A stretch of 57,031 bases of DNA, filler included, from Sphacelaria rigidula (taxonomy: Eukaryota): NCBI GenBank assembly GCA_964200075.2. It is 8 parts of 8 records of this genome, joined end to end, with 100 filler letters (N's around TTAATTAATTAA, not from the genome) between each part and the next. Parts side by side here need not be neighbours in the genome. Positions count along the whole stretch, not along the records: positions 42,850 to 49,890 come from CAXNAA020016805.1; 7 more parts are not named here. One strand, 5' to 3'. The notes under the pieces are model-generated. The model worked only from the letters and a program-made list of their open reading frames with translations. It had not been told where the DNA came from and did no database searches. This document shows, one piece after another, positions 1 to 57,031 of the stretch (the first letter of the stretch is position 1; every line of letters begins with the position of its first letter). The position numbers were made by a program, and so were the translations under genes.

Positions 1-26
1 CCCCACCCCCCCCTCCTCCCCCCCCC

Positions 27-68
27 ACTAAGGCAAACAACAAATTAGTACGCCCCCCCCCCCCCCCT
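27..68 (+). mobile_element. Extreme 3' remnant of the poly(C)-ended LINE family
   Basis: ACTAAGGCAAACAACAAATTAGTACG followed by C16 matches the LINE 3' end at 46420-46459 and the copy at 44171-44242; C-runs flank both sides. Confidence 0.75.
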
Positions 69-406
69 TGTTTTTCGCTCTTCAATCTATTGCTTGGTTC
101 TCTTTCCCCAATTTTTTCGACCTTCTTTCAGCGAGTTCTCCCGTTTCCGTCCACCTTATGGTACCGTCTACCTTGTGACCACGCCTGAAATCAGGGGCTG
201 GGCTCTCACTCGCAACTACTTTGAGCCTTCATCACGTATATGTCTTGAACTGAGAGGAGGGCGGGGGTAAGAAAGGCGTCAAGATGCCAATACAGTACCT
301 TCCCCTTTTTGTCGAGCCCAGACTCCCCAACAGGCGAATCGCACTCGACGCCATCTTCATCAAGACCTGTGATATCAATCACCTGATCAGTTATGGGGGT
401 GCGGAC

Positions 407-545
407 GGGGCGGGCGTATTCATTTATTGCTTGACTTAGTCGTTCGGCCATTGACCACGCATCCCTCTCGATACGGAGCACCGTTCCTGCTTCGAAGAGA
501 GGCACCTCCAACAGCTCGGTGTTCATTACGTTTCTCCCGTAGGTC
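407..545 (-). mobile_element. 5'-truncated 3' end of the poly(C)-ended LINE
   Basis: Minus strand translates REKRNEHRAVGGASLRSRNGAPYREGCVVNGRTTKSSNK*, aligning to the LINE C-terminus at 46320-46437 (WKKHNEHLNV*GLSVKSSNDASSRKECVVHGRTTEVSNK); ends in ATACGCCCGCCCC; homology may extend to ~720. Confidence 0.8.
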
Positions 546-1495
546 AGGGGTGCTCGCCTCTCGTATCTCAGATACACACGACAAAATCTCTTACCTGCAA
601 GAACTCTTCTCCTTGCCTCCTCTTCCTCCCTTTTCACCCCATTTGCCTTTTCAGCGAACGCTAATTGTTCGCAGTTTATTTCTTTTGCACCTCTCCCCCT
701 TCTCGAGTTCCCTCTAGTGAGCCCGTGTTTGTTTTTGTTTTACTTTGGGTTCCTCTACCACGTGGCCGAGCACGGGCTGGATTCGAAGCGGATGGGTATA
801 GTTAACGTGCGACAATCGATCAGGAGTTGAAGAATAACACCCGCACCTCATTCGGAACAAAAATCCTATATTTTGGTCCGTGCTTTTTTCCAGTCTGTAC
901 AGACCAAAGCTCGGATTTCCACACCACAGAAGTTGTTATACAATACTGGCTGGTTCCGGGTGAACGCCATAACATTAATTCCCCACTAGATATAGAACGC
1001 AAAATTGACCCGATCGTTACATATTTGGCATCATAGTGACTCCCACGAGCAAGCAAGTGGTGCGGCATGGCCAAACGTGTTCGTGCGCTCTTTGCCGTGG
1101 CGCTGGTAGTGAATGCTTATCGGCCAATCAGAGGCCTTCAAAATGTTTTGAAATTCAAAATGCGAATTCCCGACACAATATGTACCCAATCTCACCACGA
1201 GTCAAACCTTAGCGACCTCCACCATCGAGGGAATCTAATGCTAAAAAACACATTCGAACACGGTTTGTTCGGGATTGAGCTATACCCCAAAACGTGGTAA
1301 TTCGATGGTGTGGCGTTTTGGCGTCGTCAAATTCCCCCTGATAATCTGCATCAAAGGTCCACACAGCTCCTTGAAGTTTTCCCTCATAAGTGTCGTAGGA
1401 AAGCTCCGATCATCATCAAACTTGGCAGCTATGTACATATGGGGGCTACAAATCAGGAAAGAGATTAGTTGAACAGTAGTTCAAAGTCTATCCGC

Positions 1496-1549
1496 TCTCT
1501 ACCGGCTTCTAGGGATCCCAGTTTAAAGACCCCCAGAAGCCGGTACAGA
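1496..1549. repeat. Imperfect inverted repeat (hairpin)
   Basis: TACCGGCTTCTAGGGATC (1500-1517) and GACCCCCAGAAGCCGGTA (1528-1545) pair at 16 of 18 positions around a 10-nt loop. Confidence 0.8.
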
Positions 1550-1669
1550 TTGCCTCAACATATAAATTCAAATTTGATTCGTTCCGAGGTTGTCCAAGAA
1601 ACATTTGTGTAAAGTTCCGTTCTCTAACTCAAAAATGTGATCCCGAACGGTCGATGCAAGCTCAAGCGC

Positions 1670-2340
1670 ACAAGGAAAACGTCGGTAGCATACTATAATC
1701 AAGAAATTACAAAGGGAATGCATTGAGGCTACCGCGATGAAACGAACCCTCCTACACGCCGGCCCCGTTATGCGTATGCACGATGACCGCCTCCCTAACG
1801 TAGTCATGCGTGGAGTGATGGTTGGAGGGAATACGAGGGCAGGCCGGCCCGCGAGGCGCCTAAAACATTTCATCACCGACTACTGCTCATACTTCGGAAT
1901 ACCCGCGACATCGTGGACGCAGGTTGCCCAAGATGTGTCCGAATAGTCTCGAGTTGTAGAGGAAGGGGTTAGTTTGAATATGACAGCTTGGACCAAAGCA
2001 CGCCAGGCTAAGGAGTTGTTTGCTGTACTGCCTTAAGAGTTCCCCCAGTGCCGACCGAGGACCTCCAAAAAAGTAATATGTAGTCCATTCGGGCAGTACA
2101 CTCGCTGCCGCCTTTCTCCGAACAGCTGTGGTGGTCGTCTATGAGGGTGCCTGGGGTTGTTTTTGTTTTTGAGTTGAACCCTAGCATGGTGGCCATGCTA
2201 ATCTCTTTGCGTCACCTGTCTTTTCCTGTTTTGCCCTTTATTGTATTTCCTCTTCCATTCTTTCGGTGTACATTTCTGACAGATCTGGCGTTTGCTGTTT
2301 GTTTGTTTCTTTCTTTTCTCTCTTTCTTTCTCTCCCCGTT
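1670..2340 (+). mobile_element. Decayed RTE-clade LINE, C-terminal region and 3' UTR
   Basis: ECIEATAMKRTLLHAGPVMRMHDDRLPNVVMRGVMVGGNTRAGRPARRLKHFITDYCSYFGIPATSWTQVAQD matches the RTE post-RT motif (R..WAGHV.RM.D.RLP....G......GRP......D....GI....W...A.DR); in-frame stop at 1944-1946; T-rich tail; boundaries approximate. Confidence 0.8.
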
Positions 2341-3070
2341 GAACTCGGGGGAGCTACTTCTCACCGGTTTTCGTGGCGTATCTCTTCTTCTTATATTTTT
2401 GGTAGTATGTCTCGTAAGGGATAGCAGGGACGGTATTGGAAAGACGAGCCTACGTCTGTGACCACGGGTTCGCGAGATCGGGCTAATCATCGGAAATAAT
2501 GATGACGATAATAGTAATTCCGCCAGATATCCAGGGTCGCATGAGGCGGTGTCGAATACTTCCTGACACAAAGTGGCGCGCAACATCAGATTTTATTCAG
2601 CTATCCTCGAAGGCCCCCACAACAACAAATCAATGATTTCCCTCCCTCCCAAGCACCGAGACAATGTCAACACTCAACAAGGTGTCACCGGTGCAAACTC
2701 GTACGTGACTTGGGCTTCCGAACAAAATCTTTGCGAAGTAGAAATGACTCGGTACCGGTGACAGCTTCTGTAGTGTTGGACACCTTCTTCACGCTTGGGA
2801 TAGGGAGGGAAACACTTCATGTATTGTTGTCGAGGCCTCAGAGGATAGCTGAAAAGATTTTCATGTTGCGTGCCACTATGTTTAAGGGAGTATTCTACGC
2901 TTCGCTCTACATCTCCCAGTGAGAAAAAATAGACTCGATGACTTTGCTAGCCGAGGTTTGGGTAGACCAGGAAAACAACAACTGGTTTCTCATGCAACAT
3001 CTTCGTTCGCCGCGCTCAAAAATTATGATGTGCCCGTAATTCTCAAGTCGACTGCGCCTGCCTCGCCTAC

Positions 3071-5588
3071 CTGAGATGGTTGTGCCGGAGCGGGGGCCGC
3101 AGGCACCGTGTCGGGGCACGATCCGTTCGCCGGCTCTTCCTCTCCCAAGAAAAAGTAGGCGGGAGTCGGAGTGTCCGTGACGCCATGGAGCGGCGGCTCC
3201 GGGGTCAGGGACTGTGTGTACTTTTCCAATTCGACCTGCTCTGCCGACTTTGGGGGGGGCTTCTTTCCCTCCTCCACGGGCTTGCGTCCCACCTTCTCCT
3301 TTGCTTTTGTCGCCACCGGCGGCACAGGAGAAGGCACCGGTGCAGGTACCGGCGCTGCTGCAGTAGCTGTCGCCGTCGCGATCGTCGCTCTGACCGGCGC
3401 TGCCGCCGCCGTTCCCGACACAGGCGCTTGCTGGTCTATGGTTGGACCTGACGAAGTAGCATTCGCTTCACTGTGATCCACGTTTGGGGGCGGAACGGCC
3501 ACCTTCGTCTTCGTGCCTGCACTTTCGGTTGGCACCGCCGGCGGCAGCTTGGTTGCTACCACAGGCGAGGGCTGTTCGACTGCAGATGCTTGTGCGGTGT
3601 CGTCGCGGTGGCGATGCTTCTGTCCTGGGATCGAAGCGACCACTTTGACCCTTTTGAGTCGCCTCCCCTCATCAGCGATCGCCACCATCGCTGCTGTACA
3701 TTCTTCCACACTAAGCCCTTCCTCAGCTTCTGCTTCTGTGTATCCCTTCTCCTCCCCCTTCGCGCTCCGCTTTCTTTTGGTATCGCCCTTGACACGATCT
3801 TCGTCGGCGTAACCTCCAATGCTGGCACCAGCAAAAAACTCAGATATCTCCCCAGTATTCCCAGTATTCCCACTATGAACGGTGTAGATCGGTGCACGAA
3901 AGGTCACTTTTGCCACCGCCGCTGTCGCCGTCACCGCTCGTACCGAACTCTCACTACCGGATCTGCCACCACGGGCGCCGTCAGGGTCAGAGGGAGGCGC
4001 CGCATTGCTTCTGCCTATATCTATCGTGGGTTTCTTCGCCTTCTGCGCTGTCGCCAACATGTCCTCGTCACCACTTGCCGCCACGCTGTCGTCGCCGGCG
4101 AGGACAGGACAACACACTGCCTTACCTTTGCTTCCACTCTTGGTTACCTTTCGCTTGCCCTTCTTATCCACAACCGACACATCATCACAATTGCCTGCCG
4201 CGCTGCGGTCACCGCCACCACAGCTTCCGTCGAGACCGGTTGGTGGCGCAGGGGCGGAACCAACGGCTACTGCCGCCGTTCCCACCCCGATCGACGTGTG
4301 GTCTGTGATTGTACCACCGCTGGCACCGTCGGGGGCGGAACGAGGCGCCGCTGTGCCCTTCACCGTGCCTTTGACAACCTTACCCTTGGCTACCGTACCC
4401 TTGGCTACCTTGCTCTTGGCTGCTTTGGGGGCCGGGCGTCGCGATTTTGCGATGGGACCGAATTGTTCAGACACCAGCTGGAGCATGGCCCCTCGCACAG
4501 ATGGTTCCAATGTCGGTATATCGATGGATTTCCCCTGTCTACCACTAACAACGCCACGCCCAAAGTCCTTGTTAGCGTATAAAGTAGCTCTATCACGAGC
4601 GGTGACCGCAGATGGTGTCGCTTCAGCGGAGGCTGACGTCCCGGCGGCGGTGTTATTGCTGCAGCTGCTGTTGGCGTGGCCGGTTCGCGCCCTACCCTTC
4701 GAGGTGAAAGCAGCGGCAGCCCCGTCTGCGGCGCCCTGCCCGGAAACTTTCCCCAACGCCTTCTCCTTCCTCTGGCCGCGCGTAGCTCGCGGAGAGAACA
4801 AAAGTACCGCGGGTGCGCCCCCCCCGGGTCGAGGCGTCTTCACACTCTTGCTCTTTATCTTCATATCCGCCCTAGAATTCTCAGCCGTGGAACTCACTTC
4901 ATAATTTTTCCCGTTCGGGGGTGCGCCCGGCGTCGGCTTCTTCTTTTCGTTGTTACATATATATGCGGGTACGACAGGTGGTGTCGATGCAGTCAGTGCA
5001 GCCACCGCTACTCCCGTCTTTCCTGCTGCTGTGCCGGCCACGCCTTCTTTGTCTACCGGGGCAACGACGTGGCAATTGGTGCCTGATGCCGCGGCAGGAC
5101 GTTTCGAACCAACCTTCCTTATCCTCTTTGAGCGCTGCCGTGCGCTCTCCGAGTCCGCAATCGACAACTGCAAAAAAAACGCATCCGCACTTTGGACGTC
5201 GCTGCCTTGCTCTGCCAGGCGCGGCGATCTTCTTGTTCCCAAGTTTTGCTCGGCAGTAAACTTCCGCTTCCGTCCGGTCAACACACCGCCACCCTTGGAC
5301 CCACCACGTTTGGCGCGGCTGCTGACGCTTTGCGCGGGCGACGACAGTTGCGCCGGCTTGTCGCGAGCTCCGGCCGCGGATTCACCTCCTTCGATGCTAG
5401 CGTCGCTCTTGCTCTTGCTGCTGCTGTGGCCGTTCGGTACATGTGCTTCGGTCGCAGCGGTGACCGCGGGCGGGGGCTTGGAAACCAGCGATGGCGAATG
5501 TTGTTGGCGAGAAGAGGACCCGCGAGATTTATCAATTTCCGTGTCGCGGCGTCCATGCGTTGCTGACTCGGCGTCTGCCCCGGCACGA
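3071..5588 (-). CDS. Large internal exon of a low-complexity, basic, probably disordered protein
   Basis: Frame is open from 5635 to 3023 (~870 codons). A pyrimidine tract precedes AG acceptors at 5589/5590 or 5575/5576, and a CAG|GTAGGC donor follows 3071. A/G/K/S/T-rich, with KR clusters and RRSPRL. A possible next exon starts at 2562 (EVFDTAS...), low confidence. Confidence 0.75.
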
Positions 5589-6377
5589 CTGTCACGTCGA
5601 ACGCATGGACGAAGCAGGAAAGACAGAGTGGGGGGTCATGGATGTGAGTGTTTTGAGCTGAGTGCAATATTGAAATCTGTGCACAGTAGATACCCATGCA
5701 ATATCAGGTGAAGGCACAGCCACCAAAATAGGGAACCACTGCACAGCAATTACGCATCGATGCACCCAACAGCAAGTTGGATTCTGGCGAGGGGTCAACG
5801 GCTTCCGGGTATGCCGGAGTCCAGGTTGAGCGAGCGGTATTGTGCAAACTTACAGCTACGGAAAATGTGTGAAAAAAAAAAAAGAAGAAAGAATTGAGAG
5901 CATTAGCAACAGGGAGAACCAATGGTACCATACCTTCAGCCTTTTCCCTGTTTTTTCATTACAAGTTGTGACCGAACATCATTTTGGGGGGGAATACGGG
6001 TGATTCCACTGTACTTTCGTGCGCGGTGGTGAAAGAGCACAGTGGTGCATGCGCTGCAGTAGTCAGTACATAGAACATATCCATACTCCAAGACACGACG
6101 GTTATGGGTATTTTACAAAGACCAACGCAGTACAGTACAGTTTAGCCACCAATATGTGCGAGTACACTACCCAATCAGATATCGCCACAGCCACACGCTA
6201 CTTAATCATACAGGTACAATCAATCACATTCGTTCCGCAACACCATTACACGAGCCTCCTGTAACAACCGATATATGTGTAGCGTCGTGCAACAAGACTA
6301 TAAATGATCAAAATCGAAGCATACTCATTCAGGGGCTTTCGAATCTGAAAAACAGGGTATATCTTATCGTTTGTGCA

Positions 6378-6654
6378 TGTAAAAGATACTGTTTCGCACC
6401 ACATGTGCAGAATCGGAAAACAGGCCAGAACGATCCCAATCTATCAGCCTAACCAGGGTATAGAGTAGCTTTGAGGAGAACCTCCGCTCTGCACATGGGC
6501 CGTACGGGACATGACTACGTTCCTCCTCGTTTTCTGCAAGGTACAGGCGCAGCGCATATCTTCGGTTGACATGTCTGAAACATTCCAACCGAAAACGGTG
6601 TTTTACCGAGCTTTTCCGATTCTGCACATCTGACCCGAAACAGTATATGTTACA
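6378..6654. repeat. ~43-bp inverted repeat pair, MITE/foldback-like
   Basis: 6378-6420 (TGTAAAAGATACTGTTTCGCACCACATGTGCAGAATCGGAAAA) is an imperfect reverse complement of 6612-6654; ~190-bp spacer. Confidence 0.7.
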
Positions 6655-6947
6655 GGCGGAAGACGTGAAGGTACGTACAATACACCTTTCCTGCCAAGAG
6701 TTGAAGGTCCTCGATCCAATTTTCACGTCCATTAGTCAGAAATTAACGGCCATCACACCATTTCTCCTGGGACCCGGTCAAGATCAAATCGAGACTGATT
6801 TTGAACAAAAATGTGGGAAACCGTATTTTACGGAACGAAATGATTGCCGATTTTTGAAATTGTTGAAATATGAAAGTGACCCAAGGGCACACGAAATAAT
6901 CTTCTTTCTACGTTCACGTACCCACTTTCTTATTTTCGACCTCACAT

Positions 6948-7042
6948 CGGGGGGAGGGGGGGGGGGGGGTACTGATGGCTCTGCATGCCGTAGCCATGCA
7001 CCATTGACCCATCCCTACAAAGCCGAGACGGAGCACGCCGGG
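6948..7042 (-). mobile_element. 3' end of the ~500-bp poly(C)-ended SINE-like element, cut by the contig end
   Basis: G-run followed by TACT...CATTGACCCATCCCTACAAAGCCGAGACGGAGCACGCCGGG, matching 21088-21172. Confidence 0.8.
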
Positions 7043-7142
7043 NNNNNNNNNNNNNNNNNNNNNNNNNNNNNNNNNNNNNNNNNNNNTTAATTAATTAANN
7101 NNNNNNNNNNNNNNNNNNNNNNNNNNNNNNNNNNNNNNNNNN
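7043..7142. other. Artificial contig linker N44-TTAATTAATTAA-N44 (also at 14185-14284, 21327-21426, 28468-28567, 35609-35708, 42750-42849, 49891-49990)
   Basis: Identical 100-bp spacer with stops in all six frames, recurring every 7141-7142 bp. Confidence 0.99.
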
Positions 7143-7339
7143 AAGGAAAAACCAAGGGACAATTGTGGGGGGAAGGGGGGGGGTGCCTTCCTCAGCCCCC
7201 CCGGGGGCGATCAAGCCTTGAGCCCCCCCCCCCCCCCCCTTCCCTGTATCGTTGGACGGTTTTTAGACGACTGTGGCTGTAAAGCAGGTGATTTCGGCTT
7301 GGCACTGTATCTACGTATCGCGGATCCACTCCAACTGCT

Positions 7340-7596
7340 GAGTGATGCTACGGTAGGGGTGCACAAGTATTTTCTGAGATTAGAATTGTTAGGAGCCCTT
7401 CATCTCATCCAAAACACGACTTATGAAAATATGTGAGAGTAAGCCAGGATTACTATCCCAATGTGCTAGGGATATCCCGAATGAATTTGCGTACGGGAAT
7501 GTTCTGACCCATATTCTTGGGCATCTAGAATCGCTAGGAGCCCCTGAACCAGACAAGATTTCGGGCAAAAAGTGCACCCCTACCGTAGCATTGCTC
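7340..7596. mobile_element. Non-autonomous DNA transposon (MITE), Sola2-like, copy 1
   Basis: 25-bp TIRs GAGTGATGCTACGGTAGGGGTGCAC / GTGCACCCCTACCGTAGCATTGCTC; exact 4-bp TSD TGCT. Confidence 0.92.
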
Positions 7597-8008
7597 TGCT
7601 CCCCGAACGGATTGCGCCTGTAGATACTACGCCGACGGTGACTACGCTTACGGGCACATGACTACCGTATGCCACATGAGAAAGTATGTTCTACTGCCTG
7701 GGCGGTCTTCAAAACTGGATTCGACCTCCACGAGATCGCGTCGCAGCACCCGATAAAATTCGTGTGCTCATGCAGTCTACGCAGGGATATATAATATTGG
7801 TCGCCCTTTTTGTGTGTCCACGTACTTACGCATGGACGCCGCTAACTGCAGCAAGACCAATCCGACGTTGGGCTAACTTGAAGACAAGTTTACGCTGGCA
7901 TAGCGGCGGCAGCAGTAGCAGCAACAACTCTCGAGGTTCTTCTCATGACCACCTCGTGCTCAGCGAAAGGGAGCTGTTCCGATCCCGAAGGCTGGGGGAG
8001 GAGAAAAC

Positions 8009-8264
8009 GAGTGATGCTACGATAGGGATGCACAAATATTTTCTGAGCTTGGATATGTTAGGAGTCCCTTATCTCGTCCAAAACACGAGTTATGAAATAC
8101 GTGAAAGCGCGCCAGAATTACCATTCCAATGTGCTAGGGACATCCCGAATAAAACTCGCAGGTGGGGATACCCTGACCCATGTTCTGGTCCATCTAGAAT
8201 CGTTAGGAGCCCCTGAACCAGACAAGATTTGCGAAAGAAGTTCACCCCTACCGTAGCATTGCTC
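8009..8264. mobile_element. Sola2-like MITE, copy 2
   Basis: Same TIRs and body as copy 1; TSD AAAC. Confidence 0.92.
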
Positions 8265-8507
8265 AAACATGGCTTGCAAACAGTAGTGGAGAGAGTGACA
8301 ACGTGTGGGCCATCGCATGTGTTCATTATATGCAAATAGTCGCGCACACGTTGAGCTATTGTCGCCCCGGTATTACATTTCTTTAGCTTGGTGGATCAGG
8401 GCCCATAACACCGATGATATTACCATGTACCTATGCTCCATTGGATGTACCCGTAGTCAATGTCATTGGACATGAACGTGGTGTGGATTGAGTGTAATTC
8501 ACCGCAC

Positions 8508-8953
8508 CTTGCGACCTCCGCTTCAAGAAAGGCTTGCGCCTTGGCGAGCCGCGCTCGCATGCTATCATTATCCTCATCCCCATCATCTTCGGCATATTCC
8601 AAATGTGCCGAAAATCGCGATAACACATGCGACTCGAGCACCTCAGGTACCCTCGTCTCTTCCTCGTTTTGCTCGCCCGCAGAACTATGAGGTCCCCCTC
8701 GTACAGGAGAGCTCATGCGTTTCTCCTCTCCGGCAGCCGTTCTTAGTTTCAGGGCAGCTCCTCCCTTCATTTGTTTTGGCGACACGTTTGCGTAGCCTCC
8801 GCGGTTGGCTTTGGAAGATCGCTGTGTTTGATTTTCTTTCGAGGTTTCTTTGACTCCGTCCTTGGGAGTAGTGTCGAGACTAGATGCTTTCAGCGGTGGT
8901 GGTGGCGAGTTGCAAAGTTCTGGATCCGCTTCCTGCTCGATCGTGGTTGTCGC
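8508..8953 (-). CDS. Third visible exon of the uncharacterised contig-2 gene
   Basis: TGTAG|GCG acceptor and AAG|GTGCGG donor; open frame ATTTIEQEADPELCNSPPPP...DSMRARLAKAQAFLEAEVAR; phase 0 start fits the upstream exon. Confidence 0.6.
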
Positions 8954-9656
8954 CTACAGTATAAAACACCAAGCGCATTTACCATAGGCTGTGCGCCAGT
9001 TGAAATTGAGTAGGGTAGGGCGGTGTTGTCTGTCTACATAGACCCTCGAATAATGTCGAAACGAGGATTTGAAGTGCAAAAAAGATGATAATAAGACGCG
9101 TTCTTGGCTTGGGGTGCTGTGACAGACTCGAAACGATCTGTGGACCGGACTTTCTGCTACGATTGTATGTCACGCTGAGCATAAGATGTTCTACAAAGTA
9201 CTTGTGCCAGATACCCCTCCCGTAGCATCATGAATAATGGAAACAATTTGATATTCTTTCGTAGGGAAATAATGTACGTACACTGTGGTGTTTCGTCAAT
9301 TCTCAGCGATGGCTACGTTGGATTCAGACCCTCTGAAGAGGTTGTCCGTCGTCAGAAAAAATGAGAGGATAATGGCGACTTTCTCGTGTCGGTCGGCTAA
9401 CGGACCATCGGGAAAAGTTCTCGATGGTTCGCCTATGAAGCTGTTCCAACGACACAGAGGAATTTCAGCGCACGTGACCTGACTGGCGATTATACCGTTC
9501 AGTCGAAACAACCTCAACATCACGAATTTATGCTTGGCTACTGTAAGCAATATATCCCCCCGCCGCTCGTCTCCACTATAGAATACTGGGCTACTATGCA
9601 AGACTAGTGAAACAAACCAGAGTCCAAACCACTGCCTCGCGAGAGAGGAAGTTGAT

Positions 9657-9913
9657 GAGAGATGCTACGGCAGGGGTGCACAAATATTTTCTGAGGTTAG
9701 AATTGTTAGGAGCCATTTATCTCATGCAAAACACGACCTATGAACATATGTGAAAGTACGCCAGGATTACTACTTCAATGTGCTGGGGATATTCCGAATG
9801 AATATGCAAACGGGGATGCCCTGACCCACATTTTGGTGCATCTAGAGTCGTTAGGAGCCCCTGAACTAGACATAATTTCGCGCAAAAAGTGCACCCCTAC
9901 CCTAGCATTGCTC
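9657..9913. mobile_element. Sola2-like MITE, copy 3 (intronic)
   Basis: Same TIRs and body; TSD TGAT. Confidence 0.92.
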
Positions 9914-10094
9914 TGATGGAGTCATAGTGGTACGGGCTATATGCAAAGCCTATAGTATATGCATTGGTTGCTGCATCATTCAAGTCCCCTCCCCCTCCTT
10001 TCTGGGTGATTAGGGTACCCAGAAGCTTTGGCGCGCAATATCGAAATTCCTTGTCCCCTCGCCCGCTCGTACATTCAAAAATATATGCCCATGC

Positions 10095-10380
10095 CTTTGG
10101 GTTCTTCCGTACTGTTTTCTTGGACGATGGTCCGAGCTTGGATTTCCCCTCAGAGGGGGGAACGTTTGTCGTGCCGGCAACTCTTGCCTCCCCGTTCGTT
10201 GTGGTGGACAGGTAGACGCAGGGGAGGGTAAACGGATTGCCTGTGCCCAAGTCCATCCCGAATCGATCCTTGAGGAGGGGGAAGCCTGTAGCCAGAAATG
10301 CCATGTCTGTTGACATGCCCGCGATGTAGTTGGCGCCTCGCACTGTAAACACTTCTGGCCTAATGAGGGTGAATCGCCAC
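10095..10380 (-). CDS. Second visible exon of the uncharacterised contig-2 gene
   Basis: CTGTAG|G acceptor completes the K codon from the upstream exon; WRFTLIRPEVFTVRGANYIAGMSTDMAFLATGFPLLKDRFGMDLGTGNPFTLP; donor is either GT after 10113 or GC after 10095, both phase 0. Confidence 0.72.
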
Positions 10381-10712
10381 CTACAGAGACGCCAATATGA
10401 ATTAATTATTGCTCAGGTAACTCACTGTCTCATACTAATTGACCGGCTACAAATCCAGCTGTAGAAACTGAACTGCGAAACATCCTCTTCCAGATCAGAG
10501 CATCCACGTAAGGCCTGTGCAGCTGACACTGGTCGGCGAACTGACACTGCTGTTACTGCAGCATCGGAGGGTACATACATATTATAGGACTTCGCTTCGT
10601 TTCTTGCATTTTCCTCACGAAAACCTGCGAGTAATGTATTACTATGATGCTGCAGGCTGGATGATTTATCGTGAGATTAAGTTGTACTTCGTAAAAGATA
10701 TTGCCAACTCAC

Positions 10713-10861
10713 TTGACTACAGCCTCGATGACTTCCAATGAGGCTTCTCGAACCTCAACCAAGGCCTGCAAAACTGTCTGCAAGCACCAGTCTTCATTTC
10801 TCTTTAACTTCCGCGATTCTTGAACGAGGAGGGTCACCAGGGCGTCCCTCCGCACTACGCT
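10713..10861 (-). CDS. First visible exon of the uncharacterised contig-2 gene
   Basis: TTGCAG| acceptor and AA|GTGAGT donor; SVVRRDALVTLLVQESRKLKRNEDWCLQTVLQALVEVREASLEVIEAVVK; splices in frame to 10380. Confidence 0.75.
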
Positions 10862-13137
10862 CTGCAATGTGCGTGGTGCATGGTGCATTGATGCACACGA
10901 GGGACACGGTGAAGGGCGCAATAAGATACACATGTACGTACGTCACCCACCCTTCACTCCCATCATCATCTACCTAAAGTATAGAAGCAAGTCTGTGAGT
11001 GCTTCAATTATATCACAGGTGGCTCAGAGACTGCTACTGTAGGTTCAGGCGGGAGTTCTGTGGAGAATTATGTCGGGAGAATAGATGCGATCGAAGTTGA
11101 AGTGGGGTCGAAACGAGAGTGCACCGACATGTATGTGATCATTGAAGCACCTTGAGATGTATACTGCAACGAACCGGGAGGATATACAATGTGCTTGCTC
11201 ACTATGCATGAACACCTTCCATACACGTCCGCAACCCTATCAGAGCGTTGATCGTTTTAATATGCGCCTCAGTATATCCCTCTTGCCACCAGGGCGTATT
11301 TTACACCGTACAGCATACGTCCTTGCAGCAACAAGAGTTGGTGCCAGGCAACGGATAACGCCACCGTGCTGCAGTATCTCGAGGCCAAGAATGTACGTGG
11401 CTCCGGGGATTGGCGGTAGAACTGCGACCGACAGAGTACGCCCAGCGAGAGAAGGTCAACGCATACTATTTCACAGCGCGTTGGACATCTACTGTTGTAA
11501 CTATGTCAGATGTCAGATAAACGAGTCATTGAACGGCCAGAGGCCAGGTAAAGTAGCCGCAGGTGAATCTCGACCTCTACAGTAGCCACGAAGATACACC
11601 GGGACGACGATCATAGTCTGGCGCTCCACTGCAGTACAACGAACTGATCTACATGTAGGAGACGCAAAAAATTGGCATACGTGACGGTTGCAACATTTGC
11701 AAACACACCCTCAAGACACCCATCTCCTTTCCAGGGTCGAAACGTACAAGCGAGATACCACAGTCCGGTTTTGCACCCGTCATATCAGGCAACACTGTCT
11801 TATCGTACACCATCTTTCTTCTCGCCTCCTCCCCTCACTGAATCCACGAACTCTCCATCAGGGCAGACATCGTCGCCGGTTTTGTAGTGTCCAAACCGTC
11901 ACTTATCTCGCCGAAATCGGTGACAAGGGTGAGATAAGTTCCGGTTCGCAGCAAGTGAGCTCTTGTCTTCGCAGCACTGAGCCAGAGTGCATGCATGAAA
12001 GATATATGGAGGACTGTTTATGAAAAAAATCCATCACGTTGCTTCTTCACAATTGGGAACGGCGAACGAGGGTTATCTACATCAGCAGATGATAGCGTCT
12101 GAGGCCACGAGGCATCGATCCTTTGGTCGGGTTGTAAATTTATTTTACAGCGTGCCGGAACGATACCAGGTTATCCAACGCCTGCGCAATCCGAACATGA
12201 AGCGCTTTCGTCCGGAGGCGAAAGACTCGCGTTTCATCATCCTAAGAGTACCACAACCTCTGGGCTCGGATCTTCAACCTTCTGAAGGTCTCTAGTTTCC
12301 TCGGTGCCTTCGGGGGGTACCATTTCGCACGATTCCGAGCACTATTATTTTTGTTCGTTCCTAGAAAATAATTCGGTCACATATTTCGGGGTTCCCTGTT
12401 ACTACTCTTCTATTAAATAACTCCCAGCGGCCGCGACCTCCACGTACAGACGTGTTCACAATTCCAGGTATATCGAGAACATACCTTCTAAATTCAAGAG
12501 CGTATCCTGGCGTATCCTCGAAATTTAGCTTCAACATGAAAACAAGGTTCAACTCCAAAACAGTGCTTTCCATGACCTCGATTCAAGTAAGTCATGACAG
12601 ATATTTTTCACATGGAACAACGTTTTCGTGAAATTGAGAGTTGTTGAAGGTACGATTGGGAGTGAAAAGAGGTCAGTTAGTGAATAAGTCGTTTCAGTTC
12701 CGAAATGACCTCCACGAGGCCCAATATTCTCTCTGTAGTAGCTTGCCACTGAGGCCCTCGATACCCCTGAGTCAATCTGTTCGTGAAATTGAGAGTTCAG
12801 CGTTGATTGTGTGTTCGCCTCTCTTTCTCGTTTGCACCTTGGGTGTGTGGTCCTACTTATCAAACAGCCCACGCATGGCAACCATTGTAGGTTCCTTTCC
12901 GCACCATCATCGGAATGTGCACGACGCCGGATGACGGTCCCAAAACCAGGCCGTTATTATGGCGTGACAAAACTTTTCGTTGGGCTGTCCTCGGTTACGG
13001 TTCTCAGGAAATGATTGGACGGCAAGGATCTTGGTTTTCGCAGTGGTGTTACTGCGATCAATATTTTCGCTGAATGAGACTGTATATATATACCTTCTGA
13101 GTGAGAGTCAGCTTTTCAGCCGTTTGTCGAATTGGCC

Positions 13138-13405
13138 GAGTGATGCTACGGTAGGGGTACACAGACAGATATTTTCTTAGGTTAGAATCGTTAGGAGCCC
13201 TCCATCTTATCCAGAACACGACTTATAAAAATATGCGAGAGTACGCTAGGATTACTATTCCAACGTACTGGCAATATCCCGAATAAATCTGCAAAAAACG
13301 GGGATGCTCTGACCCATATTCTTGTGCGTCTAGAATCATTAGGAGCCACTGAATGAACCAGACAAAATTTCGCGAAAAAAGTGCACCCCTACCGTAGCAT
13401 TGCTC
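13138..13405. mobile_element. Sola2-like MITE, copy 4
   Basis: Same TIRs and body with small insertions; TSD GGCC. Confidence 0.92.
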
Positions 13406-14284
13406 GGCCTCAGTTTCATCTTAAACGTGTCTGCGTAATCCTGATAACCAACCCTGGCGATCACATGGTCAACATTCAACTTCCGAAGAGTTAGTCGTTC
13501 GATGTTTAGTGCCGAAACAAAACAAGAGCCGATTTGCGATTCTTTGAAATCGCGACGCGTTTCTATCCTACACTCGCGTCCACCATACCACTACTGTAAT
13601 CGAGAACACACTGCCGAAATGAAAAAAGTTATGTGCGACGAGTACACATGGCCTGTATGCTCAAAGTACAGCGGCGCAATAAAAGAATGTCTCGATATGG
13701 TTGACATCCACACTCATTTGCTTCCGTTATTGTCATTTCCAAAAAACGGATAATATCCCGTTATTGTTCACACATTCACCAACGGCTCTTCATCCACGTG
13801 TTTCGCGAAGTCATTCCAATCAACTTTGCTAGCGCTAGGGTAGGTGATTTTTTGAATCGGCACTACAGCCTTCTCTGTATGTTCATATAGATCGCTCTGC
13901 TTCGCATCACACTTCCAATTTTCCTATCCTTTCTCACATTGGAATGGAATGGAAAAGGGACAGAAGAGACAATGAAGAAAAGCAAGAACGGCATAAAAGC
14001 AGAAGAAGGGACGGAAACAAAGTATGGGCCATAGATTGACGATGACGTTCTTTCGCGCATCGTACCACGCAAATTCCAGACATTATCGTTCTAGTCCGAG
14101 TGACGTCCTTCCACGTGCGCAAGGGTGCGCAGGAAGGCGGAGCTGAGACCGGAGTCGTCGCTCGGCAAGTTCCCGCTAGGTTCTNNNNNNNNNNNNNNNN
14201 NNNNNNNNNNNNNNNNNNNNNNNNNNNNTTAATTAATTAANNNNNNNNNNNNNNNNNNNNNNNNNNNNNNNNNNNNNNNNNNNN

Positions 14285-14559
14285 TTGGTCAACTGGGCCA
14301 CTGCCGTCAGCATGTGCTGCTGGAACACCTGCTGCGACATGACGGGTGCTTGCACTACGCCCTGAGGTTGGTCGACTGCCGCTGCTGCTGCCGCGTGTGG
14401 ATTGTTATGCCCTGCCACCCCCTCGCCGCCTTGATGTGCTTGGCTTCCGCCGCCGGCTATGGGAAGTCCACCGCCCCCCACCCCAGCTATGCCGTCTCCG
14501 TGTGGTGCCAGATTTTCATATCCGCCTGCTTGAGCCGCGCCCCCGCCAATGCCGGACAT
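14285..14559 (-). CDS. N-terminus of a G/A/Q-rich protein, cut by the contig edge (host first exon or retroelement gag/ORF1)
   Basis: ATG at 14559; GC-rich open frame MSGIGGGAAQAGGYENLAPHG...QQVFQQHMLTAVAQLT running into the gap. Confidence 0.45.
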
Positions 14560-14884
14560 GCTGTAAAAGCCGGTCAATCCTCTGCGAAGCGCGCTAGTTC
14601 GTGCCTACTTCTCCCTACTTGTGCTGCATATACCAGTCGGCCGCTGCTAGATGAATGCTACTTGTTGCTGGTGATGGTATCTGTACTCGTGTGTGGGGCA
14701 ACCTAGCTGCGATGGCCAACTTTTCTACTGGCAGCGGCACTGCAGCTGGGAAACAAGGACAGACACCGTACCGTTTTTCTGTACGTACGTCCCACACTGT
14801 CAGAATTTGTAAACGCCTACGCAAACACCACTTTCATACTGAACGCTACATTTCATGTAAAATGCTCGTACAGTACGTGAAAAG

Positions 14885-15010
14885 AAGCGCCGTGCTCTTG
14901 TGCACACGCAGCAGAAAACAAAATGGAAAACGATCAATATTTTGCGGAGGTATGGACGATTAAAAAACAGTGTTCCTTAATTGGTACTGTTCCTTAATAG
15001 GGACGTTTAC
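14885..15010. repeat. Interspersed repeat shared with 43168-43297, probably a DNA transposon end
   Basis: AAGCGCCGTGCTCTTGTGCACACGCAG...AATATTTTGCGGAG...GATTAAAA...CTTAATTGG occurs in two unrelated contigs. Confidence 0.75.
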
Positions 15011-18000
15011 TCGATTTTTGTGGGATATCTGGAAGAACACGTCCCAAGATTTGGCATTCTATGCTCCCGAAAATGGGGAGATGATACCGGGTCAGGGGGG
15101 CATATAATGCAGGAAGTGATTTTTCTTGACGACTTTGGTTTTTCCCTTGCTGGGTCTTCCATGTATCCCGGCATTTCTGTCGTGCGGAGAGTATGGTTTT
15201 CTTGGTAGAAGCGCATTTTGTCATTGCATTTCGGGTGGGAGAGAGCAGCTCGGGTGGAGCTTGCACGGTTGATGTTTGGTGAGTGAAGATTATAAGAGTT
15301 TTATACAAGAAGGTACTACACATTCCCCTATCCAGAGCGCGTCCTTTATGAGACGTCCCCTTGATCAATTAATGTAGCCTGGAATCAAACATCAGGCAAC
15401 AGACAGTTCTATACAATGAAACTGTACAATAAAATGGGGTTCAAGCCCAAAACAGTGTTTTCCCTCACATGACGTTTTTGTCGACCTTATGCCCCTCGAT
15501 CGCGTAGGTACTTTTTCAGCACATTTTACCGACTCTGTGAGCTTACAGCCCTGATCGAATCGCCTTTTCCCCTGATATATATTTGATCTATTTGTAGCGT
15601 AAATAGGTGCAGAATTTCACAAAACATCCGACGGGATCGAATAGATCAAAAGTGATCTGGAGAACTGCACTGTGGAGCGCGTTATCCCCAGGTTCCGGGG
15701 CCTTATAACACTTTCTGTGCTCAAATTTTCAATATGCTGGGTACCTGTCGTTTGTGGGAGCTTTCAATCATGATCCGACCATAGTGAAATGCTTTGGTGA
15801 AACAATGTGAAGAGAGACTCAAGGGTAGGTTCGATCAGGAGCCGAAAAGTCGAATGAAAGTCAAGGTCTTCGCATTCAGCCCGATGAATTTGTGAATTGA
15901 TGCTACCCCAACACATAATGGTTGTTCCAACACACATACAGCCGGGATCGACTCGATCAAGAGAGTGACATCTAGGTAGTCTGAATCAGTCTGATATAGT
16001 ATACGGATGGGACCCTGAGGTGACCGGCGAGTATGTACACAAGCCGCCCGTTCACATGGAAGCGATCGAAAGCAAGACGAAAAACTTGTTTGGAAAAGCT
16101 GTGCATTTACTCCTGCTTCCCGGCCTTTATACTATCTCGTCGATGCCTTAAGAAACGCAAGGCATTTAGAACCTGTTCATCTACCACGTCGCTTATGAAT
16201 TGTATATTTTCGATTTTGACACAACAGTACTGAAAATTATAGAGAAAAACATGTCATACATAGTACAAGAACTGGGATATGGTAGACAAAAACAGTCAGG
16301 CGCTGCCACGCCTTCGCTCGTTGGGTGCTCGCTACTATTATACCAAGAATACAACGACCTCGCTTGTTGGGTACGTGCTACTAATATTATAAATCACATC
16401 GAGAAGCAAATTCCTGACCTCATCTGACGAAGACGATTAAACGCAGTAATAAATGAATATATACTGCGTACCAGTACTGTATAAGGATATATATATACAC
16501 ATATCATGTTTACACCCGTGGTCGACTAAAGAAAGGCGCACATCCAAAAACTGGAGGTAAATCGAGGCATCATTATCCAACCATCGCTTCATTGTGTAAA
16601 GAAATAGGCTCCTCCCTCTCTTTTCCCCTGTCCCGCCCCGCCCTCCGTCCCAAACAGCGAGTCGCCGGCGGCAGCCCGACCCTACTCTCAATAATTGCTC
16701 GCCATCGGAGTTGTATACGCGTACTGAGACAAGAACAATGAAAATGGAGAGGGATGGACGCCGGCTAACACAATGAAAATATCAAAACACGAAAATATGG
16801 TGACCCCCCTATCACCACACTCCACCGCACACGATACACTTGACGCACCAAAGACTAGGGCAAGAAAAGACGTCTGAAGAATATCGCCCATGGCGCCTTG
16901 TTTGGTTTCAGCGACACTCATCTATTCACTGCTACAGGATAGAGGGCCAAGTGCTGAAGCAGTCGGCTGATTCTGCCATCTCGGGATGAGATTTTGCCAT
17001 ACCCCCTGCCTGGCTCGAACGTTTTTCAGCCCGCTTTTGCCGAGGTCTTTCGTGCAAGCAACCCGTTAGTATGTCCACCTTCGGCTCGTATCAAGCAAAA
17101 TTTGAAAGCAAGGTCAGTAAACATATCAACTCGTGGAAAAGCGCACGAGAAAAATCAATCCACGCTTTTGCAACCACGAAGTACTGCGATCGACATCACC
17201 AGCAAAACGAAACGGCGTATGGCGCACCACCAGGTGGCAATCTCAACCCTCATCACCGCAAAAACTTCGACTTCTCCGCGCAACTATTTCTCACGCGTCG
17301 TTCCAGATATTATTTCTTGTTTCTTTCCTCAAAATGACCCCGAAACATCAGGCGCAAAGTCATTCCGCTGCGTGCACGGAGACTCGGTGAAGTGCACTTC
17401 GATCTCCTCGAGAGACTCGAGCAAGTCATTCCGACGCGGCAGAATACACCTGATCCTCTTCTGTGAAACAACAAAAAGGAAAAGCCGAAGTGCCGATACG
17501 GGCCCTTGTCCTTGTCCTTGTTCCTGTTCGGATCACAACAGAAGAAACACTGAGCAAGGGTTTGCTTGTGAACACAAAAACAGTCATGCCGGCGCAATTC
17601 ATGTCTTGCAAGGGAAGAGCTCTTCCGGAAATGAACATTCGGGGAAAGCGTCTCTGAATGAGCTTTGCAAATGGAACCGTCCGGAAGCGGACACCTCACA
17701 GGGCATATTTATACAGTACAACAGTAGCAACCTCCCATACTAGGAATACGACAACGTCCGGTAAACGTTTGGACGCGCACAGAGGCCATCCCCCCCACCC
17801 TCCTGTGACCCGCCACACACCATAAAAACACGAGTAAAACAACCATCGGTATGATGACACCACCGCACCAGAACACACCATATCTCTCTGCTATCCTGGT
17901 CAGACCAGAGTTCCCCATGATGGGAACAAACAAGAAAACGTGAATGGCTACTACTGTACGTAGTTGGTACACACACATATGACATACCAGACACACGGGG

Positions 18001-19136
18001 GGGGGGGCACACACCAGCATCCCCGTATTTTTCTGCGTTGACCGAAAGTCATCGCGATGGGAAAAACAGGTGCCGTAATACGTAAACACACAAAACGTAT
18101 ATCTGCGCGATACCATCAACATCTCCCAGGCGCGCATCGTCCGGAGATTGTTTTCGCCTGCTAAGCGTTCGAAGCAGGGCGTGGCGGCACGAAATAGCCG
18201 TTCACGATCCAATCACGGTTGCCGCATACCCGTCACCCAATCTATACGCCGAGCTAACGTTATTTCACCACACCAAACGACACTGCACCGCACTCCACAA
18301 ACATTACCACGGTTGATATTATTTCCGTCACAGTGAGTCGATCTCTCGAGCCCGTGGTCACAGAGTGCAAGGGGCATATCATCCACACCAATAAATCAAA
18401 CAGCCGAGAGAGGAAAGCGAGAAACATCTTGACGAGAAAAAAACAGGCATCAACACTGCGAAAAATCCGTACACCAAAACAACAAAAAGGGAGTGCTATC
18501 CTGCAATAAAGACGGGGGACAGCCGCGACTCCTCCCGTCTGTAGTTCGAAGTGAAAGCATAAGGCTTCGGTGCGATAATAGCGTACGTACCCATATTTCG
18601 GCAGTATGTCTATAAAATATACATAATCAATAGCTACTATCGCATATCGATACATTTCCAAAGGTGACACACGAAAAAACAGGTGAGAACACACAACGAG
18701 AACAGCTCAAATGAGGAAACTGAGACTAAACACAACATAATTCCATGCACAAAAAGAGATATCAAAGACGACGACCACTCCTGAGGCAACAAAATCGGGC
18801 TATTCTCCGACCGTGCACTATATCCCCCCCCCCCCCCCCCAGCCCCCCCGCCTCCCCACCCGCTGGCAACTCGGCACAACCCCGGAATAAATAATTCAAC
18901 ATCGGAGCAATCCTCAAAGACCACACGAAACGACCACAAAATCACGGCGACAACAACAACAACAACAAAAACACCTAAAAGATTTTTTCGTGCGAAAAGA
19001 AGTACAACAAGAGTTTTTTTTTTCTCTTCTTGCTCGTGCGCACGCTGCTGAGCAGTGATTCAGCTACAGTATCTATGTTGCTCTCGCCCGCTTCCCTGTT
19101 TGCGCAATTCGTGCCATGTCAGGAAACACGTTCTTC

Positions 19137-19367
19137 CCAGTTACAGGTGGTGTGGCGGACGAAGGACGGTGGGCTATTCGACTATTACTATTCTTGCCCC
19201 CCCCCCCCCCCTTCCCCCCCCCAGACGCCAACGTCCGCCCCCCCCCCGCAAAACGACTATCACGACCCNNNNNNNNNNGGAACCACTGTTGTCCCGGTTA
19301 CCGGTGGTGGGGGGGACGAAGGACGGTGGGCTATTCGACTATTACTATTCTTGCCCCCCCCCCCCCT
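19137..19367. repeat. Direct duplication flanking a 10-N scaffold gap (19269-19278)
   Basis: GGACGAAGGACGGTGGGCTATTCGACTATTACTATTCTTG plus poly-C occurs on both sides of the gap. Confidence 0.85.
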
Positions 19368-19789
19368 TTCACGTCCGAAGCCGCAAACGACCGCCCTGCT
19401 TCGGAAACCTCGATACACTGACCTACCTTGCTCCCTACCTACACCGTTTCACTACCAAAACCGTCGAAGACATCCCCTCCTTAACGACGAATACACCACC
19501 CCAAAAACGCCCGACATCACCCGGGCGGAGTGTTTTCAAAACGGGCTCCCCGGGCGATACAGATATTCCCCCAGAACCGCGTAAATATGTAAGATATCTT
19601 CTCTGAACACCACGATATGATGTTGCAAAGCAAGCACTATATATAGGATGATACCATCCTAAGCTAGCAGCACCCAGCCACTGTACTTGACGAGGTAATA
19701 CAAACCTGCGCGTGTAAACAATCGCACCGGAGGTTACATAGGATCGCCTCGGGATGACACATATTTTCTTCATGAAACTCAGACGGTGA

Positions 19790-20497
19790 CGGTCCCGCCG
19801 TCGCCATCGCCGCAAAACAGCCCCGTTGAAACATCTCGCCGATATCTTCCGATGCAATGGCAAATAATGCGGGACCTTGCTTGACAGACGAAACCGAGCT
19901 CGGGTTCGCCACTGTCCCGGATGGTAAATGCCCTGTACAACCAATCTGCGGGAGGGACCTCGGCAAGTTTCTCAAGGCGCTCTACGGCCTCTACTACTCT
20001 TCATCCCCGTGCTCTGCCCACCCTCCGCCCGAACCCTCTGAACCATCTACGACCTCAGGACTCCCGCATTCCGACCCCCCAATGCTTTCGGGAGAGGGTA
20101 ATACTGTCTCCTCGTCGCCTAGCTTCCCCAACTCCTCCCCATTTCTTCCACCTGCCTGTTTTCCAAGGTCTACGAGATGGGCAACTGCTGCCGTGGCCAA
20201 TACGCCTTCGCCGGGGGCAAACGAGAGGGTTGTAGCCGCAGCAGTTGTCCTGTGTCTATCCTCGGCACGTTTGATTCCTGCTGTCGTCGGCACTTCTACC
20301 GTATCACCATTGCTCGGGGTGATGAAAGTATTGGCGACGGCGGTGCTTACGCTAGTTTCGGCGGTGGGCTTTGTACTGCTGCTGCTGTTGCTGCCGCTAC
20401 TGCTGTTATCGCTGTTCCTGCGGCTGTCTTGAGGTCCCGGTCGTGGATGAGCTGCTGTTCGAGTATCTGACAGTTGCTGGCTGGTGATGCTCGTCAT
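19790..20497 (-). pseudogene. Decayed coding sequence of unknown family
   Basis: 167-aa S/T/A-rich ORF that continues after a frameshift as VEAVERLEKLAEVPPADWLYRAFTIRDSGEPELGFVCQARSRIICHCIG. Confidence 0.35.
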
Positions 20498-20874
20498 GTG
20501 AGTTGGTCTCGTTGCGGTGGACCTGCCGCTGCCTCACAGTAGGCGGGGAAAGGGTGACGAAGGTCGCATAAGTCAAAAACAGCTACAGTGGCAAGAGGTA
20601 CCACCTCGGGTACGACATGGGACTGCGAGCGATGCCATACACCGGGGATGCTCAAGCTCTATCATACACAGTGAGGGCCCGGCGTTAAGTGGACTCGCGT
20701 ATAGTACGGTGTCCGGCCACAGTGCGGTCACAACCGCTCGTCGTAACTCCTGCGCACTGTACTAGAGTAGCTTCATGCAGCTAAACTCCACTGGCAAAGT
20801 GCTGCCGCCGCGCCCCGGTGGTCCAAATGAAGACGACACGCCAACGGCGAGTTGGAGCCGAAGGCCACGCGTCC

Positions 20875-21078
20875 TCGAAGATACAATACTTTTCAGTAGA
20901 ATCTGAATCCCTCTACTTGAAAGCGTGAGGATGCTAGTAGTAATTGATATACGAAGTAATATGATGAGAGTCCACGCGGTGCTGACCCAATCCGCGATAC
21001 CGAAAGGTCAGCCATAAGCTAGTGGAGAGATGCGTCGTTCTCCTGAGACTGCGGACTGGTCCCGAGGAGGGGAGGGGT
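20875..21078. repeat. Interspersed repeat shared with 41130-41309
   Basis: Shared blocks GAAAGCGTGAG, TGACCC.ATCCGCGA.ACCGAAA, GGAGAGATG, TGAGAC, GTCCCGAGGA.GGGGAGGGG. Confidence 0.65.
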
Positions 21079-21087
21079 GTACTCAGC

Positions 21088-21326
21088 GGGGGGGTACTCA
21101 TGATCATGCATGCCATAGTCATACGACCATTGATCTCGCATCCCTACAAAGCCGGGACGGAGCACGCCGGGTTCTCGCCGGACCAGGCTCGTACTCAATC
21201 ACCAAGCACCGTGGTGTGTTCGGCGAGTCGCATGAAGGGTGAGCTGCATCCTGCTAAGATTGTTCGGCCCGAAGTCTACTGATCATCTTGCATTTGCATG
21301 ACAGCCTCCAATGAGTTGCTTCATTA
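21088..21326 (-). mobile_element. Poly(C)-ended SINE-like element, 3' half, cut by the contig end
   Basis: Reverse complement aligns to 49590-49841. Confidence 0.9.
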
Positions 21327-22509
21327 NNNNNNNNNNNNNNNNNNNNNNNNNNNNNNNNNNNNNNNNNNNNTTAATTAATTAANNNNNNNNNNNNNNNNNN
21401 NNNNNNNNNNNNNNNNNNNNNNNNNNGACAGCTGTTCCCAGGCAAGACCTTTCTGGTCAGCGCTTAACGCGGCGCGGGTCAGGAATACAATGGCAGGTGT
21501 AAACCATAGGACGCCCCTGTTCCTCACCATATCTCGCCTCAGCTTAGGATGACTCTCCTCACATAACATGTTTTTGCGACGGACACCCCCCGACACACAC
21601 ACCATGCATATGACCGGTTGACAGCAGAAAAGCTCAACTGCAGGATCTCAGCCCCCATTTCGGTCACGCCAGCAAGAGTCAAGTCACCCGCACGAGATAT
21701 CGTTTTTTCATCCCGCATACCAAGACGGTCTACACGAGTGTTTGCTCTCTCATACATCCACCCCCTCAACTTGGATGTGGTGGGTTGTCTGTTGTTCTTG
21801 TTTTGCAGACGTCGGGGAAAATCAGCGACTGCAATAACACCCCCCCCGCGCGTCCGATTATTATATCTTGCCGCAAGCGCGCAGCCGTCCTTGCTCGCAT
21901 GTGTGTGTTAGAGAACAGTCCTTGCTACTCTAGCGGTGACGGCAACATCACCCTGCTTTTCGACGAAGTGTTCTACTGCGCACAGAGGTGCTTCCTGTCC
22001 AAGCAGAGAGGCAGAGAGGAATCAATATTTGCATCGCGATCGGCGCCACAGACAGGAAACGACGACTGGGGCATCCCGCGATCTTGTCTCCGCGGCTGTG
22101 CTACAATAGCCCGCCTGCCCACACATTGTAAAATGGGTATGTGCTGCAACTGTACTAACACGATGCCAATCTCTGCAGCGACTGGGAATCGCCGAGCGAG
22201 GACACACGAAGAACACCGGCGAGGAGCTTCCTCTCCGCCGTTGCTCCTGTTACGATATCGTCATCGACACGCGTGTGCACGGCACTCATTTGGTGCACCG
22301 AATCACACCGGCGTAAGTGCGAGAGAGACTCTGCTTGCGAAAATGCTTCACCGTGGTGATACTCTTTGGCGTGAATTCTTGATATTTCGGAAGCGAGTTG
22401 AACCCCATTATAGTGTTCAACCCCCAAACATTAGAATCGACTGTTCTTTATGTACGTGGCCCACGAAGCTCCCTCGTTTCCTCGCCTGCTCCCTGCCCCG
22501 TCATCTGAG

Positions 22510-25500
22510 AATGATGGAGACAAGGAGAGTGGGTAGTGATTTGAAAAAAAAACTGCGAGGAGGATCACGGGACGTGTGTGGACCCGCCACGGAAAATCGC
22601 AAGAATACATAAATAACCGAGCAAAAAAGCAAGCGCGAGCTTGATATAGTGGGAATCCAAGAGTCATGGGAGAGAGAAGGGGCGGATATGATCCAAAGTT
22701 GGAGAGGACGCACGAACAGGGAAGAGAGGAAGAGGCAGAAAAGCAGTGATAGGAGGGTGGAGGAATCGAATTCCTGGTCAAGGAATATCTGTGTGTCATA
22801 ATAGAAATGATCAAGACCAAACTCGACCAGGACACATGGATTAGGTTACCAGAAGAGAGGGGAGCAAAGCATTTTTTCTAAGAAAATATCCCGATGGCCC
22901 CAGGGTTGTAGAGTACGATTAGCTATACACAGGGAGAGTTTGAAGAGATAACAGCAGATGTACAGAAGTAAAAAAGGCACGAAAAGGTAGTGTCGGTGGG
23001 TATTTTTCATGCAGGAAATGGAAAAGCAAGCAAGCAAACGACAACATTGGCAATATGGGACAATGAGTAAGGATACGAATGATGAGCAGATGTTGCACAT
23101 CCTCGAACACCACGAGATAAAGTCGTTGAACAATAGTCGAGGAGCGAGATCTGGAACGGGCTAGACAAGGAAAACAGCTTCATTTTTTACCATCATTCAG
23201 TGATGGAAAAAAAAGAGTAAAAACCAAAAGTACAAGTATTCCACACCCTGGACAATACAATATGTTTTCAATATATGTTAGTCGATCATATTGGAAATTT
23301 GCGATATATTGCCGGTGTAATATATAGTCGTACCCTTGGACAGCACACGTATTGCGCGCCCAATATATATATATATTCATGTCATGGGACTGCATACATA
23401 TTGCTCGCCCAATATATATATATATATATTGGTACTGTGGGGTTGAACATTTTTTCTCCCATCAAAATATATTGCAGTTGCGTAGGCGACAACATATTGC
23501 ACGACCAATTTATGTTAGGATCGCATTGATGAGAAAATTTTGACCGGTCAGTATATATTGGGGTAGCGTGGGTGCCAATGTATTGGCCGGTCAATATGTA
23601 TATTGGATATTATAAGTATGCTGTACGCTTTAAACAATATCCAGACGCGATGGATGCCGGACCCCGTGCAGATTGGGAAAAGCTTCAACGAGAGCTGCAG
23701 AAATTCGTGTGCATTACTACAGAGAGTCGTCGAATTCGTTTGACACACACACATATATATATTGGTCAGAAAATATGGTGATAGAAGAGGCGACCCGGTA
23801 TATATGCCTCCTGATACCTATCTGGCCACCGGTGCGGGGCCGCCCATCCCCTTCCCAGCATGTAGTTAGTGTAGTTAGTATATCTTGGCTAAACATCACG
23901 ATGATAGAAAACGCGGGTCGATATGCGCCTTCTCGTACCACTGTGGTCACCGGAGCTGTGTTGCTTATACCCTGGACAATACAATATGTTCCAATATGAT
24001 ACCAATACCTTGTATTGGAACCAGCGCAAATATCGCTGTTTCAATATATATTGTGTTGAGATGTCTTCGGAGACATTGAAGCAACAACATATATTGCTCG
24101 TGTCCTGATCATGAAGTAATGTATGACAATATATATTGGACATGCATTTGCTCCGGGAATACAACATTCAATACATATTGTGCATGCCGGCCGTGTATGT
24201 ATTGAAGTGTCAGTATATATTGAGTCGAAGCGATGCGTAGCACATTGTTTCAATAATATATTTTGAACTCAAACCATGCAAAAGTATTGTTTTTCCAATA
24301 TACATTGCGCACGCTCATCGCATAGCTTTTCTACAGACAATATATATTGAACACGTTTGTGGAGGAATATATTTAGCGTTTTCGGCATGTGGAGATACAT
24401 CTTTGAGAGGCGCCCGCGAACATAGAACTGCCCACTATACTAATTCCAACACAGTTTCCGATCTATTTGTCGAAAATCTAAATATATTGCTGCACCAATA
24501 TGTATGTGTTGTGACCGTCGGTTCCCTCGTGTATTGTCCGCCCAATATATATATTGAACGCATTGACGCACGACATATTCGGGCGGTAATATATATCGGC
24601 GCTTCGGGTGTTGAGTATATTGAACCATCAACATATATTGACCTCGTGTGGTGGCCAGTATATTACTCGACAAATATATATTGGTGCCTTCTCGCACCAA
24701 CATATTGCTCGGCCGATATATATATTGAGATGGCGCGTGTCGTCATATATTGTTCGGCCGACGTATGCTGCATGTCGCGAGCCTTGACATATTGATGGCA
24801 CAATATAAATTGACCCTCTCTCGTGCCATCATTTTGCTCGCCCAATATATATTGACCACCCGACGAGTCGAATATTGAGCGGGCAATATATAGTACGTAT
24901 TGTATTGTTCAGGGTGTGAAGTATTCGCAGATGATGCAGGAGCTACGTATCACTGCCTTATATGGATAGACAGTCAACCGACGAGAGGTATTCAAAATAG
25001 GCGGGGTGTACAAATAAATGGAAAACAAATAAACTGGAAAAAAAAATAGCATCAAGAACAAGGGTTCCAAAACTCATGGCCATGAATGTAGTGAATGTTT
25101 CTAGTCGTTGCACCGCGTACGTACAGCTACGGACGAAATAGAAACAGATAGTTCAGGAGCGAGGGTTGCAAAAGGATGGGACCAACTGGTCAAGCTCACA
25201 AACAGCCGCCCAGAAAAAGTTGAGGGTGGGGCTTTTCATTGAGGATAAACCGGAAACTTAAAATCTCAGTATCCAGCCAGTGTTCTTCGAAATATGGCTG
25301 CATGCCTTCACCGGTCGCTATTAGTAACTACAACACACCATACAAATTTTGATTCTAGTAACAAAACGTTCGAGATCCTACATAAAAACAAATCTGGGGA
25401 AATTGGTTGATCAATTATGATGACCTGAATTCTCCATAAATTTTTTTCCGCCTAGGACTCCAAATGTTAGGCTATCGAGGTCCTAACTCATACGGCCTGT

Positions 25501-27140
25501 AGTAGTTGTCAATGGCTACCAGTAGGTGAAGAAATGCAATCATATTTGAAGAACTGGTGTGGATACGAAGATTTCAACTTTCCCGGTTGTGATCGTCAAT
25601 AAGAGCTCCATCCTCAATTGTTCTGATCGGCTGTTGACAGGGAGTACAATGTTATAGAACACTTTGATAGTATGTAACAGAGCAGTGAAGTGGTAGGATA
25701 ATGAAAAAAAGGGGTTAGCTGAGTAAGGAAGATACACACGCGAAAAGGTACATCGAGTAAGAGTACGGGAATATGGGAGGAGCATGCCATGACTACAAAA
25801 ACATGAATTATATCCTTATATAAAGAAATGCAGTTAACGAGACAAATTAAGACTATAATGGCGTGATGGAGCAGATGTAGGTAGAGATGAGAGAATTATT
25901 GGCACACAGACAAGAGAGGTGGCCAAGAGAATAGTCGCACTAGGAGTAAAGAACGATAAAAAGGCTAGCGTTTCAGAGGGGAAGAGAGGATTAATTGCAG
26001 AAGAGCCAGGAACTAGGAACACCAACAACTAACCAGAGCTCCGACGCAGAACTCGAGAAAGAATCAACGCGTGGATAGATGCGAAGGTACAGGCATCACA
26101 ATAAAAACTATTATTTCAAAAGAACGACAGCGGGAGAGTTCACTAGGGAGAAATGAAGAAGTGAATAGCAATACTTTGGAATGGAAAGGCAGCAGGGGGA
26201 AACGAATGATGAATATATGAAGTGCGTGGGAGAGAGAATGAGTATCGTGAAGGTTATGTCATTGTCGAATTGTATCTGGGAAAATGTGTACACACCCAGG
26301 GTGTCCGGAGAAAAGTAGGAGTAGAGAGTTTCAAGGAAAGAGACCGGGTTGACCCAAGGAGACACAGAAGGGATAGAATGCTGCTAAGCACCGTAGTCAA
26401 AACATGTATGAGGTTTTGAACGGTAGGATGGGAACGATGCAGAAGAAGCAAGATAATTCAGCGAAATATGTACAGTTTTTAGGCCAAACCTTAGCTACGT
26501 ATACCACGTGTACTCATCCAGTGAGATGATACAGGGTTAAAAAGACGCGGGGCTAAGACCACACTGTTCCCTTCTGTGACACGGTACGGAGAGATGGGCT
26601 ATGGGGGAAAATGCGGGAGACTGTTATCAGGGGAAATATGTCGAAACCTGCTGAAGACATCAGAATGTGCAAGAAGTGCTATGATGATCCTAAATGGGGA
26701 AATATTATAGAGTGCGGATGTCGTACAAGGAGTTGCACAAAGATGTACGTTATCAATCACCTTCTTTGAGCTATCCGTTACTGATATGATAATACGAAGT
26801 ATGGGTAGAAGAAGCATATTGCGGAGTCGTGGTCGGGGAATATATACGGTGTAGGGATTTGTGTCTGCGCTTGATATCGTGGGGACATCAGATAAATTAG
26901 AAGGATTGCAGAAAAAATCGGGGAACTTACTGGAATACGAAGGAATGGAAAGTTACAGCGAATGTGAAAAAATGCGCGTTACTTTTACGTGATGGGGTCA
27001 ACGATAATCCAGTATAATCAAGGTGTTTGTGGGGAGAAGATGAGTCACCGATTGTAGACCATACATATACCTTGGCGTGTAGATATCAAAATGTGTTCTT
27101 GAGATGCACACATAAAAAAGCTGGTAGAAACGGCTAAACC
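22510..27140 (+). mobile_element. Decayed APE+RT non-LTR retrotransposon (same family as 43300-46459), interrupted by insertions
   Basis: APE motifs ELDIVGIQESW (~22640), EGGGIEFLVKEYL, and an SDH-like FADDAGATYHCLIW (~24925); RT motifs LLSTVVKT (~26380) and QGVAQRCTLS (~26725); nucleotide match of 26010-26090 to 43310-43385; many stops and frameshifts. Confidence 0.88.
23242..24918. mobile_element. 1677-bp non-autonomous DNA transposon with 8-bp TSD and many internal CAATATATATTG-like palindromes
   Basis: TIRs CACACCCTGGACAATACAATA / TATTGTATTGTTCAGGGTGTG (20 of 21 match); exact TSD AAGTATTC at 23234-23241 and 24919-24926; LINE frame resumes after removal. Confidence 0.92.
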
Positions 27141-27280
27141 ATCTGCAGTTTCTAACTTTTCATGCATCGTAGCGACTCTAGTAGGAATGGCTGAAACGGA
27201 TCGTGGCAACATCTACAGGCTATGATTATGATTGCGATTATTCTTCTTCCCACTTTTATCGCGATTGTTATTATGATAAT

Positions 27281-27313
27281 GATTAGGATTAGGATTAGGA
27301 TTAGGATTAGGAT
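27281..27313. repeat. (GATTAG)n microsatellite within ATT-rich low-complexity sequence
   Basis: Five full GATTAG units plus a partial unit. Confidence 0.9.
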
Positions 27314-28037
27314 TTTGTGTGCCATAAGTGTAGTCTTTTACGCGTATTCAGATGGTATCTCCCCAACGGAGGTGCTCACGATCCTGTGGTTTGGTTTGTT
27401 GAAAGATAAAATCACGGAGATGCCCATTGGAGGAAGAACACATCGGAGTCATACTAACCAAAACCGTTCAGGTCGAAATTTGGATTCGTTTTCGGAAAGA
27501 AAATGCGAATATCGAGGTATCGTCGCGGCAGAGGGCGGGGACTCTCGAAATGGAGCTAAAATACGATCAGGAGGACATCACTACGGCCTGGGACATCATG
27601 CATCAAGTTCCAGTGGTGGCGAGGACAAAGTTTTGTTGTATATTTCTTCCTCCCAGATTATGGTGAAATGACGCCATTTTCAGGCCGACCTTATATTTTT
27701 CGGCCGTTGGCTCATGCAGGGAGATGTGCGAACACAAAGAAAAAGTGTTACCTTCAAAAATCCAAAGTCTATAAATTATCGCGAGGTATCGTCACGGTAA
27801 AAGGGCCCGCGTGAACGTGAAAGACTTTTCTTATTGCGTGGAAATATTGAATTTATTTTTGCCATCGACATTACTATTGTGATTGTCATGACTGTGAGGT
27901 TATTGTGGTTATGGTCATTACTATAGTTATCATGACCATTTTCATTACTATTGTTGTTATCATTGCGATTATCATAATTATTCTGATTGCTATGGTCATT
28001 GCGCTTTTTATGGTTGCTTTAATATAATACTTGTATT

Positions 28038-28142
28038 GAGTTCAAAGCACCCCGGGACCGACGATCTTCAAGACCGCTCGGGTCCATCCCTGCAGAGATC
28101 ACGCCCCTTACCCTAACCCTAACGATCGGGGTGTTTGAACTC
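28038..28142. mobile_element. ~105-bp inverted-repeat element containing CCCTAA units
   Basis: GAGTTCAAAGCACCCC ... GGGGTGTTTGAACTC; internal CCCTTACCCTAACCCTAAC. Confidence 0.55.
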
Positions 28143-29842
28143 CGACTTGGTCCAGAACGTACGTGATTCACTCACGCATTGCAAGTAGTAGAATAGCAGA
28201 ATTGTTTCTATATCATATTTCTTATTATTATTCGCGCAAAATAGCCTGATATTTCGAAACCGTGGTCACAGACATGAGCACGCCTTTACGGTACCGTCAC
28301 TTTATCTCACTTGAGGTAGAGAGGTCATCGAGCAGTTTCTTCTACTTCAAAAACAAAAAATATATTGAATGCGAGAGAGAAATTGAGGAAGCAGAAGAGA
28401 AAAGCTTTCCTCGAGGTGGTCGGGGTGTGGTAAGACGAACAAATCAGATCTGTCGATAAAGCGAAGGNNNNNNNNNNNNNNNNNNNNNNNNNNNNNNNNN
28501 NNNNNNNNNNNTTAATTAATTAANNNNNNNNNNNNNNNNNNNNNNNNNNNNNNNNNNNNNNNNNNNNCGGCCCAACTCGTCTGTGTAGATGAGATATTGC
28601 GTTTAGAGCTTAAATCCGCTTTTAGGCTGGCCCAGCTCGTACAACAAGTTGAGGTATACCTCGATGTTTTTCGGCTTGAAGCGAGCTCAGCCTTCACGAC
28701 ACAGAACGCCTGGAATTCCGGTGACATGGTGGGTCGAAACAGCCGTATAAATTGGTATAACCAACATATTGTCAGCAACGATCGCCACAGGTTCACCTGA
28801 ATTCTTTTTATATTTTCCATATTTTCCAAACCTGTGCCTGGTCTTTCTCCAGCCTACGCCTATACCCCCCGGGAATTTGACCTGTCTATTAAGTTGCCAG
28901 GAAACCTACATGCCAAACATTTTATAAATCAGTGAAGAAAAAACGCCGGTCGTACATTTCCGAGTCCTTCCCGCAAGGCATACTCGTCGAAAAGTATCTC
29001 CCACGATGAGAGTTCCTATCTCAGATTTCAGGCGGGCTCGTTGACTCCATGCCGAGGTATGCCCCGCGAAGTTCAACTACTGAGGTAGCCCACGATAGAG
29101 ACAAGCCATACGCAGGCAAACGAGATCTGGCACAAGAAGTGCCGACAAGGAGCAGTCACGCACGCCAAATCTTTACAGGGATGGTGCACGAACAGCATAA
29201 GCTTACGGCCGATGGTAACGCATCCAATGGGTAAATTGGAGTAAAATAGCACACAACTATCATCGTGCTTGACATGCGCCCAAGCGCTAGTACAAGGTGA
29301 AACACTTGTACTTCTGTACAGACGGTAGATTGGCACAGCTCGTTGCCGTAGGCACAACAATGACGTACACATACAATCATCACAAGTGGGTACACCGCGC
29401 GATACTGTCCGCACTCTTGATAGTGCCGCCCGTTGGGTCATCAAACGCCTTCACCTGTGTTGTTCTTGGAGGCCATCGTACTTGAAGTTGCGGCTGACAG
29501 AACACCATGCGTCATCGACGAAGTTTTTTTTGCAGTCAGATGTGCTATTTACAGCGAATTTCAATTAATCTTGGAGACCACGTGTCGCACACGCATGTAC
29601 CCAAGAGGGCTACGGACAAGTCCATGCATGTGCGTGTATCAACACGTACGTTTACGAGGACCTCAATATTCTAGTTACCAGCGTTCTTCCCGCAAATTTA
29701 TCTCATAATATGTTTTTTTGTCACTGATCATCTCGCCTTGACGCAGTCATACGGACATCGTTTCCTACAGGGTGGAACACACGTGAGCACCACTGGCGTG
29801 GAAAATCCGTGTCGCTAAAACTGGAGCACGTCTTCAAAGGCT

Positions 29843-30627
29843 CACTCCGGACAGAACAACCAATATAAATATATATATATTAATCGATCATAATGGAATT
29901 TCGGATAATTTCTTGGAAACATAGTATATATATATATATATATATATTGGTACCCTGGGACTGCACACGTATTGCCCGCCCAGTTCATGTTGGTGTCGTG
30001 TGGGTGACAACGTATTGCCCGCCCAATATATATATATATATACTGGTACCACATCAACATACTTCGAGGATGCACATATATTGTCCCATCAACATACTTC
30101 GACGTATATTGGTGTTGTGTGAGCGACTACATTTTGCACGACCAAAATATATTGGGGTCGTGTGGGTGATAACATATTGGCCGGTCAATATACATTGCGG
30201 CCGTATGGGTGATATCATGTTGCCCGGCCAGTATATATATCGGGGTAGCATGTACGACAACGTATCACCCACCCAATGCACATTTGGCGGACGCATCGAT
30301 ACCAAGTATATGTTCCGCCAACTGTATTATTCAAAAACTATACTCTGCCGCAACCTGAAGTCATCCCGTCCAACGAATTTCCCATTCGACGTACTTGTGG
30401 TTAATTCTTCGTTGGCGTGAAGATTGTTATACGGGCATCATTTCGAATAATTCCAAGAAAAAATGAAAAAAGTGAGAGTCGTTGAGTCGCTCCTTCGAAA
30501 TATCCCTGTTCCCCGGTTGAAGCATCCCTTCGAAACGCGGGTCGATATGCGTCTTTTGGTATCCCTTTGGTCACCGGTGCTGTGTTGCTTATACCTTGGA
30601 CAATCCAACATGTTCCAATACGATACC
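29843..30627. mobile_element. Partial diverged copy of the 23242-24918 element
   Basis: 29850-30250 is similar to 23250-23600; 30532-30627 is similar to 23908-24003. Confidence 0.85.
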
Positions 30628-32101
30628 GATCTTTACGATGAGGGAGTGGATGTAGTCGAAAAAAGTAGAGAATGAAACGAGAATAAAACGAGCTGTTGAT
30701 ACGACACGGTCAAAGGTGAATCTGTCACGAGTAAAAAGTAAGCAATCTGCCAGCACCTCTCCAACATCCGCGTACGGGGGGGGGGGGGGTTCATGTGTAC
30801 TCTAAATTGCAGGTCTTCGAATGATGCACGAACGTGGCTTTGAGCGAGTAAATATTCGCTAACGATGTGGCCTGCTCAACCGATAATAAACATTGTTTCG
30901 TAACGACAAAACATTGGAGAAAGTATCGAGGCACGCAAGATGAAGGTATGCTGAGTACTATCGAAGGAAATGGGGCACCATCCCCTTTTTACCTCGAGAT
31001 CGTGATCGCTACGGTCCGTATCAAGTGAAGCACCTCATCACTCACGGGTATCGCGCGCTAAACTCACATGACCACCCGGATACGAGAGAAACGTATTGGA
31101 GCTTACCGCGCGTGGTAGAATCTGCTGTTGAGTGTTATATCCACCATGGACACCGCGTGCAGTGAGGCCAAAGATACCAACAGCTGGCAGTACTGCAGAC
31201 TCGAAGAGGAGCCGAAGGTCACAATTGCGAAAACCTGTGTCAACGTTCAACGCAGTAGCGAAAACAGTAGACTAGCAGCTGTCATTGAATCATTTATACA
31301 ACCAGGGCAACGTGGTATACTCGACACTCAGCTGCACGGTCGGTACAGCGATAGTTTCGAAAATAAAATAATAGCGGTACATCTTTTCCATCCGTAGGTA
31401 CGGTGTAGGCGTAAACTACACAGCAGTCTCCGTGGCACAACCTTCAGTACAGCGCTCCCCGGAAACGTGAAAGGTGAACGGTGAACGCCAACCCTACCGT
31501 ACTGGCGAGGTACCGGAGTGAAATCCCCTCACCTGCGAACACCACGAAAGCAAAAAAACTGGACTGAAAAGGCACCGGAGTCGAAGGGCTGCTAAAGTGA
31601 AGGACAGCAGCAGCAACTCTGATCCACCCAGTGCCAGCAAATAGCTGCGTCCAGAAGGCACCTGCGTCGGCAAACAGTGCACACGCATCCGACTCCTTGT
31701 GAGCTTGTGGGAAACAAGGCCCAGCAGAGCAATGGCGACATACTCAAGGATAGTCATAATAATCAAATAGAACCCTTCGACGACGAGCGTGTTCTCGAAC
31801 GATCGGCAACAAGCTTCTTCATTCGGGTACAAACATTATAATCCCATGTACCACCGGAATAACTGATGCGCCAATCGCCAGTTGGGGAAGCTTGAGGATC
31901 CTGGTGCCGATAGATACGGTCGTTCCGAGCATGATCTAGTTTCCGTCCTTGTGACCGACGCGAGTAGCAAAACAAATCGACGAGTGTCGACGGTATGCGG
32001 GAGTGCTGATCCAATTCCCGACGACGAAATGTAAGGCAGATATACCGTGGGAAGAATGGGTTTATACCTCAAAACTACGGACTCGCCGTGACAAAAGTGT
32101 C

Positions 32102-32596
32102 GGGGGTGTAGTCATGATGGTACATATGACGAAGTGATGAAACCATTGACGTCGCATCCCTACGAAGCCGGGACGGATAACGCCGGCCTTCGCTGAAACA
32201 GACTCGCAATCACCAAGAGCAACGCGCCGTGATGTGTTCGGCGAGGTGCACGAAAGGTGTCAGGTGCACCCCACCAAGATTGTTCGCCCGAAGCGCACTA
32301 TTCATCTTGCGCATGGATGAACGCCTCGAATGAGTTTCCTATCTCCTGGTATCGCCATCTCCAGAGAGCCACGGTTGACACTACCTCGTGGATGTCTCAC
32401 GATTGAAACACTAGGTGGTACGATCCCCTTTGCGCGGAGTTCAGGTTCAACCCGCACAATATGACTCAACTCGATCACTACACGGTTTCCGCAAAATATA
32501 AACGACGAAAAAGGTAACCTAGTTGCCTAGGTTACGCAGTGATGGCGTGTTATACAGCATTGCTGCCGACGGACGCCAAACCTTACAAGAGGGAGT
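32102..32596 (-). mobile_element. Full-length diverged copy of the poly(C)-ended SINE-like element
   Basis: Colinear with the reverse complement of 49332-49841 from head to tail. Confidence 0.85.
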
Positions 32597-35483
32597 TGTC
32601 TGTGTGTGTGAAAATACTCCAAAAAGGAAAAGCCAGGCACAGAAATGACAGCGTCGGACGTGGGCTGGATTGAGTAAGCCCAACACACTCGCATCGGTCC
32701 GGGTATCTTTTGCTCAACCTATTGAGATTCTTGCGGCGTACGAGTCATCCAATACGCACCTCACAAAGAAATGCCACAGGTAGCAGGGCGCGAAGAGCTG
32801 GGACCAGGTGGGAAGAAATCGAATGCTGGATCGCGGCACGTGGGCATGGGAACGCCAGAGTTAGCTTGCTTGCGTTGTAGCTCGTATCTCAACCTCCGGA
32901 GGAAAAAGTATTGATTTTGCCCCATGTGGAGCCAACTTTATTTTCGATTAATTTCACAGACAGAAGTTCAATGCCGGTGAAATGAACAGCTTGCCTCTAT
33001 TTGCGAGCACCCCTCACTCATAACGAGAACATACAAAACAGTTTGGTCAGTAGTTCCTCACTCGCGATGTTCGATATTGTTGGACCGAACCAAAGCAAAT
33101 GGTTTCTCATACTTGCAGCAGTCGATCTGGGGTTGACCTCTGGCATCTGGGGCCCAAGAGTTCAAGACGTGGCTTTTCCCTGTCGGGACACCACAAAAAA
33201 TCAACCTCAATATCCGCTACCGTTTCACCACGGGGCTTTTCCACACGCGCTGCGCACCTGATAAAGATTATTTGACGTGCAGAACATTTGCATCAGGAAG
33301 CTGTACCACAAGCAAGCCGGAAGCCAATGCGGTGCCCATTCGTCCACCATGGATACCAAGTACCTGCGCAGGGCACCATCTTGTTGCATAACGTTGTCGA
33401 CAACCAACTGTTCTTCTCGTAGGCAAGATGCAACCAACAAAAGCTGCTCGGTTTATTTCAACTAGCGAAAAATTTGAAAGTTCCTGGCCAAAACGAACAG
33501 TGCATGATGTCATGCCTTCGACGATCGAGGTCGCCATCGCCCTCCATCACCCTCCCCGTGAAGTATTTGATACACTAACCGAAACTCACTGGAAGAAGTA
33601 CGGGAAGAGAAAACACACCGCCACGTGGACGCTGCCTGTAACCTCCTTCAGTGCCAGAGAGTGAATCCGCAACCCCATTAGAAGGAGCCATGACGCCGTG
33701 GTCATGATCATACTCATTAGGGACACGGCAGAGCATCCTGTGACTGAAAGCAACGTCAGCAGGCGCCTGAACACACGCAGCCTGATATGGGCAACACAGG
33801 CACGCACGCACGTTTCGATTGGAGTTGAATCACAGATCCTGTGTATAAGCGCGGAAAAAGCAGAAAAAAAGCGAAAAAGATTCCAATCTCGTTACAACCA
33901 ATAATAAGAGAACGTGGAAAAAGCAGCGAAATAATTTTTCGAAATCGGCAGCCACGGCTTTCACCGTACGAGCTGGGCCAGCCTGAAAACGATGTAGCCA
34001 GCCATATCTCATCGACATAGCCGAACTGGGCCGTGATCCGAATATTTGATTAATAGTCTAATCAGGGGGGAGGTGCCCATTTATCTGCCCTGGACTAAAT
34101 TCTCTCGTTGACTAAACGCTACTCCTATGTTGAGCAAGTCCTACACCGTACCGAGATGGGGTCTACCCCAAGTCGGAACCCCGAACGATACGTACACTGG
34201 ATGGCTATATGTTGAGGAGTGAACATTCCCTGGAGCACGTGGAAGCGATGGATATCCTCACCTTCACCTAATTTATCATCCATCTATTGTAGGGATATAG
34301 CGTGCATAAGATTCCATACTAAGCTCAATATATTACGAGCAGTGGCACTTGACGCACTCAATCTGGATTTCGCTGATCAGTTTCGAGAGTTGTGCTTCGA
34401 AGTGTTGTACGGAGTACCGCAAACGCAAAAGAAAAACAAGACGTCCAGGGTCTTGGGATTTTTTTCATGAAGTGAGAACATTCATGTGAAAACTGGACAC
34501 CGTTTTTGGCCATCAACTCGGTCATCACCTCAGTTATTAGAACTACAAATTGAAATTTAGTCCAGACAATCTCAAGGGCATACTGAAAATGAAACAAAAC
34601 ATAGCTGGGCCCTCATTTTTCGTGATTTATGGACGTCCTCGTGAAAAGATGGTTATTACAACACTAAAACATCCTCAACGCGAAAAATAATCAACATCCC
34701 GCAGGTTTTTCGAAAATTATCATGCCCTTGCCATTCTCCACATGAAAATTTTCAAAGCACAAGTATCATAACTGAGCTAAATGGCCTACAACATTCAGCT
34801 CCGTTTGTCGACCGACCCAGGCTGTAAATCTGAGATTCTCACCTCAATTTTGAGAGTTACACTTTTAAACTTGATACGAGAATCGCTAGGGCATAATGGA
34901 ATAAATTTCGGAGCATTGATTTTTTTCCAAACCTTCATGACTAGGGACGTTCTAGCGAAAACTGTATATCGCATTATGCCCTTTCAAGATTGAGGTAGAA
35001 ATCGGCCTGCAACCTCCAGATCCGCCTATAGGCTGACCCAGCGCGTATGTTATTGGGAAGATGCTGTATACCAGCGCGTGCCGGAATAAGTCGTGGCTAC
35101 AATCGCATTCGGGAGTAGGAGGTGCTTGATACTGACAGAGGGAGTTAAGTCAGGATTCAATGTGACAGTCCAACGCTACGCATTTTCGGAGGATAATCAG
35201 ATTCTTGTGAAGGACCTCATGACAGACAACAGCACACTGCCATCTCGACACAAACCTGCTGACATAGAATGTAGTCACCCTGCTAACCGCAGTGAAGACA
35301 CCTCGTACTCCATCAAGCGCGGAAGAACGCAGCTCTCCGAGGCGCTGCCGAACGCTTGGATGAGTGACATTCCTCGATCGATTAGATTCTTTGGTTCCGG
35401 GTCCTGGCGAAAAAGGACAATTATTGCTGCAGAAAATAAATACAACGTCTGCTGACAGTGCGTGCAAGTGGAATACTACTTTA

Positions 35484-35486
<3 letters not shown>

Positions 35487-35524
<38 letters not shown>
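35487..35524. repeat. (TA)n microsatellite
   Basis: Uninterrupted TA run. Confidence 0.97.
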
Positions 35525-35526
<2 letters not shown>

Positions 35527-38500
35527 CTGCTGCATGCAAACACAAGTCAAGGGTGGGTGAAATGATGCACATTCCAAACGACGCCGACTCGTCACAAACG
35601 GTGCTAGGNNNNNNNNNNNNNNNNNNNNNNNNNNNNNNNNNNNNNNNNNNNNTTAATTAATTAANNNNNNNNNNNNNNNNNNNNNNNNNNNNNNNNNNNN
35701 NNNNNNNNCACCCCCCTGAGGCCCCCCCCCCCCCCCCTCCCCCTCCTCCACCCCGCCGCCGTCGGATGTAAGTCCTTCCGGCGTTGTGCCAGTGATTCTT
35801 GTCGTGTTGATGGCAACATCCATAACCTACTTGACATTCTACCTAGATCGCTACATGCAGGGCGAGGTGTAGACCGCAAATGCGTGGAATGGGGGAGACA
35901 CTGGGATAAAGGTATGTACAGTTGAAACAAAGGCATACAACATCCGCGAAAAAAAAGGCGAAAAAAAGCGAAAATAGATACGCGTGGTTGCGTTCATAGG
36001 CGTCAAAATAGATGAGGCGGGCTATTTTTCAAGGGGAAAAAAGTGGAAGCGTTACCCTCATGTTTCGGTTCGCTGACGTGCGCATTGATGACGTGGCACG
36101 ACACAGGGCAGAGCGTAGTGTATGTCACGCACCAAGCTGAGTTCTCGCTGCACGGCGCCGTCGTGAAGTGGAATTTCGCATTGGTTGCCAGAAAAATATC
36201 GTTGTATCATTATTAGTTCTACATCAATTTATTTTTAATACGGTTGGTGGTCGCTCCCTCGCGGCCGACACCACGACCACTACCCTTCCTGTGCTCATCC
36301 ACAGCAGCATCGCCACTACATACTGCTGCACAGGGGTGGAGAATAACCATCATGGCAAAAATGCTGGCTTGTACGTGTATCTTTTCTCAACTTTTCTTTT
36401 CCTCCCATGAACACGAACACAGTTCACAGCGGATGGCTGCTATTATTGTACGAAGTACAACACAAACTGTACATACGAACGAACGATGACGATCGGCACG
36501 CTGATAGCGACAACCGTTCACCCCACCTGCACCCTCACATTCTGTCCCACGATTCCGTGCGACAACACCGACAACCACAGAGCACCGACACACGAACGAA
36601 GAACTGCGCTAGGAAAAATCCAGGATCAAAACCATACGGTACGTTCAAGTACCCCACAAAAATATGTACTCCATAAAATCAATAGCACCATTCACAAAGC
36701 ACCGGAAACACCTCGAACGTTTTTCTATCGCGGACAACTACCGTCCCATTTTCACGAATACCTTTGGCACTTTCCACAATTGCCGGCAAGTAAAGCTATC
36801 AACTGTAACCCCAGCCTTCTCTACACCGCTGATCCCGAAGGCGAAAGTCATTCTCGCTCGGCTTGCAACGGCCAACACCTACACTCGAGGGTCAACAACG
36901 CCACCTAAGCTTTGAAATCAGTCTCACAAAATTTTATCAACATGAGTCTAAGCACGTACATGCAAACGCCTCGCCCCCTCCTCCCAGGCAAGCGAGAGAG
37001 GCAGCCCTTACCCTGCTACACCACGACGCCAACAAGACAAAAACACACCGTCGATATAAGCGACAATAAGTCGCTCTAAGCGACGCTCTCGGTTTCCTAC
37101 ACGTATGTCGAGACACAGCACACCTGGGGTACAGCGACATTTTCGGCACTTTAACCCCTTCTACGTACCAACCCCAAAACAATGCCGATGATATCCATAT
37201 ATTCAACGTGTGTATTTGCACGTATGGCATGGAGACAGCAGCAGTGAAGCCACTTGTTGATGCAACCGATGAGAAAAAATAAGAGCAAATAATCTAAACC
37301 CATTAGAGTACTGCCCTAGCCGTAGTGCACACCATATTTAACCCCCGTGAGAATTGTGATTATTGTTCCATGGGAGGGACAATCCACGAACAACATATGT
37401 CCAGAGAAACGGTAAGCACCCGTACATAAAGTACATTACCGGGCGATGCGTTTTTCTATCTCAATATTCCTGATAACCACGAGCCTGCAACGCCGAGAGA
37501 CCCCAGACTGCGCCGATCAAAATATGCGGAGATGTTTCCGTCAAAACATTTCGGCAGAGATGAGCCAAGTAAGTTTCGATGAAATCGAGGCAGATAACTT
37601 CTCTACTTTGGGGAGGGTGGGGGGATACTCTTCGCTCCTGACGATCGGTTACCCGTCTAATTTTGTGTTTTATTGTGTTGATTTGACGAACTGCACGACC
37701 GCCCAACACGCCGACGCGCGCAAACACGCTCACTTAATCAAAGTTCTCCTGTCGAACTTTCGACAACGTCACACTCTTCAACATCTCCGTGATATGCAAG
37801 TAGTGACTGAAATAACTGAAAAACGACGACTTTCACGCAAGCAAAAATTTAGACCTACATGACACCCAGCGGCACAAATAACAGCTTTCAACACAATATC
37901 ATCACGTATTGGGGAAAAAGCCGTCGGGTTGCACTTCACGTCACGTCCCTCCAGCAACAGCCCACCGCACTGATCATCGCATACGTATACCAAAAATAGC
38001 TTCCTGTGCCAAGGCACAGCAAACCAATAAGCGTGAGCACGGCGTGGACCAAGAGACATGTGCAACCTCCGCCTAGACGTTCTTCACTCCACAACAACGT
38101 GCTTTACTCTCCATCATCAGAGTTAGGGAGCCCTACCTACGAGTGGCAAAACGAACCTGCGCTCAAAACAGCCCATTTCGGACCACGTAAAGTCAGACAC
38201 TAACCCCCCTCCCCGCGCCCCCCCCTCCCTTCCTTCCCCCCTCCACGGTGTGCTTCCTGGAAGGAAAGCTGTGACACGACACATACCATCACACAGATAA
38301 AATTTAGGCTACGCAGAAGAGGCAGGAACCCGGTTGCCATTCAAAGCTGCCAACTCTTCCCACAACCATTTCAAAATCTGATATAATAACCTCTCGTACT
38401 CATTCAACAACAACAACACATCCAACTAAACATCGATTATTTTTGCTCAGTAGATATTCCATACAGGTACACCAGAATATTTACAGCCTCGAAACCAGAT

Positions 38501-38595
38501 ACAGTATATTTACTCTTGTTGGTTTGTCGTCCCTAAAGGTCCGTATGTCGTATCACCTCGATCAGACCCGCTTGGCCCGGTCCCTTGGCTCTTGA

Positions 38596-38764
38596 TCAAG
38601 ATTCGTCTGGGATAAAGTGCGGCGGATTTCCGGGAACCGAGCCTTGGGCATGAGTATGTCCCTGTTGATATTGCTGAGGCGTGTTGTTTCCAACGTAAGC
38701 GGGTGGGTCTTGAGGCACGACGTTGCCCTGACTATAGTACCATTCGCCTGTGTCCATGTTTCGC
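38596..38764 (-). CDS. Terminal exon of a WW-like-domain protein
   Basis: CCGCAG|G acceptor after a pyrimidine-rich (TCCCGC)n tract; (W)RNMDTGEWYYSQGNVVPQDPPAYVGNNTPQQYQQG...FIPDES*. Confidence 0.7.
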
Positions 38765-39469
38765 CTGCGGCGAGATGGAGAACGGACCGCACGCGGGGGG
38801 CGGGAGCGGGAGCGGGAGCGGGGGAGACGGAGGGGAGGGCTGAGTTATTTTTGATTTAACAACGTATTATATTGTTGCACACAATGGGCTGACCCTAAAG
38901 GGGACCCATACTGCCGAAATTTATTATTGTCCATGTGCGTATACGTGCCACGCGGAACGTGTAACAGGTGGTCAAGGTGTAAACGATACAACGGCTGCGC
39001 TCCACGAAGAACGGGCGGACTATTATTTATACGTCTCGGTCTTGACTTGCTTCCGTGGAGAAAAAGAGCTTGGTGCAGGCCATTGTAACGTTTTCGGTTC
39101 GCGTAAACACGTATTGCCACAGAGAACTACGAGTACTGTGTGCTACTTTGCTCATTCTCGTCTCAGTGTGTGGTTATTGCGCACGGAGATCTTCCTGCTC
39201 GCAGCTCGGCTGCACAACCCTCGGAGGAGAAATTGTCAGGAAAACAGTATTGCAGCACAAGAGGCAACTCAATCCCGAAGTTCGCGGTATATTCGCCAGT
39301 AATTTACCGGTAAATATACCGGGACCCTTGAGTTTGAGATGAATCTATGATATTACGCCTTGCCGAAGTGAAATTCTGAGTATTTGTGAACTTTTATATA
39401 TTGAACACTCCAACAACATAACCGTCGAAGTAATTTCACCTTGTTCCTGCACATCTGCTAAACACTTAC

Positions 39470-39540
39470 CAGCACGGCCGACCATGCGGGTCCACGTACG
39501 GTATCCACGGCATCCTGGATGAAACCCTTGGATCTCTTCC
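39470..39540 (-). CDS. Penultimate exon of a WW-like-domain protein
   Basis: TTGCAG| acceptor and TG|GTAAGT donor; GRDPRVSSRMPWIPYVDPHGRPC(W); the phase-2 join gives WIPYVDPHGRPCWRNMDTGEWYY. Confidence 0.75.
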
Positions 39541-40298
39541 CTGCAATAAGCGCAAAGAAAACGACAGGTTGGGCAGCGGGGGAGACAAGATGGCGGTCAG
39601 GGTAGGCGGGGCGACGAAGGACGGTTGGTGGACTACCGTTACGGCTGCTGTGTGTATGTCTGTTCAAACGTAGCCAGTACGACGACGTCGTCTGCTGCCC
39701 CGAGACAGCAAATTTTGGTCTGTCCACATCGTCTAGAAACAAGTAAGTGCAGGCGCGCGATCGAAAATCATTTGAAGCTTTTAAAGTTAGCCCGATGGAT
39801 ATTTTCCTGTCGGTCAGTTTTCCTCCTGAGCTCTACAGTACTCCAGGTCGATCAGATTGAGTTAGTTTTGAAACATAACGCGCAGCAGCAGGAGGAGCAA
39901 CAGCAACCGCAGTCAGGAGTGGACACTTCGCCAGGAAACAACTACTGCTGGCAAGCTTGTCTATTTTTACTCGGAAAGACTTCGTGCAGGTATGGATACA
40001 CCGTCGTACCTTATGCGTGTGTCTTGCTGGTCGCGTACGCGGTTAGCTGCCTGAAAGGAGAAGGATTATTGCGAGTATCCTGTAGCGTTGTGTTGTTGGG
40101 TGTGTCCGTTGCGTCTGATCCTGATGGAGAGTAGGAGAGTGGTTGGAGGGACCGTCGTGTGCCGGGCGGCAGATTTGTGCGGCGTTATTAATATTTGTGC
40201 GCCTGAGAATGTCGTGATCCTTGGGTTTCAACCATTTCATGTGACAAAAAATGGTTGGAAAAGTAGTAGCGTGTGCACGACAGCCACAAACCCCTAAA

Positions 40299-40343
40299 TC
40301 AAAGGTTATGACATGAAGACTGTCTTGATGTCATAACCTTTGA
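40299..40343. repeat. 45-bp near-perfect palindrome
   Basis: TCAAAGGTTATGACATGAAGAC-T-GTCTTGATGTCATAACCTTTGA; 21 of 22 positions pair. Confidence 0.93.
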
Positions 40344-42360
40344 CGCAAAATTTTGAAAGAACAAAGAGCTGGTTCAGGGAACGGTTCTCTGCTCGTTGTG
40401 ACCCTCGAGAATTTTCTCGGAATCAAACTCTTACGTTGGGTCTGGGACCGCTGGAGGCGTTTTTCTGCCATGATACACCCGAGAATTTCGTCAACGATTT
40501 TATTTACGGCTCGACTGTGAGCGAACTTTACTCACGTGCACGCCATTGGGATGAATCGGTAGCAGCAGAAAGCTCGAAGAACACGATTTGTTGGCACCAA
40601 ACAACGCGACGCAGTCCACACACGTGTTCACATGTACTGTATGTGATGAAGCCGAGAGTCAACCTTGAGCTACATTGAATCATGCATATCGTTCTTTCGT
40701 TTTTTCTGGCAAACTTCAAGCCGTTTAGCGATCTTTTCACTCATGGCACAGACAACAGTACAACAACTGTTGTCTGTTCTGTATCGCAAGTGTGCAGTGA
40801 CACCGTCCGAAGCGGAATCAATCAGGGTGCTACTGTACAGTGTAAGCTTGGGGACGACGCTTCCGACACAGTCGGCGACTCTTCCGACGCTGTCGACGGA
40901 GAGTGGCTTTGATGGTGTTAGAAATGTTGCTGACTGTATCGGAGTTGTCTGCCACTTCGTTTCATAATACTGCGAAGAACGACCAATCCCTGGTCCACGC
41001 CCGATAACCAGAGATTTTGTGTCACCTTTTGCTGACGACAACGACACCCCGGCGGTCTGATGGTTCGACTGTCACCATTGGGGGGATAGAGAGAACATGG
41101 GTTAGACTTCCGATGGATTGGGTTTTTTCTTCGAAGTATCTGGCTTCCACAGTCGAAAGCGTGAGTCCGCGAGTAAACAAAAGGCTGTCTACGCGGTGCG
41201 GGAGTGTTGACCCTATCCGCGAGACCGAAACACGCAAGGAGTTTTACCGGGGAGAGATGGGTTGATCACTTCCTTGAGACCACGGGCTCGTCCCGAGGAA
41301 GGGGAGGGGTTCAAAGTGCGACAAAAGGAAAAGAAAGGCAAGCAGGATCACACAGAAAATCTGCGAGTAACGAGACCTATTGCTTGGCCTGCGATTTTCA
41401 GCGACAAATACATCGTACAACAATGTGCGAGAAGTAATCGGCCATGCCCAACTGCTGCCCAACAACGAAGAAACGCAGGGCATGCACCAACATAATATAT
41501 AGATCAGTCCAGTGCAGCACACACGAGGCGCAAAAACAGGGCGGTGCAGTACTGCGGTTGATGATTGTAGAGACTAGTCCACCTGGTGGTGTCTGCAGCG
41601 GGTGATCCGACGAAGCGGCTATTAATAGACACAAATGCAATAATCGGCGGACGTTTGTTGTAGCACGTGCAGTAACATGCAAGTTCCTGTCGGTTTCCGT
41701 TCGTGAAACACGGACAACGCACACCCAGCAGTGGCCACGTTACTCAAATTAACGACCGGGGTTAATTACATGGCTCTTCAAGTGGATAGCCTCATCCACC
41801 GACCGGAATCGTTTCTTGAGCTGAAGGTCTTGCTGTTAACCCTTTGACCGCCAGGGTAGGTCATGTGTTGAACCGGCGTCATCTTCACTTGAAAAGTGGC
41901 GGCGTGACCCACATAATTCCACCCTGACTGTCAGAGGGTTAATCCCAACAACGACTGCCGGAGCATATAAAATATCTGCTGCATGATGTGTCGCAGAGAC
42001 TGAAAACTCTCCGATTACCCCATCTTCGACCCACTGGGCGGATGCTCCGATGTGCATCTACTGGACGAACTGCAACGCTAGTTGGACGCGCTGGATTCTT
42101 GATGCATTCTTCTTACCACCGAAAAGTATATCGGCGATACCAGGAACGATGAGGGGAACGTGCGGTGTGAGTAGATTTCAGGGATTGCCGGGACCAATCT
42201 GTTTTTCGGAAATTCAGTAAATTGATTCAACGGACTCCACATAAAACCTAATGATATAGAAACCGCCTAGGATAACCTTCGGATGGTCGATTCGTACTTC
42301 TCCTCGAACCTGTAGGTCCTAACAAGTATTGTTATCAAAGGGGCTGCCCCTCCCCCCCCC

Positions 42361-42749
42361 GAGATCAGCCTAATCCGGCGAGGACCCGGTGTGCTCCGTA
42401 CCAGCTGTGTAGGGGCGGACTCTCGATGGGGTTGGTGTCGGTTGGCGATGACGCTATGGAACACGCCACTTACTGCGTAAGCTAGACAACCAGGTTACCG
42501 ATTTTTTTTCCGCGCTTGCGTTTCTTTTGGAGTAACGATGATAATAGTCGAGCTAGATCATGTTGTGCGGTATGGGAGAACCTCAAATCCGCACAATGGG
42601 GGTGATCGTGCAACGCAGTTTTAAAATGGTGAAGCACCCATGAGGCAGCGTGTATGCCGTGGCTTTCTCTGGAAGTGGCGATACCAGAAATGAAGCAACT
42701 CATCGGAGGCTGTCATCCAAATGCAAGATAATCAGGACGCTTAGGACCG
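42361..42749 (+). mobile_element. SINE-like element: a 3'-region fragment (42361-42420) followed by a new copy from its head (42424), cut by the contig end
   Basis: 42424-42749 aligns to 49332-49655; preceded by a C-run at 42347-42360. Confidence 0.88.
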
Positions 42750-43681
42750 NNNNNNNNNNNNNNNNNNNNNNNNNNNNNNNNNNNNNNNNNNNNTTAATTA
42801 ATTAANNNNNNNNNNNNNNNNNNNNNNNNNNNNNNNNNNNNNNNNNNNNTTGAGCGTACCTTTGATGAAGTGTTCTTTCTCGGTCGTCAGTGCAGTGTGT
42901 GGAACACCCCTGCCAGCTATGCCCACGCTACCACTCATACGCTTCTGAAGTGCACCGACGGAGATGTCAAAGGTCGTAGCTGCAGCACAGAAGCTAGGAC
43001 GACCGCTGTGTACCGCTTATACGGCCCGTGCTGCACGTTCTGCTCTCTGCATGCTTAGCAGCCGATCGACCAAAAAGGTGATTTTGGAGGATGACACATA
43101 CCCGCTTACTCGCAGTGCTGTAAGACTACGTAATCGGATGCTTGAGACACATAAAATAGCCCAAACAAAGCGCCGTGCTCTTGTGCACACGCAGAAAAAA
43201 ACAGAACGGAAAACGTTTAATATTTTGCGGAGATATGAACGATTAAAACAACTTGTATCTTAATTGGCTCTGTATCTTCATTGGTACATTTCCTCTAGAG
43301 CACTACCGTGAAATAGGAACACCACAAACTAACGAGAAGCTCAACACGGAATTCGAGAAAGAGATCAACGCGTGGGCAGAGGCAAGTGCAGAGGCGTCAA
43401 AACGGGCGGATAGTGGCTCGAAAGAAGTACAGAGAGTTTACTAGAGATGAAGTGAAGGAGTGTGTGGCTAAACTCAAGAGCAGAAGGGCAGCTGGGGCAA
43501 ACAAAATAGTGAATCAATTTCTGATGAGTACGGGGGAGAGGGAATGACGACCATGCCGATTATGCTGTATAACTGGATCGGGGAAAACCGAGTACTCACA
43601 CAAGAGGTGGAGAGAAGGAGTAGTCGTCAACTTTTTCAAAACTAGAGAGAAGGCTGACACAGGGACCTATAGAGGGATAAT

Positions 43682-44389
43682 TAGGGTTGGGGACTGAACC
43701 AGTATCTACTGACAGTATTCCTGTACTGGCAGTTTTCCTGTACTGCGTCAGAGGCTGCCAGTACAGCCAGTACATACCCATCTTACGTACGTCCTATATT
43801 ATGCCTCCTACACCACATGGAAACCCACCGAAACTGCGCCGCATGAGAGGCAGGAGAGGAGAGAGGTTGAGAACAGGGCACATACACTAGAGGGAGACCA
43901 CAAAATCGATGGACTAATATGTCACTGGGAGCAGCAGCCCGCCCGCTTCAGACCCGAGCCCGGGGCCTCAGATCCCTGAACCCAACGCGGCCTCCGGCGA
44001 ATCACGATTGTTGAAGTTTTTCTCTGGGATATGCTAACAACTATTTGAAGAAGAAACGTTTTCACATCCGGGCAGGCATCATCGAGGTGGCCCAAAATTA
44101 CCCAAAAAGTATTTTCTAGTGAAGCCAAATCGCGTAAAAATACGCATCCGGCGGGGCCCCCTAACCGGCCGGGGGGGGCGTACTCATTTGTTGCTTGCCT
44201 TAGTCATTTGGCCATTGACCGCGCATCCCTTCCGAGACGGAGAACCGGCCGGGGGGGGCGGTGGTCGCGGCGCAGCCGCACCACGCGGCTTCACCGCGAC
44301 ACCAATGTGACTGATAGGGCCCAGTAAACTGGCTGCGGAGAGCAGCCAGTTTACCTGGTACTGGCGCGTAGCGCCAGTCCCCAACTCTA
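43682..44389. mobile_element. ~710-bp non-autonomous DNA transposon (hAT-like) nested in the LINE RT
   Basis: TIRs TAGGGTTGGGGACTG / CAGTCCCCAACTCTA (14 of 15 match); flanks GGGATAAT and CGGATAAC share GGATAA; splits the YRGI|TLLS motif. Confidence 0.82.
44163..44260 (-). mobile_element. 5'-truncated LINE 3' end with an 18-bp target-site duplication
   Basis: AACCGGCCGGGGGGGGCG at 44163-44180 and 44243-44260; the insert encodes SPSRKGCAVNGQMTKASNK*. Confidence 0.85.
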
Positions 44390-45719
44390 CGGATAACACT
44401 ACTGAGCACCGTAGGGAGAACATTCTGTAAGATTCTGAACGAGAGAGTGAGAGCAATACAAGGGTTAGAGGGAAAAATCAGCGAGGGGCAAGCAGGGTTT
44501 AGACCAAATCGTACTTGCGTAGACCATGTAAACACACTAGGTGAGATTATTCAAAGTAGGAAAGACGCCAGGCAGACTGTGTCTTTTGGGACGTACAAAA
44601 GGCTTATAACACAGCATAAACAAATGGACTGTGGAAAACGTTGTGGGAAACTGGGATCAGAGGAAAGATATAGAAAATGATGAAGATCACAGAATGTGCC
44701 ACAGGTTCTCTGATCCTAGACGGGGAAATATCGAAATATCTTGACATTTCACAAGGATTTGCACAAGGATGTACGTCATCACCAACTGAATTCAAAGTTT
44801 TCATAATGACCCGATAACAGTATGGAAGCAGCAAAGGAAGGAGTCAAGGTCGGTGAAGATATGGTATCAGGATTGATGTTCGCGGATGCTTTCGTGGGGG
44901 TATCAGAAACACCAGAAGGATTTGAGAAGCAAACAGAGCAGGCGCTAGAATACACTAGGAAGTGGAGAGTGACAGCGAACCTTGAAAAATGCGCAGTACT
45001 TGCATGTAAGGAAGATAGGGAAAACCTGGCAGAGTTTCAATGGGAGTCGGGAGAAAAGGAACAGCGGATCTTCGACCAGTAAACAAACCTTGGCGTGGCG
45101 ATCTCGAAAACCTGTTATTGGGATGCTCACACGAATGAAGTAGTAGAAGCGGGTAAGGCACAGATAGGCAGGATAGACGTGATCATCGGAGACTCGCACC
45201 TAGATACTAAGATTAAGAGGTGTACGCTGACAAACGTGATTGTACCAAAGCTGGAATATGCAGGAGAAGTATGGGAGGGGAGCGTGAAGTTGGTGAAGAA
45301 GTTGGAAACAGTACAGATGACAGCAGCTGATGAAATACTTGGATGCTCAAAAACGACGAGTAATACGGCATTGAGAGCAGGATTGGGAATGTACCCACTA
45401 AAAACAAAAACAATATAGCGTAAAGAACATGCAGGGAAAGAGATTGCCAGCTATAGTTGATAAGGCTGTATGGACGAACATGACGAAAGGGCAGGCTAGA
45501 ATAAGGTGGGATAGAGAAGTCGAGAAAGTATGGAGGGAGATGGGAGGAAGTCAAGACGAAATACTGTCCATAGGTGAACGCGCGGGGTACAAGACAAATG
45601 TAAGAGATATGATAGAAATAAGGGGACAAGGATCGCTCAGACGCAAAGTAGACGAGGAAGAACACCTGGAGATTCACGGGGGGCTGAGAGAGGGGATAGG
45701 GATAAAAAATATCTGCATG

Positions 45720-45969
45720 GACTAATGCCGAGATAGCCCCCCCCACGAAAAGTGCACCGGAGACCGTCCGACAAACCGGCTGCGATCCCACTATTGGGCT
45801 CGTTTGCAGAAATTCCACCCACATGAGAGGCGTGTAGCAGTTCAAAATCAGCAATAACGCCCAAATGAGTCGCGTCGTGCAGCACAATACCAGCTCTCAG
45901 GGTATTTATGGTCATCGCCTCCGTGCACGTTTTTGGCCGGTTCGAGGGCGGGCTATCTCGGCAGCAGTC
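45720..45969. mobile_element. 250-bp MITE nested in the LINE
   Basis: TIRs GACTAATGCCGAGATAGCCC / GGGCTATCTCGGCAGCAGTC; flanked by CATG on both sides; removal restores the LINE sequence YLHGPVD. Confidence 0.87.
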
Positions 45970-46487
45970 CATGGCCCAGTGGACGCGGCGAAATAACTGA
46001 AACTGCGACTTCGGGTTGGAGACCTGGACCTGCCAGAAAGAAGAAATAGGTAAACCAGTAGTCGAGAGGAGGAGGAAGTAGATGCACAGAATTGGCGAAG
46101 CAGTAGAGAGCAGAAGTCATACAGTGGCAGAATATAAACTGTACAAGGAGCAGCGGGATGCGCTAGAGGCGGAAACGCGGGACTTGAACTAAGGTGGCAT
46201 GAACACGTTTGATGCGCTGACAGTAGCAAGAAAACGATGGCTATACTGGGAGATAGATGGTAGCCACAGACGGCGGAATAGGACGGGGATAATGGGTGTA
46301 AGGAGGTTTGGGTAATATATGGAAGAAACATAATGAGCACCTAAATGTTTGAGGTTTATCTGTTAAGAGTAGTAACGATGCTTCATCTCGAAAGGAGTGC
46401 GTGGTCCATGGTCGAACGACCGAGGTAAGCAACAAATTAGTGTCACTTCTCCCCCCCCACTACCCCCGTGATACTGGCCTCACACAG

Positions 46488-46706
46488 ACGAGCATGCGAG
46501 TGTTTCCGCCGGAACGAGGCCTGATGATATGCAATCGATCGACCGGGTGGTACCGCGTCGGTCCTTACTTCCTAGCGAAGTCCATAAGCGACATCGGGCT
46601 GTACACGGCGGCTCCTATTTTGTTCGCGACGCTGGGGTAATGGTGTGTGGGACTGCGAGCGGACGCGGGCCACTTCGTCTTCTTCTTCCTGCTCTTCATG
46701 AGCCAG
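46488..46706 (+). pseudogene. ABCG/White-family transporter membrane-domain exon with an in-frame stop
   Basis: CACAG| acceptor; TSMRVFPPERGLMICNRSTGWYRVGPYFLAKSISDIGLYTAAPILFATLG*WCVGLRADAGHFVFFFLLFMSQ; TAA at 46638-46640 where the Y of the YW..GL motif is expected; donor CAG|GCGAGA. Confidence 0.85.
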
Positions 46707-46895
46707 GCGAGACATTCAACCGTGTGCTGACAACCCGCGGTAGTAGTACGGGAAAGGGGGGGGGGGACGAGAGAGGGGCGGCACTGTGTTGTAATATTTA
46801 GCATGTTTTATTATTTGAGAAGAAAGCATGGAGGACGAGTAGAGTGAATGACATTTTTGGCGTTTCTACAATGCACACATGCACTTGTGGTGGTC

Positions 46896-46966
46896 GCCCC
46901 GGTGGCTCAAGCGGTAATGTCTAAACCTTCCGACGGTTGGGACATGGATTCGAATCTCGGTGAGGC
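46896..46966 (+). pseudogene. Degenerate tRNA-like sequence (tRNA pseudogene or SINE head)
   Basis: A-box-like TGGCTCAAGCGG, B-box-like ATTCGAATC, anticodon-like stem AACC-TTCCGAC-GGTT; D and T stems pair poorly. Confidence 0.55.
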
Positions 46967-47664
46967 CACACGATCTGTTTTTTTCTTCTCACATTATGCC
47001 TAAAGGTTGAGAGTGACCATTTCCTCAATGCACAGCATTTGACTCAATGGTCGACGAGGGCAAGGGACCGCCGAACCGAAACTTCGCGATAAAAAGGGAA
47101 GGCAAGTACCGCAGGAGAAAGGTGAAGTAAGGAAAGGGGAAAAAGCTCCTGTGTTGATCTTTTTCCTCAGCGACCCCGGCTGATGCGCCCACATGTACCG
47201 AAAGGTGTAGACAGGCCGTCAGAATATATGGATGACAACACGCACAACACACACAGATGGTCTGCTCACGAGTAGGTAGGTACGCCTTGGTGATAAATAT
47301 CATTTTTGCCAGGGTCGGAGTACCTTCTGTCCTGAAGGTTTACGATCAGTATATTAGTGAATACAGTACAGAACTACACAATGGTCCCCGATCTGAAAAA
47401 TATGGGGAGGGTAGGATGTAATATTCAGATCTTCACCGACAGCTTGTTGAGCATGGTGTTCTAAGTAGCAGATTCAGGGCCTTGCGTGCCGGGTAGGTCA
47501 TCATCGGATGGTGCTCTGGGCCTATCGTTCTGTGGGCTGCTGATATCAGTTTGGCCGAGGACTTGGTGGAAGTTACGAAGCGGTTACCTTGTATCGTCGT
47601 TGTCCATTTGCTTTTTCTTCATGGATCTGGCGGCCAGGCGGGCGGCAGGCGGTGGCGGCAGCGA

Positions 47665-47752
47665 AGGGGGGCGTACTCATTTGTTGCTTGCCTTCGTCGT
47701 ATGACCATTGACCACGCACGCCTCTCGAGACGGAGCACCCGCCGGGGGGGAG
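47665..47752 (-). mobile_element. 5'-truncated LINE 3' end between G-runs
   Basis: Near-identical to 44171-44250; encodes APSREACVVNGHTTKASNK*. Confidence 0.85.
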
Positions 47753-48003
47753 GGTTGGTTCCCTAGAATATGTTTTAGTCACTTCCACGCTCTGTTGAGA
47801 CTGTCGCAGCCGTAGGGTACGTGCTGCCATTGCTCTTGTTTGTGCCTCGTGTATGTGTCTTTCCTGTGTGTGTTTTGTGTACTTGCCTAGCGATGCATCT
47901 CGGGCTACAATCTTTTCTTCAATGCACTGCTTTTGATGTTTGAAGAAGTCACAACCTAGTCATTACCACCCACCGTGCCATTACACGACATGCTGCTGAG
48001 CAG

Positions 48004-48109
48004 GTGATCGTGGGCCAGAGCATTGGGTTGCTGATCAGCACGGCCATCCCGGACATCTTCACCGCGCAGTCGCTCTCGTTCGTTTTGATCCTTACTCTCA
48101 TGGTCTTCG
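48004..48109 (+). CDS. Next exon of the ABCG/White-family transporter (probable pseudogene)
   Basis: GAGCAG| acceptor and G|GTGAGT donor; VIVGQSIGLLISTAIPDIFTAQSLSFVLILTLMVFG matches the ABC2 membrane motif QS.GLLIS......A.........M.FGG; in phase with 46706. Confidence 0.85.
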
Positions 48110-49331
48110 GTGAGTTGAGCTGGGATGAGACGGTGACAAGACAGAATACGCGTTTTCTTATCTCGTATTCTTCTGTTTTTTTGTTTTCCATTCCCGTCTC
48201 ATCTTGCCTACATCTTTCCCTTTCCCTATACGTTTTTGTCGTCTTATTTTGGTATTTTCATCCATTTTTGCTGTTTTTGTTCTTTTCTACCGGGTCCGCT
48301 CGTTTTGTGTTTTTCTTCGACATCAGTGATCACATGAGAAGGACGCAACCTTCACGGTTTTTTGACCCCCCCCCCCTCCCCCAATTTATTTGATGATTCC
48401 GCAAGCTATGTTGTGGTTTTGCTCTTGTTTCGTGTGCACATTCGATGCTAGGTGTGCGGAACCGCTGCCATGTCATCACGGCGCAGTCTCCACCCCCCGC
48501 GCTCGTTCTGGGATGTGTCTTCCTTCTTTTTTGTCGTTCGTTCCTCTATTTTATTTCCTTTTGCATGCATTTTTCACCCGCCACGCATTTGGCGTGTTTG
48601 CGAAATTCTACGTTATTTTCAGGCTTATTTATTTTCATTCCTCTTGTCCACTAGTTAGGGCTACACAGCTAAATATGTCTGTGGTGATTGAAATAGCAGC
48701 TATGTTCTCTCTCGGAGTCCTCACAGCCGTTTCTCCTGGCTCGGGCAGCGTCCGAGTATCTACACACACACATATATATATATATATATATGTGTGTATG
48801 CGTTTATCTGGGCAGGAGGGTTGTACAACTGCGATATGGTGGAAAATAACAGTAGCATGCGTCGTCTCTCAACCCACTGACCACGTTTCTTCCCTGTTCG
48901 AAGGGTTTGGGGGCCTGTCTCCCGGAGTATGTCTCTACCTCCCCCTCGTGTTTTCAATTGTCCGTCTATGGCCCACCCAAGAGGGTTCGATATCCAAGGC
49001 GTTGAAATGGCCATCTCGCAATCAAAGGTGGTCAAAATGAACATTTCGTGGGCAAGCGGTTGTCAGTCAATGAGATCTTACTCTTCTTTTCTTAAAGTGG
49101 TCATTGTTCAGCGAGTTAGCTGGTCCACAGTGTGCCGATACGGACGTTTGCAATTCGATTTTGTCAATATGCCCATGCACGGGAGGTTGGAGATCAAAAG
49201 ATCTGACATTCCCGCGGACAAAGAATGATGCATTTTTTGACTAATCACTTTTCACCGCCTTTGCTGCTGCTGTTGTTCCTTGTGCTGTTACTTTTCAGCA
49301 TCAGCGTTTTTCATCTTCTCCCCCCCTCCCC

Positions 49332-49841
49332 CGATGGGGTTGGCGTCGGTTGGCGATGACGCTATAAAACACGCCACTCACTGCGTAAGCAAGGCAACCA
49401 GGTTACCGATTTGTTTTCCGCGCTTGCGTTTTGTTTTGCGGTAACCATGACGATGGTCGAGCTAGATCATGTTGTGCGGCGTAGGAGAACCTCAACTCAG
49501 CACAATGGAGATGATCGTACTACGTAGTGTTGAAATAGTGAGACACCCATGAGGCAGCGCGTAAGGCGTGGCTGTCTCTGGAGGGGCGATACCAGAAACT
49601 GAAGCAGCTTATTGTAGGCCGTCATCCAAATGTAAGATACTCAGTAGGCCTCGGGCCAAGGAATCTTCGCAGGATGCAGATCACCCTTCATGCGACTCGC
49701 CGAACGCATCACGGCGCTTCGCGCTTGGTGATTGAGTGCGAGACTGGTCCGCCGAAAACCCGGCGTGCTCCGTCCCGGCTGATGCGAGATCAATAGTCTT
49801 ATGGCTATGGCATGCATTATCATGAGTAACCCCCCCCCCCC
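49332..49841 (+). mobile_element. Full-length ~500-bp poly(C)-ended SINE-like element
   Basis: Head GATGGGGTTGGCGTCGGTTGGCGATGACGC; tail ...GGCATGCATTATCATGAGTAA followed by C12; C-rich flanks; a second truncated copy starts at ~49849. Confidence 0.9.
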
Positions 49842-52800
49842 TCCTCCCGGTGAGCACCCATGAGGCAGTGTAAAAGCTGTGGCTGTCCCTNNNNNNNNNN
49901 NNNNNNNNNNNNNNNNNNNNNNNNNNNNNNNNNNTTAATTAATTAANNNNNNNNNNNNNNNNNNNNNNNNNNNNNNNNNNNNNNNNNNNNGGTACAGCAC
50001 TATTGAGTTGAGACAGTTGAGGGTTGTACTACTACTGTACTGTTGCACTGTCTGTAGACAGTTTTGTATACTTTCGGTAGGAAGTGTTCTGTACTGTACC
50101 ACTCAGACTGTCTGTAGTACTGTACTACTGTTGTCTGTAGTACAAGTGTGCACATGCCTATGTGTGTCCGTTTGCATACTTTGAAAAATTACAGTAGTTC
50201 TCGATAAAGGTTCACCACACGCAGTAATCCTAGCTGCGTGAAGGCGAGAGGGGGAACAGAGACACCTGTCGACCTGGCTGAAGATGACGTGGATGGCCTG
50301 AAGTGGGCCACCCATGCAGCCACTACGGGGATCTCGACAAAATGGCCACCCAACGGTGGTGTAACTGCGCGAGCTGACGCAAGCTTCACGTTGGGTTGCC
50401 ATTTCTTCAAGTCCTCATCGCAGCTGCTTGAGCGGCCGACTCCCGCCCTTTCGCATCATCATAAGCCAGGTCGACTGGTGTCTCGGCTCCCCCGTTCGCT
50501 TCCAAGTATTCCTCGTACAGATAGGTATATGCCATCACCAGTGCTGTCGCGGGCGTTCACGACATCCGGCACCGCCTCACTTATGATATTGTCCTACGGC
50601 TGTGTTCTGTAACATTGGTCGTTATCGGGCAGGGTGTCTAGTTCCGTTTCATAGCCCTGAGTTTGGCATCAAAGCTTTAAGCTTTGGGGTGTCTAGCAAC
50701 TCGTTTTTTTTTTTCAAATTGAAAATTAATCCTGAGTTGCTGCGCATGTCTCTTTTCAGGGTTCAGTTTTCGGGGTTTACCTAGGGGAATTCGTCATATC
50801 CTAGCCTTGAATCCCAACTTTCTTGATAATCCCTGAGTTTTCCCTCATCCCTGAGTTCTGATTTTTGTTTCCGAAATGTTCGATAGCATCTTTCATGTCC
50901 CCCACCTCTTTCCACAGACTCGACGATACCTCTCCTACACACGATCATCTGAGAAAGTTCTGCTTGCTCCACGTACCAAAGACACATAGCTGCTGGCGCC
51001 TTCCAATTTTGCAGTGACCGACCCGTCGCCGTGAAATGATCAGCTGAAGAAAAGGCGTGGACTCGGTTAGCATATACCGGACTTTTGTGCTCGGCTGTCA
51101 GCACAAGCTAGTAAAAATCTACACATTGGTGTGAAGCGGCAGTACACATTAGGCAGTACAACACGAGTCCTACGCGATCGCTTTCCGGATCCCAGCAGTG
51201 GAACACGAGGTCCAAATCTGGTACAGTTCCAGATCTCCCGTCCTTACTGTGGATACTACATCCATAGCCTTATTTCGCGCTTGGTCGGGGTAATCGGGTC
51301 GGAATTCGTTGAGAACGCAGCTATGAGGGTACCCCACATGCGTGCGGTATGCGTGTGTAGATCTGGCAATATGCATGCAGCATGCATGCTAGCCAGTGTA
51401 ATCGTGGCCAAACATACCGACATGGGAATCATGTGCTACACCTCCCGTGTGACGAGTAACCACATAAGGGGCCCTTGACTTTATTCCACAACAGCCCAAA
51501 CGCCGCAGTTGAAAGTCCTGAGCACGAAAAGGCCCCTCATACGAAACTTGCGGCGCGCAGACTATTCTTGGGGTGAGGATTGCGAGGATTGCGAGGATGA
51601 CACTTCCATCATCATCTCTCCAAGAAATGAAAGTTCCAAAGGTTTGGAGATGAGTGGTCCTCGCCACCGATCTGCGATCGCGATGGGAAGGGCACCAGAA
51701 CGGGTCTGTCGGAAAAAACTGTTCCGAGTTGAGGCCTTGCAATCACGGAGTTCACAATATCTTACGAAACTGAAGCAGCAAGACTCTCGTAGGTGCAGGG
51801 GTGCACATTTTGTTTGAGAACTGGTTATCGCCAATGTTGCCCTGTACTGCGATTGCGATGGAACCAGGCAACAACACGGGTCCGTCAGATATACTTTTGT
51901 TCGAAGACGAGGCCTCGCCGTTGCTTATGGTCAGCAAACAGTCAGTTGTCGTATCTAAGGAGTATTACTTCGCTACCTCGTACACAAAAAGTTGCATTCG
52001 TTCAGCATTTGGTTCACGTTTGAGCTTAAAGAGGAGAGAGACAGACTCGTCTGAAGTAGTACAAGTTAAAACACCGTATTTTCGATTGATGGCGATATTT
52101 TTAGGATTTTTGGCTACCACGACTCTTGTCACGGTTTCTGGTTGTCATCAAACTTCGGGAATTGAGAGACATGAGTACCCGACACAATTTTGGACAAAAC
52201 AAATGCTCTCGTCAATTTTGAACGAGCAACAACACTCGTATGACCAATTTTCGGACGAGCAAAAAAATTCCCATCACCAATGGTGAACGAGATACGGGCT
52301 CACGCATGGTTGGGGGTCCTACGAGTGTACATCCCCCGGTCCTCGCTCTTTGATACTTTCGTTGGACTGAAGCGATCCGGTTCGATATGATTGACGATTC
52401 AATTGTTAATTTTGTTTATACTCTAGAGATTCAGGTCGCTTCTTATAGACTGAAAAAATTCATCAACAAAAGTTCAGGCGGTCTACTTTTCGTTCTTCAG
52501 AGAAGTCAGTTTTCAAAGCCCAACCTGTTAGTCCATGAAAACATTCGGGGATTTGGTACACCCAATGCCATCATCTAGCCTGCGTGCAGACGGTGGTGGT
52601 GATCATCATTTGTATTTTGCGCTTGAACACATAATCTCGTCCAGGTGCAGGATAGATGGAATGGCAACATAACACACATGCACACAAACACACACATAGT
52701 AGCTGCTGGTATATTAGGCATCAAAACGACAGGCGTATCAACCCCTTACTCAAGCCGACCGCCGCTTGTTACAGTAGTAGTGTCGCAAGCGGTGCAGTGG

Positions 52801-53159
52801 GCAGCAGTACGGTTTCCGCCATGTCGCAGGCAATAAACTCTCGTGACACTCAGTAGTGCGGTAGCAACAGTCTTCGTACACAGAATGCTACAGAGTGCAC
52901 GATCGGTGGCTGGCACGACGGGTATAAAACGATACGAGCAGTCAGCCAGTAGGGGCTATACCGTTATATTTTATAGTAGGAAAGTTGCCAGCGAAAAAGC
53001 TGTGTAATGACTGTCCCTTGTCCTACGATCATGAGGATGATGCACGGAGTGCTGCAGCAGCTATGCTGCTGCTACGGTATTGTACATACAACATGCAAAC
53101 CTGCTTTTGCACTGACTGTACTCCGCTTCTATGCGAGGAGTGTGTGACGGAGCACCACT

Positions 53160-53936
53160 TCTCAGACAGTTTGATCTCATTGAAAATCGACCGCTTTTCT
53201 CGTCCAGATTTAGCAAAATCTCGCTAACTCAAAAAGTCTCGCAGTTTCCATAGATTTTTTTCATGAAAAATTCTCCTTTAAAGGCCGTGCCCTACAGCAG
53301 GCAAGAACATATTCCCAGAAAAGTGAAAAATGCCTTTTTGGAGCTTTTACGTCGTTATACGCCCTGAAGGAGAACTGGGCGGATTTTGACACCTCGGAAT
53401 GCTGAGACGAGACTGTTCCGGCATACCTATGCGTTTTGCCGATCGCCACAACAGTTGTTTTCTCACCCAAACTTGCATTTTTTCTCGGAAACCGGTCAAG
53501 TCCAGACAAATCTCGGAAATATTTGTGAACTTGACAGGTCTCCGAAAAATGAGCGGTTTCTGAAGAAAATGCAACTTTCGGTAAGAAAAAAACTGCGGCC
53601 ACCGGAAGAACCCACAGGCGTGCTGGAACCGTCTAAACGAGAACAGCAAGGCACTCCATGGTGTCGAATCCGCCCAACGACGTAAAAGCTTCACAAAGGC
53701 ACACTTTTCTAGATTTTTATTTGTCTACTATAGTGCGAAACGGCTCAAGGTCGCGTTCTGAGAAGCGTCCCCAGGAACTGACCAAGACGACTTTTCTTAG
53801 TGACTTTTTTCAAACTTCACGTCATACAGCAAGCGGCCTCATCACGCTACAGCAAAAAAAACGTTTTTTTTTTTCTCATGTGCGGTCAATAACACCCCTT
53901 CGATGAACGGGGGTTCGACTCCATATCCATCTGAGA
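53160..53936. mobile_element. Diverged foldback (long inverted repeat) element
   Basis: Symmetric blocks include AGCTTTTACGTCGTT (53342) / AACGACGTAAAAGCT (53676) and GGGCGGATTTTGACACC / GGTGTCGAATCCGCCC; the right arm is similar to 56025-56200. Confidence 0.7.
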
Positions 53937-55687
53937 AAACAAAATTGGGAATGTTTCTCGAGCATGACCCGCTGATTATGTCAATGTCTACCGACCCTCA
54001 AACTTCCGAGTGAAGATGAAAAGTCATCTGCGAAAAAGTCCCTATTGGGTGGGTAAAAGTTTAAACTTGTACCAATACTGTTGTGCAGCACTCCTCCTAG
54101 CGTTTTCTCCGTATGTCCTGTACTGTACTATTATAACTACGATGACTGTTCAAATGAAGTTGCTGAAATGTCTGTACATGGCAGCAGGCGGCATTCATTG
54201 CTGCGCAGTAGATTATACATCGTCTAGAGAGACAAAGAAGTGATAATGACATTGAGCATTGGCTCTCATTGCCCTAACCGCTGCAGCAAGCGCCATCGTG
54301 CACGCCGCAGTGAGTTGAACCTTTTGTAGACTGTGTTCAACTTGTGTTGGCATATCACGTGACTTCTTTCTGGACTTTTGCATATGTATTCAGACCCGCG
54401 TTCACCCGTGGTGGTTTCAATTTCGCCACCTCTCCTCCGCAACAGCTTTCATGTTAAAGAACTGAAGAGCCATCATTAGAGGCAAATGGCTCTTGTTGCT
54501 TCCAACGTTTCCCCCGACTGCCGTGTCTCCAATATTATTGCCTATCATACCAGTACAACAGTAGAGTACCAGGAAGAGGGATGATTTATGGGCACTCTTT
54601 TGTTATCGTTGAGACGGGTCTGCGAATAGAGAACTGTAAGCGGATGTGAGATTACCCAATGACCAAGTGCTAATGCAGTACTATACTGTACTCAAACTAT
54701 ACCAGCCTCCCTGTCAAAGTGACAGTGTGGTGGTGCTTCTGGTACCATGTCCGGTGCTGGTTCCAAGAGGCTGGGAGCCTATTCCTGTGAAAACATGGAT
54801 ACGGATGCATGTAGGAGGTGGTGCCGGAAAGATGAACCGCGGTTCTGTGTTACCGACGTCGTTGTTTGTGTTGTGTTTTGTGTTTAGTGTTTAGCGTTCT
54901 TATTTGGAGTAAACTTGACGGCACATGCACGATCGCAAAGGCAACGTTTCCCTTCTTGGAGGGTGTCGGACACACACAAGAAAAGTCGTAAGACTGTTTA
55001 TCATGGCAGCCATAAATCCCCGTCCCCAAATATAGCGAGGTCCTACACAAAATCTCGAAACACGAGTACCAAACATGTGGCAGTCGGTGGCCTGCAAAAT
55101 ACTGTTCCGAATTCCGGCCGGTCTGACTCATCGATCGCCCCGGCTCACCTCGATACAAGTTAGGGAAATGAAGAGAAATGTGAGGAGGAAGGGCGGAAGA
55201 AAGTAAGTTGAGAACACTGACGGCAAAAAATGTCTTTGAGTAGTACAGAGCATTTGCAATTAGGGGAGTGAAAGAACGTTCTGGTGGGGTTTCTTTGATC
55301 ATTTCAGGAATATACACGATATAATATACACGTTGCACGTGCCACAGCCTCACACGTCACGTTCACCTTACGTTTTGGCCGAAACGTACCGTGAAGGTTA
55401 ATTCTTTTTTACGTGACAAACGCAACGTAACGCGAACGTTTAATTGCCCGAACGTTGAAAACACGTAATATGAAACGTTTCATGTAACGTCTAACGTCTA
55501 CGTGTATCACACGCTACATGAAGCGATGACTCTTCAAGTCTGCGATGAATTTTCAAATCATGGAAGAGTCTGCCTCAGGATCACGTACACGGTAACGTCA
55601 CTCGTTACGATCGTACACGACACGTTACAACGCCTTGAACACTGGGAAAGGAGCCGCGACATGCACAGAAAAATTCCGGGGGGAAAG

Positions 55688-56217
55688 AAACAGATCTCAG
55701 GGATCAGCGGGAAACGACGAGATTGTTTACGTTCAAGCCCGCTGCTTATAATAGACACGAAAACAAATGTAGGGGGATGCCTTCGTGGAAGAGAGCTAGG
55801 CGGAGTTTGATACTACTGTACCTTGGAATGACTTGCTGTATCTATTAGTTGAGGCGGCTCCAGGACATTTTCCCGTTTTCCGGTGCCCACAGTTTTCACT
55901 GTGGCTAAACAAGAATTTCTCTCCAAGAACGGTGAAAAACAGTCTAGCCCAGAGGAAAGTTCGATTTTTTCTATATTTGACTATTTTTACCGTTCGTGGA
56001 GAAAAATTCTTGTTTAGCCAAAATGAAAACTGCGGCCACCAAAAAACGGGAAGATGTCCTGGAACCGCCTCAACTGGTGAAGCAAGTTATTCCAAGGTGT
56101 CAAACTCCGCCTAGGTCTCTTCTGGGACGTGAAACGACGTAAAATCTGCAAAAAAGAACTTTTCCAGATTTTTTTCTTGTCTGCTATAAGGAGCGGCCGA
56201 AACCTCAGATCTGTTTC
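55688..56217. mobile_element. Foldback element with well-paired long arms
   Basis: 55796-55944 pairs with 55979-56114 around a ~33-nt loop; outer blocks 55739-55764 / 56172-56197 and 55688-55702 / 56202-56217 also pair. Confidence 0.85.
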
Positions 56218-56855
56218 CGTTTTTTCCACCACGTGGGTGTGGACCGTGGCCAACTTTTCAGGGTTTGGTATTTTCTGTTCCGAATGCCACGTGTTCGGTG
56301 TCATGAGTTGAAGAGGTGGCAAGTTGCGCCGTGCTGTTCTCCCTTTGTACTCTGCGCATATCCTCGTGCGGTGCTTACCGTACAGCGCGGAAGAGCATGT
56401 ACAGAGCCGTGCTACGATAGGTTGGGTGTTTGATTGCAAGACCAAAGGACTCATGAGTGTTTCGAACAACCTGATACACTCACCGTGCGCTTGTATTTAT
56501 AACCCAGTGGGTGCATTTCGGCTTAAAGCACACAACTCAAAAATGGCGAACACGCTCCGGCCTTGTAGTTAGTGTGAAGGTAATATAAAAAATAGTCGTT
56601 CGTTTGTTTTTGTTCTCCAAGGAGGACGTTAGGGTCACTATAATAGTTCTCCTGTATGCGTTCGTCGAGCAGGAGATACTCAAAAGTACATACTCTACTC
56701 GGCATGCCCTTGAACTCTACCCTACCGTCCGCGAGGCAGAAAAATTATATGTTCACCCGGGTGCATCATCGACATCTGTGCAACCTAGGTATATGGCAAG
56801 AACACTTGTGTCTGGTCAGGTCCGCATGACCACCCCGACCGTGATGACCTGGAGC

Positions 56856-57031
56856 CAGGGTTGCACATCGTACATCGATAGTCGATACGATTTCGATAAG
56901 TATCGGTGACATGCCATATCAGTATCGGAGCGTAGAAAACCGATATATGTGATATGTATCGAATCAAGGGGCCCTACAGACTGGAAAACGGTGTTCACCC
57001 CCCCAATTTCCCGAAAACCTCATTCTGGGCG
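56856..57031. mobile_element. Possible hAT-like MITE left end, cut by the window end
   Basis: CAGGGTTG start followed by dense ATCG/CGAT subterminal motifs; no partner TIR visible. Confidence 0.3.

Follow-up and report, generated by a model that had tools for sequence, protein, structure and literature searches.

A decayed LINE and a short non-coding element with a common 3' end adjoining C-runs in Sphacelaria rigidula: a possible case of integration at (C)n.(G)n tracts

LINEs of the RTE clade (e.g. Bov-B with Bov-tA) have one long ORF encoding an AP endonuclease and a reverse transcriptase (RT) and a very short 3' UTR; their SINEs borrow the LINE 3' end, and their tails are A/T-rich short repeats. 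In stringent-type pairs such as eel UnaL2/UnaSINE1, the LINE's RT recognises the 3' region, and the terminal repeat anneals to the target at the nick. The poly(A) of human L1 comes from polyadenylation; we know of no C-equivalent of this process. In the R1 and Tx1 clades, the LINEs Waldo, Mino, Kibi and Koshi insert into microsatellites with di- to tetranucleotide units. The literature searched yielded no (C)n target for LINEs. In the brown algae, RTEX-1_Ec32, RTEX-2_Ec32 and RTEX-N1_Ec32 of Ectocarpus sp. 7 were catalogued in 2025 (Dinatale et al., Genome Biol 2025, PMC12477816). According to the accessible part of that article, RTEX-N1_Ec32 measures ~600 bp, has more than 6000 copies and is conserved with the LINE at its 3' end; the main text, in the same part, makes no mention of C-runs or target sites (PMC12477816).

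We analysed a window of 57,031 nucleotides from S. rigidula (GCA_964200075.2), made of eight pieces of ~7.04 kb each with N/TTAATTAATTAA spacers between them. It holds a LINE and a short non-coding element, and this pair is of a kind already known in Ectocarpus: it fits the published description of RTEX-1/RTEX-2 and RTEX-N1_Ec32, matched by description only and to the extent that the accessible part of the article describes them (PMC12477816). An earlier, sequence-only reading of this DNA had left open whether the pair was catalogued and had named an existing annotation as a refutation; for Ectocarpus such an annotation exists. We mapped LINE sequence with tblastn against the window, using as reference P0002, an intact relative of 1360 aa.

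Self-BLAST and tblastn with P0002 delimited a 5'-truncated, decayed LINE at 43295-46450 (P0002 aa 622-1360), followed by C8 and broken by two inserts:

43295-43679, + strand: LINE fragment part 1, P0002 aa 622-749, with the 5' truncation near 43295 (tblastn)
43682-44389, no strand: nested hAT-like MITE, 708 bp (repeat search, sequence reading)
44393-45707, + strand: LINE fragment part 2, P0002 aa 749-1198 (tblastn, Pfam, six-frame reading)
45708-45945, no strand: second nested insert, ~240 bp, exact borders approximate (tblastn, repeat search)
45946-46450, + strand: LINE fragment part 3, P0002 aa 1194-1360 (tblastn)
46451-46458, + strand: C8 run closing the LINE copy

Inspection of the upstream flank revealed no C-run at the truncation point. 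The MITE splits the reverse transcriptase, and the tblastn alignment resumes behind it at the same residue, 749; it ends in inverted repeats of 15 nt (93% complementary) and is flanked by imperfect 8-bp duplicates (6/8 identical). The ~240-bp insert likewise has terminal inverted repeats (arms 45719-45743 and 45946-45970, 88% complementary). Part 2 is the RT core and carries frameshifts and stops; part 3 has a mutated stop codon and a degenerate form of the terminal motif. RVT_1 matches of the LINE fragments in the window are weak (E 0.0048 and 0.051). A host ABC-transporter exon begins 26 nt downstream of the C8; the ABC-transporter exons near the LINE have 78-86% identity to an Ectocarpus protein, which suggests a brown-algal host other than the Ectocarpus strain of the published pair, although the locus may be a paralogue or a pseudogene.

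Further LINE sequence was found as a second long copy and as four short stubs:

22514-27109, + strand: second LINE copy, older and heavily decayed, P0002 aa 154-998 (tblastn)
27-52, + strand: stub A, last 26 nt of the LINE, between C-rich sequence at 1-26 and C15 at 53-67 (BLAST)
422-545, - strand: stub B, last ~124 nt of the LINE, P0002 aa 1324-1360, 78% identity, its 3' end running into an interrupted C-rich 20-mer at 402-421 (BLAST, tblastn)
44180-44242, - strand: stub C, last 63 nt of the LINE, within the MITE (BLAST, tblastn)
44163-44179, - strand: target-site duplication of stub C, 3'-side copy, 17 bp, exactly identical to 44243-44259
44243-44259, - strand: target-site duplication of stub C, 5'-side copy, 17 bp
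47672-47743, - strand: stub D, last 72 nt of the LINE, bracketed on the + strand by G6 (47666-47671) and G7 (47744-47750) (BLAST, tblastn)

The LINE is an APE-type non-LTR retrotransposon, with an AP-type endonuclease N-terminal to the RT. The intact relatives P0002 and P0004 match Exo_endo_phos with E 3e-12 and 8e-15, and P0002 matches RVT_1 with E 9.8e-31; the nearest solved structure to the LINE protein is human L1 ORF2p (8uw3_A, E 6.6e-21). Compared with RTE-clade LINEs, P0002 is extended at both its N and C termini, and a Cys/His motif lies in these additions. Within the window, the endonuclease region (aa 154-328) is matched by 22514-23031, in a copy whose 3' end was not found by tblastn; the 43295 copy has no endonuclease because it is 5'-truncated. 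Proteins of the intact relatives terminate in ...GCVVNGQMTKASNK, exactly at the element end, with the stop codon 5-6 nt before that end. The hallmarks of target-primed reverse transcription are present: a single 3' end common to five LINE-type copies in the window, variable 5' truncation of these copies (26 nt to ~2.2 kb of LINE sequence), and an exact 17-bp target-site duplication (TSD) at one of them, stub C. The lineage is most likely the RTE-X one catalogued in Ectocarpus, to judge from the classification published for Ectocarpus in the accessible part of the source (PMC12477816) and from an Ectocarpus protein, P0005, that has the same C-terminal peptide as the LINE here.

Self-BLAST and alignment identified five main copies of the non-coding element, with a full length of ~497-510 bp, together with two shorter matches:

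49333-49829, + strand: full-length non-autonomous SINE-like element, between C7TC5 (49320-49332) and C12 (49830-49841) (BLAST, alignment)
49850-49890, + strand: second SINE-like copy, 5'-truncated and cut by the piece end, beginning directly behind the C-tract of the 49333 copy (BLAST E 1.7e-4, alignment)
42424-42749, + strand: SINE-like copy with the 5' start of the other full-length copies, 3' part lost at the piece end (BLAST, alignment)
42361-42423, just before the 42424 copy: 63 nt that may derive from the SINE 3' region, preceded by C9 (42352-42360) (BLAST E 6e-4)
32107-32596, - strand: full-length but older SINE-like copy, 70% identical to that at 49333, followed by C5 and lacking a C-run on the 5' side (BLAST, alignment)
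21095-21326, - strand: SINE-like copy, 3' half, cut, followed by C7 and then by a further, miniature copy of the GAGTAC end motif with C-rich sequence (BLAST)
6970-7042, - strand: SINE-like 3' end, cut, followed by C14TC6 (BLAST)

The sequence-only reading had proposed that the LINE and the SINE-like element share a 3' end, that they form an autonomous/non-autonomous pair and that the shared signal lies within LINE coding sequence, and our alignments bear it out on all three points. The last ~75 nt are homologous between the two (74-77% over 61-86 nt): stub C and the 21088 copy are 74.4% identical over 86 nt (E 1.6e-7, self-BLAST), and the SINE-like element is 75-77% identical to the LINE loci outside the window, L001 and L002 (E 2e-8 and 7e-8). 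In the LINE, this stretch coincides in part with the final ~22-25 codons of the ORF. A conserved RNA hairpin in it is unsupported (RNAalifold, -4.2 kcal/mol, one compensatory pair). An autonomous and a non-autonomous retroelement with a common 3' end of ~75 nt are thus supported. The same reading gave the LINE ends as ...GCxVNGxxTKASNK plus a C-run; the motif is kept at 4/5 LINE-type ends in the window, the exception being stub A, which at only 26 nt retains just ...TKANNK.

The label "SINE" holds in its looser sense: the element is short, non-coding by tblastn with the LINE proteins, which found no match in its body, and borrows its 3' part from the partner LINE. In the strict sense it is unproven, because no pol III head derived from tRNA, 5S or 7SL was found: Rfam returned no match in 49300-49890 at E up to 10 (tRNA, 5S, 7SL) and none over the whole window at the gathering score, and ARAGORN detected no tRNA genes. 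These results would also suit an internally deleted LINE derivative, transcribed by pol II and no SINE at all, with a 5' part taken from the LINE 5' UTR or promoter. So would the defined 5' start (three full-length copies agree within ~3 nt) and the failure of the Ectocarpus study to trace the origin of the RTEX-N1_Ec32 5' region (PMC12477816). Against such a descent, BLAST and tblastn found no similarity between the element body and LINE coding sequence (P0002 aa 154-1360, L001, L002), the LINE 5' UTR lying outside the window. We regard it as possible but rather doubtful.

We compared 11 3' ends, nine in the window and two LINE ends from public contigs that had been found with a pattern containing no C-run. 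At 10/11, a run of at least five C is found no further than 10 nt from the terminal motif ...AGTA(C/A)(G), and the eleventh end adjoins an interrupted C-rich tract; the earlier claim is supported in the form that every end adjoins a C-run or C-rich tract. Among the nine window ends, seven pass directly into at least six C, one into C5 and one into the interrupted C-rich 20-mer; the public LINE ends have C10TC9 (L001) and C13. These ends are spread over 5/8 window pieces and two unrelated public contigs. Run length varies from 5 to 15 between copies, the start falls at one same base of the element in nearly all of them, and the 3' flanks beyond the runs have no sequence in common.

At the 5' side we counted 12 junctions, 11 in the window plus L001, and built a random-position control. 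At least seven C occur within 25 nt upstream of 6/12 junctions, versus 0.6-1.05% of random positions; the higher figure is for window positions with at least six C within 25 nt upstream. For the 11 window junctions, 6/11 is ~50x background (binomial P ~6e-10). Homology is weak (E 1.7e-4 and 6e-4) at two of the six junctions with a C-run, and leaving both out gives 4/10. The six junctions with no C-run are those of the long LINE copy, stub B, the 42424 copy, the 32596 copy, the second LINE copy (border uncertain) and L001. Only one clear TSD was seen, that of stub C. It includes G8 on the + strand, i.e. C8 in the element sense, with equal run lengths on both sides. The window contains no second copy of the host MITE, hence no empty-site comparison.

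C/G homopolymers of at least 10 number 13 in 56 kb, versus 4 for A/T, with an i.i.d. expectation of 0.06. C/G runs of at least 9 lie away from any recognisable element in 12/17 cases; C-runs therefore exist independently of the elements, and a nearby run may not always be element-caused. One duplicated C-run locus adjoins an N10 gap.

The sequence-only reading had left "poly(C) tails or poly(C/G) targets" side by side. Of these, a target component is favoured: because C-runs stand at 6/12 5' junctions and the 17-bp TSD contains C8, the C-run is probably at least partly target and not tail only. On balance we think it probable that the window holds dead copies of an AP-endonuclease/RT LINE and a trans-mobilised ~505-bp element, integrated at (C)n.(G)n tracts through target-primed reverse transcription. 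The non-coding element would be mobilised in trans, since it carries the LINE's last ~75 nt. In this mechanism, the endonuclease would nick the bottom strand at the edge of a G-run, and the G-run would pair with C residues ending a read-through transcript. Because the 3' UTR of the element is next to nothing and AATAAA is absent as read by eye, its transcripts would have to extend into the C-run that lies downstream. The first base copied into cDNA would then fall precisely at ...GAGTAC(G). A downstream cut of the top strand would duplicate the C-run within the TSD, leaving C-runs on both sides; otherwise only the 3' run would remain. The "poly(C) tail" may thus be a mix of target and template, by analogy with the poly(A) and T-rich target of L1. 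A point against this mechanism is that a target-only model needs variable second-strand cleavage for the 6/12 C-run-free 5' junctions.

Alternatively, the C-run may belong to the element, either template-encoded, as are the simple-repeat tails of other LINEs, or part of its RNA; targets would then be essentially random, and C-runs at 5' junctions would arise only from landing in the tails of older copies. Such a history would match a C-run or C-rich tract at 11/11 3' ends yet at half of the 5' junctions, L001 with its C10TC9 on the 3' side and nothing at the 5' junction, and the 49850 copy directly behind another copy's tail. Stub C does not agree with it: its upstream C8 is MITE sequence rather than the tail of an older copy, and is part of the exact duplication. 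Nor does the ~50-fold excess over background. We consider this unlikely, and it merges into the model of integration at (C)n.(G)n tracts because landing in older tails is itself a preference for C-runs. The wide variation in run length could alternatively suggest that the RT, or a different polymerase, extends the nicked bottom strand with G before it engages the RNA, making the sense C-run de novo; this leaves both the C-runs upstream of 5' junctions and the TSD containing C8 unexplained, and is highly improbable. Assembly or sequencing artefacts, or a genome simply rich in C homopolymers, might be suspected from the overall C/G richness of the window and the locus at the N10 gap, but a background of ~1%, set against 11/11 3' ends that adjoin C-runs or C-rich tracts in 5/8 pieces and two public contigs, at the same base in nearly all cases, makes chance very unlikely, to the point of being negligible.

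We advance only tentatively the stronger proposal that the LINE lineage and its passenger may integrate specifically at (C)n.(G)n tracts, with C-runs replacing A-rich tails. If true, the pair would be the first among LINE/SINE systems to rest on a C homopolymer, and its activity would both create and re-use long C/G runs, of which this genome has unusually many. Such a preference for (C)n targets is possibly undescribed.

Set beside known systems, the pair would resemble the R1 and Tx1 microsatellite LINEs, in which element 3' end and target are the same simple repeat; those LINEs belong to other clades and use longer repeat units. Human L1 has the same AP-endonuclease and RT architecture and offers an analogy: poly(A) pairs with a T-run in L1, and here a homopolymer at the RNA end would likewise meet its complement at the nick; the bases differ (C/G here versus A/T), and, unlike the loose recognition of its own RNA by L1, a specific 75-nt end is common to both elements here. 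From UnaL2/UnaSINE1 the pair differs in its mononucleotide C-run and unsupported 3' hairpin. With the RTE clade it shares one long ORF for the AP endonuclease and RT, the short 3' UTR and the borrowed LINE 3' end, and departs from it in the C homopolymers at its ends and in a 1360-aa protein with extra terminal regions. Closest are RTEX-1/RTEX-2 and RTEX-N1_Ec32, as far as the accessible part of their description goes: here too a brown-algal LINE and a short non-coding partner have a common 3' end, P0005 shares its C-terminal peptide with the LINE, and the non-coding element is ~505 bp long, as against ~600 bp in Ectocarpus (PMC12477816).

We searched the window by self-BLAST and by tblastn with P0002, a 1360-aa intact relative of the LINE protein, and recovered every element listed in the sequence-only reading. 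The window is made up of eight ~7.04-kb pieces with N/TTAATTAATTAA spacers between them and an internal N10 gap in one piece. Besides long LINE sequence, it carries four short LINE 3' ends (stubs A to D), five copies of a ~505-bp non-coding partner element, and two fragments that match less strongly (E 1.7e-4 and 6e-4). The features discussed here are as follows.

43295-46450: long LINE copy, followed by C8 at 46451-46458
27-52 (+): stub A
422-545 (-): stub B
44180-44242 (-): stub C
47672-47743 (-): stub D
49333-49829: partner element
42424-42749: partner element
32107-32596: partner element
21095-21326: partner element
6970-7042: partner element
22514-27109: second and much older LINE copy from this lineage, matching P0002 aa 154-998 at 29-59% identity, split by other sequence
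43682-44389: hAT-like MITE of 708 bp nested in the LINE RT, bounded by 15-nt TIRs that are 93% complementary and flanked by imperfect 8-bp repeats
~45708-45945: second nested TIR insert of ~240 bp, with TIR arms at 45719-45743 and 45946-45970 and a C8 run inside the terminal repeat
46485-46706 and 48001-48111: two ABC-2/ABCG-type transporter exons that share 74-86% identity with orthologues from Ectocarpus, Scytosiphon and an Undaria gene set

The long LINE copy spans P0002 aa 622-1360 with many stops and frameshifts, and its best protein matches include brown-algal ones (Ectocarpus sp. CCAP 1310/34). P0002 and a second intact relative, P0004, contain an AP-type endonuclease (Exo_endo_phos; E 3e-12 and 8e-15, respectively) and a reverse transcriptase (RVT_1; E 1e-30 and 2e-32), in addition to an unassigned N-terminal stretch of ~150 aa and a C-terminal one of ~370 aa in which a Cys/His motif lies. 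Among solved structures, human L1 ORF2p is the closest (E 6.6e-21). The 708-bp MITE entered the LINE RT, and stub C later entered the MITE; the window holds no second copy of this MITE, and so no empty site for stub C was found there. The 3' end of the older LINE copy was not found.

The LINE and its partner had been proposed to share a 3' end, and BLAST bore this out over the last ~75 nt (74.4% identity over 86 nt, E 1.6e-7), as is also visible in alignments of the LINE and partner 3' ends (A1 and A3). The partner matched LINE copies from outside the window over the same end (E 2e-8 and 7e-8). Because the LINE ORF stops 5-6 nt from the element end, the shared 75 nt cover its last ~22-25 codons. 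The peptide ...GCxVNGxxTKASNK, said to be common to the LINE and its stubs, is encoded at four of the five LINE-type ends, the exception being stub A, which is 26 nt long. An Ectocarpus protein (P0005) has the same C-terminal peptide, and two members of a second protein family (P0009 and P0014) end in a related shorter one. No sequence downstream of the C-runs is common to the copies, which places the element ends there, and the 5' starts of three full-length partner copies agree within ~3 nt, giving the partner a defined 5' end. Its body outside the last ~75 nt showed no similarity to the available LINE sequence, no Rfam match at E up to 10, and no tRNA by ARAGORN. The partner is LINE-dependent and SINE-like, but no pol III head was found. 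RNAalifold on eight sequences of the shared 3' end gave no conserved hairpin that we would count as support (-4.2 kcal/mol, one compensatory pair).

The proposed poly(C) finish also held in the window: seven of nine 3' ends are directly followed by a run of at least six C, the eighth has C5, and the ninth has an interrupted C-rich 20-mer. We sought independent copies by scanning a 20-nt LINE-end motif, lacking the C-run, against a prokaryotic genome collection. Two contigs matched, both filed under bacterial MAGs and both carrying this eukaryotic LINE, whose ends read ...GAGTAC(G) followed by C10TC9 in L001 and by C13 in L002. L002 aligned to P0002 over an uninterrupted 505 aa at 88% identity, and the presence of these sequences (L001, 1-2184; L002, 1-1628) in bacterial records suggests algal contamination of the bins. 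When all ends are taken together, 10/11 have a C-run of at least five no more than 10 nt from the terminal motif, with the interrupted C-rich 20-mer at the eleventh; in the control, which was computed for 5' junctions, a run of at least six C lay within 25 nt upstream of 1.05% of random positions. The partner copy at 21095 is followed by C7, then by a second miniature GAGTAC and C-rich sequence. We also observed C-runs at 12312-12320 (-) and 30776-30789 (-) preceded by the LINE-terminus-like sequences ...AAATGGTAC and ...TTTAGAGTAC..., respectively; these runs may mark very short or decayed stubs.

C-runs were also found at 5' junctions, which adds to what the sequence-only reading had described. 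A run of at least seven C lies within 25 nt upstream of 6 of the 11 junctions assessable in the window, compared with 0.6-1.05% of random positions (binomial P ~6e-10). Inclusion of the 5'-truncated L001 copy, which is negative, gives 6/12, and removal of two positives of weak homology gives 4/10. The clearest structure is that of stub C, in which 63 nt of LINE end lie between exact 17-bp direct repeats (44163-44179 and 44243-44259) that read, in the element sense, G, C8 and 8 unique bases. Since the repeat is exact and includes the C8, with equal run lengths on both sides, the run was present in the target beforehand. Further copies, among them the one at 21095, agree with this. C-runs adjoin both ends of stubs A and D. 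The full-length partner at 49333 has C7TC5 on one side and C12TCCTCCC on the other, and a 5'-truncated partner copy begins directly after the latter tract.

The pair thus shows a common 3' end, precise termini, 5' truncation, one target-site duplication (TSD), and C-runs flanking one end or both. We infer that (C)n.(G)n tracts serve as sites of target-primed reverse transcription. The bottom strand would be nicked at the edge of a G-run, which would pair with C residues of a read-through transcript that continues from the source copy into the C-run behind it; on visual inspection, the 3' UTR of the element is nearly absent and AATAAA is missing. Synthesis would begin at ...GAGTAC(G), with the RT recognising the ~75-nt end that the passenger has copied. 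A top-strand cut downstream would duplicate the run within the TSD, as at stub C, and other cut positions would leave a 3' run only. The main rival is that the C-runs are purely a tail and the targets random, which accounts for the asymmetry between 3' ends (11/11) and 5' junctions (6/12) but explains neither stub C nor why C-runs are in ~50-fold excess at 5' junctions. It is unlikely that the runs come from non-templated G addition or from artefact.

If a (C)n.(G)n tract is truly needed, this would be a clean natural case of an AP-endonuclease LINE specific for a homopolymer that is not T/A, and it would help in learning how LINE 3' ends are set by the choice of nick site and by primer-template pairing. 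Such a requirement would also explain the excess of long C/G over A/T homopolymers in this genome. In the whole window the counts are 13 versus 4 at lengths of at least 10 and 9 versus 1 at lengths of at least 12, against an i.i.d. expectation of at most 0.06. Five of the 17 C/G runs of at least 9 lie at recognised element ends, and 12 adjoin no recognisable element. When the 250 nt upstream of C-runs of at least 9 were compared by BLAST, some only had a match elsewhere in the window, one of which is a duplication across the N10 gap. Both copies of this direct duplication (19122-19240 and 19279-19396, 84-90% identical) end in a long C-run, and they probably reflect an overlap in the assembly and not two elements.

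A requirement for (C)n.(G)n would further predict new insertion sites, for example near exons, as at 46459: the LINE end lies 26 nt upstream of the first ABC-transporter exon. A 50-aa ABC-transporter exon is 80-92% identical to brown-algal orthologues. These matches mark the host as a brown alga, though apparently a different one from the sequenced Ectocarpus strain, with the caveat that the exon has an in-frame TAA at ~46638-46640 and may belong to a pseudogene or paralogue. A tRNA-like stretch seen by eye at 46890-46975 matched nothing in Rfam at E up to 10 or by ARAGORN. The Pfam matches among 141 ORFs were all weak, to ABC2_membrane, B-box and DUF2189, and a homologue search with an 870-aa ORF (3026-5635) returned nothing up to E 1e-5. 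We note a ~100-bp repeat family, 86-90% identical and mostly in the second piece (7336-7433, 8009-8097, 9653-9750 and 13135-13235), with inverted partial copies near 7572-7599, 8240-8265 and 13381-13408; these copies may represent a MITE or one end of some larger element. Long ORFs in several frames, rich in repeated Ile/Tyr-type motifs, occur at 24241-24795 and 29884-30420 and suggest a tandem or satellite-like repeat common to two pieces.

According to the main text of Dinatale et al. 2025 (PMC12477816), RTE-X LINEs and a non-autonomous partner form the repeat family of highest abundance in Ectocarpus, and the partner (RTEX-N1_Ec32) has a 3' end conserved with the autonomous RTEX-1 and RTEX-2. 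By this description the pair here is of the same kind, now in a second brown alga, and for annotation it would probably go with these RTE-X elements. An existing annotation of this sort is what the sequence-only reading had itself named as counting against novelty. Its interpretation was largely right, and the pair is not new. The main text of PMC12477816 mentions no C-runs, tails or targets for these elements; its Fig. 1C ("terminal motifs") or Supplementary Materials 1-4 may well show a (C)n terminus. The literature searched, brown algae and RTE-X included, yielded no account of a LINE with a C tail or with (C)n as its target. In the available text of related papers, poly-C is mentioned only within 3' UTRs of vertebrate L1 (PMC5381506), a poly-C run lies in the TIR of a DNA transposon (PMC9942856), and RTEX is named as a clade and nothing more (PMC5753468). 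What alone deserves genome-wide attention in this pair is its apparent preference for C-runs. Among known systems, the pair presumably finds its likeness in RTE/Bov-B, UnaL2 and the microsatellite-targeting LINEs.
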